Positions 1-64,000 of a stretch of 64,000 nucleotides of DNA are shown one piece after another; position 1 is the first letter of the stretch, and the number at the start of each line of letters is the position of its first letter. The notes beneath the pieces were generated by a model. That model searched no databases. It was not told the DNA's origin and worked only from the letters and a program-made list of their open reading frames with translations. The position numbers and the translations under genes are program-made. Origin of the DNA: an uncultured Bdellovibrionales bacterium (GTDB lineage Bacteria > Patescibacteriota > Minisyncoccia > Moranbacterales > GWC2-37-73); the NCBI GenBank assembly GCA_964609855.1, contig CAZSTB010000006.1, positions 365 through 64,364 of the forward strand. Reading direction: 5' to 3'.

Positions 1-78
1 ATCGGATGCAATAATGCGCCGAATAACAATGGTACTCGCCTTAAGGCATGCGTACCTAATCTACGGGAGGTAGATATT

Positions 79-612
79 ATGAAAAAAGCACCTTATAACA
101 GAATTTCAAGCAAGTACCCTGCAATCAAAACAGCACTGGAGCATCTGCTTGAGAAAACCACCATTTCTGCAAGGGTAATTGGCGATATTGAAGAAATAAT
201 TAAACGCCAAATTACACCAGACGACCTGGAAAGAGTGCCTGAGGATAGCTTGCGCATCGAAGCAAGTGCGAGTTGTGAGGAATTCCCAGTCCATTTTCCC
301 GAGTATTTCAGAGTTTCGAGAACTCTCAAAGAGATCGTGATTATAGTGGCTGAAAACGGCGCAGCAGAAGTTTGCGCAGGGCTGAATAGCAAATATTACT
401 ATTCAGAGTTTGATGAAGAAGACAACGATGCTTCAGCCGAAGAAGGTTATTGCTTAAAGGAAGCCCTGGAGGAAATTGGGTGCTTCAAATACATCATCTG
501 GGCATCAATGGTTCGCGACTCATTGGTAGAGTGCGACTTCGTGGGTGATCCTCGGGATGTGACCGTGACTAACCGAAGGTTTAAAGTGGAAGTACTCATG
601 CCAGAAAAATAG
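79..612 (+). CDS. hypothetical acidic protein
   Basis: 177-aa ORF with an ATG start after an AT-rich region. No motif recognised. Confidence 0.4.
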   Translation: MKKAPYNRISSKYPAIKTALEHLLEKTTISARVIGDIEEIIKRQITPDDLERVPEDSLRIEASASCEEFPVHFPEYFRVSRTLKEIVIIVAENGAAEVCAGLNSKYYYSEFDEEDNDASAEEGYCLKEALEEIGCFKYIIWASMVRDSLVECDFVGDPRDVTVTNRRFKVEVLMPEK

Positions 613-838
613 CATGGGTTGTTAAACTGAGGCGTTGCAAGCATATTGCAGCGCCCTTTTTATTTTTACAAAAAATTATCAATTAAAACGCTTTATTCAT
701 AAATCCAGTACTAACCGTATTGACTAGCCAGCTCAGTGAAAACGGCTTTTTGTTTTGCAATATTATAATATAATTGACTTTTAATTTTTTTTAGTGTAAA
801 CTTATAAGTTCATTAAAAACTATCAAAGGAGCTCGGAT

Positions 839-1294
839 ATGAAAATATTCATTGATGCCACATTTAAAGGGGTAGTTAGGTTGATTGTTGATGGAATATT
901 GCTTTTAATGATAGGATTTATTTCTTCATCAGCCCTCGCTTTACCAGCAATAATGATACAGGTCATTTTAGTTTCAGTGTTTTTTTATGAGAAGATATTT
1001 CTTGCAGACATTAAAGGTGATAAATTGAGAGAAGAAATTGAAAGGGAATTTCCTGTTCCAGATGGCATTATAAGTTTTATAATCATCTTGGACTTCGTGT
1101 GGAGTAACTTAAGGAATTTAGCATCAATAACTTTTTTTACTCTCGCTTTTTCGGCAGGAATCGTTTTGAATGAAGCTATGTTAAATCAGATAAATATTAT
1201 TAATTTATTTTCGATTTGTAGCCTCGTTTTCGTCGCAGTTTTGATCGGTTGTTTTTCTGGAGCATTAATTGGAAATCTGATAAAACAAGATTAG
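839..1294 (+). CDS. hypothetical integral membrane protein
   Basis: 151 aa with several hydrophobic helices. RBS-like AAAGGAGC lies 8 nt upstream of the ATG. Confidence 0.45.
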   Translation: MKIFIDATFKGVVRLIVDGILLLMIGFISSSALALPAIMIQVILVSVFFYEKIFLADIKGDKLREEIEREFPVPDGIISFIIILDFVWSNLRNLASITFFTLAFSAGIVLNEAMLNQINIINLFSICSLVFVAVLIGCFSGALIGNLIKQD

Positions 1295-1463
1295 TTCAAA
1301 ATTCTATTTTTGCTATTCCAATGCTCCTAGTCAATGCTTTGTTAAAGGTCGTCCCGATGCGGAACGATCTTTTTTATTTATAAATCAAAGCAAGCCGTTT
1401 CAATAAAAAGGGCTCTTATTTCATAGACCCAATGCCAACTATGCTCACTAGTTAGCTCAAAAA

Positions 1464-1495
1464 TTCAGAAGCACTCCATATGGAGTGCTTCTGAA
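1464..1495. terminator. 32-nt perfect palindrome (TTCAGAAGCACTCCATATGGAGTGCTTCTGAA) between convergent genes; likely bidirectional terminator
   Basis: Perfect inverted repeat in the gap between convergent ORFs 839-1294 (+) and 1530-1769 (-). Confidence 0.45.
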
Positions 1496-1529
1496 TTTGT
1501 GAATCAGATGTATTTTTGTTGCATTTTTT

Positions 1530-1769
1530 CTAACGTACGGCTTTTACGATGGCGATTAAAACAACAGCTCCAAGCAAGGCAACCAGCATGCTATATAGAT
1601 TGAAGCCTGTGACGCCGCTTTGCCCCAAAAAGCTCATGAGCCATCCTCCTAATACTGCGCCAACAATTCCTAAAACGATATCTAGAACTAAACCTTCATT
1701 GGTTCCCATAATTATTGAGGCTACCCAACCTACGATTGCACCAAAGACGATCCATAAAATAATTCCCAT
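1530..1769 (-). CDS. GlsB/YeaQ/YmgE family (transglycosylase-associated) small membrane protein
   Basis: 79 aa, Gly-rich two or three-helix pattern (GAIVGWVA...GIVGAVLGGWL) typical of PF04226. The overlapping plus-strand ORF 1549-1788 is judged spurious. Confidence 0.7.
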   Translation of the reverse strand: MGIILWIVFGAIVGWVASIIMGTNEGLVLDIVLGIVGAVLGGWLMSFLGQSGVTGFNLYSMLVALLGAVVLIAIVKAVR

Positions 1770-1804
1770 ATATTTTTTATTAATTTAGTTAATTTAATTT
1801 TTTT

Positions 1805-2164
1805 TTAATTTTTTTCTTGTTCGTCTAATTTTACGGCCGCTTCCTGCGTCGAAACAGTTTTGCCAAGTAAAAACAAATTAATGATGCCAAGCGCAATTAT
1901 CCAATATACGAACATTGCAAGAAGCGTTGTCCACTCAAAAACACTGTCTGCTAATTTTGAAATACGAAAGACGCTGAGAAATGGAGCAGTAAAAATGTGC
2001 GTTGCTCCATAGATGAAGTTAGTAAAGCCCGCATCGGCATTTGCGCCAAATAATTTTAGGACAAAACGAAAAGCAAGCAGTATCTCTAAGAGACTCAAAA
2101 GATACCAAACTATTCGTGTTCCGTGATAAAGAGGCTTTGTGCTGGGTGAGTTTGAGGAATTCAT
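1805..2164 (-). CDS. YggT family membrane protein
   Basis: 119 aa. Repeated LxxLExLLxFRFxLKLF / ...FTAPFLSxFR pattern resembles YGGT repeats. Confidence 0.5.
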   Translation of the reverse strand: MNSSNSPSTKPLYHGTRIVWYLLSLLEILLAFRFVLKLFGANADAGFTNFIYGATHIFTAPFLSVFRISKLADSVFEWTTLLAMFVYWIIALGIINLFLLGKTVSTQEAAVKLDEQEKN

Positions 2165-2222
2165 ATTTTTGAAGAATGTTATTGAACTAAGAATTTCTTA
2201 AGCAGCTTTTTTATGACATAAG

Positions 2223-2390
2223 CTATATATCAGCTTTTCTGATGATTGTTTCCGAAGGTAAATATGCAGCTAAGATTTTTTCTACAAGAGAAGTTAAGCT
2301 TAACCCCTCGACAATGGCCTGTGCTTTTGCTTGCCGTAAGACGTGCGGTTTCAAAAATAAGGTTACACGTTGTTTTTCAATTTTAGTCAT
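2223..2390 (-). CDS. small ribbon-helix-helix (CopG/ParD-like) DNA-binding protein
   Basis: 55-aa ORF absent from the ORF track: MTKIEKQRVTLFLKPHVLRQAKAQAIVEGLSLTSLVEKILAAYL. Beta-strand then two helices, typical of an RHH fold. ATG at 2390, TAG at 2223. Confidence 0.4.
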   Translation of the reverse strand: MTKIEKQRVTLFLKPHVLRQAKAQAIVEGLSLTSLVEKILAAYLPSETIIRKADI

Positions 2391-2550
2391 ATTCCTAATT
2401 TGAGAAATTAACTATTTGTAGTCGTTGTATAGGTATAATTACTACTACATATACAAGCGGCTTTATATTTCAAAAAATTTGGTTGCTTTAAATTAAGTAG
2501 CTAGCTATTTTTAAAAGTAAAATTTAAATTTGTTGTAAGTTATCTTTCGG

Positions 2551-3597
2551 CTAGTTCATTTTTTTTCTTAGGTCTTTCTTTAGTATTTTCTTATAAATAC
2601 TCACATAGCGCTCAGCCATCAATTTGGCATTAAATTTTTCAAGAGCATGCTCTCTGCAAAATTCTCGCTGGACAGTGTCAATTTTCTTGACTGCCTCAAT
2701 CATTTCGTGAATATCTGAAACAACGAACCCTGTTTTTTTATTGAGAATTATTTCAGGAATTGAGCCTTTCTTGAAAGCAATCACTGGGCAGCCGCATGCC
2801 ATGGCCTCAATCAGCGTTAAACCGAAAGGTTCTTTGAATGTAACTGGATGTAAAAAACACATTGCTTTGCTCATGAGCTTGTTTCTTTCATCTTCATTGA
2901 CCTCGCCAATCCATTTTATATTTTCTGAAAGTCTTGGTCCGACGAATTGATTAAAATAGGGCATATCAATTTCATCAAGTTTTGCTGCTATAATAAGAGG
3001 AAGATTTAGATGAAGTGCAGTCTGGATTGCAAAATGGACACCTTTTTCAAGAGAAATTCTTCCGACAAATAAGAGATAACCTTCGTGGGAATTCGAAAAC
3101 GGGTAATTTTCCATTGAAAGTCCATTGTACACATTTCCGATTGCATTCATACCGGAAATATTTTTTATTTGTGATTTAGAAATTGAAATTAAAAAAGGTT
3201 TTTGTAGGGCTTGATACATGTTTCTGACTTCAGGCGTGAATGAACCGTGATAGGTCATAGCAACTGGCCTTTGGCAGATGTTAGCAGTTGGCAAACCGAG
3301 ATAACCGGTATGATCATGAATAATATCGAATTCATCCTGTATTTGATATGCCTTTCCAATATGCAGCATCGTTAAGATATTGGCTCCATATAAATCCTCA
3401 ATTCTCGCAGCTCGAAGTGCACGTGGGTATATTGATTCCAGCTTGGCCGATGTTTTGGAATCGCCACTGGCAAAAAGTGTGACCTCGTGCCCCATTTTTA
3501 TGAGTTGTTCCGTTAATTCATGTATTACGCGTTCAGTTCCGCCATACTTAGCGGGTGGAACACGTTCAATAATTGGCGCAATTTGTGCAATTTTCAT
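2551..3597 (-). CDS. glycosyltransferase family 4 (GT-B, group 1)
   Basis: 348 aa. C-terminal FKEPFGLTLIEAMACGCPVIA motif (EX7E region) typical of GT4 enzymes. Confidence 0.8.
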   Translation of the reverse strand: MKIAQIAPIIERVPPAKYGGTERVIHELTEQLIKMGHEVTLFASGDSKTSAKLESIYPRALRAARIEDLYGANILTMLHIGKAYQIQDEFDIIHDHTGYLGLPTANICQRPVAMTYHGSFTPEVRNMYQALQKPFLISISKSQIKNISGMNAIGNVYNGLSMENYPFSNSHEGYLLFVGRISLEKGVHFAIQTALHLNLPLIIAAKLDEIDMPYFNQFVGPRLSENIKWIGEVNEDERNKLMSKAMCFLHPVTFKEPFGLTLIEAMACGCPVIAFKKGSIPEIILNKKTGFVVSDIHEMIEAVKKIDTVQREFCREHALEKFNAKLMAERYVSIYKKILKKDLRKKMN

Positions 3598-3788
3598 AAA
3601 GCAATGTGTATTTTGGATTAATACAAGATTCAGGCATGTTTATTCTTTGCTTGCCGCTGTTGAGGTGGCTATGCGAATAGGGTCGCGGTAGAGCCAAGGA
3701 AGAGCTTAAGAAAAAACAAAGGAGTTTGCTTTATTAGCAAACTCCTTTTTCATTCTCTATCAAGCGAAAATCTAAGAGAAGATAGGTA

Positions 3789-4811
3789 TTATAAATTTTT
3801 ATTAAAAAAATCCAAGGTTCGCCGCATGAAAATATTTTGCGACACATAAAAGACATGTCCTTCACTTGGATATTCAAAATAGCTGACGTCTTTACCTTGC
3901 GACTTTAATTCATTTGCCAAATCTCTCGACCACTGAACTGGAACATCGGGATCAAGTAATCCTTGGTGTATTATTAGCGGTCGCGTGATTTTGTCGAAAT
4001 AATTATTTGCCGAAATGCTTTTCCAAAATTCGGGATTTTCTTCGTATGTTCCATATGTTTCCAGGAAAGTTTTTGCTGTTTCGGAAAAGTCATTAGCAAC
4101 CCAGCGGTCATAATTTTTTTTGTAGTCTGCATTTATCGGCGCAAGTAGCGCATAAGCCTGAGCGCTATTTGGTTTGGTTACCATTACATTAAGTGCAATC
4201 CCTCCTCCCAACGAATGACCAAGCATAAAGATTTTTTCCCGGTTTAAAAAAGATAGCTCAGATTTTTTCAGCGCACTTATTCCATTAAGCACGTCTTCTA
4301 CATAGCCAGTACGTGGGCGCACGTCATTATATGGATCCCCATCAGAATTTCCGTAGCCTCTGTAATCAGAATAAAATGTAACGTATCCATTTCTCGCAAA
4401 AAAATCTTGCTCTCTTTGCATCCCGCCTTGTCCGATGCGATAAGCCGCTGGTTCAATATAGCCATGATTTATAATAACGATTGGGAATGGTCCTTCGCCA
4501 ATCGGAATATTCATAGCACCTGAAATTTTCAGACCTTCGCTTTTATAAGTTATGTAGTGGCGGGTATATAAATTATTTTGTGTAATAATTTTTTCCAGTT
4601 TTAAGTCAGTTCCTTGAAATTCTTTTTTTGACATTTCAAGAATTGATTCGGGCCAGGTTTTATTTTGCGTATCAGGTTGCATAATTTGCTGATTTTCAAT
4701 TGGAATATTTATTTTCCTGGAATTATTTTCAGACCAAAAAACTACAAAAATAATTGCAGCAAAGAGAATTCCTAAAAACAGAAGAATTTTTTTCATATTT
4801 TTATTGACCAC
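3789..4811 (-). CDS. alpha/beta hydrolase (S9 peptidase/esterase-like), membrane anchored
   Basis: N-terminal TM helix. GHSLGGG nucleophile elbow with downstream Asp and His candidates. Confidence 0.65.
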   Translation of the reverse strand: MVNKNMKKILLFLGILFAAIIFVVFWSENNSRKINIPIENQQIMQPDTQNKTWPESILEMSKKEFQGTDLKLEKIITQNNLYTRHYITYKSEGLKISGAMNIPIGEGPFPIVIINHGYIEPAAYRIGQGGMQREQDFFARNGYVTFYSDYRGYGNSDGDPYNDVRPRTGYVEDVLNGISALKKSELSFLNREKIFMLGHSLGGGIALNVMVTKPNSAQAYALLAPINADYKKNYDRWVANDFSETAKTFLETYGTYEENPEFWKSISANNYFDKITRPLIIHQGLLDPDVPVQWSRDLANELKSQGKDVSYFEYPSEGHVFYVSQNIFMRRTLDFFNKNL

Positions 4812-4971
4812 TGATAATTTTGAATGAAATATTTTTAATTATTGCAGGATTGCGGTTTGCATCTATTATTACAAAATACTTAGAAAGGATATTTTCTAGT
4901 TTCTATAATAATTAAGCTTAACGTGATAAGATAGTTTAGGCAAGACATTAATACAGCTAAAATAGAAATCC

Positions 4972-5463
4972 ATGTTTTCGAAAATACTAGCTTTGTTTAC
5001 AATTCCAGGCGTTGTTGTTCACGAGTTTGGTCATCAATTTTTTTGTCATTTAATGAGAGTTAAAGTTCGAGAAGTTTGTTACTTTCGTTTTGGAAATCCG
5101 GCAGGTTACGTAATGCATGATCAGGCGGGAAACTTCGTTCAAGCTTTTTTTATTAGTGCAGGACCGCTTCTTTTCGGATCGCTATTTTCTGCTGTGATGT
5201 TTTATTTTTTTCAGTCTGCAGGCGAATTGGAATGGAGGATGGTTTACATGTGGCTGGGATTTTCAGTGGCGATGCATTGCTTGCCAAGTAGAGGAGATGC
5301 AAAAAGTCTCTGGCAACAGAATTGGTCTCAGGCGAAGAGCAATATCTTGGCAATTTTTGGAATGCCGTTGGTTTTTATTATTTGGGTTTTGAGTATGTTG
5401 AATTTTCTTGTTTTTAATATTAGTTACGCTATTTTACTTTATATGATTTCGCAATATATTTAA
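4972..5463 (+). CDS. putative membrane zinc metallopeptidase (HEXXH, DUF3267-like)
   Basis: HEFGH motif within the first TM segment. Polytopic small protein. Confidence 0.5.
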   Translation: MFSKILALFTIPGVVVHEFGHQFFCHLMRVKVREVCYFRFGNPAGYVMHDQAGNFVQAFFISAGPLLFGSLFSAVMFYFFQSAGELEWRMVYMWLGFSVAMHCLPSRGDAKSLWQQNWSQAKSNILAIFGMPLVFIIWVLSMLNFLVFNISYAILLYMISQYI

Positions 5464-5498
5464 ATTTCCGCGAAACTGAAAAATTTCTAGTATGAAAA

Positions 5499-5530
5499 AG
5501 AAGCAACCTGTTTGGATTGCTTCTTTTTTA
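5499..5530 (+). terminator. rho-independent terminator
   Basis: GAAGCAA-loop-TTGCTTC hairpin followed by TTTTTT, directly after the 4972-5463 stop. Confidence 0.5.
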
Positions 5531-5779
5531 ATAAATGGCTCACCAGAGCCACGATTCAATGATTCCTGAAAAAAATTGGATTGAAAATGGCTTATTTGAG
5601 CCAAAAGGCCATGTTTATGGTTGACTGCATGGCAAAAAAGTGCTATTATTGACGGTTGACAATATGAGCCAGAGAAATTTAAGGTAGAAATCTGACCTTG
5701 GAAAATGGCTTAGTTGACCCAATTGCTTGTACTTAAAAGGGTGCAATGCAAGCGTTGGTTAACCAGTAAGTGATACTAC

Positions 5780-6343
5780 ATGCGTATAATCAGGATTGTT
5801 GTGATCCTCCTTGCTATGCTAATGATGGTTTTCCCATTTTTAGCTTCAGCAAACGAGACAATAAACTCTGATACAAATATAAATAAAACATTACTATATT
5901 TTTCAAAATTAATCGGTTCTGAAGTCGAAGCTGCTGAAACCGTGGTTAGCGAGCCTATTGAAATTGAAACACCAAAAACCGAAGAAGAAGTGAAAAGAGA
6001 TGCGATTTTAGGCAAATGGAAAACCAAACAAGCTTTAAAATGGGAAAATCTGCCAAAAGAAAGTTTTACAATCAATGCTTCGGCCTACACTGCTGCTGCC
6101 GATGAATGTGATAAGAGCGATGGTGTAACCGCTTCAGGGCTAGTTGTGAAAGCCAATAGAACTATTGCTTGTCCGCCGGAATTTCCCTTTGGAGTAAAAA
6201 TACAGATTGCTGATATGGGTATATTTGTGTGCGAAGACCGCGGCGGCGCTATCAAGGCTAACAAGATAGATATATACATGGAAACAAAAGACGAAGCTTT
6301 CAAATTTGGTAGACAAAATCTAATTGCCCAAGTTGTAGAGTAG
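5780..6343 (+). CDS. 3D domain (MltA-like) cell-wall binding/hydrolase protein, secreted
   Basis: Signal peptide. C-terminal region with conserved Asp residues (CEDRGGAI...IDIY) typical of the 3D domain (YuiC/YabE-like). Confidence 0.65.
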   Translation: MRIIRIVVILLAMLMMVFPFLASANETINSDTNINKTLLYFSKLIGSEVEAAETVVSEPIEIETPKTEEEVKRDAILGKWKTKQALKWENLPKESFTINASAYTAAADECDKSDGVTASGLVVKANRTIACPPEFPFGVKIQIADMGIFVCEDRGGAIKANKIDIYMETKDEAFKFGRQNLIAQVVE

Positions 6344-6348
6344 CTGCT

Positions 6349-6381
6349 AAAAATACCCCTATTGCAGGGGTATTTTTTGTT
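6349..6381 (+). terminator. rho-independent terminator
   Basis: AAATACCCCTATTGCAGGGGTATTTTTTG hairpin plus T-tract. Confidence 0.55.
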
Positions 6382-6480
6382 TTCAATTGACTTGGGGTGC
6401 GGATTTTGATAAGCTTATTAGGTGCAGCAGCCAGCCGCATGATTGAGTGTCAATTGTAAACTTGCGCTCAGTGAAAAAAA

Positions 6481-6551
6481 GGTCACATGGCGGAGTGGTT
6501 ACGCAGCGGTCTGCAAAACCGCGTACTCCGGTTCAATTCCGGATGTGACCT
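6481..6551 (+). tRNA. tRNA-Cys (GCA)
   Basis: Cloverleaf by eye: acceptor GGTCACA/TGTGACC, anticodon stem GCGGT/ACCGC with loop CTGCAAA, T-arm TCCGG-TTCAATT-CCGGA. Confidence 0.85.
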
Positions 6552-6562
6552 CAGGAGATTTT

Positions 6563-6646
6563 GCCGCGATGGTGAAATTGGTATACACTAGGGACTTAAA
6601 ATCCCTCGGGAGCAATCCCATGCGAGTTCGAGTCTCGCTCGCGGCA
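6563..6646 (+). tRNA. tRNA-Leu (TAA), long variable arm
   Basis: Acceptor GCCGCGA/TCGCGGC, anticodon loop CTTAAAA, long variable arm, T-arm GCGAG-TTCGAGT-CTCGC. Confidence 0.85.
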
Positions 6647-6770
6647 CAAGATGAGATAAAAACTTCTTTGAAAAAAGAGGTTTTTATTTTTTTAAAACAA
6701 AATTGATGTTATAATAAAGCTAAGTTAAAATCATCCTTCATTAATGGTACCTTAACAACAGGGGGTTATC

Positions 6771-7313
6771 ATGAGAAATATCGAACGGACCGAGGCGTCT
6801 CAATTTTTGCGGGCAGCTCTGCTCGAAGCTATGCATTCACCCTGCAGTACAGTAAAAGAAGGAATTGTCATAGTCAACGATAACAGAGAAATAATTAAAA
6901 CGGGATACAAGCGATTTGCTTCTCAGCGTGGAATCCTTTGTCGTGGCGGTGGAGAATGTCACAAGAGGGATATGTGGACGAGCTGCCCTGCGGAGCATAC
7001 GTTAAGAGCAACTCTTACGAGCACTTTTCACGATGGGCATTGCTTGAATGAAGCTACGTTATATATGGTTTCTATTGTGGGTGAGCGATTTTATATCGCA
7101 AACAACATCGCATGCTGCAATGTTTGCGAAGCGATAGTCATTCATTCCGGAATTAAGGTAGCGCTTTGGTCACATGGAGAAAAAGTCGTCGGGTGCGTGG
7201 AACATGATACAGCTGATTTGAAAAGATTGAAAATCATGCACATCGTTCAATCTAATGTAAATGTTGGATTTCCGCTTGAAACTTGGGAATCTCAATTTGC
7301 GGTCAATGCATAA
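6771..7313 (+). CDS. cytidine/deoxycytidylate deaminase family protein (CMP/dCMP deaminase zinc-binding-like)
   Basis: CPAEH ... CCNVC spacing resembles the H(A/C)E...PCxxC zinc motif. Assignment tentative. Confidence 0.45.
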   Translation: MRNIERTEASQFLRAALLEAMHSPCSTVKEGIVIVNDNREIIKTGYKRFASQRGILCRGGGECHKRDMWTSCPAEHTLRATLTSTFHDGHCLNEATLYMVSIVGERFYIANNIACCNVCEAIVIHSGIKVALWSHGEKVVGCVEHDTADLKRLKIMHIVQSNVNVGFPLETWESQFAVNA

Positions 7314-7320
7314 ATGCAAA

Positions 7321-7356
7321 AGAGGGCTAGCGCAAAACGTTAGCCCTCTATTTTAT
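7321..7356. terminator. bidirectional rho-independent terminator
   Basis: AGAGGGCTA-loop-TAGCCCTCT hairpin flanked by A- and T-tracts, between convergent genes. Confidence 0.6.
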
Positions 7357-7369
7357 TTCGTACATATGA

Positions 7370-7930
7370 TTATAGTAAGGTGGGAATTTTTCGAAAATCG
7401 TCTTCAAACAGTGCGCGCGTCTTTTTATTTTGACGAGCCGCAGCTGGATGATGGATGGGAAATAATTTTACTGCCGTCTCACCGATGGATACTTCGAAGA
7501 TTTTTCCATGTACTTGAGAAATTTTAGCATCAGGTAAAAAACAATTCAAAGCAAATCGACCAAGTGTTATGATTATTTTAGGATTGATTATCGCTATTTG
7601 TTTTTCGAGCAGGGGAATGCAAGCAGCAATTTCTTCCGCAAGTGGATCTCGATTTTCTGGCGGTCTACATTTTAAAATATTCGTCAGGTAAACATCGTCT
7701 CGCTTCAAATTTATTGATGCAAGCATTTTATCTAAAATTTTACCACTACTGCCAACAAAGGGAATTCCTGTTTCAGCCTCTTTTTTCCCAGGAGCTTCGC
7801 CGATAAACATTACTTCAGCATCGGTATTACCAGATCCAAAAACTAAAGCTGCTGAATTGCATTTAAGAGGACATCCTGTACAGCCGGAAAGTGTTAATTT
7901 TAAACTGTTTAATTTTTCTTGTTTATTCAT
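7370..7930 (-). CDS. udg: uracil-DNA glycosylase, family 4
   Basis: GEAPG motif, N-terminal CxxCxxxC Fe-S cysteines, and TNILKCRPP motif. Confidence 0.85.
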   Translation of the reverse strand: MNKQEKLNSLKLTLSGCTGCPLKCNSAALVFGSGNTDAEVMFIGEAPGKKEAETGIPFVGSSGKILDKMLASINLKRDDVYLTNILKCRPPENRDPLAEEIAACIPLLEKQIAIINPKIIITLGRFALNCFLPDAKISQVHGKIFEVSIGETAVKLFPIHHPAAARQNKKTRALFEDDFRKIPTLL

Positions 7931-7961
7931 GATCTAATAATATCTCAATAATTTCAATAAG

Positions 7962-7990
7962 AAAAGCGCCCGACTGGGCGCTTTGGGAGA
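7962..7990 (-). terminator. rho-independent terminator for the 8004-8981 gene
   Basis: GCGCCCGACTGGGCGC hairpin. T-tract on the minus strand. Confidence 0.5.
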
Positions 7991-8003
7991 AATTTACTTT
8001 TGT

Positions 8004-8981
8004 TTATTTGATGGTATATTTTGAAACTTTACTTTTTTTGTTAGTTTTCTGGTCTACGGCGTACCAGAAATATTTTCCCGCCGGTTTGTTGGCCACATAA
8101 TCTATACTGAATGAACCTTTAGGGCTCGTTGATACCTCGACTGGTGAGTAGTAGCCGCCTGATGTTTTTGAGAAGTAAACAAGCACAGTACTGTTTTTGG
8201 AAAATCTTTTGCCGCGCTGTGTCATTAGGGCCCCTCTGGAAACATTTTTTGCAGAAACTGAGATTTGTCGTAGAGGTTGATAGGTAACATGCTTTTTTAT
8301 TATTTCAGAAGTTGCTCCACTAGCATCTTTAAGTTTAAGGTAAAATTTATATTGCTTAGCCTCTGAATCCAAATCAATTGAAATAGAATCATCGATAGTT
8401 TTCCAAGATGCGCCTTTGAAATTAGATTTTTCTGATAGCATGTAATGTGTCGCTTCTCCGTAATTTTCGAGCTTCATCGTCAGTTCTCTTTCCGAGGTCT
8501 TTTTGACTGATTCATCTTCATCCTCAATGGATACTGATAATTTTGAAAAATCATTGATAATTTGAAGTTCACTTTTGGTTTCATCCGAGGCAATATTAGA
8601 AGCTATATCTGTTACTGTTGCAGTTACTTCATAAATGCCTATTGGCAAAGTAGAAATTGTATTATCAGCAATCTCCCATGTTTGCCAAGTGCCGGTAACT
8701 GCATTTTGATTGGTGATTGAAGTCGCATTTCCTTGCCAGACGCTTGCCCCGCTTGAATTGAATATTGCTACTTGAATACTTGTTACCGGACCATGCAAAT
8801 ATTCACCTCTTAGTGCAGGATTTTTATCAGTAGTTTTTATAGCCTGAATTTTAACCTGCGGAGGCGTAATATGGTCATATCCATAACCGATAGCAACATT
8901 CTCATCGCTAAATTTATCGAAAGCAGTTAAAACTCCTGTAAACATTAAGATGGTGAGAATCGTTTTTGCTTGTGCGTTCAT
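8004..8981 (-). CDS. secreted protein, probable Ig-like/beta-rich domains
   Basis: Signal peptide. Ser/Thr-rich beta-strand pattern. No catalytic motif. Confidence 0.5.
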   Translation of the reverse strand: MNAQAKTILTILMFTGVLTAFDKFSDENVAIGYGYDHITPPQVKIQAIKTTDKNPALRGEYLHGPVTSIQVAIFNSSGASVWQGNATSITNQNAVTGTWQTWEIADNTISTLPIGIYEVTATVTDIASNIASDETKSELQIINDFSKLSVSIEDEDESVKKTSERELTMKLENYGEATHYMLSEKSNFKGASWKTIDDSISIDLDSEAKQYKFYLKLKDASGATSEIIKKHVTYQPLRQISVSAKNVSRGALMTQRGKRFSKNSTVLVYFSKTSGGYYSPVEVSTSPKGSFSIDYVANKPAGKYFWYAVDQKTNKKSKVSKYTIK

Positions 8982-10444
8982 GGATTTTTTTGTTGTAACA
9001 TTTTATAGATGAAGATGTTTTGACCGACTTGATTTTTATTTTCAAAAACAAGTGCGGCATTTTTCTGAATAAATTTTACCATACTTTTATCAGATCTGGA
9101 AATTGACATATCATCCAGTATTATTAAAACTGAAGAATCACCCGCTATTTCTAATATCTGTGACGGTGTAAAAAGGCGCTGCGAATTTGTATAATATTCC
9201 GTTGAAAACAGCAAAGCGGAATCGTTAGGCAGTCCAGAATAGGATATGGGCAAGGCGAAATCAGATTTTCCTAAGTAGATATAATCCAAAAAGGGATATG
9301 CAGAGATAACGATATAATTTTCATTGGAGTGTGTAATGTGCTCATAAGCCGCCGAAAAATCTGGCTGCGGAGTATATGTCTCAAGAAAATAATGTGCAGA
9401 CGGCTTAAAGGTAATTGAAGCAAAGCTTATTTGATTAATAAGTAAGATTAATGTGAAAAATAGAAAAGTTAATCGGGTTTTTTCTTTAGTAAGAAAATTA
9501 ATACAATATGAAGCGTATATGAAGATTAGCGGCGAAATAAAAAAAAGATAGCGACGCTGGTTTATGAGCGAAAAAAAAGCAAAGAAAGTGATGGATAATA
9601 TGAAAATTAAAATATTTAATTTCGTTAATTGCTTTTCCTGTTGATGGTTATTTTTTAGATGCAAATACGCCCCGACTGCTGCAAGTACAAAAAATAGTCC
9701 ATAAAATTGCCACAGATAATCTACAACATAGTACTTTAAATAATTCTGATGAAAAGGCGAAAAAATCTTAATTAAAAAATTGTAGTTGAGCGCGATAAAA
9801 GAGCCGATTAGTGCGGCAAAAAGGGAGTATATATAATATGGCACCCTCTTTTTTCGATAGAAAATAAATATTAAAAATGAAATCGTAACTATTACTCCAA
9901 TATTGGATTTTGCTAGGATTGCAAAGCATAATGTTATCAGGAGCAACAGGAGCCATTTTTTATTTTGTGATTTTTCATAATACAAATAAAAAAGCTGGGC
10001 AAGTAAAAATAGGAACACGAATAGGGAATATGACCTAATCTGTCTGCTCCAGGCAATGTGCCAGTATGAAAAAGAAAGCAGAAATGCGGAAAATAAAGCA
10101 ATATTTTTATTGAAGTATGTTTTTGCAAGGAAGTAAATAACAAGAATTGAGGCAATTCCAAAAAAGGCGGCAGTAAGTCTAAAGCTTTGGATATTTTCGC
10201 CAGCTAGAAATCTCAAGCCACTCAATATGTATGGAAAAAGTACATCTTTGTATTCAATATTGCCAGACATCAGCAAGGGATAGCCGTGCTCAAAAATACT
10301 TTTTTCTTGCATCATTGTGAACCCTTCGTCAATCCATAGAGATTGTTTTCCGATGTCGTATACCCTTAAAAATGCTCCGTAGACAATTATGAAAAACAAT
10401 GAAAGAGCGTGTTTATATTTGGAGATTGTTTTAAATATAAACAT
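8978..10444 (-). CDS. ArnT/PMT (GT39/GT83)-family polytopic membrane glycosyltransferase
   Basis: 488 aa with about 11-13 TM helices. N-terminal loop with acidic residues (DEGF), as in dolichyl/undecaprenyl-phosphate-sugar transferases. ATGA stop/start overlap with 8004-8981. Confidence 0.55.
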   Translation of the reverse strand: MFIFKTISKYKHALSLFFIIVYGAFLRVYDIGKQSLWIDEGFTMMQEKSIFEHGYPLLMSGNIEYKDVLFPYILSGLRFLAGENIQSFRLTAAFFGIASILVIYFLAKTYFNKNIALFSAFLLSFSYWHIAWSRQIRSYSLFVFLFLLAQLFYLYYEKSQNKKWLLLLLITLCFAILAKSNIGVIVTISFLIFIFYRKKRVPYYIYSLFAALIGSFIALNYNFLIKIFSPFHQNYLKYYVVDYLWQFYGLFFVLAAVGAYLHLKNNHQQEKQLTKLNILIFILSITFFAFFSLINQRRYLFFISPLIFIYASYCINFLTKEKTRLTFLFFTLILLINQISFASITFKPSAHYFLETYTPQPDFSAAYEHITHSNENYIVISAYPFLDYIYLGKSDFALPISYSGLPNDSALLFSTEYYTNSQRLFTPSQILEIAGDSSVLIILDDMSISRSDKSMVKFIQKNAALVFENKNQVGQNIFIYKMLQQKNP

Positions 10445-10447
10445 AAA

Positions 10448-10978
10448 CTATGCAATGGAGTTTAACATAATCAGCTGAAATTTATAGTCATGAGTATCAA
10501 GAATTGCAAACGTCGGCGGATAATATTGATTGGCAACGTTTCCTGGATTTAGCATCTCACATTCTTTAACATTTCCATTTCGCTCGCCTTGAACTTTCTC
10601 AGTCCAAGGTTTATGTGTGTGTCCATAAAACACGTAGTCGAATTTTCCTTCCTCTGCCAAGCTCCGGGCATATTCAGGGAAATGGACAAAAGCAATTTTC
10701 TTATTGGCAATCTCAACTTCTCCATGTTTGGAAAAAATATTTATGCCTTTATATTTTCCATCGGCGAAAGGATAGTCGGCGGCATGACCCCGATCCATAT
10801 TCCCAAAGGTCCAAAAAATATCCCCTGAAAAATTTTCTTTCAGATAATCCAACGTTTCGATATCGGCAAGATCGCCGCAATGAATCAATTTTTCAACTTT
10901 ATTTTCCCTGCAATAATCCAAAACCTTTTTGAGGTTTGCGAGATTATCATGGGTGTCGGAGATGATTGCGATTAGCAT
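10448..10978 (-). CDS. YfcE/MJ0936-family metallophosphoesterase
   Basis: IISDTHDN ... HCGDL ... GHTH calcineurin-like motifs. Confidence 0.8.
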   Translation of the reverse strand: MLIAIISDTHDNLANLKKVLDYCRENKVEKLIHCGDLADIETLDYLKENFSGDIFWTFGNMDRGHAADYPFADGKYKGINIFSKHGEVEIANKKIAFVHFPEYARSLAEEGKFDYVFYGHTHKPWTEKVQGERNGNVKECEMLNPGNVANQYYPPTFAILDTHDYKFQLIMLNSIA

Positions 10979-11002
10979 ATTGTTTATTATAAGTATTTTA
11001 GC

Positions 11003-11482
11003 TTAAAGTTCTGTGATTTTATAATCTGTAATAGTATTCGAATCTTTCAAGTAAAATTTTGCTTTAAAATCTTTGCCTTGCAATATCAGTGGCAGCCAAA
11101 ATTTGTCATCGGGCCACATATTATTATACGGGATAGTATCGAAGTCAAACCATGCAGGAAGCATTTCACTTGTTTCAATGGGTTTATTTTCAAACTTCGT
11201 AACGGAATAAATGTGAACCTCAACAAGGGGTTTTCCCACAAAGGGATTTCCTGCTGGCTCAAATTTAAAAATAATCTCACCGCGCTTTTTCATGTCTAGC
11301 GGCTTGATTCCAGCTTCTTCAAAAAGTTCACGCTTAGCGGCCTGCTTAATGGATTCTCCTTTCTCAACTTTTCCACCAAAGCCGTTGAATCTATCTTTCA
11401 AGACGCCATCTTTTTTTATGCGTCCGAGTAGGATTTGCTTTTCATTGTAGACGCAGCAAAGCGTCATTATTTTTTTGCTCAT
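11003..11482 (-). CDS. NUDIX hydrolase (MutT-like)
   Basis: NUDIX box GFGGKVEKGESIKQAAKRELFEEAGI. Confidence 0.8.
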   Translation of the reverse strand: MSKKIMTLCCVYNEKQILLGRIKKDGVLKDRFNGFGGKVEKGESIKQAAKRELFEEAGIKPLDMKKRGEIIFKFEPAGNPFVGKPLVEVHIYSVTKFENKPIETSEMLPAWFDFDTIPYNNMWPDDKFWLPLILQGKDFKAKFYLKDSNTITDYKITEL

Positions 11483-11602
11483 GTTTTATGAAATCACACC
11501 GAATTAAATTCAGTAGCTGGCCCAGATAGATCCTGAAACTCGTCTTCACTTAAGTTTCGACGAGGTGATGCAAGTTCAGGATGACAAAATAAATCAATAC
11601 GA

Positions 11603-12424
11603 TTATCCGCGTATTTTTTTAATGAGTTCAATGTCTTCTTTTACAAAATCATATTCAGTTTCGCAGATCATGGTGATGTCTCTTTCTTTTGCGAAAGCCA
11701 CAATGTTTCTGAAAGCTTCTTCGCCGATCAGACCCTTGCCGAGATGTTCGTGGCGATCTTTGCGCGAACCGAATTCTGTTTTGCTGTCATTGGTGTGAAT
11801 CAGTTTTATTTTATCGAGTCCAAGTTCGGCGTCTATTCTTGCAAGGGTATTTTTAAAGTCGCGCCAATCATAACCTGATGCAAATGAATGTTGGGTGTCG
11901 ATGCAAATTCCCGTGAGTTTCGGATGATTTATTTTTTCTAAGATGTATAAGATTTCCGAAAATTTGTCCCCGATTATTTTTCCTGCTCCGGCGCAATTTT
12001 CAATCAGAAGTTCGGCGCTTCCAGTGTATCCTTCCAATGTTTTGGCGAGCATCTCAACAACTTTGTCGGAAGCTTCTCTCTCGGAAAGTGTTCCCGCACT
12101 TCCAAGATGGGTCATGACATATTTAGCACCAAGAAGACTCGCTCTTTCAAGTTCATCTCGAACCACACTGACACTTCCATGACGGATACGATTATTTTCG
12201 GATGCGAAATTTATATAGTAGGGAGTGTGGACCACGACTTCTTTAATTTTAAATTTTAAATTTGAAATTTTAAATTTATGACAGATCTCATCTGTCAGGG
12301 TTAGTGCTTTTCCTCCTTGTGGCGACCGCGTGAAAATCTGCATGGCTTCGCAGCCGAGTTCAGCGGCTCTTTCAGGGGCATTAAAAACTCCTCCAGCAAT
12401 TGAAACGTGACAACCTATGTACAT
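11603..12424 (-). CDS. nfo: deoxyribonuclease IV (endonuclease IV, AP endonuclease family 2)
   Basis: Full-length similarity pattern: MYIGCHVSIAGG...HxxY...metal ligands. TIM-barrel AP endonuclease 2. Confidence 0.85.
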   Translation of the reverse strand: MYIGCHVSIAGGVFNAPERAAELGCEAMQIFTRSPQGGKALTLTDEICHKFKISNLKFKIKEVVVHTPYYINFASENNRIRHGSVSVVRDELERASLLGAKYVMTHLGSAGTLSEREASDKVVEMLAKTLEGYTGSAELLIENCAGAGKIIGDKFSEILYILEKINHPKLTGICIDTQHSFASGYDWRDFKNTLARIDAELGLDKIKLIHTNDSKTEFGSRKDRHEHLGKGLIGEEAFRNIVAFAKERDITMICETEYDFVKEDIELIKKIRG

Positions 12425-12585
12425 AAATTTCTAATTTCCAATTTCCAATTTCTAATCAATGACTAATGTCTTAATATTCAAACATTAAATCATTAAAAAT
12501 TCAATCAAAATTCGAAATTCATAATTCAAAATTAAGACTTTCTTATCCTATTATACTTTATACGCAATGTAATGAACAATTTATG

Positions 12586-12660
12586 TTGGACAAGCGCCAA
12601 AAAATGTGCTATAATAGATAAGTAATAAGAAACGGGTGATTTTGCCCGTTTCTTTTCTTT
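12586..12660 (+). promoter_or_regulatory. promoter TTGGACA-N18-TGCTATAAT followed by leader hairpin AAACGGG/CCCGTTT plus U-tract
   Basis: Extended -10 TGCTATAAT at 12607-12615. GC hairpin at 12630-12650 followed by a T-run, ending about 15 nt before the ATG of 12675. Confidence 0.5.
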
Positions 12661-12674
12661 TTTAAAACAAAAAA

Positions 12675-13397
12675 ATGGAACTGAGTTACCAAAAAGAGGA
12701 TACAATCGTAATGAGTGATTTTCATTTAGGCTCTCGTAATAGTAAATCTAAAGAAATCGCAAGATTCCTAAATGAGCTCTTAAAAAAACCACTAAACAGG
12801 TTGGTTTTAGCAGGGGATATGTTTGAGTTTTGGAGTGCAAGCTATAAAAATATCGGAATCGAAGAGCATCGGATAATTAAGCTTATTGCGCAGCTCTCGG
12901 AAAATGGAACTAAGATAGTCTATATCCCGGGAAATCACGACAGGGCTTTCAGGGCTTTCCCGAAACTCACCTTTGGCCGTGTAAAGATGCGCAACGAATA
13001 TATTATCAAGCACGATCATAAGAAATACTTAGTGATGCACGGAGACGAATTCGACGCTTTCACGAGAAATCATGCGGTTGTTTCCATTTTAATAGACCAG
13101 CTGTATGTTTTTTTAATCAGAATAAACTCATTTTTGAGAACTTATTCTCGTTCAAAAAAATCACTTTCGGCGCTTAAACATTCGAGAACATACGCTGAAA
13201 CAGTGGAAAAAATTCGAAGTTTGGCAATTTCTTATGCGCGTTCAAGAAAATTAGACGGAATTATTATTGGTCACAGTCATTGGCCGGAACTTGTGCACGA
13301 AGCTGACGGTGTCATGTATGCAAATGCAGGCGACTGGATTGAGAGTTGCAGCTATGTGGTTATTGGCGACAATATAAGATTGGAATACTTTAAATAA
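12675..13397 (+). CDS. LpxH-like metallophosphoesterase (UDP-2,3-diacylglucosamine hydrolase family)
   Basis: VMSDFHLG ... LAGDMFEFW ... GNHD ... GHSH motifs of the calcineurin-like LpxH subfamily. Confidence 0.6.
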   Translation: MELSYQKEDTIVMSDFHLGSRNSKSKEIARFLNELLKKPLNRLVLAGDMFEFWSASYKNIGIEEHRIIKLIAQLSENGTKIVYIPGNHDRAFRAFPKLTFGRVKMRNEYIIKHDHKKYLVMHGDEFDAFTRNHAVVSILIDQLYVFLIRINSFLRTYSRSKKSLSALKHSRTYAETVEKIRSLAISYARSRKLDGIIIGHSHWPELVHEADGVMYANAGDWIESCSYVVIGDNIRLEYFK

Positions 13398-13490
13398 TAA
13401 TAGCAGCAAATTTTTAATTTTTAATTTACAATTTTAAATCAATTTATAATTTCTCAATTTATAAATGTTTAAACATTTGTTGATTAAGAT

Positions 13491-13633
13491 TTTATTGTCG
13501 AACGAAGTCGAGCGAAACGAAAATGATTTTTGTTTCCGAGCGAGTGATGACATCAAAAGGTTTAATACCTCGTGGCTTGCCGCGGAAACCCAAAGGGTTC
13601 GGGGCTTGCCCCGGGGTTAATACCTTTTATTTT
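13491..13633 (+). repeat. structured intergenic repeat / candidate ncRNA, copy A
   Basis: About 90% identical to 60682-60824. Two hairpins with compensatory changes between copies. Ends in AATACCTTTTATTT. Confidence 0.7.
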
Positions 13634-13663
13634 AAATTTCAAATTTCAAATTAAAAATTTATT

Positions 13664-14623
13664 TTAAACTATTTCCCAGCCACTGTCGGTTTCAATGATT
13701 TTTCCTTTTACTTCAAATCCGCTGGCAAGTTTATGCCCGCCGCCGCCAAAAAGGTGAGCTATTTCACTAACATCGACTCCTTTGTATTCCTCGCTTCGCA
13801 GCGAGCCTTTGATGACGCCGTTTTCGCGTTCTGAAAGTACGAGCGAAAATTTTGTGCCTGGCACGGTATTTAAAATTGAAGCAACTTGGCCGATGTCGTC
13901 AGTTGTGGCGCTGCATTCTTCGATATCCGCTTCGGTGAGCACCGTTGTAATCAGTCCATTTTTTGGATTGATTTTGGCTTTCTCAAAAGCGCGACCCCAT
14001 AATTTTAAGGTGGAAAGTTTTTTGTTGGCAAAGGTTGCTTCAATAATTTTAGAAACCGAGGCGCCTTTTTTCATTAAATCTGAAGATATTTCCATTACGC
14101 GACTTGAAGTGTTGGCATGCTGAAAATTCCCGGTGTCGGAAAGTATTCCGATCATTAAATAGGTAGCTATACTTTTTGAAATGCGCGCCTCCTGAGCCGC
14201 TAAGTATTCATAAATCAGTTCGCATGTAGAGGAACATTTAGCATCAATAATCACCACATCAGCTTTAATTGTAATGTCGGGATGATGATCAATGATAACC
14301 GTAACAGTTTCTTTTTTTAAATCGGGCAGAGTTTTTTGAAAGCCGCGCTCCACGCTGTCGCATCCGATTGCTGCATCGTATTGAGTCAAATCCAGCTTGC
14401 TTGGCAAATGGAATTCATGGTTGGTTAATTTTTCCATAAAATTCGGAAGCGGATCCAAGCATGCGATATCTGCCTCAATGCCAATAGAGTTGAGATATTC
14501 TTTGAATGCTAAAACACTCCCAGCAGTATCGCCGTCAGGACCAGAATGTGCAAAGAGCAAAATCTTTTTTGATTTGCTGATTACGTAGGCAAGCGTATTA
14601 AATTCTTGAGTGAAATCTTTCAT
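13664..14623 (-). CDS. nrnA: DHH-family phosphoesterase NrnA (oligoribonuclease/pAp phosphatase)
   Basis: Motifs HSGPDGDTAGS, DHHPD, and GGGGHKLASG (DHHA1). Confidence 0.8.
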   Translation of the reverse strand: MKDFTQEFNTLAYVISKSKKILLFAHSGPDGDTAGSVLAFKEYLNSIGIEADIACLDPLPNFMEKLTNHEFHLPSKLDLTQYDAAIGCDSVERGFQKTLPDLKKETVTVIIDHHPDITIKADVVIIDAKCSSTCELIYEYLAAQEARISKSIATYLMIGILSDTGNFQHANTSSRVMEISSDLMKKGASVSKIIEATFANKKLSTLKLWGRAFEKAKINPKNGLITTVLTEADIEECSATTDDIGQVASILNTVPGTKFSLVLSERENGVIKGSLRSEEYKGVDVSEIAHLFGGGGHKLASGFEVKGKIIETDSGWEIV

Positions 14624-14732
14624 GCAAGGTAGGCTAAACTGTGAAATAAAATGGAGAATCTAGGTTGGGCTTAAAAAAACTTAAACCCGCTAAGGTTTAA
14701 GAAGTTTTAAAAGAAAGTATTTTGTTTTGATG

Positions 14733-15062
14733 CTAAATTTGCGTAAGAATTTTTTCAATCTTATCCGCTTCTTCCTCAGTTGAATCAAGAAGAAATTCTA
14801 AACGTGGAAGAGGTCTCATTTTTAGTTTTTTGTTTAAAACCCCTTGAATGACGTAGACTTCTTTAGCAAGAGTTTTCATCGCATAATCCGCTTCCTTGTA
14901 TGGGAAAACACTTATGGATACTCGAGTATATCGAAGATCACTAGTCGTGTCAACCTTTGAAATACTAAGGAATAGCCCAGGTTTAATACTTAGCTCACGA
15001 GCTAAAATTTCACCTAAGTGCTGCTTGATAAGTTTATTGATTTTTAATACTCGTTCAGACAC
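14733..15062 (-). CDS. rbfA: ribosome-binding factor A
   Basis: 109 aa KH-like. Immediately downstream of infB on the same strand. Confidence 0.7.
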   Translation of the reverse strand: MSERVLKINKLIKQHLGEILARELSIKPGLFLSISKVDTTSDLRYTRVSISVFPYKEADYAMKTLAKEVYVIQGVLNKKLKMRPLPRLEFLLDSTEEEADKIEKILTQI

Positions 15063-15191
15063 AGGTTTAAAAATTTTTAATTTTCAATTTCTAATTTTTA
15101 AACAATTCCCAATGACTAAATGTTTTAAGCATTGGAAGTTTTGAAAATTGAATAATGGTTTGAAAATTGAAAATTGTGAATTGAAAATTAT
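15063..15191. repeat. AT-rich spacer with AATTTTC/GAAAATT heptamer repeats and an imperfect CCAATG...CATTGG palindrome
   Basis: Direct inspection: GAAAATTGAAAATTG..., CCAATGACTAAATGTTTTAAGCATTGG. Confidence 0.5.
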
Positions 15192-16973
15192 TTAAAGCGT
15201 TCTTTTCTTCTCTTCTTCGGTATATGCCATCAAAGTGTCGCCAACTTTGATTTTTGTATCTCCCTCGAAAACAACGCCGCATTCGTTACCTTTTCCAACT
15301 TCGGCGGTAACTTTCTTATCTTGTTGCAAGGCCTCAAGTTTTCCTTTGCCGATAATTTCGCCATCTCTTCGGATTTCAATCTGTGCTCCCTTGATAATCT
15401 TTCCTTCGGTTACTCTTCCTCCGACGATCATGTCACGCTTTCCGGTTTTGAAGATAGCTAAGACATTAACCATTCCATGGTCGGTGCGTACAATTTCTGG
15501 TGGCAACATGTCAACGATGGTTTTTTTGACTTCATCAACCAATTCATAAATGATTTTAAAAGTTTTTATTTTCACCCCGCTAGATTCCGCTAGGCGCTTA
15601 GCAACAGTGGTGGTTTCTACATTGAATCCAAGCACGATTGCTTGCGATGGCGCACCGACTTTAATGTCAGATTCTGTGATGTTTCCGATGCCAGTTTCTA
15701 CGTAGTTTACAATAACTTCATCAGTTTTGATAGTAGAAATGATCTGTTCGATTGCTTCAAGCGATCCTTGAACATCAGCTTTGAGAATAAGATTAAGCTT
15801 TTGAATCTTGTCTTCCTCCATGATGCGCATGAGTTTTTGAGAAGTAACCTTTTCTTTTCTCTCAATAAGTCCGCCTGAGAATTCCTTTGATTTTAAACGA
15901 GCCATTGATTTTCCGCTCACAACTTGCAGTACGTCGTTGGAGTTTGGGGTCCCATTGAGCCCCATAATCGTAATCGGAGTTGAGGGGCCGGCAGTTACTA
16001 AACTTCTGCCTGTGAAATCTTCAATTTTGCGGATACGACCATAGATAGTGCCGACTGTAACATCTTGACCGACTTTAAGTGTTCCTGTTTTAACCAAAAC
16101 GGTTGCAACTGGTCCTTTTTGTGGATCAAGGTTGGATTCAAGAACAATACCGAAGCCGTCGCGCTTGTCATCAGCTTTGAAATCCTCAACTTCAGCAACT
16201 AAAAGGATGCTTTCCAAAAGAGAGTCGATGCCTATGTTCTGTTTAGCGCTGATTTCTACGGCAATCACATCTCCACCCCATTGTTCAATTAAAATTCCAT
16301 TGTCAGCCAATTCTTGCTTTACTCTAGCTGGATTTGCATCTGGCTTATCAATTTTGTTGATTGCTACAACGGTTGGAATCTTTTTGTCTTTAAGATATTC
16401 AATAACTTCTTTAGTTTGAGGACGCACGCCGTCATCTGCTGCTACAACCAGGACTGCAACGTCAGCAATGCTCACTCCGCGTTCGCGCATTCCTGAAAAA
16501 GCCTCATGTCCAGGTGTGTCAATAAAGGTGATCAGCTTACCTTTCTTTTTCACTTGATAGGCGCTGATTGCTTGTGTTATCCCTCCGGCTTCCTTGGCAG
16601 CAACAGTGGCTTTTCTGATTGTGTCTAAAAGTGTTGTTTTTCCGTGATCAACGTGACCCAGGATAGTAACAACTGGTGGGCGAGGTCGCAGATTTTTGCC
16701 TGATTCCTTTTCTTTCTTGCAGATTTCAATCAATTTTTCCACAGTAATGGTTTCACTATCTTCTACCATCAAGTCTGCTTCAGTTTCAAAACCCAAATCT
16801 TGAGCAATTATGGCCGCGGTGTCAAAATCAATTTCCTCGTTGATTGTGGCTAGAATGTTGTTTTTTAGTAGCTCTGTAATCACATGAGAAACTGGCAAGC
16901 CCAAAAGCTCAGAAAATTTCTTTACCGTGACGCTTGTTGGAACTTTTATGATTTTTTTCGCTGGCTCTGTCAT
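15192..16973 (-). CDS. infB: translation initiation factor IF-2 (short form lacking N-terminal extension)
   Basis: G-domain [19 protein letters not shown]-terminal beta-barrels. Confidence 0.9.
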
Positions 16974-17013
16974 GATATGTTTGCTATTTAAGAATAAATA
17001 CTTGTATGGAGAA

Positions 17014-17517
17014 TTATAATTTCACTGGCTTTATTGTTTGGGCACTTTTGATGGCTTGTTTCTCTTCTTCGGTAAGGGTATATTTTTCAGATGCGCCTTT
17101 TGTGATTGGTTTTGAATAAATTCTGGTCCCTTCACGTGTGTGGAGCGATGAAATAACTATTCCCGCATCCTTACCGTCCAGCAGTGCTAATGCAAAACTT
17201 TGATCCCCGCCGATATCCTTAAAGGGGTTAAAGCGGATGATGCCAACTTTATGGATGCTGCGAAGTGTGAGGGCGTGTACTTTATTTAAAATTTCGAATA
17301 ATTCTTGGATTTCAGTGTCTAGCTCGGTAATTTGGCCTGCATGAGCCAAAAGAATGGATTCCAAATCTTTCGCTTCATTCCCACTAAATAAAACTTTCAT
17401 GTTCGCTTCCATCTTTCTTTGGCGAGAAGCGGTTAAAAGAGTCGAAATTAGACCGAGTGTCGCTAAAAAAACTCCAAAAATTGAAAGATAAAGCGTAATT
17501 TGTGATGTCTGTAACAT
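17014..17517 (-). CDS. hypothetical membrane-anchored protein (DUF4446-like?)
   Basis: N-terminal TM helix followed by a soluble domain. No catalytic motif. Confidence 0.4.
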   Translation of the reverse strand: MLQTSQITLYLSIFGVFLATLGLISTLLTASRQRKMEANMKVLFSGNEAKDLESILLAHAGQITELDTEIQELFEILNKVHALTLRSIHKVGIIRFNPFKDIGGDQSFALALLDGKDAGIVISSLHTREGTRIYSKPITKGASEKYTLTEEEKQAIKSAQTIKPVKL

Positions 17518-17719
17518 ATTGCAGTGTTATTTATGCGATATGTTTCTCATCGTAGCATCTATTTTGCTTTGTGTAAAGAAAAAAACAAGCCTAACGCCAG
17601 TTTCCACGTTATATCATAAAGTAAGAAATTCACACTCTTACGTGTTACAAATGAATCCCGCCTTCGCTCTATTTTCAGCGGACTTTGTCCGCCGAAGCCG
17701 AGCTATGGCGAGGCGAAGG

Positions 17720-17808
17720 CGGAAGGCACAGGATTTGAACCTGTGAAGAGATTTCTCCCTTACCGCATTTCGAGTGCGGCGCATTCGACCGGGCTCTGCC
17801 AGCCTTCC
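17720..17808 (-). tRNA. tRNA-Ser (CGA)
   Basis: Reverse complement folds as acceptor GGAAGGC/GCCTTCC, D-stem GCA/TGC, anticodon loop CTCGAAA, long variable arm, T-arm ACAGG-TTCAAAT-CCTGT. Confidence 0.8.
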
Positions 17809-17859
17809 CTGATAATCATTTAATCATGAAAACAGATAATCAGACAAATATGTGATCGT

Positions 17860-17945
17860 GTAATCATTTAAACATTTAAACACGCAATCATTTAAACATT
17901 TAAGTGCTTACTGCCGAATGATTAAATGTTTTAATGATTGGATGA
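17860..17945. repeat. cluster of AATCATTTAAACATTTAA direct repeats (x2) plus inverted copy
   Basis: 17866-17883 and 17890-17907 are direct copies. 17919-17940 is an inverted copy AATGATTAAATGTTTTAATGATT. Confidence 0.5.
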
Positions 17946-18015
17946 CCCATTCCTCTTTGTTGTTTTTGGGTTTTTGTTGTAAACTATAGAAGTACGATTC
18001 TATAAAAAAAATACT

Positions 18016-18570
18016 ATGGATGCTCAACAAGGTGGCGTTGGAAAATTTCTTGATCCTAATGCTATTATTGCACAATTGGATATTAAAAATGGAGAGATTG
18101 TCGCGGATTTCGGATGTGGCCCTGGTTATTTTTCTTTGCCATTTTCAAAAGCCGTTGGCGATGATGGAAAAGTTTTTTCGTTGGATATTCTTCCGCAAGC
18201 CCTGGAAAGTATTGAAAGTAAAGCTAAAAATTCTGGAATTGCCAACATTACAACAAAACGCGTAAATCTGGAAAAAGCCAATGGTTCAAAACTTGATGAT
18301 GATTTCGCAGATTGGATTGTCTTGAAAGATGTCTTGTTTCAAAACAAAGACAAAAATATTATCATTGCAGAAGCGTATAGAGTCTTAAAAATGGGTGGAA
18401 AGGTTTTACTGATTGAATGGAATCAAAAGGAATCTGCAATCGGACCTGATTTGGATATCCGTATTTTGCCAGAAACCCTTAAGCAGGCTTTTCAGTCGCT
18501 GGGATTTGAATTGGCGGGGGATATTCAAGCAGGAGCGTTTCATTACGCTTTTGTTGCTGTAAAGAAATAA
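18016..18570 (+). CDS. class I SAM-dependent methyltransferase
   Basis: Motif I VADFGCGPGYFS. Acidic motif II. Confidence 0.7.
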   Translation: MDAQQGGVGKFLDPNAIIAQLDIKNGEIVADFGCGPGYFSLPFSKAVGDDGKVFSLDILPQALESIESKAKNSGIANITTKRVNLEKANGSKLDDDFADWIVLKDVLFQNKDKNIIIAEAYRVLKMGGKVLLIEWNQKESAIGPDLDIRILPETLKQAFQSLGFELAGDIQAGAFHYAFVAVKK

Positions 18571-18580
18571 AAATTTTCTT

Positions 18581-20053
18581 ATGGAGCAAGTAACTATGAA
18601 AAATAAAATAAAAAACAAAATTCGGGTAATGATGTTGATTTTAGCAGTTGTGATAGTCCCGCTTTTTTCAGGATGTGGCGCTGAGCCTCAGGCTGGTTAT
18701 CTTGTGAATCTTGAAATTTGGGGAATATTTGATGACTCCACTGTTTATTCGCAAATAATAAATGATTACAAGATGATTAATCCCTACGTGGGAGAAATTA
18801 AATATCGAAAATTTTCAGAAGATACTTACAAACAAGAACTTATTGATGCCTTAGCATCCGGCACTGGGCCAGATATTTTTCTGATCAATAATGGTTGGCT
18901 TCCAGCTTTTCAAAATAAGGTTGAGCCTGCACCCTCGCCAATTGTCGGAGAAATTGATATGAAAAATAATTTTCCCGATATTGTTGCAGGAGATTTTATG
19001 AGTGAAGGAAAGGCATATGCTGTGCCGCTTAGTCTAGATTCGATGGCACTTTATTATAATAAAGACATGTTTAATGCTGCTGGAATTACAGCTCCACCTA
19101 AAACCTGGCAAGAATTTGATAATGCTGTAGCTAAATTGACTGTAATTGATTCCGTTGGAAACTTTAAACAATCAGGAGCTGCTTTTGGCACAGGTAGAAA
19201 CATAAATCGTTCCGCGGATATTTTTAGCATGCTTATGTTTCAAGCAGGAGTGGACTTGCCAACAAAAAAGGGGGTGCAAGTTAAATTAGATGAGGGGGTT
19301 ATTGGCGGAGATGGCAATGTTACCCAGGCTGGTGAAACCGCACTTGGGTATTATACCAAGTTTGCCAAGCTTTCAACTGAAAATAATATGCTAAATCCTT
19401 TGTATACCTGGAACTCAAGGAACCAATATTCAATAGATGCTTTTGCTGAAGGTAGTGCAGCAATGATGTTTAATTACTCTTGGCAGATGGCTGCCATTAA
19501 AAACATGAATTCAAAGCTGAATTTTGCAGTTGCTCCCGTTCCTCAACTGTATCCAGAAAAACCAGTTACGGTTGGTAATTATTGGGGGTTTGCAGTAGCG
19601 AAAAATAAGTTGACTCCCGTGACCCGGGCAGCGTCTGGGCAGGCAGCAGCTCCCGCGATACCAAATGAAATTCGCACCCATGAAGCATGGCAATTTTTAA
19701 GATTCCTAACTCTAAAGAATAATAAAGTTGTAACCCTATATAACGCAGTAACGAAAAATAAAAAAGATTTCCCCGTAAATATTGATCCTGCTCAGGAATA
19801 TCTAAAAAAGACAAAGCAACCGGCAGCTAGACGTGATCTGATTGATCTGCAAAAAAACGACAGCACGCTTAGTGTTTTTGCTACAGGCAATTTGATTGCA
19901 AAGCATTGGTATCAGGCTGATCAAGCATCAATTGATAACATTCTCATTGAGATGATAGAATCAGTGAACAGGGGCGATGTCTCCTACCATGACGCGTTAT
20001 CTTTAGCTAAAAATAGAATAAATTACCTCTCGCAAGGAAGCACCTCCAGATAA
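18581..20053 (+). CDS. extracellular solute-binding lipoprotein (ABC transporter SBP family 1-like)
   Basis: Lipobox LFSGCGA. Size and pattern typical of sugar/oligosaccharide SBPs. Confidence 0.65.
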   Translation: MEQVTMKNKIKNKIRVMMLILAVVIVPLFSGCGAEPQAGYLVNLEIWGIFDDSTVYSQIINDYKMINPYVGEIKYRKFSEDTYKQELIDALASGTGPDIFLINNGWLPAFQNKVEPAPSPIVGEIDMKNNFPDIVAGDFMSEGKAYAVPLSLDSMALYYNKDMFNAAGITAPPKTWQEFDNAVAKLTVIDSVGNFKQSGAAFGTGRNINRSADIFSMLMFQAGVDLPTKKGVQVKLDEGVIGGDGNVTQAGETALGYYTKFAKLSTENNMLNPLYTWNSRNQYSIDAFAEGSAAMMFNYSWQMAAIKNMNSKLNFAVAPVPQLYPEKPVTVGNYWGFAVAKNKLTPVTRAASGQAAAPAIPNEIRTHEAWQFLRFLTLKNNKVVTLYNAVTKNKKDFPVNIDPAQEYLKKTKQPAARRDLIDLQKNDSTLSVFATGNLIAKHWYQADQASIDNILIEMIESVNRGDVSYHDALSLAKNRINYLSQGSTSR

Positions 20054-20070
20054 TAGTTTAATCTAACACG

Positions 20071-20550
20071 ATGAAAAAATATTATAAAAAATTTAATAGC
20101 AATAGCGTTTTTTCAGCTAGCTTTAAGGTTGCATTAGTAGCTGTTTTTGCAGTTTTCTTGTTGACCTTGCCCCTTACTAGAATTGAAGCTGCTGAAAGTA
20201 TTGTTTCTTGTGGTAGATCAGATCAGAGCATGTGCACGCTGTGTGACATAATAAAGGGCATGAATATCATCATAAAATATTTGATGCAAATTTCTATTGG
20301 GGTGGCGCTTTTGGCTATAACTATCGGAGGTGTCATGTATATTATTTCTCCTGCTGATAAGGGAATGGTAGAAATGGGAAAAAAAGCGATGACCAACGCA
20401 TTTATCGGTTTCGCACTTATTTTTGCTGGATATTTGATTATAAATACAACTATTCAATATATCGGAACTAGACCTGGGATGGGCGTAAAAAGTGCGAATA
20501 GTACATTCCTATGGTCGAATTTTGATTGCAGCGCTCCTGCTGGAAAATAA
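20071..20550 (+). CDS. T4SS pilin-like (TrbC/VirB2-like) protein
   Basis: Signal peptide. C-terminal two-helix module with the loop motif MYIISPADKG...IGFALIFAGY. The same module is shared with paralogs at 39392-42616. Confidence 0.45.
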   Translation: MKKYYKKFNSNSVFSASFKVALVAVFAVFLLTLPLTRIEAAESIVSCGRSDQSMCTLCDIIKGMNIIIKYLMQISIGVALLAITIGGVMYIISPADKGMVEMGKKAMTNAFIGFALIFAGYLIINTTIQYIGTRPGMGVKSANSTFLWSNFDCSAPAGK

Positions 20551-20579
20551 TATAAAAACAGAATTTAATTTAAAAATTT

Positions 20580-21710
20580 ATGAAGAGTAAAAAGATTCTC
20601 GTATTAGCGGCACTTTATTTTTTAAGCGTATTTTTTGCCATAGATGATGCGAAAGCAGTCACAGAATGCACAAATAATCCGTCAATTTGTTCAGGTGGGA
20701 CCATATGCGCAGATGCTGGTTACGGACTCAAGACCTGTATTCAACCAAAAAATATTGGAAGCGCATGTAGTGAAAATGTAGAATGTGAGAGCGGAAATTG
20801 CGCAGATGCCGGTTATAATTTAAAAACATGTCAACTGGGAAGTGTTACTTTGCCTGCGAATGATTCCGATTTATGCAAAAGTTATAACATTAACTTCGCA
20901 TGTCGAAATGTTGATACTCTCTCTACATCAAGTGGTTGTCAAACTGGAAAATGTCCAGGAGCTGCCAATATTCAGTGTTGTCCCGAAAGCACTCCTCTTA
21001 AAGTGATTGCACCTATTGAAAATAGTTCGGAATGCTCAAATTTCAATGCCAATAATACTTGTACGAACATAAATACCTTGGCTAGCACCAGTGGTTGTCA
21101 AACTGGAAAATGTCCTGGAGCTGCTAATATTCAGTGTTGTCCTAAAAATGCTCCCTTGAAGCCAAATAATGGCTCAAATGAAACTGGTGGTTCAACAACC
21201 TTTACAAATCCACTCAAGTTTAATACTGTCGAATCTTTTCTGACCACTATCATGAGTGCGATCCAGCGGATCATTGTTTCGCTAGCGTTAGTGTTTATTG
21301 TAATCGGCGCATTGATGTATATATCTGCAGGGGCAAGTCCTGGTAATGCAGAAAAAGGAAAGGAGGCTATTACAATGGCTCTTGTTGGTTTAGCGATTGG
21401 AATTGCGGCGCCGTCCCTACTCAAAGAACTTGGATCTGTTTTAGGCTGGGGCGGTGTTGATAGTAGCGCCGTTGCTGGAGCTTTGACTTTATCACAGATT
21501 GCGATTAAGATTTTGAATTTCCTGTTAAGTATAACCGGTATTTTATCATTAATCATGTTGGTTATCGGAGCGATTATGTATCTTACTTCTGCAGGTGACT
21601 CGGATCGAATAAGTAAAGGCAAGGATATTTTCAAATATTCGTTGCTTGGTGTTATTATTGCAATGTCCGCAATGATTTTAGTACAGCAGATTGCGACGCT
21701 GTTTTCATAA
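20580..21710 (+). CDS. Cys-rich secreted protein with two tandem C-terminal T4SS pilin-like modules
   Basis: Repeats SSGCQTGKCPGAANIQCCP x2. Two modules with the xSAGxSx...KGK...IG motif. Confidence 0.45.
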   Translation: MKSKKILVLAALYFLSVFFAIDDAKAVTECTNNPSICSGGTICADAGYGLKTCIQPKNIGSACSENVECESGNCADAGYNLKTCQLGSVTLPANDSDLCKSYNINFACRNVDTLSTSSGCQTGKCPGAANIQCCPESTPLKVIAPIENSSECSNFNANNTCTNINTLASTSGCQTGKCPGAANIQCCPKNAPLKPNNGSNETGGSTTFTNPLKFNTVESFLTTIMSAIQRIIVSLALVFIVIGALMYISAGASPGNAEKGKEAITMALVGLAIGIAAPSLLKELGSVLGWGGVDSSAVAGALTLSQIAIKILNFLLSITGILSLIMLVIGAIMYLTSAGDSDRISKGKDIFKYSLLGVIIAMSAMILVQQIATLFS

Positions 21711-21801
21711 ATTGCATTTTTTTGAATACTTGAAAAAGTGAAGTATAATGAAGATGTGGAAATGAATTAGGGAAAAATATAAAAAATAAAAATATTCAAA
21801 A

Positions 21802-22251
21802 ATGTTAATCAGCGTTCCGCAATATATTGACGTAGAGGATAAAATCGTCGGCCCACTTACTGCAAAGCAATTGGGAATGTTTATCGGTCTTGGGGTAGCG
21901 ATGCTTGTTTTATGGAATGTTGTTCCTAAGCCGGTATTTTTTATCATAGCCTTGCCGATGTTGATCTTTGTAATCGCCCTGGCATTTTTTCGGCCATATG
22001 GACAACCATTGGGAAGTTTTTTACTTTTTGGACTTTTTTATTTCTTCAGACCAAAAGTTTATATTTGGAAAAGAATGCCACAAAATGTTATAAACATTCC
22101 GCAGAAAGAAAAAGTAGTAGATGTGAAAACGGAAGAAAAGCAAATTACGGCTCAGTCCTTGAGTGATTTGGCGCGGATGCTGGATAGTGAGGGTACTGCT
22201 CAAATTGAAGGAATAGAAGATATATTAAAAAAGGAACCTCGGAAGAAATAA
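21802..22251 (+). CDS. VirB3/PrgI-like small membrane protein
   Basis: 149 aa. GPLTAKQLGMFIGLG motif resembles VirB3 (xGLTRP). Two TM helices. Immediately upstream of the VirB4 ORFs. Confidence 0.4.
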   Translation: MLISVPQYIDVEDKIVGPLTAKQLGMFIGLGVAMLVLWNVVPKPVFFIIALPMLIFVIALAFFRPYGQPLGSFLLFGLFYFFRPKVYIWKRMPQNVINIPQKEKVVDVKTEEKQITAQSLSDLARMLDSEGTAQIEGIEDILKKEPRKK

Positions 22252-22295
22252 AAAAATCAGTTAATTGAGAGGGAGCAATATTTTTTTAATTAAGC

Positions 22296-23054
22296 TTGAG
22301 CGATCTCAAACCTTATTTAAAAAAGTTAAGCTTATTCTCAAATAAATTTTGTTTAAACAAAAAAATGGAATCATTGCATTCAAATAGTCTGACAAGTGGT
22401 AGTACTGGCGGCCTTAGCACTCAGAAATATGTGGACGTAGAAGAGGTCAGAGATGGTGTTATCATGCTGAAGAACGGGTCAATGCGCGGCGTTCTTATGG
22501 TCTCGTCTATTAATTTTGATCTAAAAGCCTCTGAAGAACAAGATTCAATAATCAGCCAATATCAAAATTTTCTCAACTCCTTGGATTTTCCAATTCAAAT
22601 TGTCATTAGTTCGAGAAAACTGAATGTAAATCCTTATTTGGATTATTTGAAGAAAAAAGAAGCTGAGCTTTCAAATGAACTCTTAATCTTGCAACTTGGA
22701 GAATATAGAAATTTTATAAAAAGCTTAGCAGAGGTATCAAGTATTATGTCTAAGTATTTTTATGTTGTAGTTCCGTTTTATCCGGTAGAAAATACGAAAT
22801 CAGGAATATTGGACAGATTATTCGGCTCAACAAATTCTCAAATGGCGGTCTCAAGGCGGCGCGCGCTGTTTGATACCTATAAGAACCAGCTTTGGCAAAG
22901 ACTCGATCATGTAAGTGCTGGACTTGGGAGTACTGGAGTAAAAGTGACTGCACTTAAAACGGAGGAACTGATTGAACTTCTATATAATTCCTATAATCCC
23001 TCCACGCAGAGTAATACAATTATTAAGGATACCGATAAAGTTGAGTTGCGATAG
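22296..23054 (+). CDS. VirB4/TrbE N-terminal domain-like protein (possible split-gene part)
   Basis: VEEVRDGVIMLKNGSMRGVLMVSSINFDLKASEEQD resembles the CagE/TrbE/VirB N-terminal region. Separated from the ATPase ORF by 99 nt containing stops. Confidence 0.4.
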   Translation: MSDLKPYLKKLSLFSNKFCLNKKMESLHSNSLTSGSTGGLSTQKYVDVEEVRDGVIMLKNGSMRGVLMVSSINFDLKASEEQDSIISQYQNFLNSLDFPIQIVISSRKLNVNPYLDYLKKKEAELSNELLILQLGEYRNFIKSLAEVSSIMSKYFYVVVPFYPVENTKSGILDRLFGSTNSQMAVSRRRALFDTYKNQLWQRLDHVSAGLGSTGVKVTALKTEELIELLYNSYNPSTQSNTIIKDTDKVELR

Positions 23055-23153
23055 TGCAGATTATGCAATTTAGCATAGGATAAGATTTTAAACTAATTCA
23101 ATATAGCTAAATAAATTTAAATTGACCAATGGTCATTTATATTAAATAACGGG

Positions 23154-24977
23154 ATGTTTGGACAAAATAAAACTCAAAAACCAAAAGTTGAAACAAACGC
23201 AGTTCTTCAAAGTGAAGCGCTATATCAACGCGGAGTTGCAACTATTAAGGACCTGATAGCACCATCAGCAATGAAAATAGGTGCTGATAATCTGCAGATC
23301 GGCGAAACTTATGCTAGGACTCTGTTTATTGTTGCTTATCCAAGATATCTTCATACGAATTGGTTTTCTCCGATTATAAACATCGATTTTTCAATGGACA
23401 CATCCATGTTTGTGCACCCAATTGATACCTCAGAGATTTTGAAAAACCTGAGAAAAAGCTCAACACAGGTGCAATCGCAAATCCACATGGAGGAACAATC
23501 AGGAAAAATTCGCGATCCGATTTTGGAAACTGCCTTGCAGGATATTGAAGATTTGCGGGATAAATTAATGCAGGGAACTGAAAAGTTCTTCCGGTTTGGT
23601 TTGTATATTACCATTTATGGAAAAACGCTGGAAGAATTAAACAAAGCGAATCAGCAGATAGAATCTATTTTAGAGGCCCAGTTGGTGTACCTTAAGCCAG
23701 CGGTATTAAAGGTGGAGCAGGGCTTTGCTTCAACGTTGCCATTAGCGAATGATGAACTGGATGTTGCAAACAATCTTAACACCGCACCGCTTTCAACAAC
23801 ATTTCCATTCGTTTCAGCTGATCTCTCATCAAATGAGGGAATTCTTTATGGAATAAACCGTCATAATAACAGCTTGATTTTGTTTGATCGTTTCAAAATG
23901 GAAAATGCCAACATGGTTGTTTTTGCGAAGTCTGGAGGAGGTAAAAGTTATACCGTAAAATTAGAGATTTTCCGGTCACTGATGGTTGGTACGAATGTAA
24001 TTGTAATCGATCCTGAAAATGAATATAAATATCTTTGCGAAACAGTCGGGGGAACTTTTATTAAGCTATCTTTAAATTCTGCATTTCACCTTAACCCATT
24101 TGATCTTCCTAATGTCGGTGAGGATGAAGATCCTGAGGATGTATTACGTTCAAATATCGCTAGTCTTATCGGCTTGCTGCATATCATGCTTGGGGCAGTT
24201 ACTCCTGAAGAGGATTCGATTTTAGATATCGCAATTCGCGAAACTTATGCAATGAGAGACATTACGCCACAAAGTAATTTCAAATCCTTTAATTCCAGCT
24301 CTTTCCCTACGATGTCTGACCTATACTCGGTAATCAGAAATTCCGAAGGAGGCGAATCCGTCGCAAAACGTTTAGAGAAATACACGGAAGGTATTTTCGC
24401 TGGAGTGCTTAATCACACGACAAATGTGCAAATTTCCAATCAACTTGTAGTTTTCAATATTCGCGATCTTGAAGAACAGCTGAGACCGATTGCGATGTAT
24501 ACTATCTTGCAATTTATTTGGAATGAGATGCGCTCAACCTTGAAAAAAAGAATCGTGGTTGTCGATGAAGCATGGGTAATGATGCAGAATGATGATGCTG
24601 CCTCATTCCTCTTTGGAATTGCAAAGCGTTGTCGTAAATATTACACAGGTCTAACAACTATCACTCAGGATATTGCCGACTTCATGAGCTCACGCTATGG
24701 AAAGCCTATTGTAACAAACTCCTCGCTGCAATTATTACTAAGGCAATCTCCTGCTGCTATTGAAACCATTTCGGATACTTTTTACCTTACAGAGCAGGAA
24801 AAGTTTCTTTTACTTGAAAGTAATGTTGGAGAAGGAATTTTGTTTGCCGGAGCTAAGCATGTGGCAATCAAAGTCATCGCTTCTTATGCAGAAGATCAGA
24901 TTATTACTTCAGATCCTCGCCAGCTTGTAGAGATAGAACAAGCCAAGAAAGAATTTGATGAAGAAGAAGGCAACTAG
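23154..24977 (+). CDS. virB4: VirB4/TraE-family T4SS ATPase (Gram-positive type)
   Basis: Walker A AKSGGGKS, Walker B VVVDEAW. YPRYL...W motif upstream of the ATPase core. Confidence 0.8.
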   Translation: MFGQNKTQKPKVETNAVLQSEALYQRGVATIKDLIAPSAMKIGADNLQIGETYARTLFIVAYPRYLHTNWFSPIINIDFSMDTSMFVHPIDTSEILKNLRKSSTQVQSQIHMEEQSGKIRDPILETALQDIEDLRDKLMQGTEKFFRFGLYITIYGKTLEELNKANQQIESILEAQLVYLKPAVLKVEQGFASTLPLANDELDVANNLNTAPLSTTFPFVSADLSSNEGILYGINRHNNSLILFDRFKMENANMVVFAKSGGGKSYTVKLEIFRSLMVGTNVIVIDPENEYKYLCETVGGTFIKLSLNSAFHLNPFDLPNVGEDEDPEDVLRSNIASLIGLLHIMLGAVTPEEDSILDIAIRETYAMRDITPQSNFKSFNSSSFPTMSDLYSVIRNSEGGESVAKRLEKYTEGIFAGVLNHTTNVQISNQLVVFNIRDLEEQLRPIAMYTILQFIWNEMRSTLKKRIVVVDEAWVMMQNDDAASFLFGIAKRCRKYYTGLTTITQDIADFMSSRYGKPIVTNSSLQLLLRQSPAAIETISDTFYLTEQEKFLLLESNVGEGILFAGAKHVAIKVIASYAEDQIITSDPRQLVEIEQAKKEFDEEEGN

Positions 24978-25000
24978 GGAATTAATTTCAATTCGCCAGC

Positions 25001-25037
25001 TGGCGAATCAATTTTCAATTTTCAATTTTCAATTTTC
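25001..25037. repeat. tandem heptamer AATTTTC x5
   Basis: CAATTTTCAATTTTCAATTTTCAATTTTCAAC directly after the virB4 stop and a short palindrome TTCGCCAGCTGGCGAA. Confidence 0.6.
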
Positions 25038-25055
25038 AACGAGTCCATTTATTAC

Positions 25056-25718
25056 TTGATTTGGTTGGGGAATAAATATCAAATTGAATTATTGAATTAT
25101 GTGGAATTGTGTTATTGCATGGGAAATGCGGCTGAAAAGTACGATGAAGAAAATTTAGGTGAAAAGATAACACACGCGAAATTGAATCCCGCCAGTTTTA
25201 ACGTGCCTAAAAATGGAAGTAGCGATAATTATGGAGCAGCTGAAAAAGATGCGGATAGTGGAGAAAGTGATTCGCAAAGACTCAATAATGCTAGACAAAA
25301 AAATAACGTTAGTAAATCTCTCAATGATGCGAAAGAATTAGCAAAAAACGCAACCCCGATGGGTGCAATCTCTCTGTTGGGTCATATACATTTTTTGGGC
25401 GATATGCCATACGTGGCTGCCTTGGGCGCTGCAATTTTAAAAGATATTTTAGACTTGGTTTTCGTGGGATCATTGCCAGGGTTAGGGACCGTAATTACAA
25501 TTCTCTGCTCGGTTTTTATCGCAATGATGATGATGCTTGTAGGTTCAGGCGGAAAGCGAAAGGCGGTAAGCGGAATGTTAAAAAAATTTGGAACACTCTT
25601 GGCAGGGACGTTGGCAGAAGGAGTCATTCCTGGAATTAATTTTTTACCGATGGAATCGATAATGGTTGCATCTGTCTATGTAATGACGCTTACAGAAAGA
25701 AAAAATGAAGGCGACTGA
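25056..25718 (+). CDS. hypothetical membrane protein (possible T4SS accessory)
   Basis: Soluble N-terminal part. C-terminal hydrophobic helices. Confidence 0.4.
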   Translation: MIWLGNKYQIELLNYVELCYCMGNAAEKYDEENLGEKITHAKLNPASFNVPKNGSSDNYGAAEKDADSGESDSQRLNNARQKNNVSKSLNDAKELAKNATPMGAISLLGHIHFLGDMPYVAALGAAILKDILDLVFVGSLPGLGTVITILCSVFIAMMMMLVGSGGKRKAVSGMLKKFGTLLAGTLAEGVIPGINFLPMESIMVASVYVMTLTERKNEGD

Positions 25719-25810
25719 AGTTCATAAGCTTTTTAAAGTTCATAAGTTATGGCGTAAATAGTTCACGCTAACTTGCAATCTTTAAAAATTTTAAAAACTC
25801 TATTTAACAT

Positions 25811-27337
25811 ATGTCTTCAAAAATTTATTCTGCCGCAACAATCGGCTTGGATGGTGAAATTGTTGAAGTTGAGGTGGACGTCTTAGGTGCTGGTCTACAT
25901 AATTTCACTATTGTGGGACTTCCTGATGTTGCCATCAAGGAATCGCGTGACAGAGTTAGTAGCGCGATTAAAAACAGTGGTTTTAAGCCGCCACATCAAT
26001 GCGGAAGAGTTACGGTTAATCTTGCTCCGGCTGATTTGCCAAAGGCGAGTCCGATTTATGATCTACCGATAGCCATTGGACTTTTACTGGCAACAAAGCA
26101 GCTGCAATTTGATAGCAATTCAAAGCTGCTTGTAGGCGAACTCTCTTTGGATGGAAGAGTGCGTTCCATTCAAGGGATTTTATCTATAACGCTACTAGCA
26201 AAGGAAAAAGGTTTTGAGGAATTGTATGTTCCCTCTGAAAATGCAGCTGAAGCGAGTGTAGTTAAAGGGATAAATATTATTCCAGTCGAAACGCTGTATG
26301 GACTCTGTGTGCATTTTTCTGGACCGAAGAAGTTGGCATATTATCCGCAAATTGACGGAGAAGCACTCTTTGATTGCTTGGAATATCCCAATGACATGGC
26401 GCATATAAGTGGTCAACAACATGCCAAAAGGGCATTGGAAATTGCGGCGGCAGGCGGGCATAATGTAATTTTAAATGGACCTCCTGGTAGCGGAAAAACC
26501 TTGCTTGCAAAAGCCATGCCGACGATTTTGCCACGACTAACTTTAGTGGAATCATTGGAAATTACGAAAATATTTTCCGTAGCAGGAAAACTGCATAAGG
26601 GGCAGTCGCTTGTAACCACACGCCCGTACAGAGCGCCGCACCATAGTGCAAGCAGTGTGTCATTGATTGGCGGAGGTTCTTATCCGCGGCCTGGAGAAAT
26701 CAGTTTGGCACACAGGGGTGTGCTGTTTCTGGATGAGTTCGCAGAATTTCCCAAAAGTGTCTTGGAGAATTTGCGCCAGCCACTTGAGGATGGTATGATA
26801 ACAATCTCAAGAGCAAAAGGCTCGCTGCACTTTCCTGCAAGATTTGTTTTGGTTGCCGCCATGAATCCCTGTTTTTGCGGAATGGCTACGGATCCTGAAA
26901 AGACATGTACATGCACACCGGCGCAGATAATCAGATATCAGCAAAAAATTTCCGGTCCAATTTTAGATCGCATCGATCTGCATATTGAAGTTCCGAGACT
27001 GAGTTTTGATAAGCTACAAGAAAACACAAATGAAGAAAAAAGTGAGACGATCCGTAAGCGGGTAGAATCAGCAAGGAAACTTCAGGCTAAAAGATTCCAG
27101 GAATTGAATATTATTTCGAACAGTGAAATGTCTTCAGACCAAATCAGAATTTTCTGCGAGTTGGATGAACAATCAAAAGAATTATTAAAAAGCGCTGTTT
27201 CGGCTTTAAAATTGAGTGCTCGCGGCTATCATCGGATAATTAAAATCGCCAGAACGATCGCTGATTTGGCCGGTAGTGAGGCAATTTTAGCTCAGCATAT
27301 TGGAGAGGCGATTCAATACCGGTTTAAAAGTGAATAG
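25811..27337 (+). CDS. comM: YifB/ComM-family AAA+ (Mg-chelatase-like) protein
   Basis: N-terminal MSSKIYSAATIGLDG, Walker A GPPGSGKT, and C-terminal ChlI-like domain. Confidence 0.85.
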   Translation: MSSKIYSAATIGLDGEIVEVEVDVLGAGLHNFTIVGLPDVAIKESRDRVSSAIKNSGFKPPHQCGRVTVNLAPADLPKASPIYDLPIAIGLLLATKQLQFDSNSKLLVGELSLDGRVRSIQGILSITLLAKEKGFEELYVPSENAAEASVVKGINIIPVETLYGLCVHFSGPKKLAYYPQIDGEALFDCLEYPNDMAHISGQQHAKRALEIAAAGGHNVILNGPPGSGKTLLAKAMPTILPRLTLVESLEITKIFSVAGKLHKGQSLVTTRPYRAPHHSASSVSLIGGGSYPRPGEISLAHRGVLFLDEFAEFPKSVLENLRQPLEDGMITISRAKGSLHFPARFVLVAAMNPCFCGMATDPEKTCTCTPAQIIRYQQKISGPILDRIDLHIEVPRLSFDKLQENTNEEKSETIRKRVESARKLQAKRFQELNIISNSEMSSDQIRIFCELDEQSKELLKSAVSALKLSARGYHRIIKIARTIADLAGSEAILAQHIGEAIQYRFKSE

Positions 27338-27344
27338 ACAAAAA

Positions 27345-28310
27345 ATGCGTAAGCAAGGTTTTAAAAAAATAAATTATAAAAAATCAGCAATAATTATTGG
27401 TGTTTTTTTATGTTTTACCGTTTTTAAAATTTCTTTTGCGCAGGAATCTTCACAAATTTTTAGCACCGCAGTGAAGAAAATTATAATCAATGATGAAGGT
27501 CTTGCTTTCCAAGTTCATTCTGAGGCTGAAACAGTCGAACAGTTTTTAAGGGAAAATGAAATCGAGTTAAGCAAAGATGACCAAGTTTTACCGGAAAAAA
27601 CTGAAAAAATATATTCAGGATCGCGAATTTTCATACACCGTGCCAAAAAAATTACCATCAAAGAAGGTGGCAAAGTTAAGGAGGTCATCACCTTTCAAAA
27701 CAATGTAGAAAAGGCTATTTGGGAAAATAAAGACATTGAATTGGGCGCTGATGATATTACCAAGCCAAGCAGACAAGCATTTATTAAGGACGGCTCGGTT
27801 ATAAATATAACGCATGTGCTAATAAAAGAAGAGATTGAACATGAGGATATCGCTTTTAAAACCGTTTCGAATGAGGACGATAAAATGGGGTGGCGTGAAA
27901 AGAAAGTCACGCAAAAAGGCGAAAAAGGTAAAAGAGAAGTGAAATATAAAGTGGTTTATAATGATGGAAAAGAAATTTCTCGAAAAGTTTTAGATAAAAC
28001 TACGCTTAAAGAGCCAGTTGAGGAGATTGTCACCCAGGGAACATATGTTAAAGTAGGAAAGGTTCATACGGGAGCTGCTAGTTGGTATGCATGGACGGGA
28101 ACGATGGCTGCAGCTAATCCTTGGCTTCCGATGGGAAGTTATGTTAGGGTTACAAATAAGGCAAACGGTAAGCAGGTAATTGTTAAAATAAATGACCGTG
28201 GCCCTTTTGGTCCAGGGCGAATAATTGATTTGGATAAAGTTGCTTTTGCACAAATAGCCTCGATCGGCGCAGGAGTTGTGGATGTAAAAATGGAAGTGAT
28301 TATCAATTAG
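27345..28310 (+). CDS. RlpA-like double-psi beta-barrel protein with G5/DUF348-like N-terminal region
   Basis: C-terminal GAASWYAW...PMGSYVRVTN...GKQVIVKINDRGPF motif (RlpA DPBB). N-terminal TM. ATG at 27345 preferred over 27300 because 27300 overlaps comM. Confidence 0.6.
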   Translation: MRKQGFKKINYKKSAIIIGVFLCFTVFKISFAQESSQIFSTAVKKIIINDEGLAFQVHSEAETVEQFLRENEIELSKDDQVLPEKTEKIYSGSRIFIHRAKKITIKEGGKVKEVITFQNNVEKAIWENKDIELGADDITKPSRQAFIKDGSVINITHVLIKEEIEHEDIAFKTVSNEDDKMGWREKKVTQKGEKGKREVKYKVVYNDGKEISRKVLDKTTLKEPVEEIVTQGTYVKVGKVHTGAASWYAWTGTMAAANPWLPMGSYVRVTNKANGKQVIVKINDRGPFGPGRIIDLDKVAFAQIASIGAGVVDVKMEVIIN

Positions 28311-28347
28311 CTTTTAGCTGTTAGTTTATAGCTTTTAGAGAAATTCC

Positions 28348-28710
28348 ATGATAAATTCATATAAAGACTTAATTGTTTGGCAAAAATCAAAGGATTTAGT
28401 CATTGAAATTTATAAAATTGTCGCTAATTTTCCTAAAGATGAAATTTATGGATTATCTTCCCAAATGCGCAGGTGTTCAATTTCAATACCATCAAATATC
28501 GCAGAGGGCAGATATAGGGGAACAAAAAAGGATTTCTTGCATTTTTTAAGAATTTCTTTTGGGTCAGGTGCTGAACTGGAAACACAGATATTAATTGCAA
28601 AGGAAATTTATGCTGATAGGGAAATTGATTTTGAAAAAGCTGAAAAATTATTAGAAGAAGTGATGAAGATGTTAAATGTTATGATTAAGAATTTAAATCC
28701 TAAAAGCTAA
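28348..28710 (+). CDS. four-helix-bundle protein (23S rRNA intervening-sequence protein family, TIGR02436)
   Basis: YKDLIVWQKSKDLVIEIYKI...SQMRRCSISIPSNIAEG...FLHFLRISFGS signature. Confidence 0.8.
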   Translation: MINSYKDLIVWQKSKDLVIEIYKIVANFPKDEIYGLSSQMRRCSISIPSNIAEGRYRGTKKDFLHFLRISFGSGAELETQILIAKEIYADREIDFEKAEKLLEEVMKMLNVMIKNLNPKS

Positions 28711-29522
28711 TGAAGCCAGAGAAGCTAAAAGCTAAAAAGAGTCTAGGGCAGAATTTTTTGAAAGACGATGAAATTTTGAATCGAATTATTGAACATGCAA
28801 ATTTAAATTTCAACGACACGGTAATTGAAATCGGTCCTGGTCAAGCTGCGCTTACGGAAAAATTGGCCAAGGTTTGCAAAAAAGTTATTGCGGTCGAAAT
28901 TGACGATAGACTTATTGAACCATTGCATACCAAATTAGTGGGAGATGAAAATGTTGAAATAATTCATGGCGATATCTTGAAAATAAACCTTCCTGAGCTA
29001 GTTTTAAATAGCGGTTTAGATAAGACTGGCTACAAAGTTGTTGCCAATATTCCTTATTACATAACTGCTCCAATCATTAGACTGCTATTGGAAACCAAAT
29101 TTCCAGCAAGTGAAATTATTCTAATGGTTCAAAAGGAAGTGGCTGAAAGAATTTCAGCCAAGCCTGGCGCCTTAAGTATTTTAGGTATTTCCGTGCAATA
29201 TTACGCTAAGGCCGAATATTTGTTTACCGTTTCCAAGGATGCTTTTGAACCTGTGCCTAAAATTGATAGCGCTATCATTAAGATTACAAGAAACAAGAAC
29301 CAAGAAAAAATAATCAATGAAGACACGAAGAAATTTTTCAAAGTTGTCAGGGCTGGATTTTCAGCAAAACGAAAAACTCTGGAAAATAATCTCTCCAATG
29401 GTTTACATTTAGATAAAACTGAAATTGCCAACAAGCTTGAATCCATTGGATTTTCAAAAAATACCAGAGCGCAAGAGCTTTCTGTTGAAGATTGGAAAAA
29501 GCTTACAGATTTACTGGCATAG
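28710..29522 (+). CDS. rsmA: 16S rRNA (adenine1518/1519-N6)-dimethyltransferase
   Basis: SLGQNFL, VIEIGPG, and NIPYYIT motifs. Confidence 0.85.
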   Translation: MKPEKLKAKKSLGQNFLKDDEILNRIIEHANLNFNDTVIEIGPGQAALTEKLAKVCKKVIAVEIDDRLIEPLHTKLVGDENVEIIHGDILKINLPELVLNSGLDKTGYKVVANIPYYITAPIIRLLLETKFPASEIILMVQKEVAERISAKPGALSILGISVQYYAKAEYLFTVSKDAFEPVPKIDSAIIKITRNKNQEKIINEDTKKFFKVVRAGFSAKRKTLENNLSNGLHLDKTEIANKLESIGFSKNTRAQELSVEDWKKLTDLLA

Positions 29523-29544
29523 CAGCTATTCTTAAATAGCATTA

Positions 29545-29578
29545 AAATCCTTGCTGGCTGGCAAGGATTTTAATTTTT
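29545..29578 (+). terminator. rho-independent terminator
   Basis: AAAATCCTTGC-loop-GCAAGGATTTT plus T-tract after rsmA. Confidence 0.55.
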
Positions 29579-29695
29579 GAGCGCAAGACAGTGGGAAATT
29601 CATATGCTACAATAGCGAAAGTAAACGCTAAGAATTGAGGACTTAAAAAATAAAAAAGCTCTGTCCCGAGATGTCGGGATGATTCGATATACATT

Positions 29696-31888
29696 ATGCA
29701 AGAAATACTTGAAGGTTTAAATGAACAACAAAAAGCGGCGGTCGTTACAGCTGAAGGACCACTTTTGATTATTGCTGGCGCTGGCTCAGGAAAAACCAAA
29801 ACCCTGACCCATCGCGTGGCCTACTTGATTAAGCACTATAAAATTCCGCCCAGAAATATTCTGGCGGTGACTTTTACCAATAAAGCCGCACAGGAAATGA
29901 AGGAGCGGGTTATGAAAATTTTATACCCCGAGGCGGATGCAAATTTCAAATATAGTTTGTATGGAAATTCAGATCTTCCGACACTGGGAACCTTTCATGC
30001 AATCTGCAGTAAAATTTTACGTGCTGAGATTGAAGCCCTGGGTTATGCGAAGACTTTCCATATTGTTGATGATCAGGATCAGCAGGTTCTGATGAAAAAA
30101 GTTCTAAAAGAATTGGAAATAGATGCGCAACAATTTGCGCCGCGCGCAATGCTCGCTACAATCAGTAAGGCAAAAAACGAACTGATGACAAGTGCGCAGT
30201 TTGCTTCTCAGGCAAATGGATATTTTGAGGAGATGGCGGCTAAAGCCTACAGCCTTTATCAGGCGAAACTCAAGGAAAATAATGGTTTGGATTTTGACGA
30301 CATCATCATGTTTACTGTTGATTTGTTTAAAAATTTTCCACAGATATTGGAAAATTATCAAAGACAGTTCCGCTATATCATGGTCGACGAGTATCAGGAT
30401 ACTAATCGTGCGCAATATCTGCTAATTAATCTTTTGGCTGGCGGCCATAGGAATTTGTGCGTGGTAGGTGATGACTGGCAGAGTATCTACAAATTTCGTG
30501 GCGCTGATATCAAGAACATTTTGAATTTTGAAAAAGATTACCCGGAAGCAAAGGTGATTCACTTGGAACAAAATTATCGTTCCTCGCAAGTTATTTTGGA
30601 TGCGGCATATGGGGTAATCTCAAAAAACATAAATCGCAAAGATAAAAAACTTTGGACCGAGCAAAAAGCCGGCCATCTGATCACATCCTTTGAAGCGGCG
30701 GATGAAAGAGATGAGGCAGAATTTATCGCCAGGGAGATTAAGCATAATAACGAGGGTGTTTATAAGAAATACGTGGTGCTCTACCGCACTAACGCACAAT
30801 CTCGAACAGTGGAGGAGATGTTTTTGAAAAATTCCATTCCATACCGCATCATCGGTGGAATAAAATTCTATCAACGTAAAGAAGTTAAGGATATCGTGGC
30901 CTACTTACGTTTGATTTCTAACAATACTGACATTGTTTCACTTGAACGGGTTATTAATGAACCGAAGAGAAATATTGGTGAAGCTACCGTAAAAAAGTGG
31001 GTAAGTATTTCCAGGGAAGTCGGGCTCAGTCCGATTGAGGCAGGATTGCAGCCAACTGTAATTAGTCAGCAAGTTGGAAATAATAAATTAGCCACCTCAA
31101 AGATAGAGGCGATAGCTAAATTTTGCGATTTTGTTCGTCGCATGGGCGAAATCAAAGGAAAAATCAAACTTACTGATTTTATAGAAAAAGTATTTTCAGA
31201 AAGCGGATACGAGCAAATGCTTTTAAAAGATGGTCCAGAGGGCGAGCTTCGCTGGGAGAATGTTAAAGAGCTTATTTCCGTTGCACATAAATACAATGAA
31301 AATGCAGCTGATTACGAAGATGTGCTAAGTGCATTTTTGGAAGAAGTGGCTCTAGCTTCAGATGTTGATAATGTCGATCAAAATCAGGACGCGGTACATC
31401 TGATGACACTGCACAGCGCTAAGGGATTGGAATTTCCAGTTGTCTTTATCGTTGGATTAGAAGAGGGTATCTTGCCTCATTCGCGTAGCTTATTGGCGTA
31501 CAGTGAGATGGAAGAGGAAAGAAGACTTATGTATGTTGGACTTACCCGTGCGAAAGAAAAAATATATTTACTTTTCACACGTCAGCGCACAATTTTTGGT
31601 ACTACTCAGATGAATTCTCCATCAAGATTCATCGAAGATATTCCAGAAAAATTGGTTTCAAAAAAAAGTTACCGCGAGCAGGAACAAAAAATATTCGAAT
31701 CTTTACTTAAGAAAAATTCCCAAACCAAGGTTTCCAGAACCGAATATAAAGGCGGGGAACGCGTCAGCCATAATGAATTTGGGGAAGGCATTGTTATTTC
31801 TGCGATGGGAGATGTTGTTGTGGTAGCTTTTAAGAAAGCAGGAATAAAGCGCTTGTCTGCTGAATTTGCGAAATTGAAGAAAATTTAG
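29696..31888 (+). CDS. pcrA: ATP-dependent DNA helicase PcrA/UvrD (SF1)
   Basis: GAGSGKT Walker A, DEYQDT, and the remaining SF1 helicase motifs along the full length. Confidence 0.85.
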   Translation: MQEILEGLNEQQKAAVVTAEGPLLIIAGAGSGKTKTLTHRVAYLIKHYKIPPRNILAVTFTNKAAQEMKERVMKILYPEADANFKYSLYGNSDLPTLGTFHAICSKILRAEIEALGYAKTFHIVDDQDQQVLMKKVLKELEIDAQQFAPRAMLATISKAKNELMTSAQFASQANGYFEEMAAKAYSLYQAKLKENNGLDFDDIIMFTVDLFKNFPQILENYQRQFRYIMVDEYQDTNRAQYLLINLLAGGHRNLCVVGDDWQSIYKFRGADIKNILNFEKDYPEAKVIHLEQNYRSSQVILDAAYGVISKNINRKDKKLWTEQKAGHLITSFEAADERDEAEFIAREIKHNNEGVYKKYVVLYRTNAQSRTVEEMFLKNSIPYRIIGGIKFYQRKEVKDIVAYLRLISNNTDIVSLERVINEPKRNIGEATVKKWVSISREVGLSPIEAGLQPTVISQQVGNNKLATSKIEAIAKFCDFVRRMGEIKGKIKLTDFIEKVFSESGYEQMLLKDGPEGELRWENVKELISVAHKYNENAADYEDVLSAFLEEVALASDVDNVDQNQDAVHLMTLHSAKGLEFPVVFIVGLEEGILPHSRSLLAYSEMEEERRLMYVGLTRAKEKIYLLFTRQRTIFGTTQMNSPSRFIEDIPEKLVSKKSYREQEQKIFESLLKKNSQTKVSRTEYKGGERVSHNEFGEGIVISAMGDVVVVAFKKAGIKRLSAEFAKLKKI

Positions 31889-31904
31889 ATTGTCCGGAAA
31901 AAGT

Positions 31905-31946
31905 GAGTTTAAACAAATTGGATTCTTAATCCAATTTGTTTTTTTT
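31905..31946. terminator. bidirectional terminator overlapping the xer 3' end
   Basis: AAACAAATTGGATT-loop-AATCCAATTTGTTTTTTTT. Confidence 0.55.
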
Positions 31947-32846
31947 ACCGTGAAACTTCTGATGAACATTTTTGAGTTGTTCGTTGGTGACATGTGTATA
32001 GATTTGAGTCGTGGTTATGGAAGAATGTCCGAGCATGGTTTGCACGCTGCGAATATCCGCGCCATTGGCAAGCAGGTCTGTTGCAAAGCTGTGTCTAAGG
32101 GTATGTGGATGCACATCTTTAACGATGCCAGCAATGGCAGCGTAATTCTTTACGATTCTTTGAATGGAGCGTGTTGTCAGTCTTTTGGTTTCCATTTCTG
32201 AATGTTTGCCTTGCGAATAACGGATGAAAAGTGCGGGATCAATGTCTGTGCGTTTTGCTAAATATTTTTGCAGCGCAATTTTGGCACTTTCTGAAATAAA
32301 GACGATTCGAATCTTATCGCCTTTTCCTCGGACGCTAAATTCTTGTCGTTCGATGTTTATTTGATCCCTGTTGATGTTTATCAGTTCGCTTACACGTAGT
32401 CCCGCAGAAAAAAGCAGTTCCAAAATAGCCTTATCTCTGAGAGACTTCAAATCTTGCTTGGAAGCTGCATTTAAAAGTCTGGCAACTTCCTCACCATCAA
32501 GGAATTCAATTTCATGGGAGGGATTTTTCCCAACTTCGATTTTTTCGCAAGCTAAACTTTTGATATCACGCTTGGAAAGATATTTCAAAAAACTCCTGAT
32601 TGCAATGATATGATAATTTTGTGTAGATCTTTTAAGGTTTGCGCCTTTAGTGTCGGTCAGGCGATTAAGATAAATGCGATACGCATGGACCAGCTCATTG
32701 GTAATATTTTCCGGGCGGTCAATCTTTGCCCAAGTAAAAAACCGCTTGAGATAATGATGATAGTTCTCAATTGTTTTTTGCGAACGTGTGCGTTCGATTT
32801 CCAGGTATTCCAAGAATTCTATTAAAAGTGTGTTTAAGTTTTGCAT
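31926..32846 (-). CDS. tyrosine site-specific recombinase (XerC/XerD family)
   Basis: C-terminal HTLRHSFATDLLANGADIRSVQTMLGHSSITTTQIYTHV with the catalytic R...HxxR...Y. Confidence 0.8.
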   Translation of the reverse strand: MQNLNTLLIEFLEYLEIERTRSQKTIENYHHYLKRFFTWAKIDRPENITNELVHAYRIYLNRLTDTKGANLKRSTQNYHIIAIRSFLKYLSKRDIKSLACEKIEVGKNPSHEIEFLDGEEVARLLNAASKQDLKSLRDKAILELLFSAGLRVSELININRDQINIERQEFSVRGKGDKIRIVFISESAKIALQKYLAKRTDIDPALFIRYSQGKHSEMETKRLTTRSIQRIVKNYAAIAGIVKDVHPHTLRHSFATDLLANGADIRSVQTMLGHSSITTTQIYTHVTNEQLKNVHQKFHGKKNKLD

Positions 32847-33026
32847 TTTTATTTGTGTATTTAAAATCCAGCGAAATTGAATCTAAATTTTAGCTGATTT
32901 GAATGATAACTGAATTTAAGGATTGAAGATGCTATTATTGTACCTCAAATTACATTTCTTATAAAATGACAATTAAAATAATGGCTTTAAATAGCTAAAA
33001 AATGACAATAAAGTGCATAAACCCTT

Positions 33027-33056
33027 TGACAAAACCAGTCAGCAGTATATACTCAA
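33027..33056 (+). promoter_or_regulatory. sigma70-like promoter TTGACA-N16-TATACT
   Basis: CTTTGACAAAACCAGTCAGCAGTATATACT about 300 nt upstream of the LysM-CHAP gene. Confidence 0.4.
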
Positions 33057-33358
33057 AAGCAGTTTAAAAATTAAGACTGCAGATTGATGGTAGCTGTAAA
33101 TCCGGCCCTTAATGCAATGCTGAACACCTGTTTGGGTATCCGCATTAAAGATTGGAAATCCTGAAGCAAATTCAGGATGACAGCAAATTTTGCCTAAAAT
33201 TGCACGTCGATTGAAAGGATTCAGCTATTAGTAAAAAACCATTTTTTTCTCATATCTCTGATCTCATAGAAAAGATTGACTTTAAAAGTCTTAACACAAA
33301 CCTTCATATCCGGCAACGCGCTATCGCGAACTTCATTAAAGAAAGAAGAACTTTAAAG

Positions 33359-34435
33359 TTGCTTCATCTTGTTCGTAATTATTCAGCTTTTGCTGTTGTC
33401 GTTAGTAGTGCCCTGCTTGTTAGTGCCACCAATGTAGCTTCATCCGGAAAGGGTGCTGGAAGCTTCCTTTTTGGTTATTGGGATTCATCAGCTCAAGCCT
33501 CGGCTGCACGTAGCAAGATTAGCGGACAAGTTGATAAGAAAAATGATTTAGCTTTAGTGCCACTTTCTAAGGCAAGCACAGCAGTTGATCCTGGAGCTAA
33601 AGAAGAGGAAGTAACTCAAAATATTATTCAAGGTCAGGGGATCATGGCTGCGGCTGGTGGAGCTAGCCCGATGAAAGATCCTGAACAAGATGGTGGGGTT
33701 AAAATGTATATCGTTCAATCAGGCGATACGCTTGGATCGATTGCTGCGAAAAATGAAGTTTCCATCAACACGATTTTGTGGGCCAACGATATTGATAATG
33801 TCGATTCGATCATGCCTGGCGACACTTTGTTTATTTTGCCTGTGTCTGGAATTAAATATGTCATAAAGGATGGCGACAAGATAGATGCCATCGCTGCTAA
33901 GTTTAAATCAGAAAAGGATAAGATTATCGCCTTTAATGATCTTCCGGCAAACGGAGATTTGGAGGCGGGAAAAGAGATTGTTATTCCTGACGGACAGGGA
34001 GAAGCTCCGAAACCTCAAGTGCCTGCAGCTAGTCCATCGACGCTTATTGAAAAAAGACAGTATGCAAACGCCACTGGTGGAACTCCTGAAGTTTCTACGG
34101 GAAAAATATTAGGCGGAAAACCTGGAACCGGACATAGGTTCCCATATGGATATTGCACGTGGTATGTTGCGCAAAAAAGACATGTCCCTTGGGGTGGAAA
34201 TGCTGGAACATGGCTATATCATGCAAAGGCTAGTGGATATGCAACCGGAAGAACACCTAAAGTCGGATCGATCATGGTTACCACTGAAAATCGCTACTAC
34301 GGCCACGTCGCTTATGTGGAAAAAGTTTCCGGAGATACGATAACAGTGAGCGAGATGAATTATGCCGGTTTTGCAAAAGTTTCTCGTCGCACACTTTCAG
34401 CAAAGAGTCGCGCAATCAAGGGATTTGTATATTAG
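33359..34435 (+). CDS. LysM-LysM-CHAP domain peptidoglycan hydrolase (secreted)
   Basis: Two LysM repeats (YIVQSGDTLGSIA..., YVIKDGDKIDAIA...). C-terminal CHAP with a Cys (CTWYV) and a His (YGHVAYV). TTG start per the ORF track. Confidence 0.75.
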   Translation: MLHLVRNYSAFAVVVSSALLVSATNVASSGKGAGSFLFGYWDSSAQASAARSKISGQVDKKNDLALVPLSKASTAVDPGAKEEEVTQNIIQGQGIMAAAGGASPMKDPEQDGGVKMYIVQSGDTLGSIAAKNEVSINTILWANDIDNVDSIMPGDTLFILPVSGIKYVIKDGDKIDAIAAKFKSEKDKIIAFNDLPANGDLEAGKEIVIPDGQGEAPKPQVPAASPSTLIEKRQYANATGGTPEVSTGKILGGKPGTGHRFPYGYCTWYVAQKRHVPWGGNAGTWLYHAKASGYATGRTPKVGSIMVTTENRYYGHVAYVEKVSGDTITVSEMNYAGFAKVSRRTLSAKSRAIKGFVY

Positions 34436-34454
34436 AAAGTGCTTGATATGAATA

Positions 34455-34487
34455 GAAAAAACTCAGTTATAATAGCTGAGTTTTTTT
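34455..34487 (+). terminator. rho-independent terminator
   Basis: AAAAAACTCAG-loop-CTGAGTTTTTTT. Confidence 0.6.
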
Positions 34488-34592
34488 CTTTTAAATAAGT
34501 TCTTCAAATATTATTTGCTACGGTAAAAAGGTTTCTATAAATATCGAAAATATGCTATAATTTTTTCATAGGAGATAACATAGAAATCCCGA

Positions 34593-36704
34593 ATGAATTG
34601 GATTTTCAAAAACAAAAACAAAAGAGCAAAGACGCTGCTTGTCGTCTTGTTTTTGGCGTTTGGATTCTCTTTTGTTAGTTTCGATGATGCGAAAGCGGCA
34701 GGTATTTGCGAAAGCGGCAGTACTGAAAAAACTTGCGAATGCTTTAATGGAAGTGCTTCATTAAGTTTTTTTCCGGCCGGACACAATATAAGTGATTTTA
34801 ATGCCCAGTTGACTACAGGTTTTTGTCATCAAGAATCTTGCATGCAATACTGCATGTTTAAATTTCCAGCTACGACTGCAGTTAAATATGACGGGGGAAC
34901 ATTTGGAACAAGCTCAATAAAAAATAGTTCAAGCGCTGTTATATCCGCACCCTCATTATCAGAGCAAGTTTGCGGCGGAACATTGAGCATGTTTAACCCT
35001 TCAACATGGCTGCAATGTGCGCTAATCATGGTTTTGCAACTCGTCGGCTATCTGTTCGCAATAGCGGCGACACTTTTTGCATGGGCAATTGATCCCTCAA
35101 ACGTTTCCGGGCCTAATGGTATTTTGGAAAAACAAGCCATCAAGGACGTGTGGATTATGGTTCGCGATCTTTTGAATATGACCTTTATTTTGATCTTACT
35201 TTTCTCGGCTTTCTGCACAATTTTTCAAATCGATAACTGGGGTCTTAAAAAAGTTTGGCTCAATATTTTGATAAACGCCCTCTTGGTAAATTTTTCCTTT
35301 CCAATTGCGCGTTTTATTATCGATATTTCAAACGTAACTTTTTATTATTTTGTAAAGCATTTGTTCGCATCTACTGGAACCTCAACTGTTACTGGTTCAA
35401 CAATCTTTTCAAGTTTTGCATCCACATCTGGAATCGGCGATTTGTTGCAGCCTGATAAATATGCGGACCATGCAATTCCATATCTGATTGCATCGATAAT
35501 TTTCGTTTTTATTTTCGGAATGACGCTGCTTATTATCGGAGCATTATTCATTGTTCGCCTTGTCGCGCTGGCAATGCTTATCATGTTTTCCCCGATCGGT
35601 TTTGTGGGTTATATTTTTCCTGAAAGTGCCAGTTATGCCAACAAGTGGTGGAAAAATCTTTTTAGCTACTCTTTCTTTGCGCCGATTATGATTTTTGTTA
35701 TGGCGATTTCGCTGCGAATCATGCAAGCCTTGCAGGCGGAGAATATGAGTTCGATGCAAGCGATCAGTGGAGTTAACGCCGTTTCAGATCAACAAGGTTG
35801 GGTGGCAAATGCAGCATTTTACACAATTCCGATTATCATTCTCTGGGGTGGAATGGGAATTGCAAAATCCTCAGGCATTGCCGGAGCGGACACCGTCGTC
35901 AATTCTGTGAAAAAAGGAGGAAAATGGGCTGCCACAAATCTTTCTGGTTACGGCTATATGAAAAAGAATTATGATGCTTACGCTGGAGCCAGAAAGAAAC
36001 GCGTAGAGGAAAAAGATAAGAAACGCTGGGGCGGCAAATTTGGCGATGGCGTAAATGATAAGCAAGATAAGCTATTGGCCAAGCTAGGCTCTGAAGCTGC
36101 GATGAAGCGATACAATAAGAGAAAAGAGACAGGAAATAAGGATGATATTAAAGATGGCGTTGAGGGAGCAGAAAGTAGAACTGCTGATGAATTAAAATCA
36201 CAAATCAAGACTTCTATGAACTCCACAACGCCACTGAGCGATAAGGAAAAAATGGATTATGCTATAAATGCTAAGTTGGCATTAAATCGTGGAGCTAAAT
36301 ATGAATCTGGATTTGAAGAAGATCTTAAGGCTGACATGAAAAACAATTTAACAACTGATTCTAGATTCGCCACATTGCATGCAAGTACTGTGGATCTCGC
36401 AAGGGCAGAGATGAATTTCAATAATCATCCAAAAAATCCTCCAACTGCAACTGGAACTAGTGCAAGCGCGCAGCGAAATCATCAAATTCAAATGGCGAAA
36501 TGGACTGCAGATAGAACCTTGCTGAAAGAAGCACATGAAAATGCAAAGAAGAAAGTCGAGTCAGATGAGAAAAAGATCATTCAAAGCGAAAAAACAAAGC
36601 ATCTCGACAACTTAAGAAAAGCAATTAAAGATGCCGAGGAGGTTGGAAAGATAAATAAACCGGCTCCAACTCCTGCACCTCCTGGCCCGACTCCAACACC
36701 ATAA
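34593..36704 (+). CDS. TrbL/VirB6-like polytopic T4SS membrane protein with Cys-rich N-terminal ectodomain and Pro-rich C-terminal tail
   Basis: Signal peptide plus Cys-rich region, then 6-7 TM helices. Charged Lys/Glu-rich tail ending PAPTPAPPGPTPTP. Promoter GAAAATATGCTATAAT at 34541-34557. Confidence 0.5.
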   Translation: MNWIFKNKNKRAKTLLVVLFLAFGFSFVSFDDAKAAGICESGSTEKTCECFNGSASLSFFPAGHNISDFNAQLTTGFCHQESCMQYCMFKFPATTAVKYDGGTFGTSSIKNSSSAVISAPSLSEQVCGGTLSMFNPSTWLQCALIMVLQLVGYLFAIAATLFAWAIDPSNVSGPNGILEKQAIKDVWIMVRDLLNMTFILILLFSAFCTIFQIDNWGLKKVWLNILINALLVNFSFPIARFIIDISNVTFYYFVKHLFASTGTSTVTGSTIFSSFASTSGIGDLLQPDKYADHAIPYLIASIIFVFIFGMTLLIIGALFIVRLVALAMLIMFSPIGFVGYIFPESASYANKWWKNLFSYSFFAPIMIFVMAISLRIMQALQAENMSSMQAISGVNAVSDQQGWVANAAFYTIPIIILWGGMGIAKSSGIAGADTVVNSVKKGGKWAATNLSGYGYMKKNYDAYAGARKKRVEEKDKKRWGGKFGDGVNDKQDKLLAKLGSEAAMKRYNKRKETGNKDDIKDGVEGAESRTADELKSQIKTSMNSTTPLSDKEKMDYAINAKLALNRGAKYESGFEEDLKADMKNNLTTDSRFATLHASTVDLARAEMNFNNHPKNPPTATGTSASAQRNHQIQMAKWTADRTLLKEAHENAKKKVESDEKKIIQSEKTKHLDNLRKAIKDAEEVGKINKPAPTPAPPGPTPTP

Positions 36705-36717
36705 TAAAAAAACAAAA

Positions 36718-37125
36718 ATGAGTAATAATTTGAGCGCATTGGAAGAATTTGATGCGCAAAGAAAAATTGAGATGCCGCATCTTTTGTATTCGGCAACTGA
36801 CCTGGTAGCGAAAAAAAATATCGCCTATGTTGTGTTGGCAAAAAAAGAAAAAGAGATACTGCTCATTAGTCCAGCTGGCTTCGGCGAGGCAGCTGTTGTC
36901 GCAGGCTTCAGCGAAAAAAATATTGAACATTTTGCCAAGTTTGCATCAAAGGAATGCAAAGAAAGAATGTTTGAAGTAATCAAGAATGATCTGCTTGCTA
37001 AGGATATTTGGGAAATCGCAGAGGCGATGGACGATGATTTAGGCAGAGATTCCAAGTCGCATCGCCAAAGAGTAAGAAAAGTGTTGCAATATATTTATAA
37101 TAATCAAACAGTTTTTCATTTTTGA
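36718..37125 (+). CDS. hypothetical protein
   Basis: 135 aa, no motif. Tightly packed after the virB6-like gene. Confidence 0.4.
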   Translation: MSNNLSALEEFDAQRKIEMPHLLYSATDLVAKKNIAYVVLAKKEKEILLISPAGFGEAAVVAGFSEKNIEHFAKFASKECKERMFEVIKNDLLAKDIWEIAEAMDDDLGRDSKSHRQRVRKVLQYIYNNQTVFHF

Positions 37126-39119
37126 TATCTATGGACTTTAATTTTGCGCAAAACAATTCAGCATCTCAAAAAACTGGTTCCTTGGAGCAGTCTTTTGTCG
37201 GCGTTGTGGAGAATGAAAAACAACGACTGGCGACTGGATATGCAGCTGTTGTTGAAGAAATTCAAGCAAAAAGAAACAAGGAAAATGCAGGTGCGCAAAT
37301 ATTTCCCGCTTCAGTTGCATCTTTACATCCTGATGTTGTTGATTTTTTACTAAATTTTGATTTGGTTTCAGTTTATGATGATATCGCCAAACAAAACAAC
37401 TTGGATGAGAAAGGCCGCAGTAGCTTGCCGCAAATAGTTTGGAAGCTTGTTAGAGAAGGAAATTGGAACGCCTTGGATGAAACGTTAGAAGCTAAAATTC
37501 CCTTGGTGCATTCCGTACATGTAAATGTCGCTAACCTTTTGCAGCAAAATATTTTAGCAAAAGTGAAAGCTCTGTCTGAAAAACCGGTTTCCAGAAAAGG
37601 TATTATCAGCGAAGCTACGAAGAAAATCGTAAGCATTCCGCTGAAGAAAGCTTTGCTTGATTATCCGAAACTTGGAGAGCAAAATGTGACAATCAGTCAG
37701 ATTGAGCTGAAATATTTTCCTACGCCTGTCAGGCCTTCGATTAAGAATTGGATTACAGACTTTCATGATCAGATGGGGGCAATTAAACATTCTCCAATTG
37801 ATCGCGGAAACTATTTGTTCCACAGCGAAAATGGAAAAAAACTTACCTCTCTGGAGCGGCAGAAGCTTTCAATGATTTTGAAAAGTTTAGATGAAGATAC
37901 GAATCTGGATATTGATGCTGAAGCGCAAGTCCTTATATTTGAAATAGAAAAACCGCAAATAAATCCAGTGGCGAATGATCGATATAAAACTGTGGTGAGT
38001 GATAATTTTACTGATGTGCAGAAAAACGTTCCAGCTGAACAGTTAATAAGTCGACCAGTATTGGATTTTGGACAAAGGCAGCAAACTATTGAGCAGGAAA
38101 AGCAGTCTGAAATAGAAAATAGTGAGGAATTACTAAAATCCCGCGAAGAAAAATTGAATAATCTTGGTAAATTTTTTGGCGAAAAAGCTGGCTTGCAGCC
38201 AGAAGTAAAAACGCCTGCGGATGATAACTTAGAACAGGTAGCTAAACCGCAAGTCAAGCCGTTGTCGTCAGAGCAGGCTACAGGCGGCCTTAAGGCTGCG
38301 TTAAATTTCTTTAAATTAAATAAAGTTAAAAATTCCAAATCGGAAGAAAGAGAAAACCAAGTTCCAACTGCGGAAATTATGCAAAAGGATTTATTCAAGT
38401 TGCCAACCTCGAAGCCGCAATTGGGGACTGAAGAATATAATGTAAGAAAAAGTTTTGTTGAGCAGAGTAATGTGGAAGAAAAAAAAGCTCAAGAGCTGCC
38501 GTTTCAAAGCGATATGATTTCAAATGTTAACAATGTAAAATTTTCAAACAGCGACAATATACATTTTTCATCGCCTCAGAAACTGCCTGCAGAGGAAAAA
38601 TTCGCCGCGCCTGCGAAAATGAGCGCCCCTAATTTTGCCTCCAACAGTATGGCATACGTTAGGCCTACAGCAACTTTCAAAGTTCAAGATGTTCCAGCTG
38701 TAGAGCCAGAAATTGTCACCCCTGCGCCAACTTTAGCAAGTCCGCAAATTAAAGCTGATTACGAGATGGCATCAAATTCAAGGATAAGTTCCACCTTGTC
38801 TCCCTCAACTACTATAAGCCGTCCAATTCCAGCTCCAATTCCAACTCCTATATCGGCGCCAATTCAGCAAGTAACTTCAATGACTGAACCAGTAGTTTCT
38901 CCAGTGCCAGTATTTTCTCCGATCGTTGATCTTAAGCGAGACTCAGCGCCAGTCCCCGTTGAAACAACTCAGCAAATTAGCAGCGAAGAGCATTCCATTA
39001 AAAAGGCGACTCCTGCAATCGCAAGAAATCCATTCAGAATCGTTCCAAGAAATTACTCAGAGGGAATTGAAGATGAAAAAATTTCAGCTCCAAAAAATGT
39101 TGTTAATCTAAAAGAATAA
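37122..39119 (+). CDS. hypothetical large protein with low-complexity Pro/Ser-rich C-terminus
   Basis: 665 aa. ATGA overlap with the previous gene. No TM and no catalytic motif. Confidence 0.5.
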   Translation: MISMDFNFAQNNSASQKTGSLEQSFVGVVENEKQRLATGYAAVVEEIQAKRNKENAGAQIFPASVASLHPDVVDFLLNFDLVSVYDDIAKQNNLDEKGRSSLPQIVWKLVREGNWNALDETLEAKIPLVHSVHVNVANLLQQNILAKVKALSEKPVSRKGIISEATKKIVSIPLKKALLDYPKLGEQNVTISQIELKYFPTPVRPSIKNWITDFHDQMGAIKHSPIDRGNYLFHSENGKKLTSLERQKLSMILKSLDEDTNLDIDAEAQVLIFEIEKPQINPVANDRYKTVVSDNFTDVQKNVPAEQLISRPVLDFGQRQQTIEQEKQSEIENSEELLKSREEKLNNLGKFFGEKAGLQPEVKTPADDNLEQVAKPQVKPLSSEQATGGLKAALNFFKLNKVKNSKSEERENQVPTAEIMQKDLFKLPTSKPQLGTEEYNVRKSFVEQSNVEEKKAQELPFQSDMISNVNNVKFSNSDNIHFSSPQKLPAEEKFAAPAKMSAPNFASNSMAYVRPTATFKVQDVPAVEPEIVTPAPTLASPQIKADYEMASNSRISSTLSPSTTISRPIPAPIPTPISAPIQQVTSMTEPVVSPVPVFSPIVDLKRDSAPVPVETTQQISSEEHSIKKATPAIARNPFRIVPRNYSEGIEDEKISAPKNVVNLKE

Positions 39120-39297
39120 AAGGTATTGTATCCCAGGGCAGAGCTCTGGACTCCCTTGGGCCCACGCAGCCCGTCTCGCCCGAGGCTTTGCCGAGGGGGA
39201 CAGAGCTGTGAGGTGCCTGCCCTGTCTACCGATAGGCAGGCGGTAGGCAGGGAAATGGAATATTAATTTTCATTTCGCTCGCTTCGTTTGATAATAA
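39113..39297 (-). repeat. structured intergenic repeat / candidate ncRNA, diverged copy C (GC-rich core)
   Basis: Minus-strand 5' module AAACGAAGCGAGCGAAATGAAAAT... and 3' end ...AATACCTTTTATT match copies A and B. The 120-nt core is about 65% GC. Confidence 0.55.
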
Positions 39298-39391
39298 AAC
39301 AATATCTTTGATTTGAGATTTTTTATCAAGTGTTTGCAAGGGAGAAAATCGACTGCTTGAGCGAGAAAGGTGCTTTAAGTTAAATATAAGA

Positions 39392-39676
39392 TTGGAAAGT
39401 ATGCTTGAATTCATAAATATAGCACAGGCCGGAATTATTAGTGATGCACCCAGTGTTTCGAGTCTGGGAATTAAGATTTTAAATTTTTTGTTGTCAGTAG
39501 TTGGATTTTTTGCTATAATTTCTTTAGTGTTGGCAGGGATAAAATACTTTTTTGCACTTGGTGATAAGAAGCAAATTGAAAATGCAAAAAATGCCGCGAC
39601 GGCTGCCGTTTGGGGAATTGCGCTTGCGATGGGAGGAATGATCCTGATAAGGTTTATTGGACAATTTTTTCAATAG
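39392..39676 (+). CDS. T4SS pilin-like (TrbC/VirB2-like) small protein
   Basis: 94 aa. Two-helix module with KYFFALGDKKQIENAKN...IG motif. Confidence 0.45.
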   Translation: MESMLEFINIAQAGIISDAPSVSSLGIKILNFLLSVVGFFAIISLVLAGIKYFFALGDKKQIENAKNAATAAVWGIALAMGGMILIRFIGQFFQ

Positions 39677-39754
39677 CACTAGCGAATGATAATATAACGA
39701 GATTTTGGGAAAAAAATATATAAAAAATAAAAACTAGGAAAGGAGGTGTAATTT

Positions 39755-40108
39755 ATGAACATTGTTAAAAAATTTGTATACGGAATCGCTTCAATTATCG
39801 TGGTGTTGCCGACAACCGTGGGAGCTCAACTTCAGACACCTGAAGGAACAGGTCTTCCAGCGGGAAGTGTGATAAATATCATAACCAATGGAATGAATTA
39901 TCTTTTGATTCTCGTTGGTGTTCTTGGAGTTATCGGATTCGTTATCGCTGGTATCATTTATTTGACTGCAGCTGGCGACGAAGATCAGATAGAAAGAGGA
40001 AAGAGAACTATGATCAATTCTATCATTGGAATCATCGTAGCGCTTTTGGGAATCATTGTTTTGACAGCCGTAAAAAGTATGCTTGGGGGAACTGATAAAA
40101 CTTTCTAG
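39755..40108 (+). CDS. T4SS pilin-like small protein
   Basis: Strong RBS AGGAAAGGAGGT. Motif IYLTAAGDEDQIERGKR...IIG. Confidence 0.5.
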   Translation: MNIVKKFVYGIASIIVVLPTTVGAQLQTPEGTGLPAGSVINIITNGMNYLLILVGVLGVIGFVIAGIIYLTAAGDEDQIERGKRTMINSIIGIIVALLGIIVLTAVKSMLGGTDKTF

Positions 40109-40129
40109 TTCTGCAAGTTACATTTTGTA

Positions 40130-40166
40130 CAAGCAAAAAACAACCTTAAGGGTTGTTTTTTGCTTG
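40130..40166 (+). terminator. rho-independent terminator
   Basis: CAAGCAAAAAACAACC-TTAA-GGGTTGTTTTTTGCTTG. Confidence 0.6.
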
Positions 40167-40328
40167 CGTAAAAATTATAAGACCTATATTTATATATACA
40201 CTTTTACTGAAAATATGCTATAATGAATATGAAAATATCTTAAAAATTTATTCTTCCGTTGTTTTTTGATCAGCTACGCTTGCTATTGAATTAGAAAGAT
40301 AGCTTTTGAAAAAAAATAAAAAATAAAA

Positions 40329-40784
40329 ATGAAAGTACAAAATAAGATTCTGTCACTAATTGTTTTCTCATTTGTCTTTTTTGCGCAAGTCCTGCCAGTA
40401 CTTGCTGGTCCAGAATGGAATGCATCAGTCGGGCCAGATGGAAATGTGGGTTTTCAAATAGGTACACAACAGGGTCTTAATGCTCTCAATGGAAATAATG
40501 CTGACGCAGCAATGAATAATCCATATGGCTTGCCGGGTGGAAGTATTTTGGATATAATTTCAAACCTCTTGTTTTGGCTGCTGGCTATTTTTTCCGTACT
40601 AGGAATCATTGGCTTTTTGATTTCTGGAATCTTGTATCTTCTGGCTGGTGCGGATGAGGATAATGCAAAAAAGGGAAAAGAGGGCATGAAAGCTTCAATT
40701 ATTGGAATCATTGTCGGTCTTTCAGGTTATGTTATCATGCAGGCAGTTGGAATATTTTTACGCGGAGATACGACAATGTTCTAA
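40329..40784 (+). CDS. T4SS pilin-like protein
   Basis: Signal peptide. Motif LYLLAGADEDNAKKGKE...IIG. Promoter GAAAATATGCTATAAT at 40210-40226. Confidence 0.5.
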   Translation: MKVQNKILSLIVFSFVFFAQVLPVLAGPEWNASVGPDGNVGFQIGTQQGLNALNGNNADAAMNNPYGLPGGSILDIISNLLFWLLAIFSVLGIIGFLISGILYLLAGADEDNAKKGKEGMKASIIGIIVGLSGYVIMQAVGIFLRGDTTMF

Positions 40785-40840
40785 AGTAGATTGATTAGGT
40801 TTGATTTAGATAAATACAGTAATCAGTTTTTATAACAAAA

Positions 40841-41710
40841 ATGAAAAATAAAAGCGCATATTTATTTGTTGGCATTTTCCTATTCTCAGGCTTACTTTTT
40901 TTTGGAGAAAGTGAAAAAGCTAACGCTCAAGCATTTTCTGGATCATATTCATACTCTGAATGCAAAAGTGATGGTGGAAGTGAGGCGTATTGCAGTCAAT
41001 TTAGCGGTGCACCTCAATCTTCCACAAATATCAGCAATGCATCCGCAGGAAGTTGCCGTTTCAATAGTGATTGCGGAAATAATTTTACGTGTTATCAGGA
41101 TACCTGTATGGATGATGCAACCTATCAGGAAAATGTTTCTTGGATTAATCGTACTGGTAACGCCGTGTCGCAGGTACTAACTCCTGGTGGGTCAATATTT
41201 GATGATGGTACGAATTCTACCTCTTCTTCATCAGGTGGGGAGCTAACGATGATTGCTTATGATATTAATGGTAACCCTGTTTTTGATCCTGACCAATATG
41301 CTGGAGCAGGAAATACGAATTCTAATATTGTTAACAATAACAACAACAGTAATAATACTGGATCCGGCAATACTAACGGAATTCAAACAGCAAAATGCAG
41401 CGGGGCAAATTTTACGGAAATCGGGGGAATCTGTTTTCCTGTAGACACAGGCATGCCGAATCCAGAATTCGGAATAGTCCAGATTATTGGCAATCTCTTT
41501 TCCTGGTTAATGGGTTTATTTTCCGTGCTTTCCTTGGCGGCTTTTGTGATATCCGGAATTCAGTATGTCACATCCGCTGGAGATTCTGGCCAAGCAGAGA
41601 CTGCTAAAAAGAACGCCCTAAATGCTGTTTTAGGAATTATTGTGGGTTTCTCTGGTTTTGTTATTGTTCAAGCTGTGAATTATGCACTAGAGGGGCAAGG
41701 TTTCTTTTAA
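40841..41710 (+). CDS. Cys-rich secreted protein fused to C-terminal T4SS pilin-like module
   Basis: Motif QYVTSAGDSGQAETAKKNA...GII. N-terminal Cys-rich region and an Asn-rich tract. Confidence 0.5.
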   Translation: MKNKSAYLFVGIFLFSGLLFFGESEKANAQAFSGSYSYSECKSDGGSEAYCSQFSGAPQSSTNISNASAGSCRFNSDCGNNFTCYQDTCMDDATYQENVSWINRTGNAVSQVLTPGGSIFDDGTNSTSSSSGGELTMIAYDINGNPVFDPDQYAGAGNTNSNIVNNNNNSNNTGSGNTNGIQTAKCSGANFTEIGGICFPVDTGMPNPEFGIVQIIGNLFSWLMGLFSVLSLAAFVISGIQYVTSAGDSGQAETAKKNALNAVLGIIVGFSGFVIVQAVNYALEGQGFF

Positions 41711-41734
41711 GATAGTTTTTATTGGAAGAATTTT

Positions 41735-42616
41735 ATGAAATTAAAAAAACTTTTATTTCTTAGCTTATTTCTTAGCTTATTTTTTGTTGGAAATGGCGTA
41801 GAAGCCGTAACTGAGTGCGAAACCGCCGGCGGAATTTGCAGTATTTTTTCGAATATGACTTGCGAATCCAGGCATTTATTGGGAAAGGAAGATATGGTAA
41901 CCACAAATCTCTCGTGCAACAATAGTGCAGCAAGTTGTTGCATGCCAAAAGTTGCCACTCCTGCAATAACAGCACCAGTTACAACACCAACCACACCAAC
42001 TACAACTCCAGTTACAACCCCAGTTACAGCCCCAACCATTAACACTCCAACTACAAATACCCCAACTGTTAATCCTCCAGTTACGGCTAATGCAAATGCT
42101 TGTTCAGATCTTGAGTATTTAGGTCGCGATGGAAATTGTTATCCCAAGGAGAATCTAAATATAGAAAATGGCAATTTATGTTCCGATATTGAGTATCTAG
42201 GTCTCGACGGAAATTGCTACCCAAGGGAAAACTTAAACATTGTAAATGAAAATAATAACACTTTCCCCGGTGTGCCTAGTGGCGGCGCTCAGACTGCCAA
42301 ATGCGGCAATGGCTTCTATGAGAAAGGAAATGTTTGTTTTCCAACACAAACGGGACTGCCAAGTCCAGAAAACGGTGTAGTTCAAATTCTCAGTAACCTT
42401 TTTTCCTGGTTAATGGGTTTATTTACCATACTTTCGTTGGCAGCTTTCACGGTTTCTGGCATTCAATATGTAATTTCTGCTGGAGATTCAGGTTTGGCTG
42501 AAACTGCCAAGAAAAACGCAGTCAATTCAATTATTGGAATTGCAGTGGGACTTTCTGGATTTATCATCGTACGGGCCATAAATGCGGCACTTACTGGGCA
42601 GGGTTTTTTCTTTTAG
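41735..42616 (+). CDS. Cys-rich, Thr/Pro-linker secreted protein fused to C-terminal T4SS pilin-like module (paralog of 40841-41710)
   Basis: Internal tandem duplication CSDLEYLGRDGNCYPKENLNIENGN / CSDIEYLGLDGNCYPRENLNIVNEN. PTTPTTTPVTTPV linker. Motif QYVISAGDSGLAETAKKNA. Confidence 0.5.
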   Translation: MKLKKLLFLSLFLSLFFVGNGVEAVTECETAGGICSIFSNMTCESRHLLGKEDMVTTNLSCNNSAASCCMPKVATPAITAPVTTPTTPTTTPVTTPVTAPTINTPTTNTPTVNPPVTANANACSDLEYLGRDGNCYPKENLNIENGNLCSDIEYLGLDGNCYPRENLNIVNENNNTFPGVPSGGAQTAKCGNGFYEKGNVCFPTQTGLPSPENGVVQILSNLFSWLMGLFTILSLAAFTVSGIQYVISAGDSGLAETAKKNAVNSIIGIAVGLSGFIIVRAINAALTGQGFFF

Positions 42617-42619
42617 CGA

Positions 42620-42700
42620 TTGACTTTGAAACAAAAACGTGCTAAACTACGTATAGATAGATGAGAGTATGGATTCGCTGGAAAGCGAATCTTTTTCTTT
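42620..42700 (+). promoter_or_regulatory. promoter TTGACT-N17-TGCTAAACT followed by leader hairpin GGATTCGCT/AGCGAATC plus U-tract
   Basis: Direct inspection, about 130 nt upstream of nusA. Confidence 0.45.
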
Positions 42701-42831
42701 TAAAATCTCCCATTTAATGAGCTTATCATCGGATTATCTGCCGAAATTACGCTCAAAAGGGGAATAAAAATTTAATATGTTGTCTTTTAAACTTCGGCTT
42801 TCGGGCTGGATTAAATAAGACACGAAAAATT

Positions 42832-44049
42832 ATGGTAGCAAAGAAAAAAGTGGCTGAAGAAAGCCAGGAGCAAGGAACTAGACTAGGGGAATTTGGAAGT
42901 GCAATCATGCAGATTGCTGAAGAAAAGGGTATACCTAAAAATGTGGTTATTGAGACTATTGAAGCTGCTCTTGCTGCAGCATATAAGAAAGATTACGGTA
43001 AAAGAGGTCAAAGAATTCGGGCAGAATTCCAGGAAGTCGGTGGAAATACTAAATTCTTCCTTATTAAAGATGTTGTTGATGAAACCCTGAGGGAATTTGT
43101 TGAGGGAGAAGAGGAAGATGAAGAGATTGAGCTTCCCGAAGAAGCTGGAGATGATGAAAAATTACCTCGCTACAATCCAGAAAGAGATATTTTGCTGGAT
43201 GAAGCCAAAAAACTTAAAAAAGATGCAAAAATCGGAGATATAATTGAAATTGAACTTGAGCCACAAACCGAGTATGGTCGCGTGGCTGCTCAGACTGCCA
43301 AGCAGGTCATTATTCAACGTATTCGCGAAGCTGAACGTGATTCTATGTTTTCTGAATACAAAGGAAAAGAAGGAGAAGTGATGAGCGGAACTGTGCAAAG
43401 AATTGAGGGTAGAAACACTTATATCGACCTTGGAAAATCTGTAGGAGTTTTGTTCCCATCCGAGCAAGCTCCAGGCGAAATGCTTAGAATGGGGCAGCGC
43501 GTAAAAGTTTATCTTTACAAGGTTGAATCAGATCCTAAAGGTCCTGGAATTACTTTGAGCCGAACTCATCCTGACATGGTTCGTAAACTTTTTGAATTGG
43601 AAGTTCCTGAAATCTTTGCTGGTACTGTCGAAATCAAGTCAATCGCAAGAGAAGCTGGATCTCGCACAAAGATGGCGGTTTTTTCTAGCGAAGAGGGAAT
43701 TGATCCGATTGGTTCATGTGTTGGGCAAAAAGGGACTCGCGTGCAAGCTGTAATTGAAGAACTTGGCGGAGAAAAGATTGATATCATTGAATGGAGCGAA
43801 AAACCAGAAAAATATATTGCTGCTGCAATCAGTCCAGCAAAAGTACTTTCTGTTGAACTAAATACTGACAGAAAAGAGGCTAAGGCGACTGTGCCAGAAG
43901 ATCAGCTTTCACTAGCGATAGGCAAACAAGGTCAGAATGTGCGCTTGGCTGCAAAATTGACTGGTTGGAAGATCGACGTTATCGGCGCAAAAGTTGAGCC
44001 TAAAAAGGAAACTGAAGCTGAGGCACTGGAAACAGAAGTAACTGAATAG
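42832..44049 (+). CDS. nusA: transcription termination/antitermination factor NusA
   Basis: N-terminal domain, S1 (GEVMSGTVQRIE...), and two KH domains (GxxG). Confidence 0.85.
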   Translation: MVAKKKVAEESQEQGTRLGEFGSAIMQIAEEKGIPKNVVIETIEAALAAAYKKDYGKRGQRIRAEFQEVGGNTKFFLIKDVVDETLREFVEGEEEDEEIELPEEAGDDEKLPRYNPERDILLDEAKKLKKDAKIGDIIEIELEPQTEYGRVAAQTAKQVIIQRIREAERDSMFSEYKGKEGEVMSGTVQRIEGRNTYIDLGKSVGVLFPSEQAPGEMLRMGQRVKVYLYKVESDPKGPGITLSRTHPDMVRKLFELEVPEIFAGTVEIKSIAREAGSRTKMAVFSSEEGIDPIGSCVGQKGTRVQAVIEELGGEKIDIIEWSEKPEKYIAAAISPAKVLSVELNTDRKEAKATVPEDQLSLAIGKQGQNVRLAAKLTGWKIDVIGAKVEPKKETEAEALETEVTE

Positions 44050-44128
44050 TCAGCTTATAAATTGTCAGTCGCTCTGAAAAATGAGTGACTGATATATTTA
44101 ATTTTTTATCCATTTATCAAACAAATAT

Positions 44129-45058
44129 ATGGGAAAAGTTATTATTGTCGGACATAAAAATCCGGATACGGATTCGATAATCTCAGCTTTGGGAGCTGTG
44201 GAATACTTTGATAAAGTTTTGGGAAAAGAAGCAAAAGCCTTTCGTGCAGGACAGCTTAATAATGAAACAAAATTTATTTTGGAATATTTCGGCGTGGAAA
44301 CACCTGATCTTATAAATTCATTAGAAGCTGATAGTAGCGTTGCTTTAGTGGATCATAATGAGAAATCGCAGGTTTTTGATCAGCTGGATTTCAGCAGTGT
44401 TGACTATATTTTTGATCACCATAAATTAAGTGTAACGACAGAAAAACCGATTTCTTGTCGCATGGAACCCATTGGAAGTACATCTTCGCTGATTGCAAAA
44501 ATGCTTTTTGAGAAATCCGTAGCTCCATCTGCCGAAGTTGCGCCACTTCTCTTGGCTGGGATATTGTCAGATACTTTGAATCTTGTGTCGCCGACAACTA
44601 CTGCGGAAGATAAAGAATTGGTGGAAAAGCTTAATGCGATAGCAAAAATAGATATCGCTGATTTTGTCTCACAAATGTTTAAGGCTAAATCAAGTCTCGA
44701 AGGAATCTCCATCGAAGAAATCATTTCAATAGATTTCAAACCTTTTGAAATGGGAAAAAGTCTGGTTGGCGTCGGAACCTGGGAAACAACTGATAGTGAA
44801 AGTGTAAATTCCAAAAAGGATGAGATTATTAAAGCGTTGCTTGCAAAAAAACAGGCAGATAAGATGGACTTCATGTTTTTCATGGTTGTCGATATCATTG
44901 CTCAAAATTGCGAGCTGTATATTATCGGTGAAGCTGAAAAAGTTTTAGCTGAAAAAGTTTTTGGTGGACAGATAGAAAGCCAAAGCATGTTTTTGCCAGG
45001 TGTCGTTTCCAGGAAAAAACAGATTATTCCTCAATTGACTGAAGAATTAAGTAAATAA
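44129..45058 (+). CDS. ppaC: manganese-dependent inorganic pyrophosphatase (family II, DHH-DHHA2)
   Basis: Motifs GHKNPDTDS, VDHNE, FDHHKL. DHHA2-like C-terminal half. Confidence 0.75.
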   Translation: MGKVIIVGHKNPDTDSIISALGAVEYFDKVLGKEAKAFRAGQLNNETKFILEYFGVETPDLINSLEADSSVALVDHNEKSQVFDQLDFSSVDYIFDHHKLSVTTEKPISCRMEPIGSTSSLIAKMLFEKSVAPSAEVAPLLLAGILSDTLNLVSPTTTAEDKELVEKLNAIAKIDIADFVSQMFKAKSSLEGISIEEIISIDFKPFEMGKSLVGVGTWETTDSESVNSKKDEIIKALLAKKQADKMDFMFFMVVDIIAQNCELYIIGEAEKVLAEKVFGGQIESQSMFLPGVVSRKKQIIPQLTEELSK

Positions 45059-45154
45059 GATTTCAATAATTAGTTTTAAATTTTTCAATCCGTCAGCAGT
45101 AACAGTCAGCAATTTTTGATGGCAGTTTACTGATTACCGATGAGCGCTTAAGTT

Positions 45155-46450
45155 ATGATAAATTCTGAAGTTAAAAAAATGCCTGAGTCTCAAGTTGAAG
45201 TTAGCGTGACCGTTTCTTGGGATGAATGGAAAAAATACTTGGATCTTGCAGCAGCAGATTTTTCAAAGGAAATTAAAATCCAAGGATTTCGCGGGGGAAA
45301 AGCTCCTCGCGATATGGTTGAAAAGAAAGTTGGAACCGCTGCACTATTAGATGCTGCCGCTCAAAAAGCTGTGCAGGCAACTTATCCAAAAGTATTAGCT
45401 GAAAAGAAAATTGAAGCTATTGGAGCTCCGAAAGCTGAAATTGTAAAATTGGCTGAAGGGAACGACTTGGAATACAAAGTTTTGACAGCGACTGTGCCGG
45501 TGGCAACTTTAAAGCCTTGGAAAAGTGCTGCTCAAAAAATTAATAAGGAATATGCCAAAAAGTCCTTGGAAGTTACCGCTGAAGAGGTGGAAAAGGAAAT
45601 TCAAGAAATTGCAAAGAGTCGTGTTCAGCATGTAACTGTTGAAAGAGCAGCTCAAAATGAGGACAATGTGATTTTGGACTTCGAAGTTAAGCAAAGCGGC
45701 GTACCGATTGAAAACGGTTCCAGTAAAAATCACCCGATGATTTTAGGAAGAGGAGTTTTCATTCCCGGTTTTGAGGAGCAGGTTGTTGGAATGAAAGCTG
45801 GCGAAATTAAAGATTTTGAGTTAACTTTTCCGAAAGATTATCACGCAAATGGATTAGCAGGAAAGCCTGCGCAATTTACGGTCACTGTTAACACGGTCCA
45901 AGAAAGAAAGACACCGGATGTTACCGATGAATTTGCACGTTCACTTGGAAAATTCAAAGATCTAGAGGATATGCGCAAAAATGTGAAAGAAGGAATGGAA
46001 TCCGAGAAAAAAGCTGAAACCAAGGAAAAGCAGCGCGCCGAACTTATTGACGCTCTGATTGCGGTGACAGAAGTTGAAATTCCTCACGTCCTCATTCATG
46101 AAGAACTTCATAAGATGATCGGTGAATTTGAGATGCAGCTTCAAGGAATGAACATGACTTTTGAACAATATTTGACTCAAATCGGAAAGACTGTTGATGA
46201 GCTTGAAAAAGAATGGGAGCCACAAGCGATTAAGAGAATCAAAGCTGCACTAGCTCTTGAAGAAGTTGCTAAAGAAAATGAAATTGAAATTCCGAATGAA
46301 GAAGTGGAGGCTGAGATGAATAAGACCCTGGCTCAATACAAGAAAGTTCAGGACATAGAAAAGAATATTGATTTAGGAAAATTGTATAGCTATGTAAAGG
46401 GCATGATGCAGAACGAGAAAGTGTTGGAGCTTTTGGAGGGCGTAAAATAA
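45155..46450 (+). CDS. tig: trigger factor
   Basis: GFRGGKAP ribosome-binding motif, FKBP-like middle domain. Directly upstream of clpP. Confidence 0.85.
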   Translation: MINSEVKKMPESQVEVSVTVSWDEWKKYLDLAAADFSKEIKIQGFRGGKAPRDMVEKKVGTAALLDAAAQKAVQATYPKVLAEKKIEAIGAPKAEIVKLAEGNDLEYKVLTATVPVATLKPWKSAAQKINKEYAKKSLEVTAEEVEKEIQEIAKSRVQHVTVERAAQNEDNVILDFEVKQSGVPIENGSSKNHPMILGRGVFIPGFEEQVVGMKAGEIKDFELTFPKDYHANGLAGKPAQFTVTVNTVQERKTPDVTDEFARSLGKFKDLEDMRKNVKEGMESEKKAETKEKQRAELIDALIAVTEVEIPHVLIHEELHKMIGEFEMQLQGMNMTFEQYLTQIGKTVDELEKEWEPQAIKRIKAALALEEVAKENEIEIPNEEVEAEMNKTLAQYKKVQDIEKNIDLGKLYSYVKGMMQNEKVLELLEGVK

Positions 46451-46547
46451 AAGGAGCAAAATTAAATAGTTTGACCATGAATAATTAAGAGTCATCAGTA
46501 ATCAGCCATCAATCTTTTTATTGTCGATGACCGATGATGAGTGACTA

Positions 46548-47141
46548 ATGTCGCCTATGCAAAACAATTATTTAATCCCGACAGTAATTGAAAAAACAAA
46601 TTACGGCGAGCGCGCTTATGATATCTACTCGCGCCTATTAAAGGATCGTATAATTTTTTTGGGAACGCCGATTGATGATGGTGTTGCTAATGCGATTATT
46701 GCGCAGCTTTTATTCTTGGAGCAACAAAATCCCAAGGAGGATATCAAGCTCTATATAAATTCCCCTGGAGGAGTTGTTTCCAGCGCGCTGGCGATTTATG
46801 ACACGATGCAATATGTGCGTCCAGATGTGCAGACAATCTGTATGGGATTGGCTGCTTCCGGCGCCGCACTTCTTTTGGGTGCAGGAAAAAAAGGCAAGCG
46901 TTTCGTGCTACCAAATGCCGAAGTTATGATCCATCAAGTTATGGGAGGAACGTCCGGACAAGCTTCCGATGTGGATATCCATGCAAGACATATTTTGAAG
47001 ACCAAAGATGCGCTTAATAAAATCTTAGCCAAGCATACTGGGCAAAAAATCGCTAAGGTTGAAAAGGATACTGACCGTGATTATTTCATGAGCGCCGAAG
47101 AAGCAGTTGCTTATGGAATCGTAGATAAGTTGATATCGTAG
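46548..47141 (+). CDS. clpP: ATP-dependent Clp protease proteolytic subunit
   Basis: Catalytic triad context GLAASGAA (Ser), HQVMGG (His), and Asp. Confidence 0.9.
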
Positions 47142-47145
47142 GGCA

Positions 47146-47263
47146 GGAATTAGGAATTAGGAATTAGGAATTAGGAAAATTCAAAATAAAAAACACCATC
47201 AAGGTGTTTTTTATTTTCTCTGAATTTTGCTACAACCTACAACCTAATTCCTAATGCCTAGGA
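47146..47263. repeat. GGAATTA x4 tandem heptamers, inverted partial copy, enclosing a bidirectional terminator
   Basis: GGAATTAGGAATTAGGAATTAGGAATTAGG ... AACACC-ATCAA-GGTGTT ... CCTAATTCCTAATGCCTAGG. Confidence 0.5.
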
Positions 47264-47265
47264 AG

Positions 47266-48840
47266 CTATTTAAGCATTGGCAGTAGACTCTCTCCATTCA
47301 TGTCTGCTGGTTTTGGAATTCCTAGGATTTCTAAAATTGTGGGCGCAATGTCGCTAAGTAGTCCGCCGACTTCGCTTTGTTGCCTGACAATTTCTTCAGC
47401 TTTCTTTTCGCGATGATTGTCTGGGGTTATAAACCAAAAGGGGACAGGATTTGAAGAGTGTTCCGTATCAATTTGTCCGGTATGATAATTTTTGATTTCT
47501 TCAACATTCCCATGGTCGGCCGTAATCAGCACGCAACCACCCTTTTTTAAGATCGCGGGTATCAGCACGGAAAGGCTTTTGTCGATAGTTTGCACGGCGA
47601 TTGTGCAAGCAGCTTCATTCCCGGTATGACCAACCATATCGGCATTGGCGTAATTGGCAATAATAACGTCATATTTCTCCTCTTCGATGGCATCAATCAT
47701 TTTTTCAGTGAGCAAAGCAGCGCTCATTTCCGGGGCTTCATCGAATTTCGAAACGGCTGGTGAAGGAATCAGTACTCGATCTTCTCCGGGCCACGGCTCT
47801 TCTTTTCCTCCGTTGAAAAAGTAGGTAACATGCGCGTATTTTTCAGTTTCGGCGATTCGAAGTTGTTTTAATTTGTTCTCACTCAAAACTTGTCCGAGGC
47901 CGCCTTCAAGAGTTGATGGCGGGAAAGCAATTCCAACTGGAAGATCTTTTTCATATTCAACCAATGTGACAAAATCAATTTTTAAGAGATCTCGCTTAAA
48001 TCCTTCAAAGCCTGGAAGCACGAAAGCTTTGGTTATTTCGCGCGCACGATCTTCGCGAAAGTTGAAAAAAATAACTGCGTCGTCATCTTTCACTGTGGCC
48101 ACAGGTTTACCGTCCTCCATTATCACTGAAGGTTCTATATATTCATCAGTAATATCTTTTGCGTAAGATTCCTGCAGGCAGGCAATCGGGTCAGTCGCTT
48201 GGATACCAGTCCCTTCTGTTAAAAGACGATAGGCTTTTTCTACGCGGTCCCAGTTGTTGTTTCGATCCATACCCCAGTTTCTACCGCTTAGGCTGGCAAT
48301 TTTTCCAATCCCAATGGATTTCAGGTGATTTTGCAGATCTTGAATTGCTTTAGTGCCTGATGTTTGCGGTGAGTCACGTCCATCAGTGAAGACATGAATA
48401 AAGACCTTTGTGAGGCCTTTTTCTTTGGCCATTTCTAAGATTGCAAAAAGATGTTCAGCATATGAATGGACACTCCCTTGTCCGATTAATCCCATAAGAT
48501 GAAGTGAGGAGTCTTTGGTTTTAACGCTTTCCATGGCCTTGGAGAGAGCCTCATTTTGAAAAAAGCTGCGATCTTGAATGGATAAAGTTATCCTGGGAAG
48601 GTTTTGATAGACAATTTTTCCTGCGCCCATTGCCATGTGACCAACTTCACTGTTGCCGGATTCGCCCCAAAAAAGTCCCACAGAGATTCCGGAAGCTTGA
48701 AGCGTGGTCATGGGATAATATTGATCTAACTTTTCTATGGTTGGAAGTTTAGTCTCTTTCAGGACATTGCCTTGGGAATTATTACTGATGCCCCATCCGT
48801 CAAGAACAACTAGTGCGACTGGTTTATACATAATTTTCAT
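47266..48840 (-). CDS. gpmI: 2,3-bisphosphoglycerate-independent phosphoglycerate mutase
   Basis: N-terminal VALVVLDGWG. Mn-binding His/Asp residues and the catalytic Ser region along the full length. Confidence 0.85.
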   Translation of the reverse strand: MKIMYKPVALVVLDGWGISNNSQGNVLKETKLPTIEKLDQYYPMTTLQASGISVGLFWGESGNSEVGHMAMGAGKIVYQNLPRITLSIQDRSFFQNEALSKAMESVKTKDSSLHLMGLIGQGSVHSYAEHLFAILEMAKEKGLTKVFIHVFTDGRDSPQTSGTKAIQDLQNHLKSIGIGKIASLSGRNWGMDRNNNWDRVEKAYRLLTEGTGIQATDPIACLQESYAKDITDEYIEPSVIMEDGKPVATVKDDDAVIFFNFREDRAREITKAFVLPGFEGFKRDLLKIDFVTLVEYEKDLPVGIAFPPSTLEGGLGQVLSENKLKQLRIAETEKYAHVTYFFNGGKEEPWPGEDRVLIPSPAVSKFDEAPEMSAALLTEKMIDAIEEEKYDVIIANYANADMVGHTGNEAACTIAVQTIDKSLSVLIPAILKKGGCVLITADHGNVEEIKNYHTGQIDTEHSSNPVPFWFITPDNHREKKAEEIVRQQSEVGGLLSDIAPTILEILGIPKPADMNGESLLPMLK

Positions 48841-49203
48841 TTAAACATTTAAGCATTTAAACATTCAAACATATGTTAAACATAAAAGCCTCAATAATAA
48901 TCTTTGTATTTATGTTTATTGCTCGTATGTTTGTATGCTCACATGACATAGTTTAGCATTCCCTGAGCCTTTTGACAAAATGGGCCTTTTCCTTTAATAT
49001 AGGGCTAGCGTATAACTAAGTTAATATTGATCGGTTCGATTTGATAAGTGATACAAATTTCCTCGCATTAAAGCGATTTTGCAATATAATTATGATTTAT
49101 TTTTCTCAGCAAAAACATAAAACTTTAGAAGAGAAAATTTAAGGTATTTTAAGATACCTTGCTTCAGTGCGTATTGCCCATCAAACGAAACGAATGAAAA
49201 AGT

Positions 49204-50730
49204 ATGGGAATCGGTGAATTAATAAGTATAATCTTGGGCCTCGCAGTTGGTGGAGGAGCTGGATACTATTTCAGGCAGTCTATTGCCAAGAAGCAATTAG
49301 ATAGCGCAGAAGGCAAAGCTGAAAAGTTGATAGAAGATTCTGAGAAAAAATCTCAGGAGACAATTTTGGCTGCCAAAAATAAGGCAGTTGAAATTCTGGA
49401 AGAAGCTAAGAGGCAGGAAAAAGAGCGCGAAGACCAAATTCTTCGCAGTGAGCAGCGTTTGGAAAAACGCGAGACTGCTTTGGACCAAAAAACTGAAGAG
49501 GTTGAGAATAGCAAAAAATTGCTTGAACAGAAAATTGAAGAAGTTAAAAAAATTCGTGAAGAATCTGAAGAAACCCGCAATCGGGAACTGGATAGGCTGG
49601 AGAAGATCGCTGGACTTTCAAAAGAACAAGCTAAAGCTATCTTGCTTCAACTTACTGAAGAAGAGAATCGCGACGCTTTAGCGCAACGCATTGCTAAGAT
49701 TGAAAAAGAGGGACGCGAGGATATTGAAAAACGCGCTAAGAATTTGATGACAAGCGTAATTCAAAAATATGCCGGTTCTCATGCTGCTGAAGTTGTAACC
49801 ACAACGGTTTCTATTCCTTCCGATGAAGTTAAGGGAAGAATTATCGGACGCGAAGGACGAAACATCAAAGCGCTTGAAAAACTTACAGGTGTGGAAATTA
49901 TTGTTGATGATACCCCTGAAGCAGTTGTAATTTCAGGATTCGACCCAGTTCGCAGAGAGATCGCCAGACTGACACTGGAAAAACTTATCGGGGACGGTCG
50001 CATTCATCCTACAAGGATTGAAGAAGCGGTGGAATTTGCCAAGAAAGAAATTGACAACAAGATTAAGGAAGCTGGCGAGGCTGCAACTTACGACCTGGGA
50101 ATTGCCGGTCTTGATCCAAAATTAGTGTATCTTATCGGAAGACTTAGATATCGCACAAGTTTCGGACAAAATGTTTTGCTGCATTCCCTGGAAGTTGCGC
50201 ATCTTTCTGGAGCCTTGGCTGCAGAGTTGGGGGCTGACGTATCAGTGGCTAAAAAAGCTGGACTTCTTCATGACATCGGAAAAGCTGTTGATCATGAAAT
50301 TCAAGGAACTCATGTGGAAATCGGAATTAAGATCATGGAAAAATTCAATATGCCTAAAGAGGTTATTGATGCAATGAAATCGCACCATGAGGATTATCCT
50401 TTCGAAACTCCCGAATCCTTTATTATCGCGGCTGCTGATGCAATTTCAGCTAGTCGTCCAGGAGCTAGAAAAGATACGCTGGAGAAATATCTGAAACGCC
50501 TTGAAGAGCTTGAAGCAACGGCGAATTCATTTCCAGGGGTTGAGAAAACTTATGCGATTCAAGCTGGAAGAGAAATTCGTGTATTTGTAAAACCAGAGGA
50601 AGTGGATGACTTGGGTGCTCTAAAAATGGCAAGAGAAATTGCTGATAAAATTGAAGCTGATCTTAAATATCCGGGAGAAATTAAAGTTAATGTTTTGAGA
50701 GAAACAAGGTCAGTGGAGTATGCAAGATAG
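49204..50730 (+). CDS. rny: ribonuclease Y
   Basis: N-terminal TM, coiled coil, KH domain (GRIIGREGRNI), and HD domain (LLHDIGK). Confidence 0.85.
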   Translation: MGIGELISIILGLAVGGGAGYYFRQSIAKKQLDSAEGKAEKLIEDSEKKSQETILAAKNKAVEILEEAKRQEKEREDQILRSEQRLEKRETALDQKTEEVENSKKLLEQKIEEVKKIREESEETRNRELDRLEKIAGLSKEQAKAILLQLTEEENRDALAQRIAKIEKEGREDIEKRAKNLMTSVIQKYAGSHAAEVVTTTVSIPSDEVKGRIIGREGRNIKALEKLTGVEIIVDDTPEAVVISGFDPVRREIARLTLEKLIGDGRIHPTRIEEAVEFAKKEIDNKIKEAGEAATYDLGIAGLDPKLVYLIGRLRYRTSFGQNVLLHSLEVAHLSGALAAELGADVSVAKKAGLLHDIGKAVDHEIQGTHVEIGIKIMEKFNMPKEVIDAMKSHHEDYPFETPESFIIAAADAISASRPGARKDTLEKYLKRLEELEATANSFPGVEKTYAIQAGREIRVFVKPEEVDDLGALKMAREIADKIEADLKYPGEIKVNVLRETRSVEYAR

Positions 50731-50965
50731 TGATACAATTTTGAATTTCGAATTTCCAATTTTGAATAAAATTATGATGATCAAATGTTTCAAGCATTCG
50801 AAAATTTATTTATTTGGAGTTGATTTAAAATTAAAAATTTAAAATTAAAAATTTTCGTCTTGTAATCAAGACAGTTGTGTATAACTAAATTTGCTTTATC
50901 TGCAACAAAAAGAGTATAATCGGGTAAGTGAGATAAACATAAAACTAGAAAGGATGGTGACTACT

Positions 50966-51247
50966 ATGGCAAATGTAAACAAAGACGCTCTTGTTGATGC
51001 GATCGCTTCGAAAACTGAACTTTCAAAGAAGGCAGTGGAAAGCGTGCTGGAAGCACTTCTAGAAAAGATCACCGAAGAAATCAGACAAGAAAACAAAGTA
51101 ACATTGACTGGTTTTGGAACTTTTAAAGTTTCTCAACGCGCAGCTCGCGAAGGAATCAATCCTCAGACAAAAGCAAAAATCCAAATTCCTGCAATGACAG
51201 TACCAAAATTCACAGCTGGTAAGGCTTTGAAAGAGGCTGTTAAATAG
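50966..51247 (+). CDS. hup: HU-family DNA-binding protein
   Basis: Internal ATG at 50966 with RBS AGGATGG. MANVNKDALVDAIASKTELSKK...GFGTFKV...RNPQT signature. Confidence 0.8.
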   Translation: MANVNKDALVDAIASKTELSKKAVESVLEALLEKITEEIRQENKVTLTGFGTFKVSQRAAREGINPQTKAKIQIPAMTVPKFTAGKALKEAVK

Positions 51248-51300
51248 AGTTATCTTATATTGAAAATATATTTTTTGAATATATCTACAAAAAGATGGAA

Positions 51301-51332
51301 ACAAAATCCTGCGCAAGCAGGATTTTGTTGTT
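51301..51332 (+). terminator. rho-independent terminator
   Basis: ACAAAATCCTGC-GCAA-GCAGGATTTTGTTGTT. Confidence 0.6.
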
Positions 51333-51430
51333 CCTGGAAACGTTTGACTAAAATTTAAATTGTGTGTATCATTGATATTAGTTTGAAATGAGGCGCTGAC
51401 AGGATTTTCTTGTCCAGAGGTCAAATATAT

Positions 51431-51503
51431 CGGGGCGTGGTGTCAACGGCTAGCACGAGTGCTTTGGGAGCATTTAGACAGGGTTCGAATCCCTGCGCCC
51501 CGA
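51431..51503 (+). tRNA. tRNA-Pro (TGG)
   Basis: Acceptor CGGGGCG/CGCCCCG, D-stem GTGT/GCAC, anticodon stem AGTGC/GCATT with loop TTTGGGA, T-arm CAGGG-TTCGAAT-CCCTG. Confidence 0.8.
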
Positions 51504-51518
51504 CATCAACAAAAAAAT

Positions 51519-51553
51519 AAGGCAGACTTCAAAAGAGTCTGTCTTATTTTTTG
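51519..51553 (+). terminator. rho-independent terminator after tRNA-Pro
   Basis: AAGGCAGACT-TCAAAAG-AGTCTGTCTT followed by ATTTTTTG. Confidence 0.6.
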
Positions 51554-51741
51554 TTGTATATGGAGTTCGCAGGGATTCGAACGGGCAGAAGCTAAGCAAG
51601 ATGTTGTTCAGCAGGACAGCATCGCAGTGTGCGTCGATGAATGCGACCATAGAAGCATTCAGCGCTGCCCAGGGCAAGGAAATTGTGAGCGACGGCGAAC
51701 AAGTGACGAGGAAATCCCTGCCTCTGCGCCCCGACCATGTG

Positions 51742-51770
51742 AAAAAATCCACCTTTTGGGTGGATTTTTG
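51742..51770. terminator. bidirectional terminator-like hairpin
   Basis: AAAAAATCCACC-TTTT-GGGTGGATTTTTG. Confidence 0.55.
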
Positions 51771-51898
51771 CTTTTATATTGATAAACTCTTTGGTTCTGA
51801 TATTTGAAAAATAGCTTTTTATACTTTGCCTTATTTGAGCCGTTATTTTATTTAATAGATATGGAATCAGAACCATGTGTTATAATTGATTTAATATT

Positions 51899-52093
51899 AT
51901 GGCTTGGGGAAAATTAACTTACTTTTTGGATATAGATATGACAGTAGAAAAATATAAACAGGCTTGGGAAAAATTCCAAAATAAAATGGCTGAACTTCGC
52001 AAGAGACGTCATGAAATTTTGGCAAGCATTTCTGAAAAATTAGATCAGCAGCATATGGAAAAATTAAGAAAAAAATTAAATGGCGATGAATAA
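51899..52093 (+). CDS. hypothetical small coiled-coil protein
   Basis: 64 aa. Overlaps the start of the next gene by 14 nt. Confidence 0.35.
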   Translation: MAWGKLTYFLDIDMTVEKYKQAWEKFQNKMAELRKRRHEILASISEKLDQQHMEKLRKKLNGDE

Positions 52094-53687
52094 AGAACAA
52101 TTCAAATCAACTGAAAATGCTGAACAACAAGAAGCGCATGAAACTCATGAAGCTCTAAAAAGCGTTGAAAAATCAGCTGCTGAAATTGGTGTGCAGATGA
52201 TTGAGCGATCGGATAAGGAAGTCGTTGATTTTCAGCAAGAAGGTATTACTGAAATTAATCAAATGGAAGCGAGAGCTGAAAAAGACGGACTACAGGTTGA
52301 TAAAGAAGATAATGAGGAATTGCTAGTGTTAAATCATGAAGCTGCGATTGCGAAAAAAGAATTGGAGTCTGAAATTGATAGTCACGGTGAAAAGGAAAAC
52401 TTAGTGGAGAAATCATATTCAAAAGAAGACATAATTAAAGAATTTTCAGTAGAACATTTGAAATCCATTTCAACTGAAGATTACATTAAATTACTTCAAC
52501 GATTTCCGGGTGAAATGTTAACACATGTGACTAGGCGTGGCATTCGAGATCATGCAGATTTTGGAAATCATAAGGCTGGATTAGGCGAATATCATAGCTC
52601 ATTTCAAACCATTCTTCAAAAGAAGGAGCTTAGATCAGCTCTCGGTATAACTTTGCAAGAGTCTTCAGAGGAAGATGCTGTGTCAAAATTTTTAAAATTG
52701 AATGAATGTGATTCAAGAAATACTGCACTAGGGAGAATAAGCGGCGGTTTTGATACTGGATTAATAGGTGATCCTAGGGCATTTGCTGATTCAAGCGCGG
52801 TACATCTCGCAGCAGAATCTGTTGCAGATAGTACTTACGGAGGAGAAAGTGGTAATGAGATATTCTTTGCTTTCCCATCGGTTATGATTGCTTCTCAATA
52901 TGAATTTTCTGGAAATTTATCTGCAAGTGGTGCAAATAATGACCAGTATGTTTGGCCAGAAATTGATAAGGGATTATCAGTCGATTCCGGTATTGCATTT
53001 ATTCCAGAGGACGCTAGAGTTAATCCTGAAAAAGGATCAAAATATGAGCTTGACCAAGAGAATAAAACAAAGCCAACTGAGGGTATACAAGAGGTACTAA
53101 ATGCTAGATTTGGCGACAAACCGGGTTTCGTACAGGCATTTATTCAAGAAAGCTATAAATATAATGACTTACCAGAAAACGAAAGGAATGACGCCATTGA
53201 GAAAATATTAGATGAATTTGAAGTTAAAGATGGTAAAGCAAGAGAACTATTGTCTGACAGTGGCCTTGTGGAAAAATTATCGGAAATATGGGGTTTGGAA
53301 AATGAAAAGATGGAATATGAAAAAATATTAACAACATATTTTCAAGAAAAAGGACTTAATCCTTATAAATTAGCTGAGAATCCTGTTTCTTCGAAAGAAT
53401 ATTGGGAGGATTACTTTCATAAAAATCCAGAATCACGTCCAAAACATATAGTTTATTATTCAGGAGGAAATCCTACGAAAGCCATGAATCAATGGAGGGA
53501 GCAAAATGGAATCACAATAAAAGACGGTAGACCGGATATGGGCTTTTCTGAAAATGAAGCTTCTCGTGAGGAAAAAAATAAAAATGATACACAACAGCGT
53601 TTTGTTTCGATAGCTCGCAGCATAGTCGATAAGCACTTTCCAACAACTGCTCAAAATCCTTCTTATGAATATGATTGGCGCAAATAA
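52080..53687 (+). CDS. hypothetical acidic protein
   Basis: 535 aa, no recognisable motif. Confidence 0.5.
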   Translation: MAMNKEQFKSTENAEQQEAHETHEALKSVEKSAAEIGVQMIERSDKEVVDFQQEGITEINQMEARAEKDGLQVDKEDNEELLVLNHEAAIAKKELESEIDSHGEKENLVEKSYSKEDIIKEFSVEHLKSISTEDYIKLLQRFPGEMLTHVTRRGIRDHADFGNHKAGLGEYHSSFQTILQKKELRSALGITLQESSEEDAVSKFLKLNECDSRNTALGRISGGFDTGLIGDPRAFADSSAVHLAAESVADSTYGGESGNEIFFAFPSVMIASQYEFSGNLSASGANNDQYVWPEIDKGLSVDSGIAFIPEDARVNPEKGSKYELDQENKTKPTEGIQEVLNARFGDKPGFVQAFIQESYKYNDLPENERNDAIEKILDEFEVKDGKARELLSDSGLVEKLSEIWGLENEKMEYEKILTTYFQEKGLNPYKLAENPVSSKEYWEDYFHKNPESRPKHIVYYSGGNPTKAMNQWREQNGITIKDGRPDMGFSENEASREEKNKNDTQQRFVSIARSIVDKHFPTTAQNPSYEYDWRK

Positions 53688-53787
53688 ACCCAGGATCGTA
53701 CTTCAGTGTTTCAAATCTGGAATATAAACGTACTCATTCTTCTGTTAGAATACAGCTCTAAAATCGTCTACAACCTGCGACATTAAT

Positions 53788-53826
53788 CAAAAAGCATACT
53801 TTTCGATAAGTATGCTTTTTGATTTC
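53788..53826. terminator. bidirectional rho-independent terminator
   Basis: AAAAAGCATACTT-TTCGAT-AAGTATGCTTTTTGATTT. Confidence 0.55.
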
Positions 53827-53923
53827 CTGGGTTTGTTTTCAATTAAACTTAAAATAAAACAAAGGAGACATTTATTGAGCTCCTTGTTTTTAATGGAAAA
53901 TTTAACTTAAGCTCTAAATCGGC

Positions 53924-54370
53924 TTAACGAAAATTATTTTTCTTCATTTCGCTATGAATTTTTTCTACATGACGCTCAGTCTCCTTGTTCATCTTGAAGA
54001 GGACCGCCTTAACCTGCTCACTGGAATGGGCAAAAATTTCGAAACATTTTCTTTCGAGCATTGATTGCTCGATTCGCAATGCTGCCAGCAGTGCTTCGTG
54101 GTGGCTCATTTCTTTCGCTTGCGCTCTTTGTATCTCTTTTAAAACTGAATCCATAACGTAGTGAATTACGCCTCGGGAAAATTTATTTTCCTCCATTGGG
54201 TCCTCACCATCTTTTTGATTCCCGATTTGAGCCGCATGAGCCGTTTCCTCATTTGAAAGTTCTTCCCAAAAGTCCTTTTTAGCCGGTATTTTTTGCGAAT
54301 AAAGCGAATAGAGCGTCGCAATATTCAGTTCATTTTCTTCAAAAAGATGCAGTAGAGGTTTATTGTTCAT
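53924..54370 (-). CDS. hypothetical helical protein (ferritin-like?)
   Basis: 148 aa with helical heptad pattern and His/Glu residues. Assignment weak. Confidence 0.45.
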   Translation of the reverse strand: MNNKPLLHLFEENELNIATLYSLYSQKIPAKKDFWEELSNEETAHAAQIGNQKDGEDPMEENKFSRGVIHYVMDSVLKEIQRAQAKEMSHHEALLAALRIEQSMLERKCFEIFAHSSEQVKAVLFKMNKETERHVEKIHSEMKKNNFR

Positions 54371-54507
54371 AAATGTAATTTATATTTTACATAATTCTAT
54401 CAAGCAATTTTGTATTTTGCAATTTAAAATGTGAATTAATTGGCTTGGCAGGTAATTAAAAGTTATAAGAAGTAGGAGTGATAAAAAGGTAGACGTCGAA
54501 ATTATTA

Positions 54508-54577
54508 TTGGACAAAAGTTAAAAAACATGCTATAATGAAAAAAGATAAAGAAAGCGGGTGAAAGCCCGCTTTTTTG
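54508..54577 (+). promoter_or_regulatory. promoter TTGGACA-N18-TGCTATAAT followed by leader hairpin AAAGCGGG/CCCGCTTT plus U-tract
   Basis: Same architecture and near-identical sequence as 12586-12660. Hairpin ends 8 nt before the ATG at 54585. Confidence 0.5.
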
Positions 54578-54584
54578 TATATTT

Positions 54585-56021
54585 ATGGGACCAAAAGATA
54601 TTAACACCGAATATAAGATTTCACAGTCGCATGAAGAAATGGAGGCTGGTTTTGATATTTCTCAGTCTGAGTGCGGAAAGGGTGAGGTTTTTAATAAACC
54701 TCATTTGGTAACTGAAAAAGAAATTCAGGATATTAAAAAAGCAAAACAAGAGAAAGACGCCAAGAATTTGGAAGTTATCAAAATAATGGAGGAAAAGTTA
54801 CTGGATGCAAATCTTGGAAAAATAAGAATTAGGGATATTAAGAAATTTGCTAGAAACGAATATAAGTATGTTTGTGACAATATTAAGAATGAACATGGCG
54901 ATATAGACTGGGAATATGTTGAAGAAAGATTAAGCTTTGAGCTTCCAAAAAATAAGCACTTTTTAACATTTGAATTCGCAGTTAATGAATTAAGAGATAA
55001 GTTGATATCAGATAACCTATTTAGTTTTACTCCAGTTTATGTTGAAAGAAATTGTCCCAAGGCGTATGGTTTTTTCAAACGAAACATCAAAGATGCCGAA
55101 GGAAAAATTGATTGGGGTAAAATTAAAGAAGAGTTGCACTTAGAAGCGCCAGATGGGTATTATGAATCGAAGTGCATAGAGAGTTTAAACAAAGCTATTT
55201 TAGAGACAGCTAAGCCAGTTACTACGATAACAGATTTACACAATCATTATTTTGCTATTTTTCAAGATGTGAAAGCATACTTTCCAGATCAAAAAGGAAC
55301 TATTGATTGGCCGAAAGTCGTTCCTTGTCTTTCTGCAGAAGCTCGCAAAAAATTAAAATTGCCACCCCCTGCACTAACAATGGAATCTGCATTAAAGAAA
55401 CTTGATGATATATTTAAAAGTGTACCTGCCGGAAGAAAAATAACATTTCAACAAATTAAAATGCAAAACCGGGCTCTTTATGCTTTTTTGTTGTTAAATT
55501 TTAAGGATGTTAAAGGCGGTGTTGATTGGAAATTGGTGTCTGAGCAATCAGGTATTGATTTTGATGATAAATTCTTACCTCCTAAAAATCACAAGCGTTC
55601 AACACCAGAGCAACAGTATGAGAATAATGAAGAAATGCAAAAGGCAATTGGTGATAATAAAAAATATTTATATACTTTTTTGCAATCTGATCCAGGGCGA
55701 GAATTTGAAAAACGAAATGAGATTTGTACGGTTCTGATAAACTTGGCGAAAAAAGGCAATAAATCAGCTGAGAATGAGATTATAAATTTAATTTCTTATT
55801 TAGCCGATAGGTGGGTGGAAACAATTCCAAATTTTGAGGTATGGAAATATCATAAGGATCGAGAACTAGAAATAATTAGACGTTGTATATATAATTTTGA
55901 GCCTAAGGTGCCCTTTGTAGGTTATGTGTATAAAACATTAAAAATGGCATCTCTTGGCTTGGAAAGAAGAACTGAAATTGAATACAATGATGGAGTAAGG
56001 ATAAGGCATGCAACTAAATAA
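54585..56021 (+). CDS. hypothetical protein with four internal (D/G)xIDW...V repeats
   Basis: GDIDWEYVEERL, GKIDWGKIKEEL, GTIDWPKVVPCL, and GGVDWKLVSEQS spaced about 60-70 aa apart. Confidence 0.5.
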   Translation: MGPKDINTEYKISQSHEEMEAGFDISQSECGKGEVFNKPHLVTEKEIQDIKKAKQEKDAKNLEVIKIMEEKLLDANLGKIRIRDIKKFARNEYKYVCDNIKNEHGDIDWEYVEERLSFELPKNKHFLTFEFAVNELRDKLISDNLFSFTPVYVERNCPKAYGFFKRNIKDAEGKIDWGKIKEELHLEAPDGYYESKCIESLNKAILETAKPVTTITDLHNHYFAIFQDVKAYFPDQKGTIDWPKVVPCLSAEARKKLKLPPPALTMESALKKLDDIFKSVPAGRKITFQQIKMQNRALYAFLLLNFKDVKGGVDWKLVSEQSGIDFDDKFLPPKNHKRSTPEQQYENNEEMQKAIGDNKKYLYTFLQSDPGREFEKRNEICTVLINLAKKGNKSAENEIINLISYLADRWVETIPNFEVWKYHKDRELEIIRRCIYNFEPKVPFVGYVYKTLKMASLGLERRTEIEYNDGVRIRHATK

Positions 56022-56090
56022 AAAATTGGCTTGCAAAAAAGTAAATAAAAGTGGAAACTATAATGTATAAGCTTTAAGCTATGCTGTTTT

Positions 56091-57218
56091 ATGCTTTCAT
56101 ATATTGAAATTTCCAAGGAAAATTTGCTACATAATCTTAGGCTGATGAGGGGCCTGGTTGTGCCTGGCGTCAAACTCGCATGCGTGATAAAAGCTAATGC
56201 TTATGGGCATGGCCAAAATGAAGTGGCTAAAATTTTGGAAAATGAAGTTGATTTCTTTCAGGTGGACGATGCCGATGAGCTAAGATTACTGCGAGAAGTT
56301 TCCACGAAGCCTACGTTGGTTTTGGGCTATGTTTCTAGCGATGAAATTGCTAAGGTTATTGAATTAGGTGCGATTATGGGAGTTTACGCTGAGCAGCAGA
56401 TCTTAATGATCGAGCAAGTTGCTGAAAGCTTAAACAAGAAAGTTTCAGTGCATGTTAAAATAGATGCGTGTCTTGGCAGGCAAGGTGTACTGCTGGAAAA
56501 TCTTCAACATTTTATTGATGCTCTAAAAACTTGCGAACATGTTCAGGTTGATGGCATTTATTCACATTTTGCCAACATCGAAGATACTAGCAATTTTTCA
56601 CATGCAAAAAAACAGCTGGAATGCTTTGAAAAAGCGATAACTATTTTTAAGGAAAATGGTTACAAAAATTTAGATACACATATCTCTGCAAGCTCCGGTA
56701 TTATGGCGTATGAAGCGGACGGCCAGAGTCCAAGTTCAATTGTGCGCCCAGGAATCGCAACTTATGGCATGTGGCCATCTGTGGAGTTGGCGGAAAAGCT
56801 TGGAAGCGTCGAATTTAAATTAAAGCCGGCAATGCGCTGGATAACACGTGTGGCCCAGGTTAAGACGGTGCCTGCTAATTATTCAATTGGCTATGGTTTA
56901 ACATTCATCACTTCAGTGCCGACTAAAATCGCGGTGATTCCGCAAGGATATAGCGATGGTTTTGATCGGGGATTTTCCAATTGCGGGGAGGTTTTAATCA
57001 AAGGAACTCGCTGCAAGGTTTTGGGCCGGGTTGCAATGAATATGTTCGTGGTTGATGTTTCACATCTGGAAAATGTCGAAGCCGAAGAAGAAGTTGTGCT
57101 GCTAGGGACTCAGGGTGAAGCGGCAATTACCGCTGAAGAAATGGCTGCTAAGATAGAAAGTATAAATTATGAAATAACGACGCGCATCTCACCTTTACTT
57201 AAAAGAATAATTGTATAA
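56091..57218 (+). CDS. alr: alanine racemase
   Basis: PLP-lysine motif VIKANAYGHG. C-terminal beta domain. Confidence 0.85.
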   Translation: MLSYIEISKENLLHNLRLMRGLVVPGVKLACVIKANAYGHGQNEVAKILENEVDFFQVDDADELRLLREVSTKPTLVLGYVSSDEIAKVIELGAIMGVYAEQQILMIEQVAESLNKKVSVHVKIDACLGRQGVLLENLQHFIDALKTCEHVQVDGIYSHFANIEDTSNFSHAKKQLECFEKAITIFKENGYKNLDTHISASSGIMAYEADGQSPSSIVRPGIATYGMWPSVELAEKLGSVEFKLKPAMRWITRVAQVKTVPANYSIGYGLTFITSVPTKIAVIPQGYSDGFDRGFSNCGEVLIKGTRCKVLGRVAMNMFVVDVSHLENVEAEEEVVLLGTQGEAAITAEEMAAKIESINYEITTRISPLLKRIIV

Positions 57219-57237
57219 ATAGTAAGCAAAAAACGAT

Positions 57238-59022
57238 ATGGAAAAGTTACCTTTATGGAATTTGTCGGATCTTTTTACATCGATTAGTGACCCACGCATA
57301 AATGAATCGCTGGAAGATGTTTCCAGGCGCGCAAAAAAATTCAGAGATGATTACCATCTGAAAATTAAAGATATTACGAGTCCAAGCAAGATGCTTGAGG
57401 TATTTAAGGAGTATGAATCTATTATTTCCCTTGCTGTGAAGCCGCAGGCATATGCAGAGTTGCTGCATAGTACGAACACCGCTAATCCTGAATATGGGGC
57501 ATTCATGCAGAAAGCTAGCACAACTTCAGCGGAAATATTTTCGCAGCTGATTTTTTTTGAATTGGAGCTGACTTTTTTGCCGGAAAAAGAGTTTGCAAGT
57601 TTTCTTGAAAGCGTTGAGCTGGCTAATTATCGACACTATTTTGAAAAACTTAGCGCTTGGAAAAAACACAGACTCAGTGAAAAGGAGGAGCAGATATTGG
57701 AATTTAAAAGATTAACCGGAAAACAAGCATTTCAGAGACTATATGAGCAGGAGCTTACAAAGCAGCAGTTTTCATTGGAAATTGACGGTGAAAAAAAGAA
57801 TTTAAATCAGTCGGAGATCCTGAACATTTTGTACACAAGCAGCAATCAGACCAAAAGAGCTGATGCTGCGGCAGCTTTTACTGTAGGACTTTCAGAAAAA
57901 GAGAGTATATTGACCTTTGTCATGAACACTTTAGCTGAAGATAAAAAAATTGAGGATAAGCTGCTTGGCTTTGAATATCCTGAGCAGGCTAGACATCTAA
58001 ATAACGAAGCGAATCGCGATGCGGTTGAAACTATGGTAAAAGTGGTTGAAGAAAGTTATGCGCTGGTTCAGGAATATTACACTTTCAAAAAAGAGGTTTT
58101 GGGACTTGAGAAAATGTACGATTACGATCGCTATGCTCCGGTTGGAAGTAAAAACAAGTCAATTGAATTTAAGGAAGCGCAAGAAATTGTGCTGGGCGCT
58201 TTCAGTGATTTCGACGGCGACTTTGGTAAGATTGCGACAGACTTTTTCGACAAGCAATGGATCGACGCCGCTCCAATGACGGGAAAAAGAGGCGGAGCAT
58301 ATTGCGAAGGGGCAACGCCAGATGTGCATCCTTACGTCTTCATGAATTTCACGGGTTCAATTAATGACGTTATGACGCTGGCTCATGAATTAGGACATGG
58401 AATCAATTTCGAGCTTGCACGCAAACAATCAATCGTGAATTATAATTGTCCGCTTACGCTCGCTGAAACTGCAAGTATTTTTGCGGAAACGTTAGCCTTT
58501 AGGAAAACAACTGAAAATGAAACAGACAAGGAAGTTTTATTGGGAATGTATATGCAAAAAATTGAAAGTATTTTCGCAAGCGTGCAAAGGCAGATTTCAA
58601 TGTTCAGGTTCGAGCAGGATTTTCATAATGCCTACCGAAAAGGTGGGGAATTAACTGCGGCGCAGATTAATGTCCTGTGGATTGGTCGCCAGCGCGAGAT
58701 GTTCGGCAATGTCGTTTCTTTGACTGCAAATTACGAGAGTTGGTGGTCTTATGTTTCGCATTTTATCCGCACACCTTTCTATGTTTATGCTTATGCCTTT
58801 GGCGAATTGCTTGCTTTTGGGTTATTGCATAAAGCTGAAAAAAAACCTGAGCAATTCCCAGGTATGTACAGGGAATTTCTAGAAGGTGGCGGTTCAAAAT
58901 CGCCGCAGGAGCTGGCTCAGATTTTCAATATCGACTTGGAAGATGAAAATTTTTGGCGCAGCGGAATTGAAACAATCGCGGAATATATTAAAAAGGCTAA
59001 AAAACTTAAGTCAGAGCTGTAG
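57238..59022 (+). CDS. pepF: oligoendopeptidase F (M3B)
   Basis: HELGHGINF HEXXH motif. Length and pattern of the M3B family. Confidence 0.85.
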   Translation: MEKLPLWNLSDLFTSISDPRINESLEDVSRRAKKFRDDYHLKIKDITSPSKMLEVFKEYESIISLAVKPQAYAELLHSTNTANPEYGAFMQKASTTSAEIFSQLIFFELELTFLPEKEFASFLESVELANYRHYFEKLSAWKKHRLSEKEEQILEFKRLTGKQAFQRLYEQELTKQQFSLEIDGEKKNLNQSEILNILYTSSNQTKRADAAAAFTVGLSEKESILTFVMNTLAEDKKIEDKLLGFEYPEQARHLNNEANRDAVETMVKVVEESYALVQEYYTFKKEVLGLEKMYDYDRYAPVGSKNKSIEFKEAQEIVLGAFSDFDGDFGKIATDFFDKQWIDAAPMTGKRGGAYCEGATPDVHPYVFMNFTGSINDVMTLAHELGHGINFELARKQSIVNYNCPLTLAETASIFAETLAFRKTTENETDKEVLLGMYMQKIESIFASVQRQISMFRFEQDFHNAYRKGGELTAAQINVLWIGRQREMFGNVVSLTANYESWWSYVSHFIRTPFYVYAYAFGELLAFGLLHKAEKKPEQFPGMYREFLEGGGSKSPQELAQIFNIDLEDENFWRSGIETIAEYIKKAKKLKSEL

Positions 59023-59219
59023 TCTCACTTTTCAGTTGGCAAATTTTTCGTAAATAAAAATGGAGTAAAAGTGGAATTATCCCTTTTACTTTTAGTGTGT
59101 TGTATGGTATACTACGTTGGTTATAGAGATTTATCAATTGAAAATATAAGCGCTGGGCGTCAGATTGTGAAAGCATAGAATGCGAATGCGCGTATGAATT
59201 AATATGCGCGCCCGGTAAA

Positions 59220-59831
59220 TTGCAAATGTCACTATTTAAGAAAAATGAGAAAAAGCAAATAGCTGCGGCCGATCCGACAGATGAGGAGTTGGTTTTTTTG
59301 ACCATAAAAAATCCTGATGTTTATAGTCAGCTCATCGAGCGTTATGAAGAAAAACTCTTGAGATACATTCTACGCATCTCGGCATGTTCAAAAGAAGACG
59401 CGGAAGACATTTTACAGGACGTTTTTTTGAGTGCGTACAAAAATCTTAATGATTTTGATCAGGAACTTAAATTTTCATCTTGGATTTATCGAATTACGCA
59501 TAATAAAGTTATCAGTCATTTTCGTAAGGTTACGGCTCGGCCAAAAACAACCACTTATGAAGGTGACAACCAACTTTTAAACATCTTGGCTAGCGATGAG
59601 GACATTTTTCGAGATTTGGAAAAAAAATATACTGCCGAGCAAGTCAGAGACACGATCGATAAATTAGATGAAAGATACAGAGATGTATTGGTCTTAAAAT
59701 TTTTGGAAGAAAAAGATTACAAGGAAATTTCAGATATTTTGGAAAAACCTATGGGAACAGTTGCAACCCTAATAAACAGGGCAAAAAAACAGTTTAAGGA
59801 AAAAACCCTTGAGCTTGAGAAGGATAAATAA
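59220..59831 (+). CDS. RNA polymerase sigma-70 family (ECF-type) sigma factor
   Basis: Region 2 DAEDILQDVFLSAYKNLNDFD...FSSWIYRITHN. Region 4 HTH KEISDILEKPMGTVATLINRAKKQFKE. Confidence 0.75.
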   Translation: MQMSLFKKNEKKQIAAADPTDEELVFLTIKNPDVYSQLIERYEEKLLRYILRISACSKEDAEDILQDVFLSAYKNLNDFDQELKFSSWIYRITHNKVISHFRKVTARPKTTTYEGDNQLLNILASDEDIFRDLEKKYTAEQVRDTIDKLDERYRDVLVLKFLEEKDYKEISDILEKPMGTVATLINRAKKQFKEKTLELEKDK

Positions 59832-59858
59832 TTATAAATGCTTGGAAATTTTTGAGCA

Positions 59859-60605
59859 ATGCTCAGTAAGATTTCCGCCAAGGAAATGACAACATTTAGC
59901 GATAAGATTATCAATAAGATAAAATGCGACAGTATCGAACCTGTTCCAAGGTGGCATTTCTTATTTAAAGGTTGCGCTTTTTGGGCATTATTCGTTATTT
60001 CTATGATTTTGGGCAGTCTTTCTTTCTCTGTAATTGTGCATATAGCGAGTTCTGGAGATTTCGGTTTTTTAAATCATTTGCAAGGAAACCTGATTACCTC
60101 CGCAGTTATGCTGCTGCCATATTTTTGGATTTTGTTTTTAATTTTATTCGCAATTTCTGCTTATCTAAACTGGAAGTGTACCAAGAGAGGTTATCGCTAT
60201 AAACGGCGCTGGATCGTTTTGGGTAGTTTTGCGTTAAGTATTCTCTTCGGCTATATTTTTTTTCTAATGGGGATGGCTAAGGAAGTTGATAAATTAATGT
60301 CTCGAGCGATTCCGTTTTATGATAAATCAAAACATGATGCACGCGTTGAGCTTTGGTTTCAACCTGATAGCGGTTTTCTGACGGGGAAAATTATTGAAAT
60401 AGATGAAGAAAAAGAAAAATTGATTGTTAGAGATGAGAATGGAGCAAATTGGGAAGTTGATGACCTAAATGTTAAATGGGAGAATCAAAGTCTTGAAAAT
60501 AAGGGCAAAGTCGTAAAAATTATCGGTAACCGAGATGGAGATTACAAATTTTCAGCCAAAGAAATTAGAAGGTGTAACAATTGTCAGGATGATGAGGACA
60601 ATTAG
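59859..60605 (+). CDS. membrane protein downstream of ECF sigma (candidate anti-sigma factor)
   Basis: N-terminal cytoplasmic segment, 4 TM helices, C-terminal extracytoplasmic domain. Position suggests a sigma/anti-sigma pair. Confidence 0.4.
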   Translation: MLSKISAKEMTTFSDKIINKIKCDSIEPVPRWHFLFKGCAFWALFVISMILGSLSFSVIVHIASSGDFGFLNHLQGNLITSAVMLLPYFWILFLILFAISAYLNWKCTKRGYRYKRRWIVLGSFALSILFGYIFFLMGMAKEVDKLMSRAIPFYDKSKHDARVELWFQPDSGFLTGKIIEIDEEKEKLIVRDENGANWEVDDLNVKWENQSLENKGKVVKIIGNRDGDYKFSAKEIRRCNNCQDDEDN

Positions 60606-60681
60606 TTGTTTTCAAGGGAAATAAAAAACGCAGCTGGTGCTGTGTTTTTTTGTTGTCGCAAAATAGCGTTATGTAAGTTTG

Positions 60682-60824
60682 TTTATTGTCGAACGAAGTC
60701 GAGCGAAATGAAAATGAATTTTCGTTTCCGAGCGAGTGATGACATCAAAAGGTTTAATACCTCGCGGCGGGCCGCGAAAACCCAGGGGGTTTGGGGCTTG
60801 CCCCGGGGTTAATACCTTTTATTT
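60682..60824 (+). repeat. structured intergenic repeat / candidate ncRNA, copy B
   Basis: About 90% identical to 13491-13633. ORF-track entries 60606-60812 and 60736-60960 overlap it and are judged spurious. Confidence 0.7.
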
Positions 60825-61994
60825 AACAATTTCAATTTTTGCTAAAGTTTGCTTGACCAATGCGGGAATATCCAAGGCTTTCTCTGCTTCCAATACTTCA
60901 AGAATTTTGGAACGTGTTTCAGGTTTTTTGGGCATTAGTCGCGTGCAACAATCGTCATGAGGCAAGATCGAGATTTCATAAGTTCCGATGTCTTTCGCTT
61001 TCTGCATTATTTCTTCCTTGTCTAAGCCGATAAGTGGTCTAAAGATCGGAAGTGTTGCGGCTTCACTTACGGTTAAGATATTTTCCAAGGTCTGAGAAGC
61101 AACTTGGCCGATGGAATCTCCAGTGATAAGCGCCATGCAGCGTTCTCTCTTAGCAAGTGCCTCTGCGATTCTAATCATCATGCGGCGATAAAGAATAACA
61201 CGAAATTTTTCTGGCGTTTTCATCATGATCTCTTTTTGCACGTCTGCAAAAGGTATTAGATAAAGTTTAGTTTTACTGCCAAATTTAGCCAATTCTTGAC
61301 TAAGGCTAACCACCTTTTCTATAGATGCTTTTGATGTGAATGGAGCGCTATGAAAATGAGCATAGCGGATTTGGACTCCGCGCTTCAATATTTGCCAAGC
61401 AGCAACAGGAGAATCAAATCCACCTGAGAGCATTGCCATCGCCCTGCCTCCTGTTCCAACCGGCATTCCGCCCAGACCCTGATTTCTCATTAAGGCGACT
61501 AAGGCAAATTTATCAACGATGGTTATGCGGCATTCGCAATCAGCATGCTTCAAGCTAACGGATTTTTTTCCATCAAGTTTGTCATATATGTAGCCACCAA
61601 CTTCGCGATTAATTTGTTCACTGGTGAGAGGGAAATCCTTATTTGAGCGCTGAGTTGAAACTCTGAAAGTCTCAAACTTTTCGTCTTTTATCATTTCCCA
61701 GCAGAAAGTCTTTATGGTTTCAATATCTTGGGAAACACTGGCTACAAAGGAATAATTAGTGATTCCAAACGTATGCCTAAGCGAATTTTCAATGGCGCCA
61801 GGGTTGGAAATTCCTTTTTGGTTAAGCTTGATCAGAATTCCTCCATACATCTGTTTTACAAATTCAAAGCCTGCAGGACAAAAAAGCTCAAGTTGAGATT
61901 TGATATTCAATAGGAGTTGTTTTTCAAAATATCGGCGGTTGCCACCTTTAAGGGCAATTTCGCCATAATGACAGAGGATATGGTCTTTTTCCAT
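60819..61994 (-). CDS. thiI: tRNA 4-thiouridine(8) synthase ThiI
   Basis: THUMP-like N-terminal half. PP-loop SGGFDSPVA. Confidence 0.85.
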   Translation of the reverse strand: MEKDHILCHYGEIALKGGNRRYFEKQLLLNIKSQLELFCPAGFEFVKQMYGGILIKLNQKGISNPGAIENSLRHTFGITNYSFVASVSQDIETIKTFCWEMIKDEKFETFRVSTQRSNKDFPLTSEQINREVGGYIYDKLDGKKSVSLKHADCECRITIVDKFALVALMRNQGLGGMPVGTGGRAMAMLSGGFDSPVAAWQILKRGVQIRYAHFHSAPFTSKASIEKVVSLSQELAKFGSKTKLYLIPFADVQKEIMMKTPEKFRVILYRRMMIRIAEALAKRERCMALITGDSIGQVASQTLENILTVSEAATLPIFRPLIGLDKEEIMQKAKDIGTYEISILPHDDCCTRLMPKKPETRSKILEVLEAEKALDIPALVKQTLAKIEIVK

Positions 61995-62194
61995 GAAATT
62001 TAGTATAAAATTAGGCGAAAATGCTGAAAAGCATCAAGTATTTATAGCATGGACGGGATTGAAAGTAAAGTTAGTCAGTGGCGTTTTAAAAGTACATTAT
62101 TGCTTATTTTCGGCTTTTCTAGTATCTTAATAGAGATCTGCAAAAGGCTTATTCTTGGCTTTTTAATGATCTTTAAATTTATGAGTTTACATTT

Positions 62195-63247
62195 ATGGCT
62201 TTGCAAATAGGAATCGTAGGACTACCAAATGTGGGTAAATCAACCCTTTTTAAGGCTTTAACGAGGAATCCTGTAGATATTAATAATTATCCGTTTTGTA
62301 CTATCGAACCGAATGTTGGTGTAGTCAAAGTTCCTGATGAGCGACTGGACAAGCTTTCAGAAATGTCTCAGACGGAAAAAATTGTGCCCGCGGTTGTGGA
62401 ATTTGTGGATATTGCAGGAATTGTGAAAGGCGCTTCTGAGGGTGAGGGCTTGGGAAATAAATTTCTGGCGAATATCCGCGAAGTTGATGCAATTGCTCAG
62501 GTGGTGCGGGTTTTTCGCAATGATAATATTATCCATGTACACAACAAGGTTGATCCACTGGAGGACATTGAAATTATCAATACCGAACTTATCTTGGCAG
62601 ATCTTGAATCTATGATTAAGCGCATGGAAAAGCTGCAAAAAGATGCGCGTGGAAATGATAAGGATGCCCAGTTTAAATTGGGAATTGCTGAAAAGATTAA
62701 ACATGTTTTGCAACAGGGACTTTTGGCAAACACTGCTGAGCTTGACTTCCAAGAACCAAATACAAAGTTGGCAGTGCGCGAATTCCAATTACTTACCATG
62801 AAACCGTTCCTTTATATTTACAATGTGAGCGATGTGGATGAGATTTTACCCGAAATTCTGGAAAACAGAAGACACGTAAAGCTGGATATTAAAATAGAGG
62901 AAGAACTGATTGATATGACATCGGAGGAAATTGAAGAAATGGGACTTACTTCAAACATAAGCCAACTTATTGTTCAGGCTTATGATCTTTTGGGTTTGCA
63001 GACGTTTTTAACGACTGGAAAAATTGAAACACGTGCTTGGACCATCAAAAAGGGCTCGACAGCACCAGAAGCTGGGGCTGCGATCCATACGGATTTTCAG
63101 GAAAAATTCATCAGAGCGGATGTTATTATGTGGGATAAACTTTTGGAGATTGGTTCGTGGGGAAAAGCTAAGGAGCTAGGCGCTGTAAAGACGGTCGGAA
63201 GGGACTATGTCATGAATGATGGGGAGGTGGTTGAATTTAAAGTTTAA
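62195..63247 (+). CDS. ychF: redox-regulated ATPase YchF (Obg-like)
   Basis: [18 protein letters not shown]-terminal domain. Confidence 0.9.
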
Positions 63248-63417
63248 AATCTCCTGTGTTTTTTGTGATTAACGGACTTGTGTAGTGTGGGGATATTATT
63301 GGTTGGGATATTGGGACAGTAGTCATGCGGCTACTGTTTTTTCGTAAAAATAAATTAGTCACAAATATGCATATGCACAATATTGACTAATATGTGTTAG
63401 AAGCATATTATGTTGGT

Positions 63418-64000
63418 ATGAAGAACAAGTTAACAAAAAATTTAAATTCAAAAGAGAAAATTCAATCAAAATCTTTGAAAAAGATTGCAGAGGATTTCAT
63501 TGAATCTGACAGCGCTGCCTCAACTGCTGGAAAATTTTTGCTGATGACTTTGGCATTGGGCGGAGTTGCTTTTGGTGGAGCTCTTGTTCCTGGTTTATTG
63601 TTTGCCTCAAAAGAATTCAGCAAATCAAAAAAATACACAAAAAAGCAACTGCAAAATGCTGTTTATAATTTGAAGAAAAGAAATCTTATCGAGGTTATCA
63701 AAATGAAAGATGAAAAAATTCAAGTAAAATTAACAAATAAGGGCAAGGAAAGAATAAGAGAATTTTCATTTGAAACTTTGAAAATAAAAAAGCCTTTCAG
63801 ATGGGACAGGAAGTGGAGAATACTTATTTTTGATATTCCTACGAAGCCTGCGATATATAATCAAGCAAGAAATGCTCTTCGCAAAAAAATTAAGGACCTA
63901 GGATTTTATCAAATGCAAAAAAGCGTTTGGGTTTATCCATATGAATGCGAGGATGAAATCCTGTTGATTGCTGAGCTTTACCATGTCCAAAAGCACATAG
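63418..64000 (+). CDS. hypothetical membrane-anchored protein with Cas2-like/PaaX-like motif, 3'-truncated by window end
   Basis: ATG at 63418, no stop before the window end. TM helix FLLMTLALGGVAFGGALVPGLLFA, then WRILIFDIPTKPAIYNQARNALRKKIKDLGFYQMQKSVWVYPYE. Confidence 0.4.
   Translation, partial: MKNKLTKNLNSKEKIQSKSLKKIAEDFIESDSAASTAGKFLLMTLALGGVAFGGALVPGLLFASKEFSKSKKYTKKQLQNAVYNLKKRNLIEVIKMKDEKIQVKLTNKGKERIREFSFETLKIKKPFRWDRKWRILIFDIPTKPAIYNQARNALRKKIKDLGFYQMQKSVWVYPYECEDEILLIAELYHVQKHI

What the first reader, a model, noticed from the sequence alone, without database searches (positions are those of the whole stretch)
22296..24977. VirB4 ATPase apparently split into N-terminal-domain ORF and ATPase ORF
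ORF 22296-23054 (252 aa) carries a VirB4/TrbE N-terminal-like segment (DGVIMLKNGSMRGVLMVSSINFDLKASEEQD). ORF 23154-24977 (607 aa) carries the YPRYL...W region and the Walker A/B ATPase core. Together they total about 860 aa, the size of canonical VirB4. They are separated by 99 nt containing stop codons in all frames and an AT-rich promoter-like stretch. This is either a natural two-gene arrangement or a disrupted pseudogene.
Basis: partly seen in the sequence, partly recalled or inferred. Interest (0 to 1): 0.55.

Follow-up and report, generated by a model that had tools for sequence, protein, structure and literature searches.

The report
Naturally two-gene VirB4 secretion ATPase
The motor ATPase (VirB4) of this ultra-small bacterium's type IV secretion system is encoded as two adjacent genes; this is the normal, conserved state in its whole lineage, not a broken gene, and it has already been described in the literature.

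Summary
Two same-strand ORFs, 22365-23054 (229 aa; the true start is this ATG, not the TTG at 22296) and 23154-24977 (607 aa), are separated by 99 AT-rich nt with stops in all frames. Together they cover one VirB4. ORF1 matches the first ~210 residues of full-length VirB4 proteins. ORF2 matches the rest: the second half of the N-terminal domain plus the Walker A/B ATPase domain. Single-gene relatives align collinearly with ORF1 then ORF2, including a 797-aa Patescibacteria protein (42% and 52% identity).

It is not a pseudogene or an assembly error. Three independent assemblies carry the identical junction. Of 80 species-level Moranbacteria genomes, 78 show the same split, none is fused, and 2 are cut by a contig end. 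The ORF1 C-terminus and ORF2 N-terminus are conserved, while the spacer varies in length, sequence and frame. Both genes are under strong purifying selection.

ORF1 is a remote homologue of TrsD of staphylococcal pGO1/pSK41, and TrsD/TrsE split at the same point. Quiñonero-Coronel et al. 2025 (PMC12102498) already report TrsD homologues next to virB4 across Patescibacteria. Verdict: an ordinary, known arrangement. Assembly of the two proteins and docking to VirB3 are inferred, not shown.

The parts
20071..20550 (+). VirB2-like T4SS pilin paralogue (159 aa)
   Evidence: Pfam T4SS_pilin PF18895, E 1e-6. A pilin gene occupies the same syntenic position in relatives.
20580..21710 (+). VirB2-like T4SS pilin paralogue with a long N-terminal extension (376 aa)
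   Evidence: Pfam T4SS_pilin, E 5e-17. Conserved synteny.
21802..22251 (+). PrgI / VirB3-like membrane protein (149 aa), immediately upstream of ORF1
   Evidence: Pfam PrgI PF12666, E 1.5e-8. A PrgI gene precedes the ORF1 homologue in every related locus examined.
22365..23054 (+). ORF1: TrsD-like / 'TraC-like' protein (229 aa), the detached first half of the VirB4 N-terminal domain.
   Evidence: NCBIfam matches to the N-terminal ends of VirB4 models and to TrsD/TraD. The identical protein carries precomputed Pfam PF26593 TraC-like. 42% identity to residues 8-211 of a fused 797-aa VirB4. In a Foldseek search of the AlphaFold model, the top 14 PDB hits are all R388 TrwK/VirB4. There are 4052 homologue clusters, and the best 120 are all ~226-230 aa.
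23055..23153 (.). Intergenic spacer, 99 nt, 24% G+C, stops in all frames. Contains a 13-nt palindrome TGACCAATGGTCA at 23123-23135.
   Evidence: The spacer is identical in three independent assemblies, but in relatives it is 4, 12, 14, 31, 56 or 160 nt with unrelated sequence and any relative frame. No promoter or terminator signal above background.
23154..24977 (+). ORF2: VirB4 core (607 aa), comprising the second half of the N-terminal domain (about residues 20-240) plus the C-terminal P-loop ATPase domain (Walker A at 261, Walker B at 468)
   Evidence: NF045971 CD1110 VirB4 family, E 1e-111, 374 bits against a cut-off of 325, model positions 178-734 of 752. Pfam P-loop_TraG, AAA_10, DUF87, CagE_TrbE_VirB. 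PDB 4ag5 VirB4 C-terminal domain, E 2e-48; TrwK 304-735 aligns with ORF2 126-552. The top 120 homologues are 566-618 aa.
25056..25718 (+). Small conserved protein directly downstream (up to 220 aa by the first possible start), function unknown. Syntenic with VirB4 in relatives.
   Evidence: Only a weak DUF6580 match. A 152-247-aa gene with no Pfam hit follows the ATPase gene in all related loci.
33359..36704 (+). Second T4SS cluster: a LysM/CHAP cell-wall hydrolase (33359-34435, VirB1-like role) and a TrbL/VirB6-like polytopic protein (34593-36704)
   Evidence: Pfam CHAP, LysM and TrbL.
39755..42616 (+). Third T4SS cluster: four more VirB2-like pilin paralogues
   Evidence: Pfam T4SS_pilin in all four ORFs, E 5e-7 to 3e-9.

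Best explanation
The window is a chromosomal segment of a Patescibacteria (Candidatus Moranbacteria / Moraniibacteriota) bacterium that carries its monoderm-type type IV secretion system. In this lineage VirB4 is naturally encoded by two adjacent genes.

ORF1 (22365-23054, 229 aa) is a soluble TrsD-like / 'TraC-like' protein. It corresponds to roughly the first 210 residues of a canonical VirB4, which is the first half of its N-terminal domain.

ORF2 (23154-24977, 607 aa) is the rest of VirB4: the second half of the N-terminal domain plus the RecA-like Walker A/B ATPase domain.

The break lies at a short, variable linker. It is about 14 residues in the fused Patescibacteria homologue and about 60 acidic residues in a clostridial one.

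Shown here: the homology, the complementarity, the conservation and the selection.

Inferred: the two polypeptides assemble non-covalently into a functional VirB4. In the R388 T4SS structure, the VirB4 N-terminal domain is the part that VirB3 wraps around, and it also mediates VirB4 dimerisation (PMC9259494). By analogy, ORF1 most likely supplies the platform that docks the ATPase to the PrgI/VirB3 membrane protein encoded just upstream, and so to the membrane channel.

The same fission, at the same position and in the same gene order (pilin-like, VirB3-like, TrsD, VirB4), is found in staphylococcal pGO1/pSK41 (TrsD/TrsE) and in other Bacillota plasmids.
For: Complementary homology:
- ORF1 44-114 matches CD1110 VirB4 model positions 3-76 of 752; ORF2 21-572 matches 178-734. 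ORF2 47-554 matches TIGR00929 positions 235-725 of 792.
- F-type TraC N-domain model PF11130: ORF1 matches positions 113-177 and ORF2 matches 298-374.

Naturally fused relatives align in order:
- P0239 (797 aa, a Patescibacteria MAG, PrgI gene upstream): ORF1 19-214 aligns with 8-211 (42% identity, E 4e-49) and ORF2 27-599 with 226-796 (52%). The canonical VirB4 model TIGR00929 covers P0239 residues 17-750.
- C. argentinense, 869 aa: ORF1 profile aligns with 68-212 and ORF2 with 275-857.
- C. perfringens, 783 aa: ORF1 profile aligns with 19-133 and ORF2 with 202-754.

Structure: an AlphaFold2 model of ORF1 (mean pLDDT 67) finds R388 TrwK/VirB4 chains as its top 14 PDB hits (E 9e-5 to 4e-3). 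The next hit is at E 0.33.

Conservation as two genes:
- The best 120 ORF1 homologues are ~226-230 aa when complete.
- The best 120 ORF2 homologues are 566-618 aa, and none carries PF26593.
- 149 of the best 150 cluster representatives at 50% identity are 161-443 aa; one is fused.
- 78 of 80 species-level genomes are split, 0 fused, and 2 are cut by a contig end.
- Synteny is conserved: methyltransferase, solute-binding protein, two pilins, PrgI, ORF1, ORF2, small protein, ComM, G5/DPBB protein.
- ORF1 ends ...DKVELR* and ORF2 starts MFG... at homologous positions, while the spacer is 4-160 nt in any frame.

Selection: pN/pS is 0.10-0.25 for ORF1 and 0.07-0.14 for ORF2, with synonymous sites saturated.

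Assembly support: the identical protein and identical 99-nt spacer occur in contigs from three different sequencing runs.

Same split in pSK41: ORF2 33-574 aligns with TrsE 36-617 (E 4e-47), and ORF1 33-98 with TrsD 48-114 (E 3e-5).

Link to VirB3: an Embleya plasmid encodes a single 349-aa protein with a PrgI domain (14-101) followed by the ORF1-like domain.

Literature: TrsD homologues are the most abundant T4SS component in Patescibacteria, mostly adjacent to virB4, and the TrsD homologue is listed as essential in Southlakia epibionticum (PMC12102498).
Against: No direct evidence here that the two proteins bind each other or PrgI. Only single chains could be modelled, and an attempt to model a fused homologue failed for lack of a usable alignment.

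The ORF1 model is of moderate confidence (pLDDT 67; TM-score 0.30-0.46 to TrwK). The fold search does not report which residues of TrwK were matched, so 'N-terminal' rests on the sequence mappings.

Sequence similarity of ORF1 to TrsD is weak: 30 bits against a curated cut-off of 200.

Profile searches of PDB sequences with ORF1 found nothing.

The 99-nt spacer is longer than the median of about 18 nt in relatives, so separate transcription of ORF2 in this strain cannot be excluded.
Confidence: 0.88

Rival explanations
1. Disrupted pseudogene: an originally single virB4 gene in this genome was recently broken by nonsense or indel mutations, and ORF1 and/or ORF2 are decaying remnants.
For: ORF1 and ORF2 are in the same reading frame, exactly 33 codons apart. 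A fused 797-aa homologue exists in another Patescibacteria genome.
Against: The spacer has 4 further in-frame stops and is AT-rich non-coding sequence. All 78 informative species-level relatives are split, with spacers of different length and frame. The gene termini are conserved. pN/pS is well below 1 for both ORFs across saturated synonymous divergence. Homologue lengths are tightly conserved at ~226-230 aa (complete ORF1 homologues) and 566-618 aa (ORF2 homologues).
Confidence: 0.01
2. Assembly or sequencing artefact: the 99-nt AT-rich stretch is a misassembly or chimeric join inside one gene.
For: The window comes from a metagenome-type organism.
Against: Contigs from three different sequencing runs (SRR446575, SRR26556853, SRR26556831) carry the identical ORF1 and a base-identical spacer. 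Dozens of independent MAGs show the same two-gene structure.
Confidence: 0.01
3. ORF1 is an independent accessory T4SS protein (TrsD family) whose resemblance to the VirB4 N-terminus is incidental or reflects an ancient duplication. On this view ORF2 is a complete 'short' monoderm VirB4 that needs no N-terminal complement.
For: pSK41 TrsE (672 aa), long treated as the plasmid's VirB4, aligns entirely within ORF2. No function is assigned to TrsD (PMC12102498). ORF1 evolves about 1.5-2 times faster than ORF2. In Gracilibacteria the TrsD homologues are reported not to be adjacent to virB4.
Against: Full-length VirB4 models and naturally fused proteins contain the ORF1-like segment exactly once, directly upstream of the ORF2-like segment, with no overlap or duplication. 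ORF2 lacks model positions 1-177 of CD1110 and 1-234 of TIGR00929. The ORF1 fold matches only VirB4 in the PDB.
Confidence: 0.08
4. The two ORFs are joined at the protein level by programmed translational read-through or frameshifting across the spacer.
For: They share a frame in this window.
Against: Five consecutive in-frame stops would have to be read through. In relatives the two genes are in all three relative frames, with spacers as short as 4 nt. No recoding signal or Rfam element is present.
Confidence: 0.005

Closest known systems
TrsD + TrsE of Staphylococcus aureus pGO1/pSK41 (MPF_FATA, pGO1 subclass); NCBIfam NF041427 'TrsD/TraD family conjugative transfer protein'
   Same: A ~227-aa soluble protein is encoded immediately upstream of a ~600-670-aa VirB4-like ATPase and downstream of a VirB3-like gene and a pilin-like (CagC family) gene. 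The ATPases align from their very N-termini: ORF2 33 with TrsE 36. The break is therefore at the same position. ORF1 and TrsD share the N-terminal beta-rich motif region.
   Different: Identity is very low (24% over 68 residues; 30 bits against the 200-bit family cut-off). pSK41 is a conjugative plasmid with a relaxase and a coupling protein. Here the genes are chromosomal, interleaved with housekeeping genes, and accompanied by six pilin paralogues.
Patescibacteria T4SS as described by Quiñonero-Coronel et al. 2025 (PMC12102498) and Wang et al. 2023 (PMC10633639, Southlakia epibionticum)
   Same: The same system. It has VirB4, a TrsD homologue, PrgI/VirB3, VirB6-like and multiple VirB2-like pilins. 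The TrsD homologue is adjacent to virB4 in 1,664 of 2,272 cases, and the T4SS genes, including the TrsD homologue, are essential for epibiotic growth in Southlakia.
   Different: This window is from a Moranbacteria-type genome rather than Saccharimonadia. The paper describes TrsD as 'remotely homologous to the N-terminal portion of VirB4' with no assigned function. I found no discussion of length, fusion or splitting of VirB4 in its main text, nor the point that the accompanying VirB4 lacks exactly that portion.
Full-length monoderm VirB4, CD1110 family (NF045971)
   Same: ORF2 scores above the family's curated cut-off (374 against 325 bits). ORF1 plus ORF2 are collinear with single-gene members from plasmids: C. 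perfringens 783 aa and C. argentinense 869 aa.
   Different: Those are one polypeptide. Here the first ~175-230 model positions are on a separate protein.
R388 TrwK / VirB4 (PDB 7O41, 8RTB, 8RTD)
   Same: ORF2 126-552 aligns with TrwK 304-735. The ORF1 model's only significant structural matches are TrwK chains. In R388 the N-terminal domain (residues 15-400) binds VirB3 and mediates VirB4 dimerisation (PMC9259494).
   Different: TrwK belongs to a diderm system and is a single 823-aa chain. Sequence identity is 12-18%.
Other VirB4 rearrangements: VirB3-VirB4 fusions in some conjugative systems; the SCO6880 family (NF042935) in Actinobacteria
   Same: They show that the VirB3 / VirB4 N-domain / ATPase module is repeatedly fused and split in evolution. 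The SCO6880 family model (477 positions) matches both ORF1 (positions 245-293) and the start of ORF2 (364-476). An Embleya plasmid fuses PrgI to the ORF1-like domain.
   Different: The break points differ. No VirB3-VirB4 fusions were found in Patescibacteria by PMC12102498.

Membership tests
VirB4 ATPase (monoderm CD1110 family NF045971 / TIGR00929) | Score above the curated family cut-off | tested here: met
   ORF2 scores 374.1 bits against a cut-off of 325 for NF045971, E 1.3e-111. It falls below the cut-off of the diderm-centred TIGR00929 model (128 against 643 bits).
VirB4 ATPase (monoderm CD1110 family NF045971 / TIGR00929) | C-terminal P-loop NTPase domain with Walker A and Walker B motifs | tested here: met
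   GGGKS at ORF2 residue 261 and VVVDEAW at 468. Pfam P-loop_TraG E 1e-28. PDB 4ag5 VirB4 C-terminal domain E 2e-48.
VirB4 ATPase (monoderm CD1110 family NF045971 / TIGR00929) | Complete N-terminal domain on the same polypeptide as the ATPase domain | tested here: not met
   ORF2 starts at model position 178 of 752 (CD1110) and 235 of 792 (TIGR00929). The missing part is on ORF1. ORF2 alone is therefore an N-terminally incomplete VirB4, and the gene pair is the functional equivalent.
VirB4 ATPase (monoderm CD1110 family NF045971 / TIGR00929) | Encoded in a T4SS locus next to VirB3/PrgI and other mating-pair-formation genes | tested here: met
   Two pilin genes and PrgI lie upstream. A VirB1-like hydrolase, a VirB6-like protein and four more pilin genes lie within 18 kb.
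VirB4 ATPase (monoderm CD1110 family NF045971 / TIGR00929) | ATP hydrolysis and hexamer formation | not testable with these tools
   Requires biochemistry.
TrsD/TraD family (NCBIfam NF041427) | Score above the curated cut-off (200 bits) | tested here: not met
   ORF1 scores 30.4 bits, E 3.2e-7, covering only model positions 28-100 of 201. It is a remote homologue, not a member by NCBI's criterion.
TrsD/TraD family (NCBIfam NF041427) | Stand-alone ~200-230-aa protein encoded between a VirB3-like gene and the VirB4-like ATPase gene | tested here: met
   Window gene order is PrgI, ORF1, ORF2. pSK41 gene order is trsC (weak PrgI-like match), trsD, trsE.
TrsD/TraD family (NCBIfam NF041427) | Homology to the N-terminal portion of VirB4 | tested here: met
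   The fused P0239 matches the TrsD model at its residues 9-123.
Pfam PF26593 'TraC-like' domain | Significant match to the Pfam model | tested here: inconclusive
   The collection's precomputed annotation assigns PF26593 to the protein identical to ORF1 (P0001), to all 120 best homologues, and to the N-terminus of fused P0239. The local Pfam copy does not return this model for any of them, and I assume it lacks it, so I could not reproduce the score.
Pseudogene / disrupted gene | Intact single-gene orthologues in close relatives, with disabling mutations and relaxed selection here | tested here: not met
   0 of 78 informative species-level relatives are fused. pN/pS is 0.07-0.25. Start and stop positions are conserved.

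The most novel reading that the evidence does not exclude
The fission of VirB4 at this exact linker is a single ancient event. It would be shared by the Patescibacteria T4SS and the pGO1/pSK41-type systems of Bacillota, which have the same break point and the same gene order (pilin-like, VirB3, TrsD, VirB4). That would make it a derived character tracing the essential Patescibacteria T4SS to that particular conjugative lineage. On this reading the free N-terminal subdomain is kept separate because it is functionally useful. For example, it could let the cell set the stoichiometry or timing of VirB3-bound versus unbound VirB4 subunits. Rare fused forms such as P0239 would then be secondary re-fusions.
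Probability: 0.25. Interest if true: 0.4.

Novelty: already known. Interest (0 to 1): 0.15.

Why it matters
For annotation, the ORF pair should be treated as one functional VirB4 (a TrsD-like N-subdomain plus the VirB4 core). It should not be flagged as a pseudogene, and ORF1 should not be left as 'hypothetical protein', which is its label in most public records.

For biology, the T4SS of Patescibacteria is essential for their epibiotic lifestyle in the one system tested (PMC10633639). The detached N-subdomain is the most widespread of its recognisable components, yet it has no assigned function (PMC12102498). Recognising it as the VirB3-docking half of the VirB4 N-terminal domain gives a concrete, testable role. 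None of this is new in kind, because the arrangement is published and also exists in classic staphylococcal plasmids.

Tried and rejected
1. Sequence searches of PDB chains with ORF1 alone and with a 29-sequence profile found nothing meaningful. Only the fold search linked ORF1 to VirB4 structures.

2. I tried to model a naturally fused homologue (P0239) to see how the ORF1-like and ORF2-like parts pack. MAFFT misplaced the fragment rows in every mixed alignment. ORF1 rows were scattered across the ATPase, or the ORF2 N-termini were placed on P0239 residues 8-95. Alignment A3 placed the ORF1 rows correctly but has no depth for the ATPase part.

3. The promoter/terminator scan of the spacer gave only a weak 9/12 promoter-like match and a 5-bp palindrome. 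Neither is above background nor conserved. I rejected the 'internal promoter' idea as unsupported.

4. The local Pfam library does not report PF26593, so that domain call rests on precomputed annotation.

5. With the fused P0239 as a tblastn probe against plasmids, only 123 of 1027 records were covered over at least 80% of the query. I did not use this as a count of split versus fused genes. The N-terminal part is too divergent for tblastn to extend through it even where the gene is fused.

6. A literature search for an explicit 'split VirB4' description beyond the TrsD remark found nothing more specific.

7. Rfam and tRNA scans found no RNA element in or near the spacer.
Full report
**1. The observation**

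The quoted peptide and the YPRYL, Walker A (GGGKS, residue 261) and Walker B (VVVDEAW, residue 468) motifs are all present.

The gap is 99 nt and 24% G+C, with four stop codons in each frame. The two ORFs are in the same frame, but four further in-frame stops follow ORF1's own stop.

One correction is needed. Homologues begin at the equivalent of the ATG at 22365 (MESLHS...) and are about 226-230 aa. ORF1 is therefore 229 aa, and the pair totals 836 aa.

**2. Context**

The window is a low-GC (~38%) chromosomal segment carrying IF-2, NusA, KsgA, PcrA/UvrD, XerC-like recombinase, trigger factor, ClpP, RNase Y and tRNAs. Close homologues come from Candidatus Moranbacteria / Moraniibacteriota, within Patescibacteria.

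ORF1 and ORF2 sit in a monoderm-type type IV secretion locus:
- Two VirB2-like pilin genes (20071-21710), then PrgI/VirB3 (21802-22251), ORF1, ORF2 and a small conserved protein.
- A LysM/CHAP hydrolase and a VirB6/TrbL-like protein at 33359-36704.
- Four more pilin paralogues at 39755-42616.

**3. Is it one VirB4 in two pieces?**

Yes. The evidence comes from family models, naturally fused proteins and structure.

Family models:
- ORF2 scores 374 bits on the CD1110 VirB4 family (cut-off 325), but only over model positions 178-734 of 752. ORF1 residues 44-114 match positions 3-76 of the same model.
- On the canonical VirB4 model TIGR00929, ORF2 starts at position 235 of 792.
- On Pfam's F-type TraC N-domain model, ORF1 matches positions 113-177 and ORF2 matches 298-374.

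Naturally fused proteins. Each aligns with ORF1 first and ORF2 next, without overlap.

| Fused protein | ORF1 maps to | ORF2 maps to |
|---|---|---|
| P0239, 797 aa, from a Patescibacteria genome with PrgI upstream and dnaA nearby | 8-211 (42% identity) | 226-796 (52% identity) |
| Clostridium argentinense plasmid, 869 aa | 68-212 | 275-857 |
| C. perfringens plasmid, 783 aa | 19-133 | 202-754 |

TIGR00929 spans residues 17-750 of P0239.

Structure:
- An AlphaFold2 model of ORF1 has moderate confidence (mean pLDDT 67). In the PDB it matches only chains of R388 TrwK/VirB4: the top 14 hits have E 9e-5 to 4e-3, and the next hit has E 0.33.
- ORF2 126-552 aligns with TrwK 304-735.
- The TrwK N-terminal domain is residues 15-400 (PMC9259494). 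The break therefore falls inside the N-terminal domain, between two halves.
- In the fused proteins the junction is a short Gly-rich stretch or a long acidic one, which suggests a linker.

**4. Natural arrangement or damage?**

It is a natural arrangement.

- The best 120 homologues of ORF1 (64-100% identity) are ~226-230 aa when complete. The best 120 homologues of ORF2 (75-93% identity) are 566-618 aa.
- A profile search of 1.8 billion cluster representatives found 3025 relatives of ORF1. Of the best 150, 149 are 161-443 aa and one is fused.
- Among 80 species-representative genomes carrying an ORF1 homologue, 78 have the ORF2 homologue as a separate downstream ORF, none is fused, and two are cut by contig ends.
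- In seven loci examined base by base, ORF1 ends ...DKVELR* and ORF2 starts MFG... or ML... at homologous positions. The spacer is 4, 12, 14, 31, 56, 99 or 160 nt, unrelated in sequence, and places the two genes in any relative frame.
- Synonymous sites are saturated (pS 0.76-0.85). Non-synonymous differences stay low: pN is 0.09-0.21 for ORF1 and 0.06-0.11 for ORF2.
- Contigs from three different sequencing runs carry the identical ORF1 and an identical 99-nt spacer.

Pseudogene, misassembly and read-through explanations are therefore rejected.

**5. The spacer**

There is no conserved element in the spacer. It has one weak promoter-like match and a 13-nt palindrome (23123-23135), neither above background nor present in relatives. 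At 99 nt it is longer than the median of about 18 nt. Whether ORF2 has its own promoter in this strain cannot be decided from sequence.

**6. Relation to known systems**

- ORF1 gives a weak but specific match to NCBIfam's TrsD/TraD family (E 3e-7, far below the cut-off).
- In pSK41 the order is a CagC-like pilin gene, trsC (weakly PrgI-like), trsD (227 aa) and trsE (672 aa).
- ORF2 33-574 aligns with TrsE 36-617 (E 4e-47), so the break point is the same. ORF1 33-98 aligns with TrsD 48-114.
- The same split occurs on Pontibacillus (274 + 621 aa) and Clostridioides difficile (322 + 640 aa) plasmids.
- An Embleya plasmid fuses PrgI to the ORF1-like domain.
- A Haloarcula plasmid has the ORF1-like domain at the start of a 556-aa protein that precedes a 761-aa VirB4-like protein.

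The literature already covers this case. Quiñonero-Coronel et al. 2025 (PMC12102498) report TrsD as the most abundant T4SS component in Patescibacteria. [quoted passage not shown] They found it adjacent to virB4 in 1,664 of 2,272 cases, and it is listed as essential in Southlakia epibionticum.

I found no explicit statement there that the accompanying VirB4 lacks exactly that portion. That is a modest sharpening, not a new finding.

**7. Mechanism**

Shown here: homology, complementarity, conservation, purifying selection and constant adjacency to PrgI.

Inferred: ORF1 and ORF2 associate non-covalently to rebuild a complete VirB4 N-terminal domain. [quoted passage not shown] A PrgI-ORF1-like fusion also exists in nature. 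ORF1 is therefore most likely the piece that docks the ATPase to PrgI/VirB3 and the membrane channel. I could not test the interaction. Only single chains can be modelled here, and the mixed alignments needed for a fused model were unusable.

**8. Verdict**

The arrangement is lineage-wide, shared with classic Gram-positive plasmids, and already published. Interest is low.

Noticed in passing
window 20071-21710 and 39755-42616: There are six VirB2-like pilin paralogues (Pfam T4SS_pilin) in two clusters 18 kb apart, several with long divergent N-terminal extensions. This matches the 'six sequence-divergent pilins' described for the Southlakia T4SS (PMC12857230), but here the T4SS genes are dispersed among housekeeping genes.
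   Followed up: partly
window 25811-28310: A ComM-like Mg-chelatase/MCM-type ATPase (508 aa) and a G5 + DPBB (RpfB-like lytic transglycosylase) protein follow the VirB4 genes. Both are syntenic with the T4SS genes in all related Moranbacteria loci examined. The transglycosylase could be the system's VirB1 analogue. The conserved ComM linkage is unexplained.
   Followed up: no
window 36718-39119: Two ORFs (135 aa and 665 aa) lie directly downstream of the VirB6/TrbL-like gene and overlap each other by 4 nt. Neither has a Pfam match. They are candidate lineage-specific T4SS components, such as a VirB8-like protein or a surface protein.
   Followed up: no
window 23123-23135: A perfect 13-nt palindrome, TGACCAATGGTCA, lies in the ORF1-ORF2 spacer. 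It is present in the three identical assemblies but absent from the spacers of relatives.
   Followed up: partly
window 28348-28710: A 120-aa '23S rRNA-intervening-sequence protein' (PF05635, a four-helix bundle, also bAvd-like) is inserted between the G5/DPBB gene and ksgA. Its role here is unknown.
   Followed up: no
L014 3596-4645 (Embleya sp. plasmid NZ_CP108778.1): A single 349-aa protein combines a PrgI/VirB3 domain (residues 14-101) with the ORF1-like TraC-like domain (about residues 136-302). It is followed by an XF1762-family gene and then a 643-aa VirB4 core. This is a different way of partitioning the VirB3 / VirB4-N / ATPase module.
   Followed up: partly
L013 3962-7914 (Haloarcula pelagica plasmid NZ_CP126164.1): A haloarchaeal plasmid encodes a 556-aa protein with the ORF1-like domain at its N-terminus and a DUF7139 domain (residues 324-454). 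A 761-aa VirB4-like protein follows. The detached N-subdomain therefore also occurs in archaeal conjugation-like loci.
   Followed up: partly
loci L027, L031, L039, L045 and about 25 others: Many public MAG records that carry this Moranbacteria-type locus at 56-84% protein identity are titled 'uncultured Bdellovibrionales bacterium'. This looks like a systematic taxonomic mislabel in those submissions.
   Followed up: no
window 22296-22364: The mechanical ORF call begins at a TTG 69 nt upstream of the conserved ATG. The extension (LSDLKPYLKKLSLFSNKFCLNKK) has no counterpart in homologues, which start at MESLHS. Neither this gene nor ORF2 or prgI has a recognisable Shine-Dalgarno sequence.
   Followed up: yes

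Follow-up and report, generated by a model that had tools for sequence, protein, structure and literature searches.

A GC-rich intergenic island in a Moranbacterales genome is probably a decayed, non-autonomous element derived from an IS200-group insertion sequence

What is the short GC-rich island that follows a 665-aa gene in the 64,000-nucleotide stretch of Moranbacterales DNA analyzed here (the window)? The gene (37122..39119, plus strand) belongs to no Pfam family, and the island behind it is the most GC-rich intergenic segment of the window. Its core (element positions 49-166) contains 68.6% GC and is the longest stretch at or above 65% GC. A preliminary description, made from the sequence alone, had pointed out this rich core, but its background of 35% GC has to be replaced by 38.3%, the figure for the window. 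The same description regarded the island as an inverted, diverged third member of a repeat family and as unlikely to be neutral. We conclude that the island, hereafter copy C (39115-39298, minus strand), is probably a decayed copy of a non-autonomous PATE-like element derived from an insertion sequence (IS) of the IS200 group, with TnpA of the Y1/HUH type. It would thus be a transposon fossil rather than a new RNA gene, which removes a false lead.

The two other members of the family in the window, copy A (13491..13631) and copy B (60682..60823), lie on the plus strand and are intact long forms of the GTC subtype, with CM scores of 67.9 and 68.5 bits, respectively; copy A has both the rod and CUUG hairpins. 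Membership of copy C in this family, in inverted orientation, was borne out. By direct reading, the minus strand of 39115-39298 has TTTATTATCAAACGAAGCGAGCGAAATGAAAATTAATATTCCATTTCC as its first and GATACAATACCTTTTATT as its last letters, and these ends, quoted in the preliminary description, match those of A and B in the correct order and orientation. When 75 other copies, without copy C, were used to build a sequence-only profile of the 5' module, this profile detected copy C with E=6.6e-12. For the 3' half, a profile of the 3' domain gave E=3.5e-8, a value that is partly circular as window sequences were included; when rebuilt without them, this profile missed copy C. In its place we used a pairwise match, in which the 3' 55 nt of copy C show 89% identity to the copy in locus L089 (E=2e-9 in 1 Mb). 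The term "diverged" did not survive. Copy C has UUAUC as its P1 strand and UCUG loops. Judged by these sequence features, it is not a diverged A/B-like copy but represents a separate conserved subtype, and other genomes contain both this subtype and that of A and B. The collections examined contain no close relative of the window genome, the best matches being at about 75% nucleotide identity or less.

The family comprises 116 CM hits at E<1e-5 in about 95 distinct contexts from Moranbacteria/Patescibacteria MAGs and metagenomes, and its density in Moranbacteria genomes is roughly one copy per 20 kb. The units are modular, 85-215 nt in size and without coding capacity: the only ORFs that span A and B do not share a frame, and ATG is missing from most copies. 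In 93 non-redundant copies, positions 1-6 (TTTATT) are 83-100% conserved; the left-flank TTATT, which is also the sequence of the element's own last bases, is 97-100% conserved, and the 5' boundary is sharp, with no conserved signal or promoter in the flank beyond it. Scores for terminal inverted repeats were at or below those of shuffled sequences, which sets the family apart from classical MITEs. Compensatory changes back both subterminal hairpins, H1 and H3, and the excess of G.U over A.C mismatches in the 3' domain (24 vs 3) indicates that one strand is favoured. At an orthologous intergenic site, copies vary in presence, absence and orientation. The neighbours are unrelated housekeeping genes, with no recurrent gene or protein partner, TnpB- and IscB-like proteins included, in about 1 Mb of loci. 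The family was also absent from the viral contigs, phages and plasmids searched. Orientation shows no significant bias relative to gene strand. GC skew along the element strand was above zero in 44 of 76 copies (44:32, p=0.2), the direction predicted for lagging-strand-template insertion; copy C has the opposite orientation. In the short forms, which make up about half of all copies, the CTTG hairpins that TnpA would bind are missing, so that these forms would be deletion derivatives or would have moved in another way.

The origin of the family is suggested by two loci, L043 and L111, in which tnpA occurs together with family copies. The tnpA gene of L043 was first found by tblastn with an IS608 TnpA query and then confirmed by Pfam (Y1_Tnp, E=2e-33) and by real homologues, while L111 has a partial second copy at the locus edge. 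Altogether, the ends of eight autonomous copies could be fixed by their differing flanks. These copies, which come from genomes of the same kinds as those that carry the family, adjoin TTTATT or T(T/G)AAT, and their layout runs from the boundary after TTTATT through a GGGTTTAATACC-hairpin (CTTG or CTCTG loop), tnpA and a further hairpin to the boundary after TTATT. Within the 3' domain, 27-33 family loci match the left end of the IS (GGGTTAATACCCCGCGGCTTGCCGCGGA) and its right-end hairpins, among them L045 with 28/29 nt and copy A with 21/22 nt, where 13563-13584 corresponds to the right-end hairpin of the L043 IS. The order of hairpins is also that of the autonomous IS, with the GGGTTNAATACC hairpin followed by CTTG- or CTCTG-loop hairpins, and the CTCTG loops of low-GC IS copies are the loops of the copy C subtype. 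Because the 3' domain is built of IS200-group end hairpins, we interpret the family as a PATE-like non-autonomous derivative of such an IS, and not as a stand-alone RNA gene. L066 and L079 contain PATEs of about 90 nt that have no rod; no tnpA was found within the 64-kb window. The putative target, TTATT or T(T/G)AAT, differs from TTAC of IS608 and TTGAT of ISDra2.

PATEs are non-autonomous IS200/IS605 derivatives (PMC3119063; PMC10055086), and the features that define these classes have been described (PMC3597680, PMC10055086). The family shares with PATEs the high copy number, the lack of coding capacity, the left and right subterminal hairpins of an IS without terminal inverted repeats, the apparent position 3' of the target TTATT of the autonomous IS, and the rarity of autonomous tnpA copies in the same genomes. 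In contrast to PATEs, it has an extra 66-nt rod and many short forms, and neither TnpB nor omega-RNA is evident. With IS200, IS608 and ISDra2 (PMC3597680) it has in common imperfect subterminal hairpins on one strand, a putative specific tetra- or pentanucleotide target and the link to a Y1 TnpA; the differences are that copy C and its family are without tnpA and that the replication-strand bias is not significant.

For the movement of the family we infer the steps of the established IS200/IS605 "peel-and-paste" mechanism. TnpA acting in trans would bind both hairpins on the top strand and cut 3' of TTATT at each end; a single-stranded circle would be released and then pasted 3' of another TTATT in single-stranded DNA. 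An element that ends in TTATT and is inserted by a gene with its stop in AATAA would regenerate that stop. Such regeneration would explain why the TAA of convergent genes often lies in the terminal TTATT (about 16 of 95 copies have it within TTAT), and why copies are seated on the T-tails of terminators. The identity of end and target thus suggests a harmless seat on stop codons, with the AATAA context restored after insertion. In copy B, the convergent ThiI gene has its TAA stop in the terminal TTATT. In copy C, the reported overlap with the stop codon of 37122..39119 is real, the TAA at 39117-39119 being located in the terminal TTATT. As no pair of filled and empty sites was found, the exact insertion junction is itself deduced.

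Copy C has this architecture in damaged form, with defining parts of the element missing. Along the minus strand, it starts with the target-type motif TTTATT (39293..39298), which forms its 5' boundary; in IS200/IS605 terms, the element would have been inserted 3' of such a flank. CM alignment and family conservation then place the 5' strand of the rod at 39277..39292, with the P1 strand (UU)AUC and the invariant purine-rich AAACGAAGCGAGC. The next hairpin, P2 (GAAAUGAAAAUUAAUAUUCCAUUUC; 39252..39276), has one A.C mismatch and a U-A pair; the latter, reported for "hairpin 1", is a real compensatory change and a common state in the family (CG 44, UA 30, AU 4, UG 2). The M1 block (39215..39250) is a CCUGCC...GGCAGG palindrome whose loop harbours another M1 copy in inverted orientation (39221-39240), and the GCCTGCC...GGCAGGC arms described earlier are present. 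As mapped by alignment with L089, L009 and L045, this block stands in place of about 29 nt made up of the 3' strand of the rod and the first GGUUUAAUACC end hairpin; L024 and L045 have an insertion at this site as well. Hairpin H1, the equivalent of the IS left-end hairpin, has its 5' arm and loop (CACAGC-UCUG, one A.C mismatch) at 39201..39210 and its 3' arm (CUGCGUG) at 39163..39169, with the 31-nt GC-rich module M2 (UCCCCCUCGGCAAAGCCUCGGGCGAGACGGG; 39170..39200) within the loop. M2 is 92.6% identical over 27 nt to a module at the same site in L009/L110 and is also matched by a free-standing copy in L104. The small middle hairpin H2 (GGCCCAAGGGAGUC; 39149..39162), collinear with A, B and L089, is followed by H3 (CCAGAG-CUCUG-CCCUGG, one A.C mismatch; 39133..39149), the equivalent of the IS right-end hairpin, and by the 3' tail GAUACAAUACCUUUUAUU (39115..39132), which has TTATT as its last bases and the TAA stop of the 665-aa gene inside.

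This anatomy accounts for the GC island. The centre of copy C does have a GC-rich core, as had been proposed, but simple replacement is not what is seen: about 60 nt are collinear with the 3' domain of A and B, and the rest consists of three inserted GC-rich modules. M1 and M3 are small GC-rich palindromes dispersed in the same genomes, and M1 is also free-standing. The core is GC-rich because nested CCUGCC/GGCAGG palindromes and the 31-nt loop module make it a stack of hairpin modules. Hence the island need not be selected: GC-rich transposon-end hairpins and nested palindromic modules, the latter also free-standing elsewhere, suffice. The long interrupted helix of the preliminary description is present as arms (CAGGGCAGAGCTCTG ... 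CAGAGCT-GTGAGGTG-CCTGCCCTG) and in the minimum-energy fold, but comparison of copies gives it no support and backs the local hairpins H1 and H3 instead. The long-range pairing stems from palindromic loop sequences and the arms of the inserted palindrome, and the folding z-scores are modest (-1.4 for the element strand and -2.6 for the plus strand). Nor does copy C have the intact end hairpins of a mobilisable PATE: a deletion has removed its first end hairpin together with the AAUACC guide region, the 31-nt insert interrupts H1, and H1 and H3 each carry an A.C mismatch. With the 3' strand of the rod and the first end hairpin lost, with A.C mismatches in P2, H1 and H3, and with a CM score of only 21 bits compared with about 68 bits for A and B, copy C is, by its sequence, most likely an immobile fossil.

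The 66-nt rod, which follows the left cleavage site and precedes the first hairpin, is composed of helices P1 and P2 with invariant G/A internal loops between them. Double changes occur in 18 of 24 pairs, and 94% of positions are paired compared with 38-60% in slid controls. The rod is kept in genomes of 36 to 58% GC, but is missing from every autonomous IS copy seen and from the plain PATEs of about 90 nt in the same genomes. Its conservation, including that of the purine loops, is stronger than transposition obviously requires, and it may be a structured RNA or a single-stranded DNA module. That the rod is a functional cargo spread by the PATE family, either as a new structured RNA or as a single-stranded DNA recognition module for the transposase, is conceivable, if improbable. 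Such an RNA could be a small RNA that binds a protein, could serve as a guide-RNA-like scaffold or could correspond to the 5'tnpA regulator of IS200, and the precise nesting of GC palindromes in hairpin loops would then reflect selection for the fold.

A further alternative takes the family to be primarily a functional structured RNA by virtue of its rod, for instance a multi-copy sRNA or RNP scaffold, an omega-RNA-like guide scaffold on a PATE or an analogue of the IS200 5'tnpA sRNA, with copy C as a variant or pseudogene copy. The strong covariation of the rod and its conservation across the 36-58% GC range are in line with this idea, as are the invariant G/A loops, which would form tandem sheared G.A pairs in the element strand but not in its complement, and the location of GC-module insertions mostly in loops. 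Precedents exist in omega-RNAs, which PATEs are reported to encode frequently (PMC10055086), and in a regulatory small RNA from the IS200 left end in Salmonella (PMC12594629). However, omega-RNAs are found at the right end and the rod at the left; no TnpB- or IscB-like protein recurs in the roughly 1 Mb of loci, and the family has no Rfam match. No position-specific promoter signal was detected in upstream flanks, scans of the elements themselves were inconsistent, and a conserved promoter was found neither in nor before the element. Orientation relative to neighbouring genes is near random, the rod mismatches (35 G.U vs 22 A.C) show no clear strand choice and are indecisive, and several copies, including copy C, miss the 3' strand of the rod. 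We therefore consider a primary RNA function unlikely.

Another alternative moves the function of copy C to the plus strand. The antisense position ahead of pilin genes noted in the preliminary description was confirmed, the downstream genes being T4SS-pilin paralogues, and copy C lies between co-oriented genes. It might be a cis element of the T4SS/pilin cluster, acting as a stable hairpin block, terminator or processing site combined with an outward pilin promoter. Folding favours the plus strand over the element strand (z -2.6 vs -1.4), each of the three helix defects of copy C reads A.C on the element strand but G.U on its plus-strand complement, and the first pilin gene is preceded, at a distance of about 100 nt, by a promoter-like TTTTCA-17-GATAAT (39267-39295, +). 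Nevertheless, by chance all three defects would be of the A.C type in about 1 in 8 cases, and family-wide the type of mismatch is independent of the strand that neighbouring genes would transcribe (p=0.64). The promoter match is 9/12, is limited to the copy C subtype and falls within the shuffle range. A scan for intrinsic terminators (GC-rich stem plus T-run) returned none in A, B or C, the plus strand of copy C included. This makes a plus-strand role quite unlikely.

Still less likely is that the family constitutes a system of the REP/BIME type that depends on a domesticated RAYT (TnpA-REP) instead of a transposing IS200. As in REP/BIME systems with RAYT (PMC8266576, PMC3479197), the copies are dispersed, intergenic, hairpin-forming and enriched at gene 3' ends, and the enzymes are related HUH Y1 proteins. 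The invaders of copy C, M1 and M3, are GC-rich palindromes that are scattered in the same genomes and look REP-like. Close TnpA homologues are annotated at source as "REP element-mobilizing transposase RayT", but this is an automatic name. The units are modular, far longer (85-215 nt) than the 20-40-nt REPs with their conserved GTAG head, and have IS-type ends. The tnpA genes have IS-like left and right ends and occur as identical copies in different flanks; they therefore look like mobile IS copies and not like a single-copy RAYT bracketed by REPs.

Finally, a known RNA (SRP, 6S, tmRNA, RNase P, riboswitch or ribozyme) or a chance resemblance to A and B can practically be dismissed: in the proposed exclusion by Rfam, nothing in the window reached the gathering thresholds and only noise appeared around C and A at E<=10, ARAGORN found only four tRNAs and no tmRNA in the window, and chance is countered by E=6.6e-12 for the 5' module and E=2e-9 for the L089 match. 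The noise includes the C/D-box sR16 (E=0.32) over GUGAUGA in copy A, a motif that is not conserved in other subtypes. No Rfam match to omega-RNA/HEARO was present in the window. By eye, hammerhead (CUGAUGA), K-turn, sarcin-ricin and integron attC boxes did not fit across subtypes; neither did a tRNA-like or T-loop reading of GGUUYAAUACC, where the "T-loop" hairpin proved to belong to the left end of the IS.

Pneumococcal BOX, enterobacterial ERIC and neisserial Correia elements are modular intergenic repeats that may affect mRNA ends. The present family is similar in its size of 85-215 nt, its long and short forms that differ by internal modules, its stable predicted hairpins and its intergenic location. 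Terminal inverted repeats and TA duplications distinguish ERIC and Correia elements from the family, and none of the three is known to derive from IS200 ends. The abundant IS200-derived non-autonomous family documented here in streamlined CPR (Patescibacteria) genomes was described neither in Rfam nor in the literature searched. Its interpretation as a PATE-like derivative covers copies A and B as well as the assembly breaks of the organism at such sites: short-read contigs from the same strain break inside copies B and C.

The GC-rich island on the minus strand at 39115-39298 (copy C), which runs TTTATTATCAAACGAAGCGAGCGAAATGAAAATTAATATTCCATTTCC...GATACAATACCTTTTATT, is a member of the same repeat family as the plus-strand copies A (13491-13631) and B (60682-60823), as the preliminary description had proposed. 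Local searches and alignment matched both its 5' and 3' ends to A and B in the correct order, and its 5' module is detected at E=6.6e-12 by a sequence profile derived from the same module of 75 copies, C excluded. With this profile, three family copies only were found in the window. The core of copy C, at 68.6% GC vs 38.3% for the window, is the longest GC-rich stretch of the 64 kb. Known RNAs were excluded: at a threshold as lax as E<=10 no copy matched an Rfam family, and ARAGORN reported zero tmRNAs. The gene at 37122-39119 has its TAA stop inside the terminal TTATT of copy C, and three T4SS-pilin paralogues come after them, with a TrbL/VirB6-like gene ahead. The surrounding T4SS-like cluster (34593-40784) encodes, in order, the TrbL/VirB6-like protein (703 aa), proteins of 135 and 665 aa that have no Pfam family, and the T4SS_pilin paralogues (91/94, 117 and 151 aa).

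Searches with the 5'-module pattern identified 26 true copies in Moranbacteria/Patescibacteria MAGs with GC contents of 36-58%, several per genome, and a degenerate pattern located 85 further metagenome loci. A covariance model made from short forms recovered 116 family copies at E<1e-5 in ~95 distinct contexts, with local densities of up to 3-4 per 8-14 kb. The family consists of four parts: the motif TTTATT at the 5' boundary; a 66-nt rod in which invariant G/A internal loops separate helix P1 from hairpin P2; an A-rich linker; and a GGGUUYAAUACCC hairpin followed by a tail with TTAT(T) as its last bases. In long forms, two copies of the GGUUYAAUACC motif enclose the additional hairpins H1, H2 and H3. 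P1 has 5 bp with the covarying states UUGUC/GACAA, UUACC/GGUAA and UUAUC/GAUAU. Within the family, conservation is highest in the rod, where pairing covers 94% of positions (slid controls, 38-60%) and double changes have occurred in 18 of 24 pairs; covariation is found in H1 and H3 too. G.U outnumber A.C pairs in the 3' domain (24 vs 3), therefore one strand is the folded one, while the rod (35 vs 22) gives no strand choice.

The family behaves as dispersed, once-mobile DNA. Its 5' boundary is sharp (TTATT conserved at 97-100%), and the flank beyond carries a fading T-run only and no promoter signal. The copies lack terminal inverted repeats, adjoin unrelated housekeeping genes and were not found in viral, phage and plasmid collections. 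One orthologous intergenic site contains only a terminator in the window, one copy in contig L114 and two in opposite orientation in contig L030. Directly 5' of many copies lies a terminator hairpin whose T-tail runs into TTTATT, and in ~16 of 95 copies the TAA of a convergent gene falls exactly within the terminal TTAT. This coincidence would arise if the terminal TTATT equals the target: an element ending like its target would restore the AATAA stop context after insertion. No empty site was seen. Short-read Logan contigs of the same strain as the window (L119-L123) end inside copy B, 24 nt past the ThiI stop, and inside copy C, 175-193 nt ahead of the first pilin gene; therefore the repeats fragment assemblies of this organism. 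Elsewhere (L030/L055, 7431-7916), a small nucleotidyltransferase (MNT-like) gene lies between two same-orientation copies, the second providing its TAA from the terminal TTAT. A head-to-head chimera at L110 7780-7871 (minus strand) joins a UUAUC-subtype 5' module at P2 to an inverted UUGUC-subtype one.

The source of the family was traced to an IS200-type insertion sequence. A tblastn lead, for which the query was an IS608 TnpA sequence, matched contig L043, which carries a family copy as well and whose 157-aa ORF is a Pfam Y1_Tnp (IS200-like transposase; E=2e-33). The IS ends were defined from the flanks of this tnpA and its close homologues on other contigs. The left end, preceded by a flank of TTTATT or T(T/G)AAT, reads CTCTT.. 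GGGTTNAATACC-CCGCGG-CTTG-CCGCGG, or CCGTGG-CTCTG-CCACGG, and is followed by tnpA; the right end is an ..ATACC-hairpin with the same loop as the left end, then ~9 nt to TTATT or TCATT, past which copies from different contexts diverge. These ends match 27-33 family loci within the 3' domain, including 28/29 nt in locus L045 and 21/22 nt in copy A. The same genomes contain plain, rod-less PATEs of ~90 nt, and L111 has part of a second tnpA copy at its edge; the 64-kb window has none. IS200/IS605 elements have subterminal hairpins that are recognised, insert 3' of a specific tetra-/pentanucleotide and use single-stranded intermediates (PMC3597680), and PATEs are their gene-less derivatives (PMC10055086). 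Features of the family and the IS fit the former definition, and those of the family fit the latter. The family is new, within a known class. The rod, not present in the autonomous IS copies examined, is the one unexplained feature and merits follow-up; short forms are without the hairpins expected to bind TnpA, and the copies show no significant orientation bias (44:32).

Copy C itself is a decayed copy of this IS200-derived non-autonomous element and is ordinary in kind. It is collinear with the intact copy in L089, the template relative to which damage was judged, and shares its UUAUC P1 strand, its UCUG loops and 89% identity across the final 55 nt. L077, L089 and L110 carry this subtype beside that of A and B, and the CUCUG loops of the former are those of the low-GC IS variant. 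An M1 palindrome (CCUGCC...GGCAGG), with a second, inverted M1 nested in its loop, occupies the P2/rod junction (39215-39250), the site used in L024 and L045. About 29 nt, the rod 3' strand and first end hairpin, are missing, and M2, a 31-nt GC module, lies within the H1 loop (39170-39200), the site used in L009, L058 and L110. P2, H1 and H3 have one A.C mismatch apiece, and the core model scores C at 21 bits and A and B at 68. The helix defects are G.U-compatible on the plus strand, which also gives the better fold; together with a promoter-like site at 39267-39295, this hints weakly at a possible cis role of copy C on that strand. As for the decayed element, comparative data favour local hairpins over the long interrupted helix initially described, which appears because of the palindromic loop CAGAGCUCUG and an M1 arm.

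The GC-rich modules M1-M5 are repeats in their own right, found free-standing, in terminator loops and inside one another. These small palindromic families (M1, CCTGCCTACCGGCAGGCAGG; M3, TCCGCCAGCTGGCGGA; M4; M5; and the 31-nt M2) occur at L001, L003, L006, L012, L070, L071, L077, L084, L092, L096 and L104, and nest also in PATE hairpin loops. At 24992-25039 in the window, a perfect, GC-rich M3-like palindrome, TTCGCCAGCTGGCGAA, stands immediately 3' of a stop codon, followed by (TCAATTT) x4.6. Contig L070 has two copies, spaced 1.4 kb apart (5340-5530 and 6750-6950), of a GC-rich structured unit, ...CTCCCCTCGTG-[M1]-AACAAACTTACCTGCCCG...GGCGGGGAACTTTTGATT, with no relation to the rod family. 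Three family-carrying contigs labelled 'uncultured Bdellovibrionales' (L012, L019, L021) are probably mis-binned or mislabelled Moranbacteria; the L012 IF-2 has 59-73% amino-acid identity to that of the window, in the same gene order. Short AT-rich tandem arrays of 7-nt period and ~4.5 units each (AATTTTA, TCAATTT, ATTTCAA and similar) are present in many intergenic regions of the window, at 12245-12277, 12426-12456, 12505-12533, 13409-13466, 13629-13660, 15072-15101, 15160-15189, 25008-25039, 28307-28338, 47145-47177, 50737-50767 and 50823-50854. Two of them flank copy A, and similar heptads lie beside GC modules in L048, L092 and L096.

Follow-up and report, generated by a model that had tools for sequence, protein, structure and literature searches.

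Two T4SS sub-clusters with seven pilin genes

Our analysis placed seven related ORFs, all on the + strand, in the 64-kb window (the whole stretch of DNA analysed); their coordinates are given in Table 1, and each is named here by its first nucleotide. They sit in two chromosomal T4SS sub-clusters about 10 kb apart in a Candidatus Moranbacteria genome, one with PrgI and VirB4 genes and the other with LysM-CHAP and VirB6 genes. No coupling protein (T4CP), relaxase or RT was found in any scanned ORF of at least 100 aa in the 64 kb.

In the first sub-cluster, VirB4 belongs to the same 90% identity cluster as Candidatus Moranbacteria VirB4/TraC proteins. The 252-aa protein lies directly upstream of virB4 and was therefore read as a candidate TrsD homologue; TrsD has remote homology to the N-terminal portion of VirB4 (PMC12102498). 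At least 119 double-module homologues of 20580 were found, for the most part in Moranbacteria, and at two of the loci (L054 and L061) a pilin of about 190 aa similar to 20071 precedes the double pilin.

The second sub-cluster was compared with a related locus (L001), where the LysM-CHAP hydrolase and the VirB6-like protein both have syntenic counterparts (84% and 46% identical, respectively). Neither of the two proteins encoded between virB6 and the array matched Pfam or NCBIfam; the larger keeps its position but is fast-evolving, its L001 counterpart having 561 aa and 34% identity. The L001 orthologue of 39392 begins at an ATG equivalent to position 39401, which may be the real start of 39392.

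Table 1. Coordinates of the pilin genes, their parts and their neighbours.
Position	Strand	Feature	Details
20071–20550	+	Pilin class A, 159 aa	Signal peptide, 3 Cys, one PF18895 module at aa 66–123 (E=1e-6)
20580–21710	+	Double-module pilin, 376 aa	Signal peptide, 180-aa ectodomain with 20 Cys, hairpins at aa 217–287 and 304–375 (Pfam, 62.3 bits)
20667–20831	+	Two copies of pilin-associated Cys module C..C..CADAGYxLKTC	aa 30–53 and 63–84 of 20580
20844–21158	+	Two copies of 52–53-aa unit, one six-Cys domain each	aa 89–140 and 142–193 of 20580
20914–20995 and 21073–21154	+	DNA-level repeat in 20580	82% identity, spacing 159 nt
21802–22251	+	PrgI/VirB3-like T4SS membrane protein	PF12666 E=1.5e-8
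22296–23054	+	252-aa protein weakly similar to TraC/VirB4 N-terminal region	PF11130 E=0.045, weak
23154–24977	+	VirB4-type ATPase	PF19044 1e-28, plus AAA_10 and CagE_TrbE_VirB
33359–34435	+	LysM-CHAP cell-wall hydrolase, VirB1-like in role	CHAP 4.4e-19, LysM 7.7e-19
34593–36704	+	Extended VirB6/TrbL-like polytopic membrane protein, 703 aa	PF04610 E=3.3e-5 (24.2 bits, under the cutoff of 25.9)
36718–39119	+	Two genes, 135 aa and 665 aa	Between virB6 and pilin array
39392–39676	+	Small pilin, array position 1, ~90 aa	No Sec signal peptide; PF18895
39755–40108	+	Small pilin, array position 2, 117 aa	
40329–40784	+	Pilin, array position 3, 151 aa	Cys-free N-terminal region of ~45 aa
40841–41710	+	Large pilin, 289 aa	Signal peptide, 8-Cys ectodomain, Asn-rich tract, hairpin C186–C198, module
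41100–41480	+	Hypervariable segment of 40841 ectodomain	Two near-identical strains compared
41312–41374	+	Asn-rich tract of 40841	
41735–42616	+	Large pilin, 293 aa	Signal peptide, 6-Cys N-terminal module, Thr/Pro linker, two hairpin repeats, pre-module hairpin, module
~41951–42085	+	Thr/Pro linker of 41735	
42089–42241	+	Two 26-aa disulfide beta-hairpin repeats of 41735	
42101–42248	+	Tandem repeat of 41735 (TRF)	Period 78 nt (26 aa), 1.9 copies, 80% identity
42302–42337	+	Pre-module hairpin of 41735	C190–C201
42374–42592	+	Two-helix module of 41735	
42671–42692	+	Terminator-like hairpin, 9-bp stem then T run	Between last pilin and nusA; consensus match only

The shared two-helix module

Eight copies of a two-helix module are carried by the seven genes, two of them in 20580. 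Pfam PF18895 (T4SS_pilin, VirB2-like) matched all seven proteins (E 4.7e-17 to 7.4e-6), the score of 39392 (26.4 bits) lying just under the cutoff of 26.6. An HMM built from the eight modules picked out exactly these seven among 653 six-frame ORFs, with the next match at E=0.13. In a leave-one-out test every module scored 43–85 bits, while none of 200 composition-matched shuffles exceeded 11.3 bits; the modules thus align with each other far above chance. The original prediction of a shared C-terminal module therefore stands for all seven genes, including the double copy in 20580, except that 20071 extends about 30 aa, including 1 Cys, beyond its module. The loop motif that it proposed holds: in the alignment all eight modules share Y36, K50 and G59, and the loop consensus is Y..SAGD.G.AE.GK....NA.IGI. 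Across 48 large pilins, 14 columns of the module are invariant.

Each protein has an N-terminal hydrophobic segment and two TM helices, and a predicted Sec signal peptide exports every pilin of the set except 39392. The predicted topology is a helix-loop-helix hairpin in the membrane with the charged loop inside and both termini outside, which is that of the VirB2/TraA pilins. The AF2 models of 20580 and 41735 contained helical hairpins (pLDDT ~80–92). In the C-terminal part of 20580, where Pfam found two PF18895 stretches, AF2 gave four long helices (pLDDT 80–92). In 41735 it gave strands at residues 127–129/135–137, 153–155/161–163 and 194–197/200–203 and helices at 214–248/252–286; the model is poor at residues 21–119 (pLDDT <50).

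By sequence, the module is assigned to PF18895, the family of VirB2-like T4SS pilins. Orthologues of 20580 scored 31–50 bits on PF04956 (TrbC/VirB2; cutoff 27.9), and the window's own seven proteins gave no Pfam match to PF04956 at E<=0.1. An hhalign comparison with Agrobacterium VirB2 put helix 1, loop and helix 2 in register (P=0.0015; probability just 16.7%). Four of the seven proteins had sub-threshold matches to NCBIfam NF045849, a Mycoplasma ICE pilin-like conjugal transfer protein (15–30 bits against a curated cutoff of 40), the best being 39755 (E=4.2e-7, nearly the whole 80-residue model covered). No solved pilin structure was found by sequence search or Foldseek, the latter matching generic helical bundles only. 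With PF18895 in all seven, PF04956 in the orthologues of 20580 and T4SS genes as neighbours, the predicted pilin-like nature holds in the T4SS (VirB2/TrbC-like) sense.

Two other identities were rejected. The proteins are not type IV pilus pilins: the module is that of PF18895. They also lack the class III signal peptide by which such pilins are marked. Nor are they the bacteriocin-like peptides named earlier as an unrelated family, as Pfam gave T4SS_pilin for all seven and bacteriocin families had no match.

Gene order, ectodomains and strain variation

In over 20 metagenomic loci the pilins follow one order, ~90 aa, ~117 aa, ~150 aa and lastly a large Cys-rich one, and positional orthologues of array position 1 are likewise found in more than 20. 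In 17 non-identical loci, modules at the same position had median identities of 53%, 72%, 64% and 56%, the class of 39755 being the most conserved, whereas modules at different positions of one locus had a median identity of 37%. Positional orthologues are closer to each other than are the paralogues of one locus. The seven genes fall into six old subunit classes with conserved gene order, and the array is a fixed subunit set rather than the recent, variable expansion that the proposed expanded family of paralogs suggests. Only 40841 and 41735 look like a lineage-specific pair, since a single large pilin is the rule among relatives.

Long N-terminal Cys-rich domains were confirmed in three genes, 20580, 40841 and 41735, with 20, 8 and 12 Cys, every one N-terminal to the module. 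The number of Cys in this part was even in 44 of 53 and in 95 of 119 homologues. At array position 4 the ectodomain ranged from 68 to 403 aa in length with a median identity of 30%. Variability is restricted to the ectodomains, which are mosaics of small disulfide modules belonging to no Pfam family; for that of 41735, a search of 5.8e9 proteins gave no homologue at E<=1e-3. One such element, C186–C198 of 40841, is a conserved pre-module disulfide hairpin.

The repeat noted earlier in 20580 was recovered both in the DNA and in the protein, where aa 89–140 and 142–193 aligned with a score of 184 (shuffles 38.6 +/- 8.1). The six-Cys domain has the consensus C-x5-9-G-x-C-x5-7-C-x5-7-G-x-CPG-x2-NI-x-CC, and AF2 modelled it with pLDDT 92–94 at aa 100–140 and ~70 at aa 90–99. 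The unit had no Pfam match and no PDB sequence match. It occurs in 2–21 tandem copies in secreted non-pilin proteins, the sharing proteins including secreted lysozyme, Amidase_2, M23/GH19, Tae4, RNase and papain, and a relative gave a borderline CLIP-domain match. This co-occurrence of domains suggests that the ectodomains bind. In 41735 the predicted tandem duplication was also present, with a unit of 26 aa instead of 25, and the Thr/Pro linker of 41735 and the Asn-rich tract of 40841 were both found.

A second internal repeat in 20580, absent from the original prediction, was observed between aa 30–53 and 63–84 (alignment score 68; shuffles 20.7 +/- 3.9). The same pair of Cys modules is present in other PF18895 pilins (P0194 and P0196).

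Between the window and L001, NusA, UvrD and CHAP were 82–85% identical and the small pilins 53–68%. A near-identical strain (96.5% nucleotide identity) had the same repeat copy numbers. The segment 41100–41480 held 49 of the 105 mismatches between the two strains, together with a 15-nt deletion and a 3-nt insertion; mismatches reached 28 per 150 nt within it and were 0–8 in the windows outside and adjoining. Third codon positions took most of these changes, adenines were not preferentially affected, and the Asn tract had a net 4-codon indel. For the same strain pair, dS was 0.41 over the whole 40841 ectodomain (aa 30–200) versus 0.025 for nusA. Strain variation is thus a localised divergent segment with Asn-tract indels, different in kind from repeat slippage. 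The segment was probably imported, in support of variable ectodomains. The dN/dS was 0–0.05 in the modules and 0.17–0.18 in the ectodomains; being below 1 everywhere, it does not demonstrate positive selection. All but one of the amino-acid substitutions between the strains were N-terminal to the two-helix hairpin.

Function of the pilin set and comparison with known systems

We somewhat favour the reading that the set comprises VirB2-like subunits of a chromosomal, monoderm-type Candidatus Moranbacteria T4SS, forming a heteromeric pilus or stalk with adhesin-bearing minor pilins. The small conserved classes (~90, 117 and 150 aa, plus 20071) would form the body of a short pilus or stalk across the wall, into which the fused double pilin 20580 and the large pilins 40841 and 41735 would be incorporated via the common hairpin. 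An ectodomain of 180–260 aa on every subunit would be too bulky for a tight VirB2-type helix, so the large pilins would be minor components at most. These three may expose their disulfide-stapled ectodomains outside as minor or tip subunits binding the host envelope, and the tip-adhesin-like role first suggested for the large members is a plausible inference. Ectodomain modules would be swapped, duplicated and replaced through recombination between lineages, which could retune host specificity while the assembly module stays fixed. Since no coupling protein or relaxase lies nearby, host contact and exchange is a more likely use of this T4SS than conjugation.

To our knowledge, a pilus made of PF18895 proteins has never been seen in any organism, and polymerisation is therefore something we infer; for these T4SSs a pilus has been hypothesised as a possibility (PMC12857230). 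The hairpin might instead do no more than anchor the protein in the membrane, or dock it onto the T4SS membrane complex (e.g. VirB6), with no filament and with the Cys-rich domains acting as ordinary surface adhesins or wall binders. The strongly hydrophobic hairpin, the generic Foldseek matches and the steric awkwardness of large ectodomains in a VirB2-type helix are all consistent with this. However, a plain anchor needs neither 14 invariant columns nor such low dN/dS, and these, with strain substitutions falling elsewhere, mark the module as an assembly element. Six position-conserved classes have also been kept across long evolutionary distances, pilin arrays are tightly linked to T4SS genes, and in Southlakia both the T4SS and its pilin genes are essential (PMC10633639). 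We regard the anchor reading as possible but doubtful. It is improbable that the long N-terminal regions are cut off at maturation and released as secreted Cys-rich proteins, possibly wall-binding or defensin/CLIP-like against the host. VirB2-family pilins (TraA, TrbC, VirB2) are made as precursors with long leaders that are removed later, and immediately ahead of helix 1, four of the five array pilins have a conserved (T/Y)G(L/M)P motif, at least 90% conserved in large pilins, at which processing could occur; elsewhere the six-Cys unit is part of secreted enzymes and toxins, and the borderline CLIP match points the same way. Against release, the analysis turned up neither a protease gene nor a motif recognisable as a cleavage site, ordinary Sec signal peptides already stand at the extreme N-terminus, and the pre-module hairpin C-x9-12-CFP (40 of 53 homologues) is conserved contiguous with the module, which suggests a fixed neck and not a cleavage site.

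The slippage or recombination at DNA tandem repeats proposed earlier, which would give phase-like or antigenic variation of interchangeable pilin paralogs, is in our view very improbable. The repeats exist in the DNA, the copy number of hairpins and six-Cys units varies from 0 to 3 among distant homologues, the Asn tract differs between strains, and multi-copy VirB2 variation has been proposed for Bartonella and Anaplasma (PMC12102498). Yet with about two copies at 80–82% identity the repeats are poor slippage substrates, their copy numbers are unchanged in the near-identical strain and in 90% cluster mates, and the strain hotspot consists of ordinary substitutions biased to third codon positions. 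Nor are the paralogs interchangeable, as every one keeps its own place in the order and has orthologues of its own. Short hydrophobic hairpins are prone to spurious similarity, and there were weak Pfam side matches to Cyt_bd_oxida_II, TctB and others, so the modules might have resembled pilins by hydrophobic composition alone while being unrelated two-helix peptides (bacteriocins, holins or other small membrane proteins). But this is effectively refuted by the leave-one-out test, the curated Pfam assignments and the conserved order across loci, as well as the linkage with VirB4, VirB6 and PrgI.

The heteromeric pilus or stalk that we favour has its closest counterpart in Patescibacteria, where pilin arrays of 2–11 genes are known from 383 assemblies (PMC12102498). 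For the VirB2-like array of Southlakia epibionticum ML1 (SEML1_0006-0019) and the surveyed arrays (PMC12102498), as here, PF18895 is the detecting family. Patescibacteria arrays are likewise chromosomal, with divergent tandem pilin genes beside VirB4, PrgI and VirB6 in a monoderm-type T4SS without a relaxase or coupling protein nearby; neither was recognised in Southlakia, where the array is essential (PMC10633639). Identity within the array, about 37% here, is close to the published average of 25% (maximum 54%; PMC12102498). These pilins were described as small and 'structurally conserved but sequence-divergent', with host-range versatility suggested (PMC12102498, PMC10633639). In contrast, the T4SS studied here is split into its two sub-clusters, and the fixed class order, the fused double pilin and Cys-rich ectodomains of 70–400 aa are not described for those arrays. 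The fixed subunit set, the ectodomain-only variability and the shared six-Cys unit thus go beyond what PMC12102498, PMC10633639 and PMC12857230 describe.

The VirB2/TrbC/TraA pilins of diderm T4SSs (PF04956; T-pilus, F-pilus) are built alike, with a helix-loop-helix hairpin of about the same length after the signal peptide, but the loop is about 8 residues longer here (hhalign), the host is monoderm and its pilus is a predicted one. Mature VirB2/TrbC/TraA pilins have 70–80 aa and no extra domains, and adhesion in diderm T4SSs comes from a separate protein, VirB5, CagL or TraN. Tandem VirB2 paralogs also occur in the non-conjugative host-interaction T4SSs of Bartonella (Trw) and of Anaplasma and Rickettsia (multi-copy VirB2/VirB5), where they have been suggested to vary what the surface binds. 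There, a single small pilin has been amplified in tandem in recent times, whereas the classes here are old, position-fixed and of unequal size, and their variability sits in fused ectodomains. The Mycoplasma ICE proteins Mbov_0395 and MMCAP2_0565 (NF045849) also belong to a monoderm T4SS (MPF-FATA) but are small and lack an ectodomain, with scores below the cutoff. As a working analogy only, the T2SS set GspH-I-J-K, the T4P minor pilins and the chaperone-usher adhesin FimH, in which a pilin domain is joined to a binding domain, offer a conserved set of distinct subunits encoded together, with one enlarged by an extra domain at the tip, although they have no sequence or fold relationship to the present set and use other assembly machinery.

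Module, family membership and relation to VirB2

All seven ORFs predicted to share a two-helix module were found on the + strand at the coordinates given, with 20580 carrying the module twice. The curated, independent model PF18895 (T4SS_pilin) matched all seven proteins, with E values from 4.7e-17 to 7.4e-6. Six passed its gathering score of 26.6 bits (29.1-62.3 bits), and 39392, the positional orthologue of a ~90-aa class known from >20 loci, reached 26.4 bits, 0.2 short of it. The original prediction had proposed building an HMM from the modules; our HMM from the eight copies retrieved exactly these seven among the 653 six-frame ORFs of the window (next best E=0.13), and upon leave-one-out each module scored 43-85 bits vs 11.3 bits or less in 200 shuffled versions of itself. 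Therefore, the modules align far above chance, their similarity is not an artefact of hydrophobic composition, and PF18895 membership of the seven proteins is established. Both this gene family and such arrays have been described before in Patescibacteria.

In the eight-module alignment three columns are invariant (Y, K and G), and the consensus is Y..SAGD.G.AE.GK....NA.IGI. Hydropathy segments and AF2 models indicated two hydrophobic helices with a short charged loop. The predicted helices span residues 214-248 and 252-286 in 41735, while 20580 has four long ones (217-249/254-287 and 304-336/341-375), which Pfam reads as two modules. Upon inspection, six of the seven translations show N-terminal signal peptides of the Sec type with AxA-like sites, and the topology is signal peptide, ectodomain, hairpin. 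Maturation of TrbC/VirB2 pilins involves loss of the leader and, in some of them, trimming at the C-terminus or cyclisation.

These proteins are not pilins or pseudopilins of type IV pili, because they lack a class III signal and their conserved part is C-terminal. Type IV pilins need an N-terminal class III signal and a single alpha1 helix; here the leaders are ordinary Sec leaders with no G-F/M-xxx-E motif, the conserved part has two helices, and no Pfam family of type IV pili was matched.

Regarding VirB2, no window protein matched PF04956 (TrbC/VirB2) at E<=0.1. Orthologues of 20580, at 55-59% identity in local alignments spanning 45-48% of that protein, scored 31-50 bits on this model (cutoff 27.9), and 3 out of 48 large pilins matched it (best E 6e-4). 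With hhalign, helix 1, loop and helix 2 lay in register with VirB2 of Agrobacterium and Acetobacter (P=0.0015, probability 16.7%). Four proteins gave sub-threshold matches to NF045849, the Mycoplasma ICE "pilin-like conjugal transfer protein". A PDB sequence search with the module profile A1 returned chance-level matches only (E>=0.08, no pilin), and Foldseek found no solved pilin relative. These comparisons make distant homology of the seven proteins to VirB2 likely, and we infer that they form a pilus; a pilus for such T4SS is a hypothesis in the literature and has never been seen (PMC12857230).

T4SS neighbourhood and order of the pilin classes

The pilin genes sit with T4SS genes: PrgI and VirB4 adjoin 20071 and 20580, and LysM-CHAP and VirB6 lie upstream of the array at 39392-42616. 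The same synteny was found in L001, a relative on contig CAZAJN010000078.1. VirB4, PrgI and VirB6 were present and TrsD was weakly supported, as in the MPF-FATA-like T4SS of Patescibacteria, which consist of chromosomal VirB4, TrsD, PrgI/VirB3, VirB6 and VirB2-like components, with relaxase and coupling protein usually absent (PMC12102498). The ORFs scanned across the 64-kb window included no coupling protein (T4CP), relaxase or reverse transcriptase. Between and around the two sub-clusters are housekeeping genes (ComM-like, KsgA, UvrD, IF-2, RbfA, NusA, trigger factor, ClpP and RNase Y). At 90% identity the VirB4 clusters with proteins of Candidatus Moranbacteria, and NCBI names the pilin homologues "pilin [Candidatus Moranbacteria]". 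VirB2-like arrays of 2-11 genes have been reported in 383 Patescibacteria assemblies (PMC12102498), and epibiotic growth of Southlakia requires its pilin array (PMC10633639). The locus matches this published picture.

Positions of the features in the window, with those of the relative L001 where named
Feature	Position	Remarks
Pilin gene	20071	sub-cluster 1
Double-module pilin gene	20580	sub-cluster 1; 376 aa
Repeat of 52-53 aa with six-Cys unit	20844-21158	in 20580
DNA repeat pair	20914-20995 and 21073-21154	in 20580
PrgI/VirB3-like gene	21802	sub-cluster 1
252-aa protein gene	22296	sub-cluster 1; weak similarity to TraC N-terminal region
VirB4 ATPase gene	23154	sub-cluster 1
Small membrane protein gene		sub-cluster 1
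PF05635-family gene	28348-28710	L001 13446-13835
LysM-CHAP hydrolase gene	33359	sub-cluster 2
Extended VirB6/TrbL-like gene	34593	sub-cluster 2; then two family-less genes and the five array pilins
665-aa family-less protein gene	37122-39119	L001 11754-13439
GC-rich island	39126-39262	137 nt; between 665-aa gene and first array pilin
Array pilin genes	39392, 39755, 40329, 40841, 41735	sub-cluster 2
Hypervariable segment	41100-41480	in 40841
DNA tandem repeat	42101-42248	in 41735
Terminator-like hairpin, then nusA		3' of the array
GC-rich patch	51611-51740	~57-58% GC; just downstream of tRNA-Pro, inside family-less 107-aa ORF
Large ORFs, no Pfam family at E<=0.001	52080-53687 and 54585-56021	535 and 478 aa
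Intergenic A/T-rich heptamer repeats	e.g. 12245-12277, 25008-25039, 47145-47177	7-nt period, 4-5 copies each, many sites across the window

In L001, UvrD, XerC, LysM-CHAP and VirB6 are followed by a protein of 561 aa, three pilins (93, 117 and 164 aa), a single large pilin (472 aa) and NusA. A metagenome scan gave 80 further loci, in which scoring of all ORFs with the module HMM identified 271 pilin ORFs. In more than 20 loci the order is fixed: pilins of ~90 aa, ~117 aa and ~150-170 aa, then one large Cys-rich pilin (200-530 aa, 3-28 Cys). The double-module pilin adjoins the ~90/~117/~150 array directly in other lineages. In a comparison of 17 non-identical arrays, same-position modules from different loci have median identities of 53%, 72%, 64% and 56%, vs a median of 37% for modules at different positions inside one locus. 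The array paralogs are thus old, each with its own orthologues, as far as these identities indicate, and what had been taken for an expanded family is not a recent expansion. Only the presence of two large pilins, 40841 and 41735, is unusual in the window; their modules share 70.6% identity, pointing to a duplication specific to this lineage and later replacement of the ectodomain. A scan of genome contigs with VirB6 yielded two loci only, one of them L001.

The bin containing the L001 contig carries the label "uncultured Bdellovibrionales", yet the contig is syntenic with this Moranbacteria window; because of this synteny and of 82-85% identity in NusA, UvrD and CHAP, it is probably mis-binned. 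The 665-aa protein, always encoded between virB6 and the array, combines a conserved N-terminal region with a long Pro/Thr/Ser/Ala-rich tail. It is a candidate for a further T4SS or surface component, since it shows 34% identity to its 561-aa L001 counterpart where housekeeping proteins show ~85%.

The island next to the array has 63.5% GC against 38.3% for the window, and its predicted fold is -67 kcal/mol (z = -2.4). Rfam gave nothing for it even at E<=1; part of the island (45 nt, 84%) is matched in another locus, ~7 kb from the pilins there, and L001 has a gene of the 23S-rRNA-IVP family at the same position. The island may be a small structured RNA; the patch after tRNA-Pro, too, may represent structured RNA instead of a gene. 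The two syntenic genomes differ in where they carry genes of the PF05635 family (23S rRNA intervening-sequence protein, weakly bAvd-like), which points to a small gene that is mobile or often relocated; no reverse transcriptase was found near these genes.

Ectodomain repeats, the six-Cys unit and variation

Cys-rich ectodomains are present on the three large proteins, 20580, 40841 and 41735 having 20, 8 and 12 Cys, respectively, every one N-terminal to the module. The repeats predicted at the DNA level were also found, with 82% identity and a spacing of 159 nt in 20580, and with a period of 78, 1.9 copies and 80% identity in 41735. Protein-level repeat scores were far above those of shuffles, and a further pair in 20580 (aa 30-53 and 63-84) had been missed. 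In the AF2 model of 41735, the 26-aa repeats each fold into a disulfide-stapled beta-hairpin, and the conserved C-x9-12-CFP element preceding the module forms another hairpin. This element was detected in 40/53 homologues, with conservation of 90% or more across the alignment; the C..Y.GRDG.CYP hairpin and a CC..GGYWYN..C module each occur 0-3 times per homologue. Cys counts of the N-terminal part are even in 44/53 and 95/119 homologues, in agreement with disulfides formed outside the cytoplasm; for disulfide formation, an MdbA/VKOR pair enriched in CPR has been reported (bioRxiv 10.1101/335083). Pfam had no family for any ectodomain of 48 large pilins, NCBIfam gave sub-threshold matches only, and the 41735 ectodomain as a whole found no homologue but itself among 5.8e9 proteins.

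Inside the 53-aa repeat of 20580 is a six-Cys domain of ~35 aa, whose consensus is C-x5-9-G-x-C-x5-7-C-x5-7-G-x-CPG-x2-NI-x-CC (AF2 pLDDT 92-94 over aa 100-140). A full HMMER scan with the 20580 ectodomain found 27 proteins among 1.84e9 representatives. Most are secreted non-pilins with 2-21 tandem copies of the unit, fused to Phage_lysozyme2, Amidase_2, Peptidase_M23 with GH19, Tae4, an RNase, a papain protease and others. No Pfam model covers the unit, and one relative with 21 copies (P0193) matches no family at all. Its Cys pattern, six Cys ending in CC, resembles that of CLIP domains. 20580 did not match the CLIP model PF12032 at E<=0.1, and the match of the relative P0201 was borderline (E=7.9e-4, 20.0 bits vs a cutoff of 20), with no stretch passing alone. 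The only PDB hit of the six-Cys profile was a conotoxin at E=3.6, that is, chance. The unit is an unannotated, widespread extracellular repeat domain, and its repeated pairing with enzymes attacking other cells suggests, by co-occurrence, a cell-envelope binding or targeting module.

Between the window and L001, identity is 85% in NusA, 84% in the CHAP hydrolase, 81.5% in UvrD, 46% in VirB6, 53-68% in the small pilins, 55% in the large-pilin module and ~30% in the large-pilin ectodomain, whose module content differs. Across loci, position-4 ectodomains range from 68 to 403 aa (median identity 30%); the module is constrained and the ectodomains are variable. L003, a strain variant, is 96.5% identical to the window in nucleotides, and, with one exception, its amino-acid substitutions are located N-terminally of the two-helix hairpin. 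Its dN/dS is 0.17-0.18 for ectodomains vs 0-0.05 for modules, on small counts, values that do not show positive selection on the ectodomains.

The hypervariable segment, the distal half of the 40841 ectodomain with its Asn tract, holds 49 of the 105 L003 mismatches, a 15-nt deletion and a 3-nt insertion. The mismatches are mainly at third codon positions, and dS of the ectodomain (aa 30-200) is 0.41 vs 0.025 for nusA. We read this segment as an imported divergent allele; tandem-repeat slippage was rejected as the source of its variation. A DGR target was also rejected: the ORFs scanned contain no reverse transcriptase, 39300-42700 has no second copy of the segment, and there is no adenine bias.

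Proposed function and rival explanations

In the mechanism that we propose, a pilus or stalk spanning the wall would have a body made of the small classes. Both the fused double pilin and the large pilins would join it via the same hairpin, exposing their binding modules as minor or tip subunits. Host specificity might be retuned by module shuffling and allele import, and the T4SS would serve host contact and exchange rather than conjugation. The pilin part of the original prediction holds, through PF18895 and the T4SS linkage, and the tip-adhesin role is plausible.

Other explanations were considered. The repeats in 20580 and 41735 could have driven phase variation, as first suggested; however, no slippage variation was found, and both the 26-aa and the 53-aa repeats are in unchanged copy number in L003. 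That the modules are unrelated two-helix peptides, in the form of bacteriocins or holins, is rejected by the PF18895 matches and by the leave-one-out scores against shuffles. The hairpin might instead be a pure membrane anchor, or a pro-region that is cleaved, releasing Cys-rich proteins; if the large pilins were ordinary membrane proteins, the locus would amount to routine annotation of a known gene family.

Patescibacteria, which account for much of the bacterial diversity still uncultured, spend their lives attached to host cells; for this lifestyle the T4SS, including the pilin array, was essential in the one species tested (PMC10633639). The locus gives testable candidates for the host-recognition determinant of an epibiont: a fixed heteromeric pilin set, with variability confined to ectodomains that are fused to particular members and reuse a module of secreted wall-degrading enzymes. 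The fixed class order, the fused double pilin, and ectodomain pilins sharing a module with secreted hydrolases were not found described in the papers on Patescibacteria pilin arrays that we consulted.

Tentatively, and with more doubt than confidence, we propose that the T4SS filament of Moranbacteria, and probably of other Patescibacteria, carries its own adhesins. Its six VirB2-like classes would have a defined assembly, in which a covalently fused dimer of pilins, together with one or two terminal pilins, bears swappable disulfide-stapled binding modules, some common to secreted enzymes that attack cell walls, and the ectodomain repertoire would set which host envelope is docked. Other T4SS use separate VirB5 or PrgB adhesins, whereas in the Moranbacteria system proposed here fused pilins would take their place.

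Follow-up and report, generated by a model that had tools for sequence, protein, structure and literature searches.

Genomes of the Patescibacteria (CPR) are streamlined, about 1 Mb in size and derived from uncultivated organisms, and to our knowledge almost nothing is known of their mobile DNA apart from phages and introns. In the 64,000-nucleotide stretch of DNA analysed here (the window), a hairpin-rich repeat, denoted copy B, occupies the gap between a putative anti-sigma gene and thiI. The question raised by this locus is whether the repeat serves its two neighbours, encodes a product of its own, or arrived there as a mobile element.

Copy B and an empty site beside thiI

The structured repeat that the earlier note placed at 60682-60824 is real and lies where it was reported, with its end refined to 60822. 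We identified copy B at window positions 60682-60822 on the + strand, 141 nt from the left TTTAT through the terminal TTTAT (TTTAT-TGTCGAACGAAGTCGAGCGAAA...GGGGTTAATACC-TTTTAT), for a net insertion of 136 nt. Its score with covariance model R1 is 151.5 bits, it is 93% identical to a second copy in the window, copy A (over 143 nt, E = 1e-56), and the number of chance matches to its 66-nt core expected from shuffled sequence is 0. The element begins with TGTCGAACG... and ends with ...ACCTTTTAT. On one side, copy B is bordered by the stop of ORF 59859-60605, which sits downstream of an ECF sigma factor gene (59220-59831); this ORF has no Pfam match, and its 'anti-sigma' label is by position only. 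On the other side lies thiI (tRNA 4-thiouridine synthase; 60819-61994, - strand). The location of the 3' end of the repeat at the thiI stop was correctly described, but the two do not simply abut: the stop codon (60819-60821, read on the - strand) falls within the terminal TTTAT.

Comparison with a second strain shows the same locus without the element. A short-read contig from another sample (L019; SRR26556853) encodes a ThiI that is 97% identical to that of the window, together with the same 248-aa neighbour, and its two flanks are 99.2% and 93.7% identical to those of the window. The gap between the anti-sigma-like gene and thiI measures 213 nt in the window and 78 nt in this contig. The empty site reads ...GGTTTAC/TTGATAATTTC (i.e., GGTTTAC/TTGAT, with the slash at the junction) and the filled site reads ...TGTTTAT[TGTCG...ATACCT]TTTAT TTAACAATTTC (i.e., TTTAT[136 nt]TTTAT), such that the single empty site carries one TTTAC, whereas the filled site has TTTAT on both sides. 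The left TTTAT (60682-60686, + strand) represents either a TAM-like pentanucleotide that served as the target or the left-hand member of a 5-bp duplication. Three outgroup loci from 78% relatives (L020-L022) retain the sigma/anti-sigma/thiI synteny and carry no element. Given that the element is missing both from L019 and from these three loci, its absence is the ancestral state and copy B an insertion; the comparison of empty and filled alleles, which rests on one empty site, indicates that this insertion is recent. The insertion target was a pentanucleotide that shared bases with the thiI stop codon (GTAAA/ATAAA when read on the coding strand). The stop is preserved by the thiI-proximal copy of the pentanucleotide, thiI is intact, and its 3' UTR now starts with the antisense element.

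In the left flank, we observed 7 mismatches to L019 in 967 nt, 4 of which lie within 10 nt of the junction (window 60672-60680); at these 4 positions, the empty allele has G or C and the filled allele has A or T. The clustering of the mismatches, together with the unequal divergence of the two flanks, suggests a recombination breakpoint at the element. A tblastx comparison of all loci with the window yielded no further orthologous empty sites, and for the proteins flanking copy A and a third copy, copy C, look-ups gave either no result or just contigs that break off at the element.

Fold, copies and genomic contexts of the family

All aligned copies share the left boundary (T)TTAT, a long imperfect hairpin at the 5' side, and a 3' end of the form AAAAGG-TTTAATACC...CC(C)TTTTAT, of which CC(C)TTTTAT is invariant (16/16 copies). 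The 5' hairpin comes in two subtypes, TGTCG...TGACA and TATCA...GATA. In copy B, the 5' domain (60687-60744, +) is of the former subtype, contains the conserved internal motifs CGAACGAAG, GAGCGAAA and CCGAGCGAG, and shows compensatory changes at alignment pairs 7:69 (GC/AU) and 12:63 (AU/GC). Its hypervariable apical hairpin, H1 (60704-60729, +), stands on a conserved GAAA/TTTC base and is deleted in two copies (L007 and L014); eight unrelated H1 sequences occur in the family, and each of them folds as a hairpin of 10-11 bp. The 3' domain (60747-60820, +) consists, according to the DNA-parameter minimum-energy fold and pair counts, of a closing stem, AAAAGG(T)/(A)CCTTTT plus TTAA/TTAA, around three GC hairpins, which together form a four-way junction. 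These hairpins are H2 (CGCGGC-GG-GCCGCG; 60763-60776, +), in which pair 91:100 appears as AU, CG and UG and pair 92:99 as GC and AU; H3 (AAACCC-AGG-GGGTTT; 60778-60792, +), supported by pair counts and the DNA-parameter fold; and H4 (GGGGC-TT-GCCCC; 60793-60804, +), in which the window copies have GC at pair 119:130 and the others have AU. In the terminal TTTAT (60818-60822, +), which includes the thiI stop codon, the T's are paired in the closing stem.

The inner hairpin modules are swapped, inserted or deleted among copies, with compensatory base changes. In most copies, TTAATACC and a second (TA)TTAATACC enclose three GC hairpins, with the family consensus CGNNGC-TT-GCNNCG for H2, CCC-AAA-GGG for H3 and RGGGC-TT-GCCCY for H4. 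Three short copies (86-98 nt) lack the entire three-hairpin module, and extra hairpin modules are present in L002, L010b and window copy C. At two sites, assemblies of the same site differ by a precise loss of the H1 tip (17-19 nt; L007 2512-2643 vs. L018 2129-2277, and L014 vs. L017), and in L001 (2167-2290) a deletion takes the right end and 15 nt of the flank; these losses reflect either hairpin-mediated deletion or assembly errors at hairpins.

Across nine full-length copies, the model with the 5' hairpin and the four-way junction has 99.5% of its cells paired and six pairs with compensatory changes. None of 500 column shuffles matched the observed score (0/500), and slid controls were 37-52% paired. 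A single long stem for the 3' domain, as proposed by RNAalifold, was rejected because it is 97.1% paired and lacks covariation in this region, compared to 99.5% and compensatory H2 and H4 pairs for the three hairpins. The four-way junction is also precisely what the + strand adopts as its minimum-energy fold under DNA energy parameters. Folded as RNA, the + strand of copy B reaches -56.4 kcal/mol (z = -3.4; 0/200 shuffles as good), compared to -39.3 kcal/mol (z = -1.5) for the - strand, and the pairs of the family show the same asymmetry, with 18 G-U cells vs. about 1 A-C cell. The element has no terminal inverted repeats: an inverted-repeat search of copy B and the L018 copy returned internal hairpins only, with the ends unmatched. 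The hairpins at the left and right ends of the element are unlike each other.

In addition to copy B, the window contains copy A (13491-13630, +), located between convergent metallophosphoesterase and DHH genes, and the diverged copy C (39116-39298, -), which was absent from the earlier note and was found by BLAST and the covariance model (22 bits, E = 0.04). Although its termini are the same, copy C is a mosaic that contains extra hairpin modules; its terminal ATAAA supplies the stop codon of a 665-aa ORF (37122-39119). Its extra modules (CCCTGCCTACCG... and CCTCGG...GAGACGGGC) also occur in L010b and L002, which are copies from another Moranbacteria lineage. Overall, the family comprises at least 17 distinct copies of 86-183 nt at 15 independent sites; 3 of the copies are in the window and 14 more in Moranbacteria contigs, and 16 distinct copies are included in the alignment and the 17th was detected with the covariance model. 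When 185,579 species genomes and JGI metagenomes were scanned for exact patterns, members of the family were confined to Candidatus Moranbacteria GW2011_GWC2_37_8 and a few related metagenome contigs, with a density of up to four copies in 14.5 kb (L013). The short-read assemblies of three samples have contigs that end some 30 nt into copies A and B, as could be expected for a multi-copy repeat.

Viral contigs gave 0 matches to two element patterns, and the 18 viral-contig matches to a 17-mer were attributed to chance, as none of them fits the covariance model. Two metagenome loci (L008 and L011) were likewise discarded as chance 21-mer matches inside a GC-rich gene. BLAST searches of plasmid and phage collections found no copy. 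Rfam 15 identified only four tRNAs in the window and no match better than E = 0.1 for copy B and the L018 copy; weak matches to the C/D-box sR16, the enterovirus cloverleaf and microRNAs were dismissed as far under the gathering scores. Our literature search did not uncover any account of repeats of this kind in CPR or Moranbacteria.

The copies occupy diverse genomic contexts. Copies A and B, L010a and L013s lie between convergent genes; L003, L018, L017 and L013a lie between tandem genes in the sense orientation; copy C, L013c and L016s lie between tandem genes in the antisense orientation; and L010b lies between divergent genes. At 2 of the 15 sites, the element is inside an ORF: in L002, it is found in a DUF192 gene, between the membrane anchor and the domain, and in L009/L013d, near the N-terminus of a 1029-aa DUF4012 protein. 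These in-ORF copies are read in one common frame (YCRTKSSEM...GVLIPFY), and the net inserts, 174 nt in L002 and 144 nt in L009, are multiples of three; the 58-residue insert in the DUF192 protein is missing from four DUF192 homologues. In the window copies, all of which are intergenic, lengths or stop codons close the open frame. Two inverted element pairs were observed, one bracketing the gene for a Host_attach-like 171-aa protein (L010, 1146-2049) and the other a GT4 glycosyltransferase gene (L013, 12181-13866); we rejected an interpretation of these pairs as composite transposons, the enclosed genes not being transposases.

The window holds further repeats and gene sets. A second family, unrelated to the element, consists of AT-rich periodic intergenic repeats (AATTT[TC]NAATTT..., ~30-75 nt) in both orientations, at 12243-12277, 12420-12482, 13408-13473, 13626-13661, 15066-15190, 25008-25039 and 50736-50855; copy A is flanked on each side by a member of this family. 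Runs of an 8-nt periodic repeat (TCATTTAAAC / ATTTAAAC) are found at 17816-17899, adjoining a tRNA gene (17720-17808), and at 48837-48880. Between clpP (46548-47141) and a phosphoglycerate mutase gene (47266-48840), the region 47145-47260 contains four tandem units of the 7-nt repeat AGGAATT and, at a distance of 60 nt, an imperfect inverted partner. A type IV secretion-like gene set (20071-24977 and 34593-42616) encodes PrgI, a TraG/VirB4-like ATPase and a TrbL/VirB6-like protein, along with several T4SS_pilin paralogues (20071-21710 and 39392-42616), including a 70%-identical duplicate (41432-41706 / 42335-42609). A 23S-rRNA-intervening-sequence/bAvd-like protein is encoded at 28348-28710 (+), with no reverse transcriptase nearby.

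Mode of insertion and competing explanations

The left pentanucleotide is TTTAT at 13 of the 15 independent sites, and ATTAT and TCTAT at the other two, so that 2/15 sites vary on the left, whereas none of the 16 copies (0/16) varies on the right. Taken by themselves, the junctions fit equally well an element-borne right TTTAT inserted next to a TTTAT target and a 5-bp target-site duplication made by an enzyme of another kind. We favour an element-borne right end and a TTTAT-like target over a true duplication, because the T's sit in the conserved stem AAAAGG/CCTTTT and the right pentanucleotide is invariant while the left one is variable. In L018, a perfect intrinsic terminator (AAAACCATCGG-N7-CCGATGGTTTT; 2100-2128) lies directly upstream of the element copy, which sits in the T-run of this terminator, indicating that T-rich terminator tails provide TTTAT targets.

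In elements of the IS200/IS605 type, the left motif is adjacent to the element and the right one is encoded by it, and excision leaves no scar. They insert beside a 4-5-nt adjacent motif without duplication, have folded ends and give rise to gene-less derivatives, the PATEs, and TTTAT is the adjacent motif of one characterised element of this type (PMC10055086). We consider it probable that copy B is a recently inserted, non-autonomous mobile element of about 136 nt, that it belongs to a dispersed, modular, hairpin-rich Moranbacteria family, and that it is mobilised in trans in an IS200/IS605-PATE-like manner. An enzyme encoded elsewhere in the genome would recognise the element as a folded single strand, presumably the + strand as written, by the shape formed by the long 5' hairpin and the 3' four-way junction, with the terminal TTTT in the closing stem. 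'Peel-and-paste' single-strand transposition next to TTTAT would follow, as in IS200/IS605, and the family would be a PATE-like derivative. This is the closest known mechanism because the element has no terminal inverted repeats, the fixed pentanucleotide on its left is the same as at its 3' end, and it has a strand-specific structure. We file the element as one that appears to work like a PATE, short of a proven member. No transposase was found among the ~50 window ORFs or the ORFs beside the other copies, where tnpA, tnpB and iscB were not seen either; the sole recombinase found in the window is of the Xer type (31926-32846, -). No longer element with the same ends is present in the ~450 kb examined. 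As to the PATE trait of an active strand on the lagging-strand template, the folded strand is, by GC skew, the G-rich strand at 10/15 sites (8/9 for type-1 copies), a bias that falls short of significance and in which gene direction is a confounding factor.

Could the element instead serve the genes between which it lies? The earlier note suggested that it may be a bidirectional transcription terminator shared by the anti-sigma-like gene and thiI. The very stable GC-rich hairpins between convergent genes at copies A and B are compatible with this suggestion, and some bacterial repeats, e.g., SPRITE, do mimic terminators (PMC10969869). However, the insertion is recent, and the convergent pair exists without it in the sister strain with the 97% identical ThiI as well as in the 78% relatives. 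Moreover, outside the element, at 60622-60651, an intrinsic-terminator-like A-tract/GC hairpin/T-tract is present on both strands (-17.8 kcal/mol, z = -3.9 for +, and -11.1 kcal/mol, z = -3.3 for -; not called by a simple terminator scan). This hairpin pre-exists and is also present in L019, which lacks the element, so that a bidirectional terminator was in place at the locus before the insertion. Within the element, no hairpin directly precedes a T-run, the 3' T-run being base-paired in the closing stem about 13 nt beyond H4, and the terminator scan detected nothing in copies A and B on either strand. Copies also lie upstream of genes, with some placed between divergent genes or, in antisense, between tandem genes and two read in-frame within ORFs; a terminator at such places would be harmful, and a range of this kind, which includes coding sequence, is incompatible with a dedicated terminator. 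Shared termination is, in our view, highly improbable. As the gene order stands, thiI transcripts would now have to cross the antisense element before reaching the terminator at 60622-60651, and a side effect of the insertion on the thiI 3' UTR, e.g., on stability, is possible. The element at thiI is most likely neutral or selfish, its consequence being at most a longer, structured thiI 3' UTR. A coding role fares worse still. The two ORFs that run through copy B on the + strand, 60606-60812 (68 aa) and 60736-60960 (74 aa; it continues antisense into thiI, which it overlaps on the opposite strand), were called artefacts at the outset, and our results agree. Both ORFs are open, and one frame of the canonical element is open end to end and read in-frame by two host genes, but a 1-nt indel between copies A and B breaks the frame and both ORFs are missing in L019. 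When conservation was checked, as the earlier note had advised, ORF 60606-60812 matched, among 1.84 billion representative proteins, only the copy-A ORF of the same window, and this match is limited to the element-derived part; a search of 5.8 billion protein clusters with the translated open frame of the canonical element gave no match. The element encodes no protein of its own, and there is hardly any chance that either ORF is a genuine small protein.

The remaining explanations concern how the element spreads and what recognises it. If it were a classical MITE, that is, a deletion derivative of an IS with a DDE transposase that makes a 5-bp TTTAT target-site duplication, its small size, multiple copies, AT-rich target and identical pentanucleotides on both sides at 13/15 sites would be accounted for. 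However, the terminal inverted repeats that define MITEs are missing, with the ends TGTCGAACG... and ...GGTATTAATACCC unrelated to each other; the terminal T's, being paired in a conserved element stem, are unlikely to derive from the target; and variation of the pentanucleotide is confined to the left side, all of which renders a MITE origin quite unlikely. Somewhat more weight is due to the possibility that the element is a functional structured RNA, either an omega-RNA-like transposon guide-RNA scaffold whose partner TnpB or IscB is encoded elsewhere or a 3'/5' UTR module with a stabilising or regulatory role, with its spread being secondary. The clearly better RNA fold of one strand and its many G-U pairs, the GCUUGC tetraloop-type hairpins in H2 and H4, and the end of the structure exactly at the 3' boundary of the element, where an omega-RNA guide would start, all point in this direction, and PATEs frequently carry omega-RNAs, which are guide-RNA scaffolds (PMC10055086). 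Nevertheless, no Rfam family matches even at E = 10, a scan of copies A and B revealed no promoter-like site, copies occur in both orientations relative to the neighbouring genes, the short forms do without the whole three-hairpin module, and neither tnpB nor iscB was seen in the examined sequence, so we judge this account unlikely. It is also rather improbable, although conceivable, that the family forms a mobile module of its own in these ultra-small bacteria, RNA-guided or unconventional in some other way, in which the entire ~140-nt element is a guide-RNA scaffold or a folded single-strand substrate for a nuclease or recombinase encoded once at another place in the genome, or that it depends on a class of enzyme so far unconnected with such repeats, such as the lone Xer-type recombinase. 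If a guide were involved, it would be supplied by the sequence past the 3' end, which in copy B is the end of thiI, and empty alleles like that of L019 would be cut and re-converted.

The family represents a datable strain-level insertion polymorphism and indicates that selfish repeats persist in CPR genomes. It accounts for recurrent contig breaks and spurious small ORFs in Moranbacteria assemblies, and for annotation purposes the element should be masked and the 68-aa and 74-aa ORFs dropped. The in-frame copies are natural examples of peptide segments gained by proteins. Identification of the mobilising enzyme would make the element a compact substrate for studies of single-strand or guide-dependent transposition in an unexplored phylum.

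Comparison with known systems

Among the known systems, PATEs are similar to the element in that they are small and gene-less, lack terminal inverted repeats and have folded hairpin ends (PMC10055086). The TTTAT fixed at the left end, the strand-specific structure and the scarless-looking empty site extend this similarity. Subterminal imperfect hairpins at both ends of one strand, a PATE trait, are present in the element, as indicated by covariation and the better + strand fold, although the two hairpins differ. Unlike PATEs, the element has no tnpA/tnpB partner that we could find, its end hairpins are dissimilar, its orientation bias is weak, and the region of its right cleavage site is base-paired in the closing stem. 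It likewise differs from IS608-type elements in that the left and right end hairpins show no mutual resemblance. With classical MITEs, the element shares its small size, non-coding nature, multiple copies and dispersal, whereas terminal inverted repeats are absent.

REP/REPIN sequences mobilised by a RAYT (Y1) are comparable with respect to their imperfect palindromes, single strands, extragenic location and a single-copy HUH enzyme acting in trans. However, REPs are units of 20-40 nt with a conserved GTAG-type head, usually in hundreds of copies, whereas the element is a composite of 90-180 nt, and a RAYT was not identified in the examined sequence. The Rickettsia palindromic elements resemble the element in their length (~100-150 nt), high degree of structure, occurrence in a reduced genome and contribution of in-frame peptide segments to genes (PMC10969869). 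They differ in belonging to another phylum and, in all likelihood, in sharing no sequence relationship with the element; in addition, the element is mostly intergenic, with 2/15 sites in ORFs, its TTTAT junction is defined and its presence/absence polymorphism is fresh. BOX of Streptococcus pneumoniae and, along with it, RUP/SPRITE, ERIC and Correia-type repeats are similar in combining conserved end modules with variable inner modules, and in their stable RNA/DNA folds, intergenic clustering and possible side effects on transcripts (PMC10969869). There is, however, no sequence similarity to these repeats, the inverted-repeat ends of Correia, RUP and ERIC are absent from the element, and so are the terminator-like hairpin and T-run of SPRITE. 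Taken together, these comparisons identify the element as a previously undescribed family of a known kind of element, which joins PATE-like ends with RPE-like in-frame insertions and BOX-like modularity.
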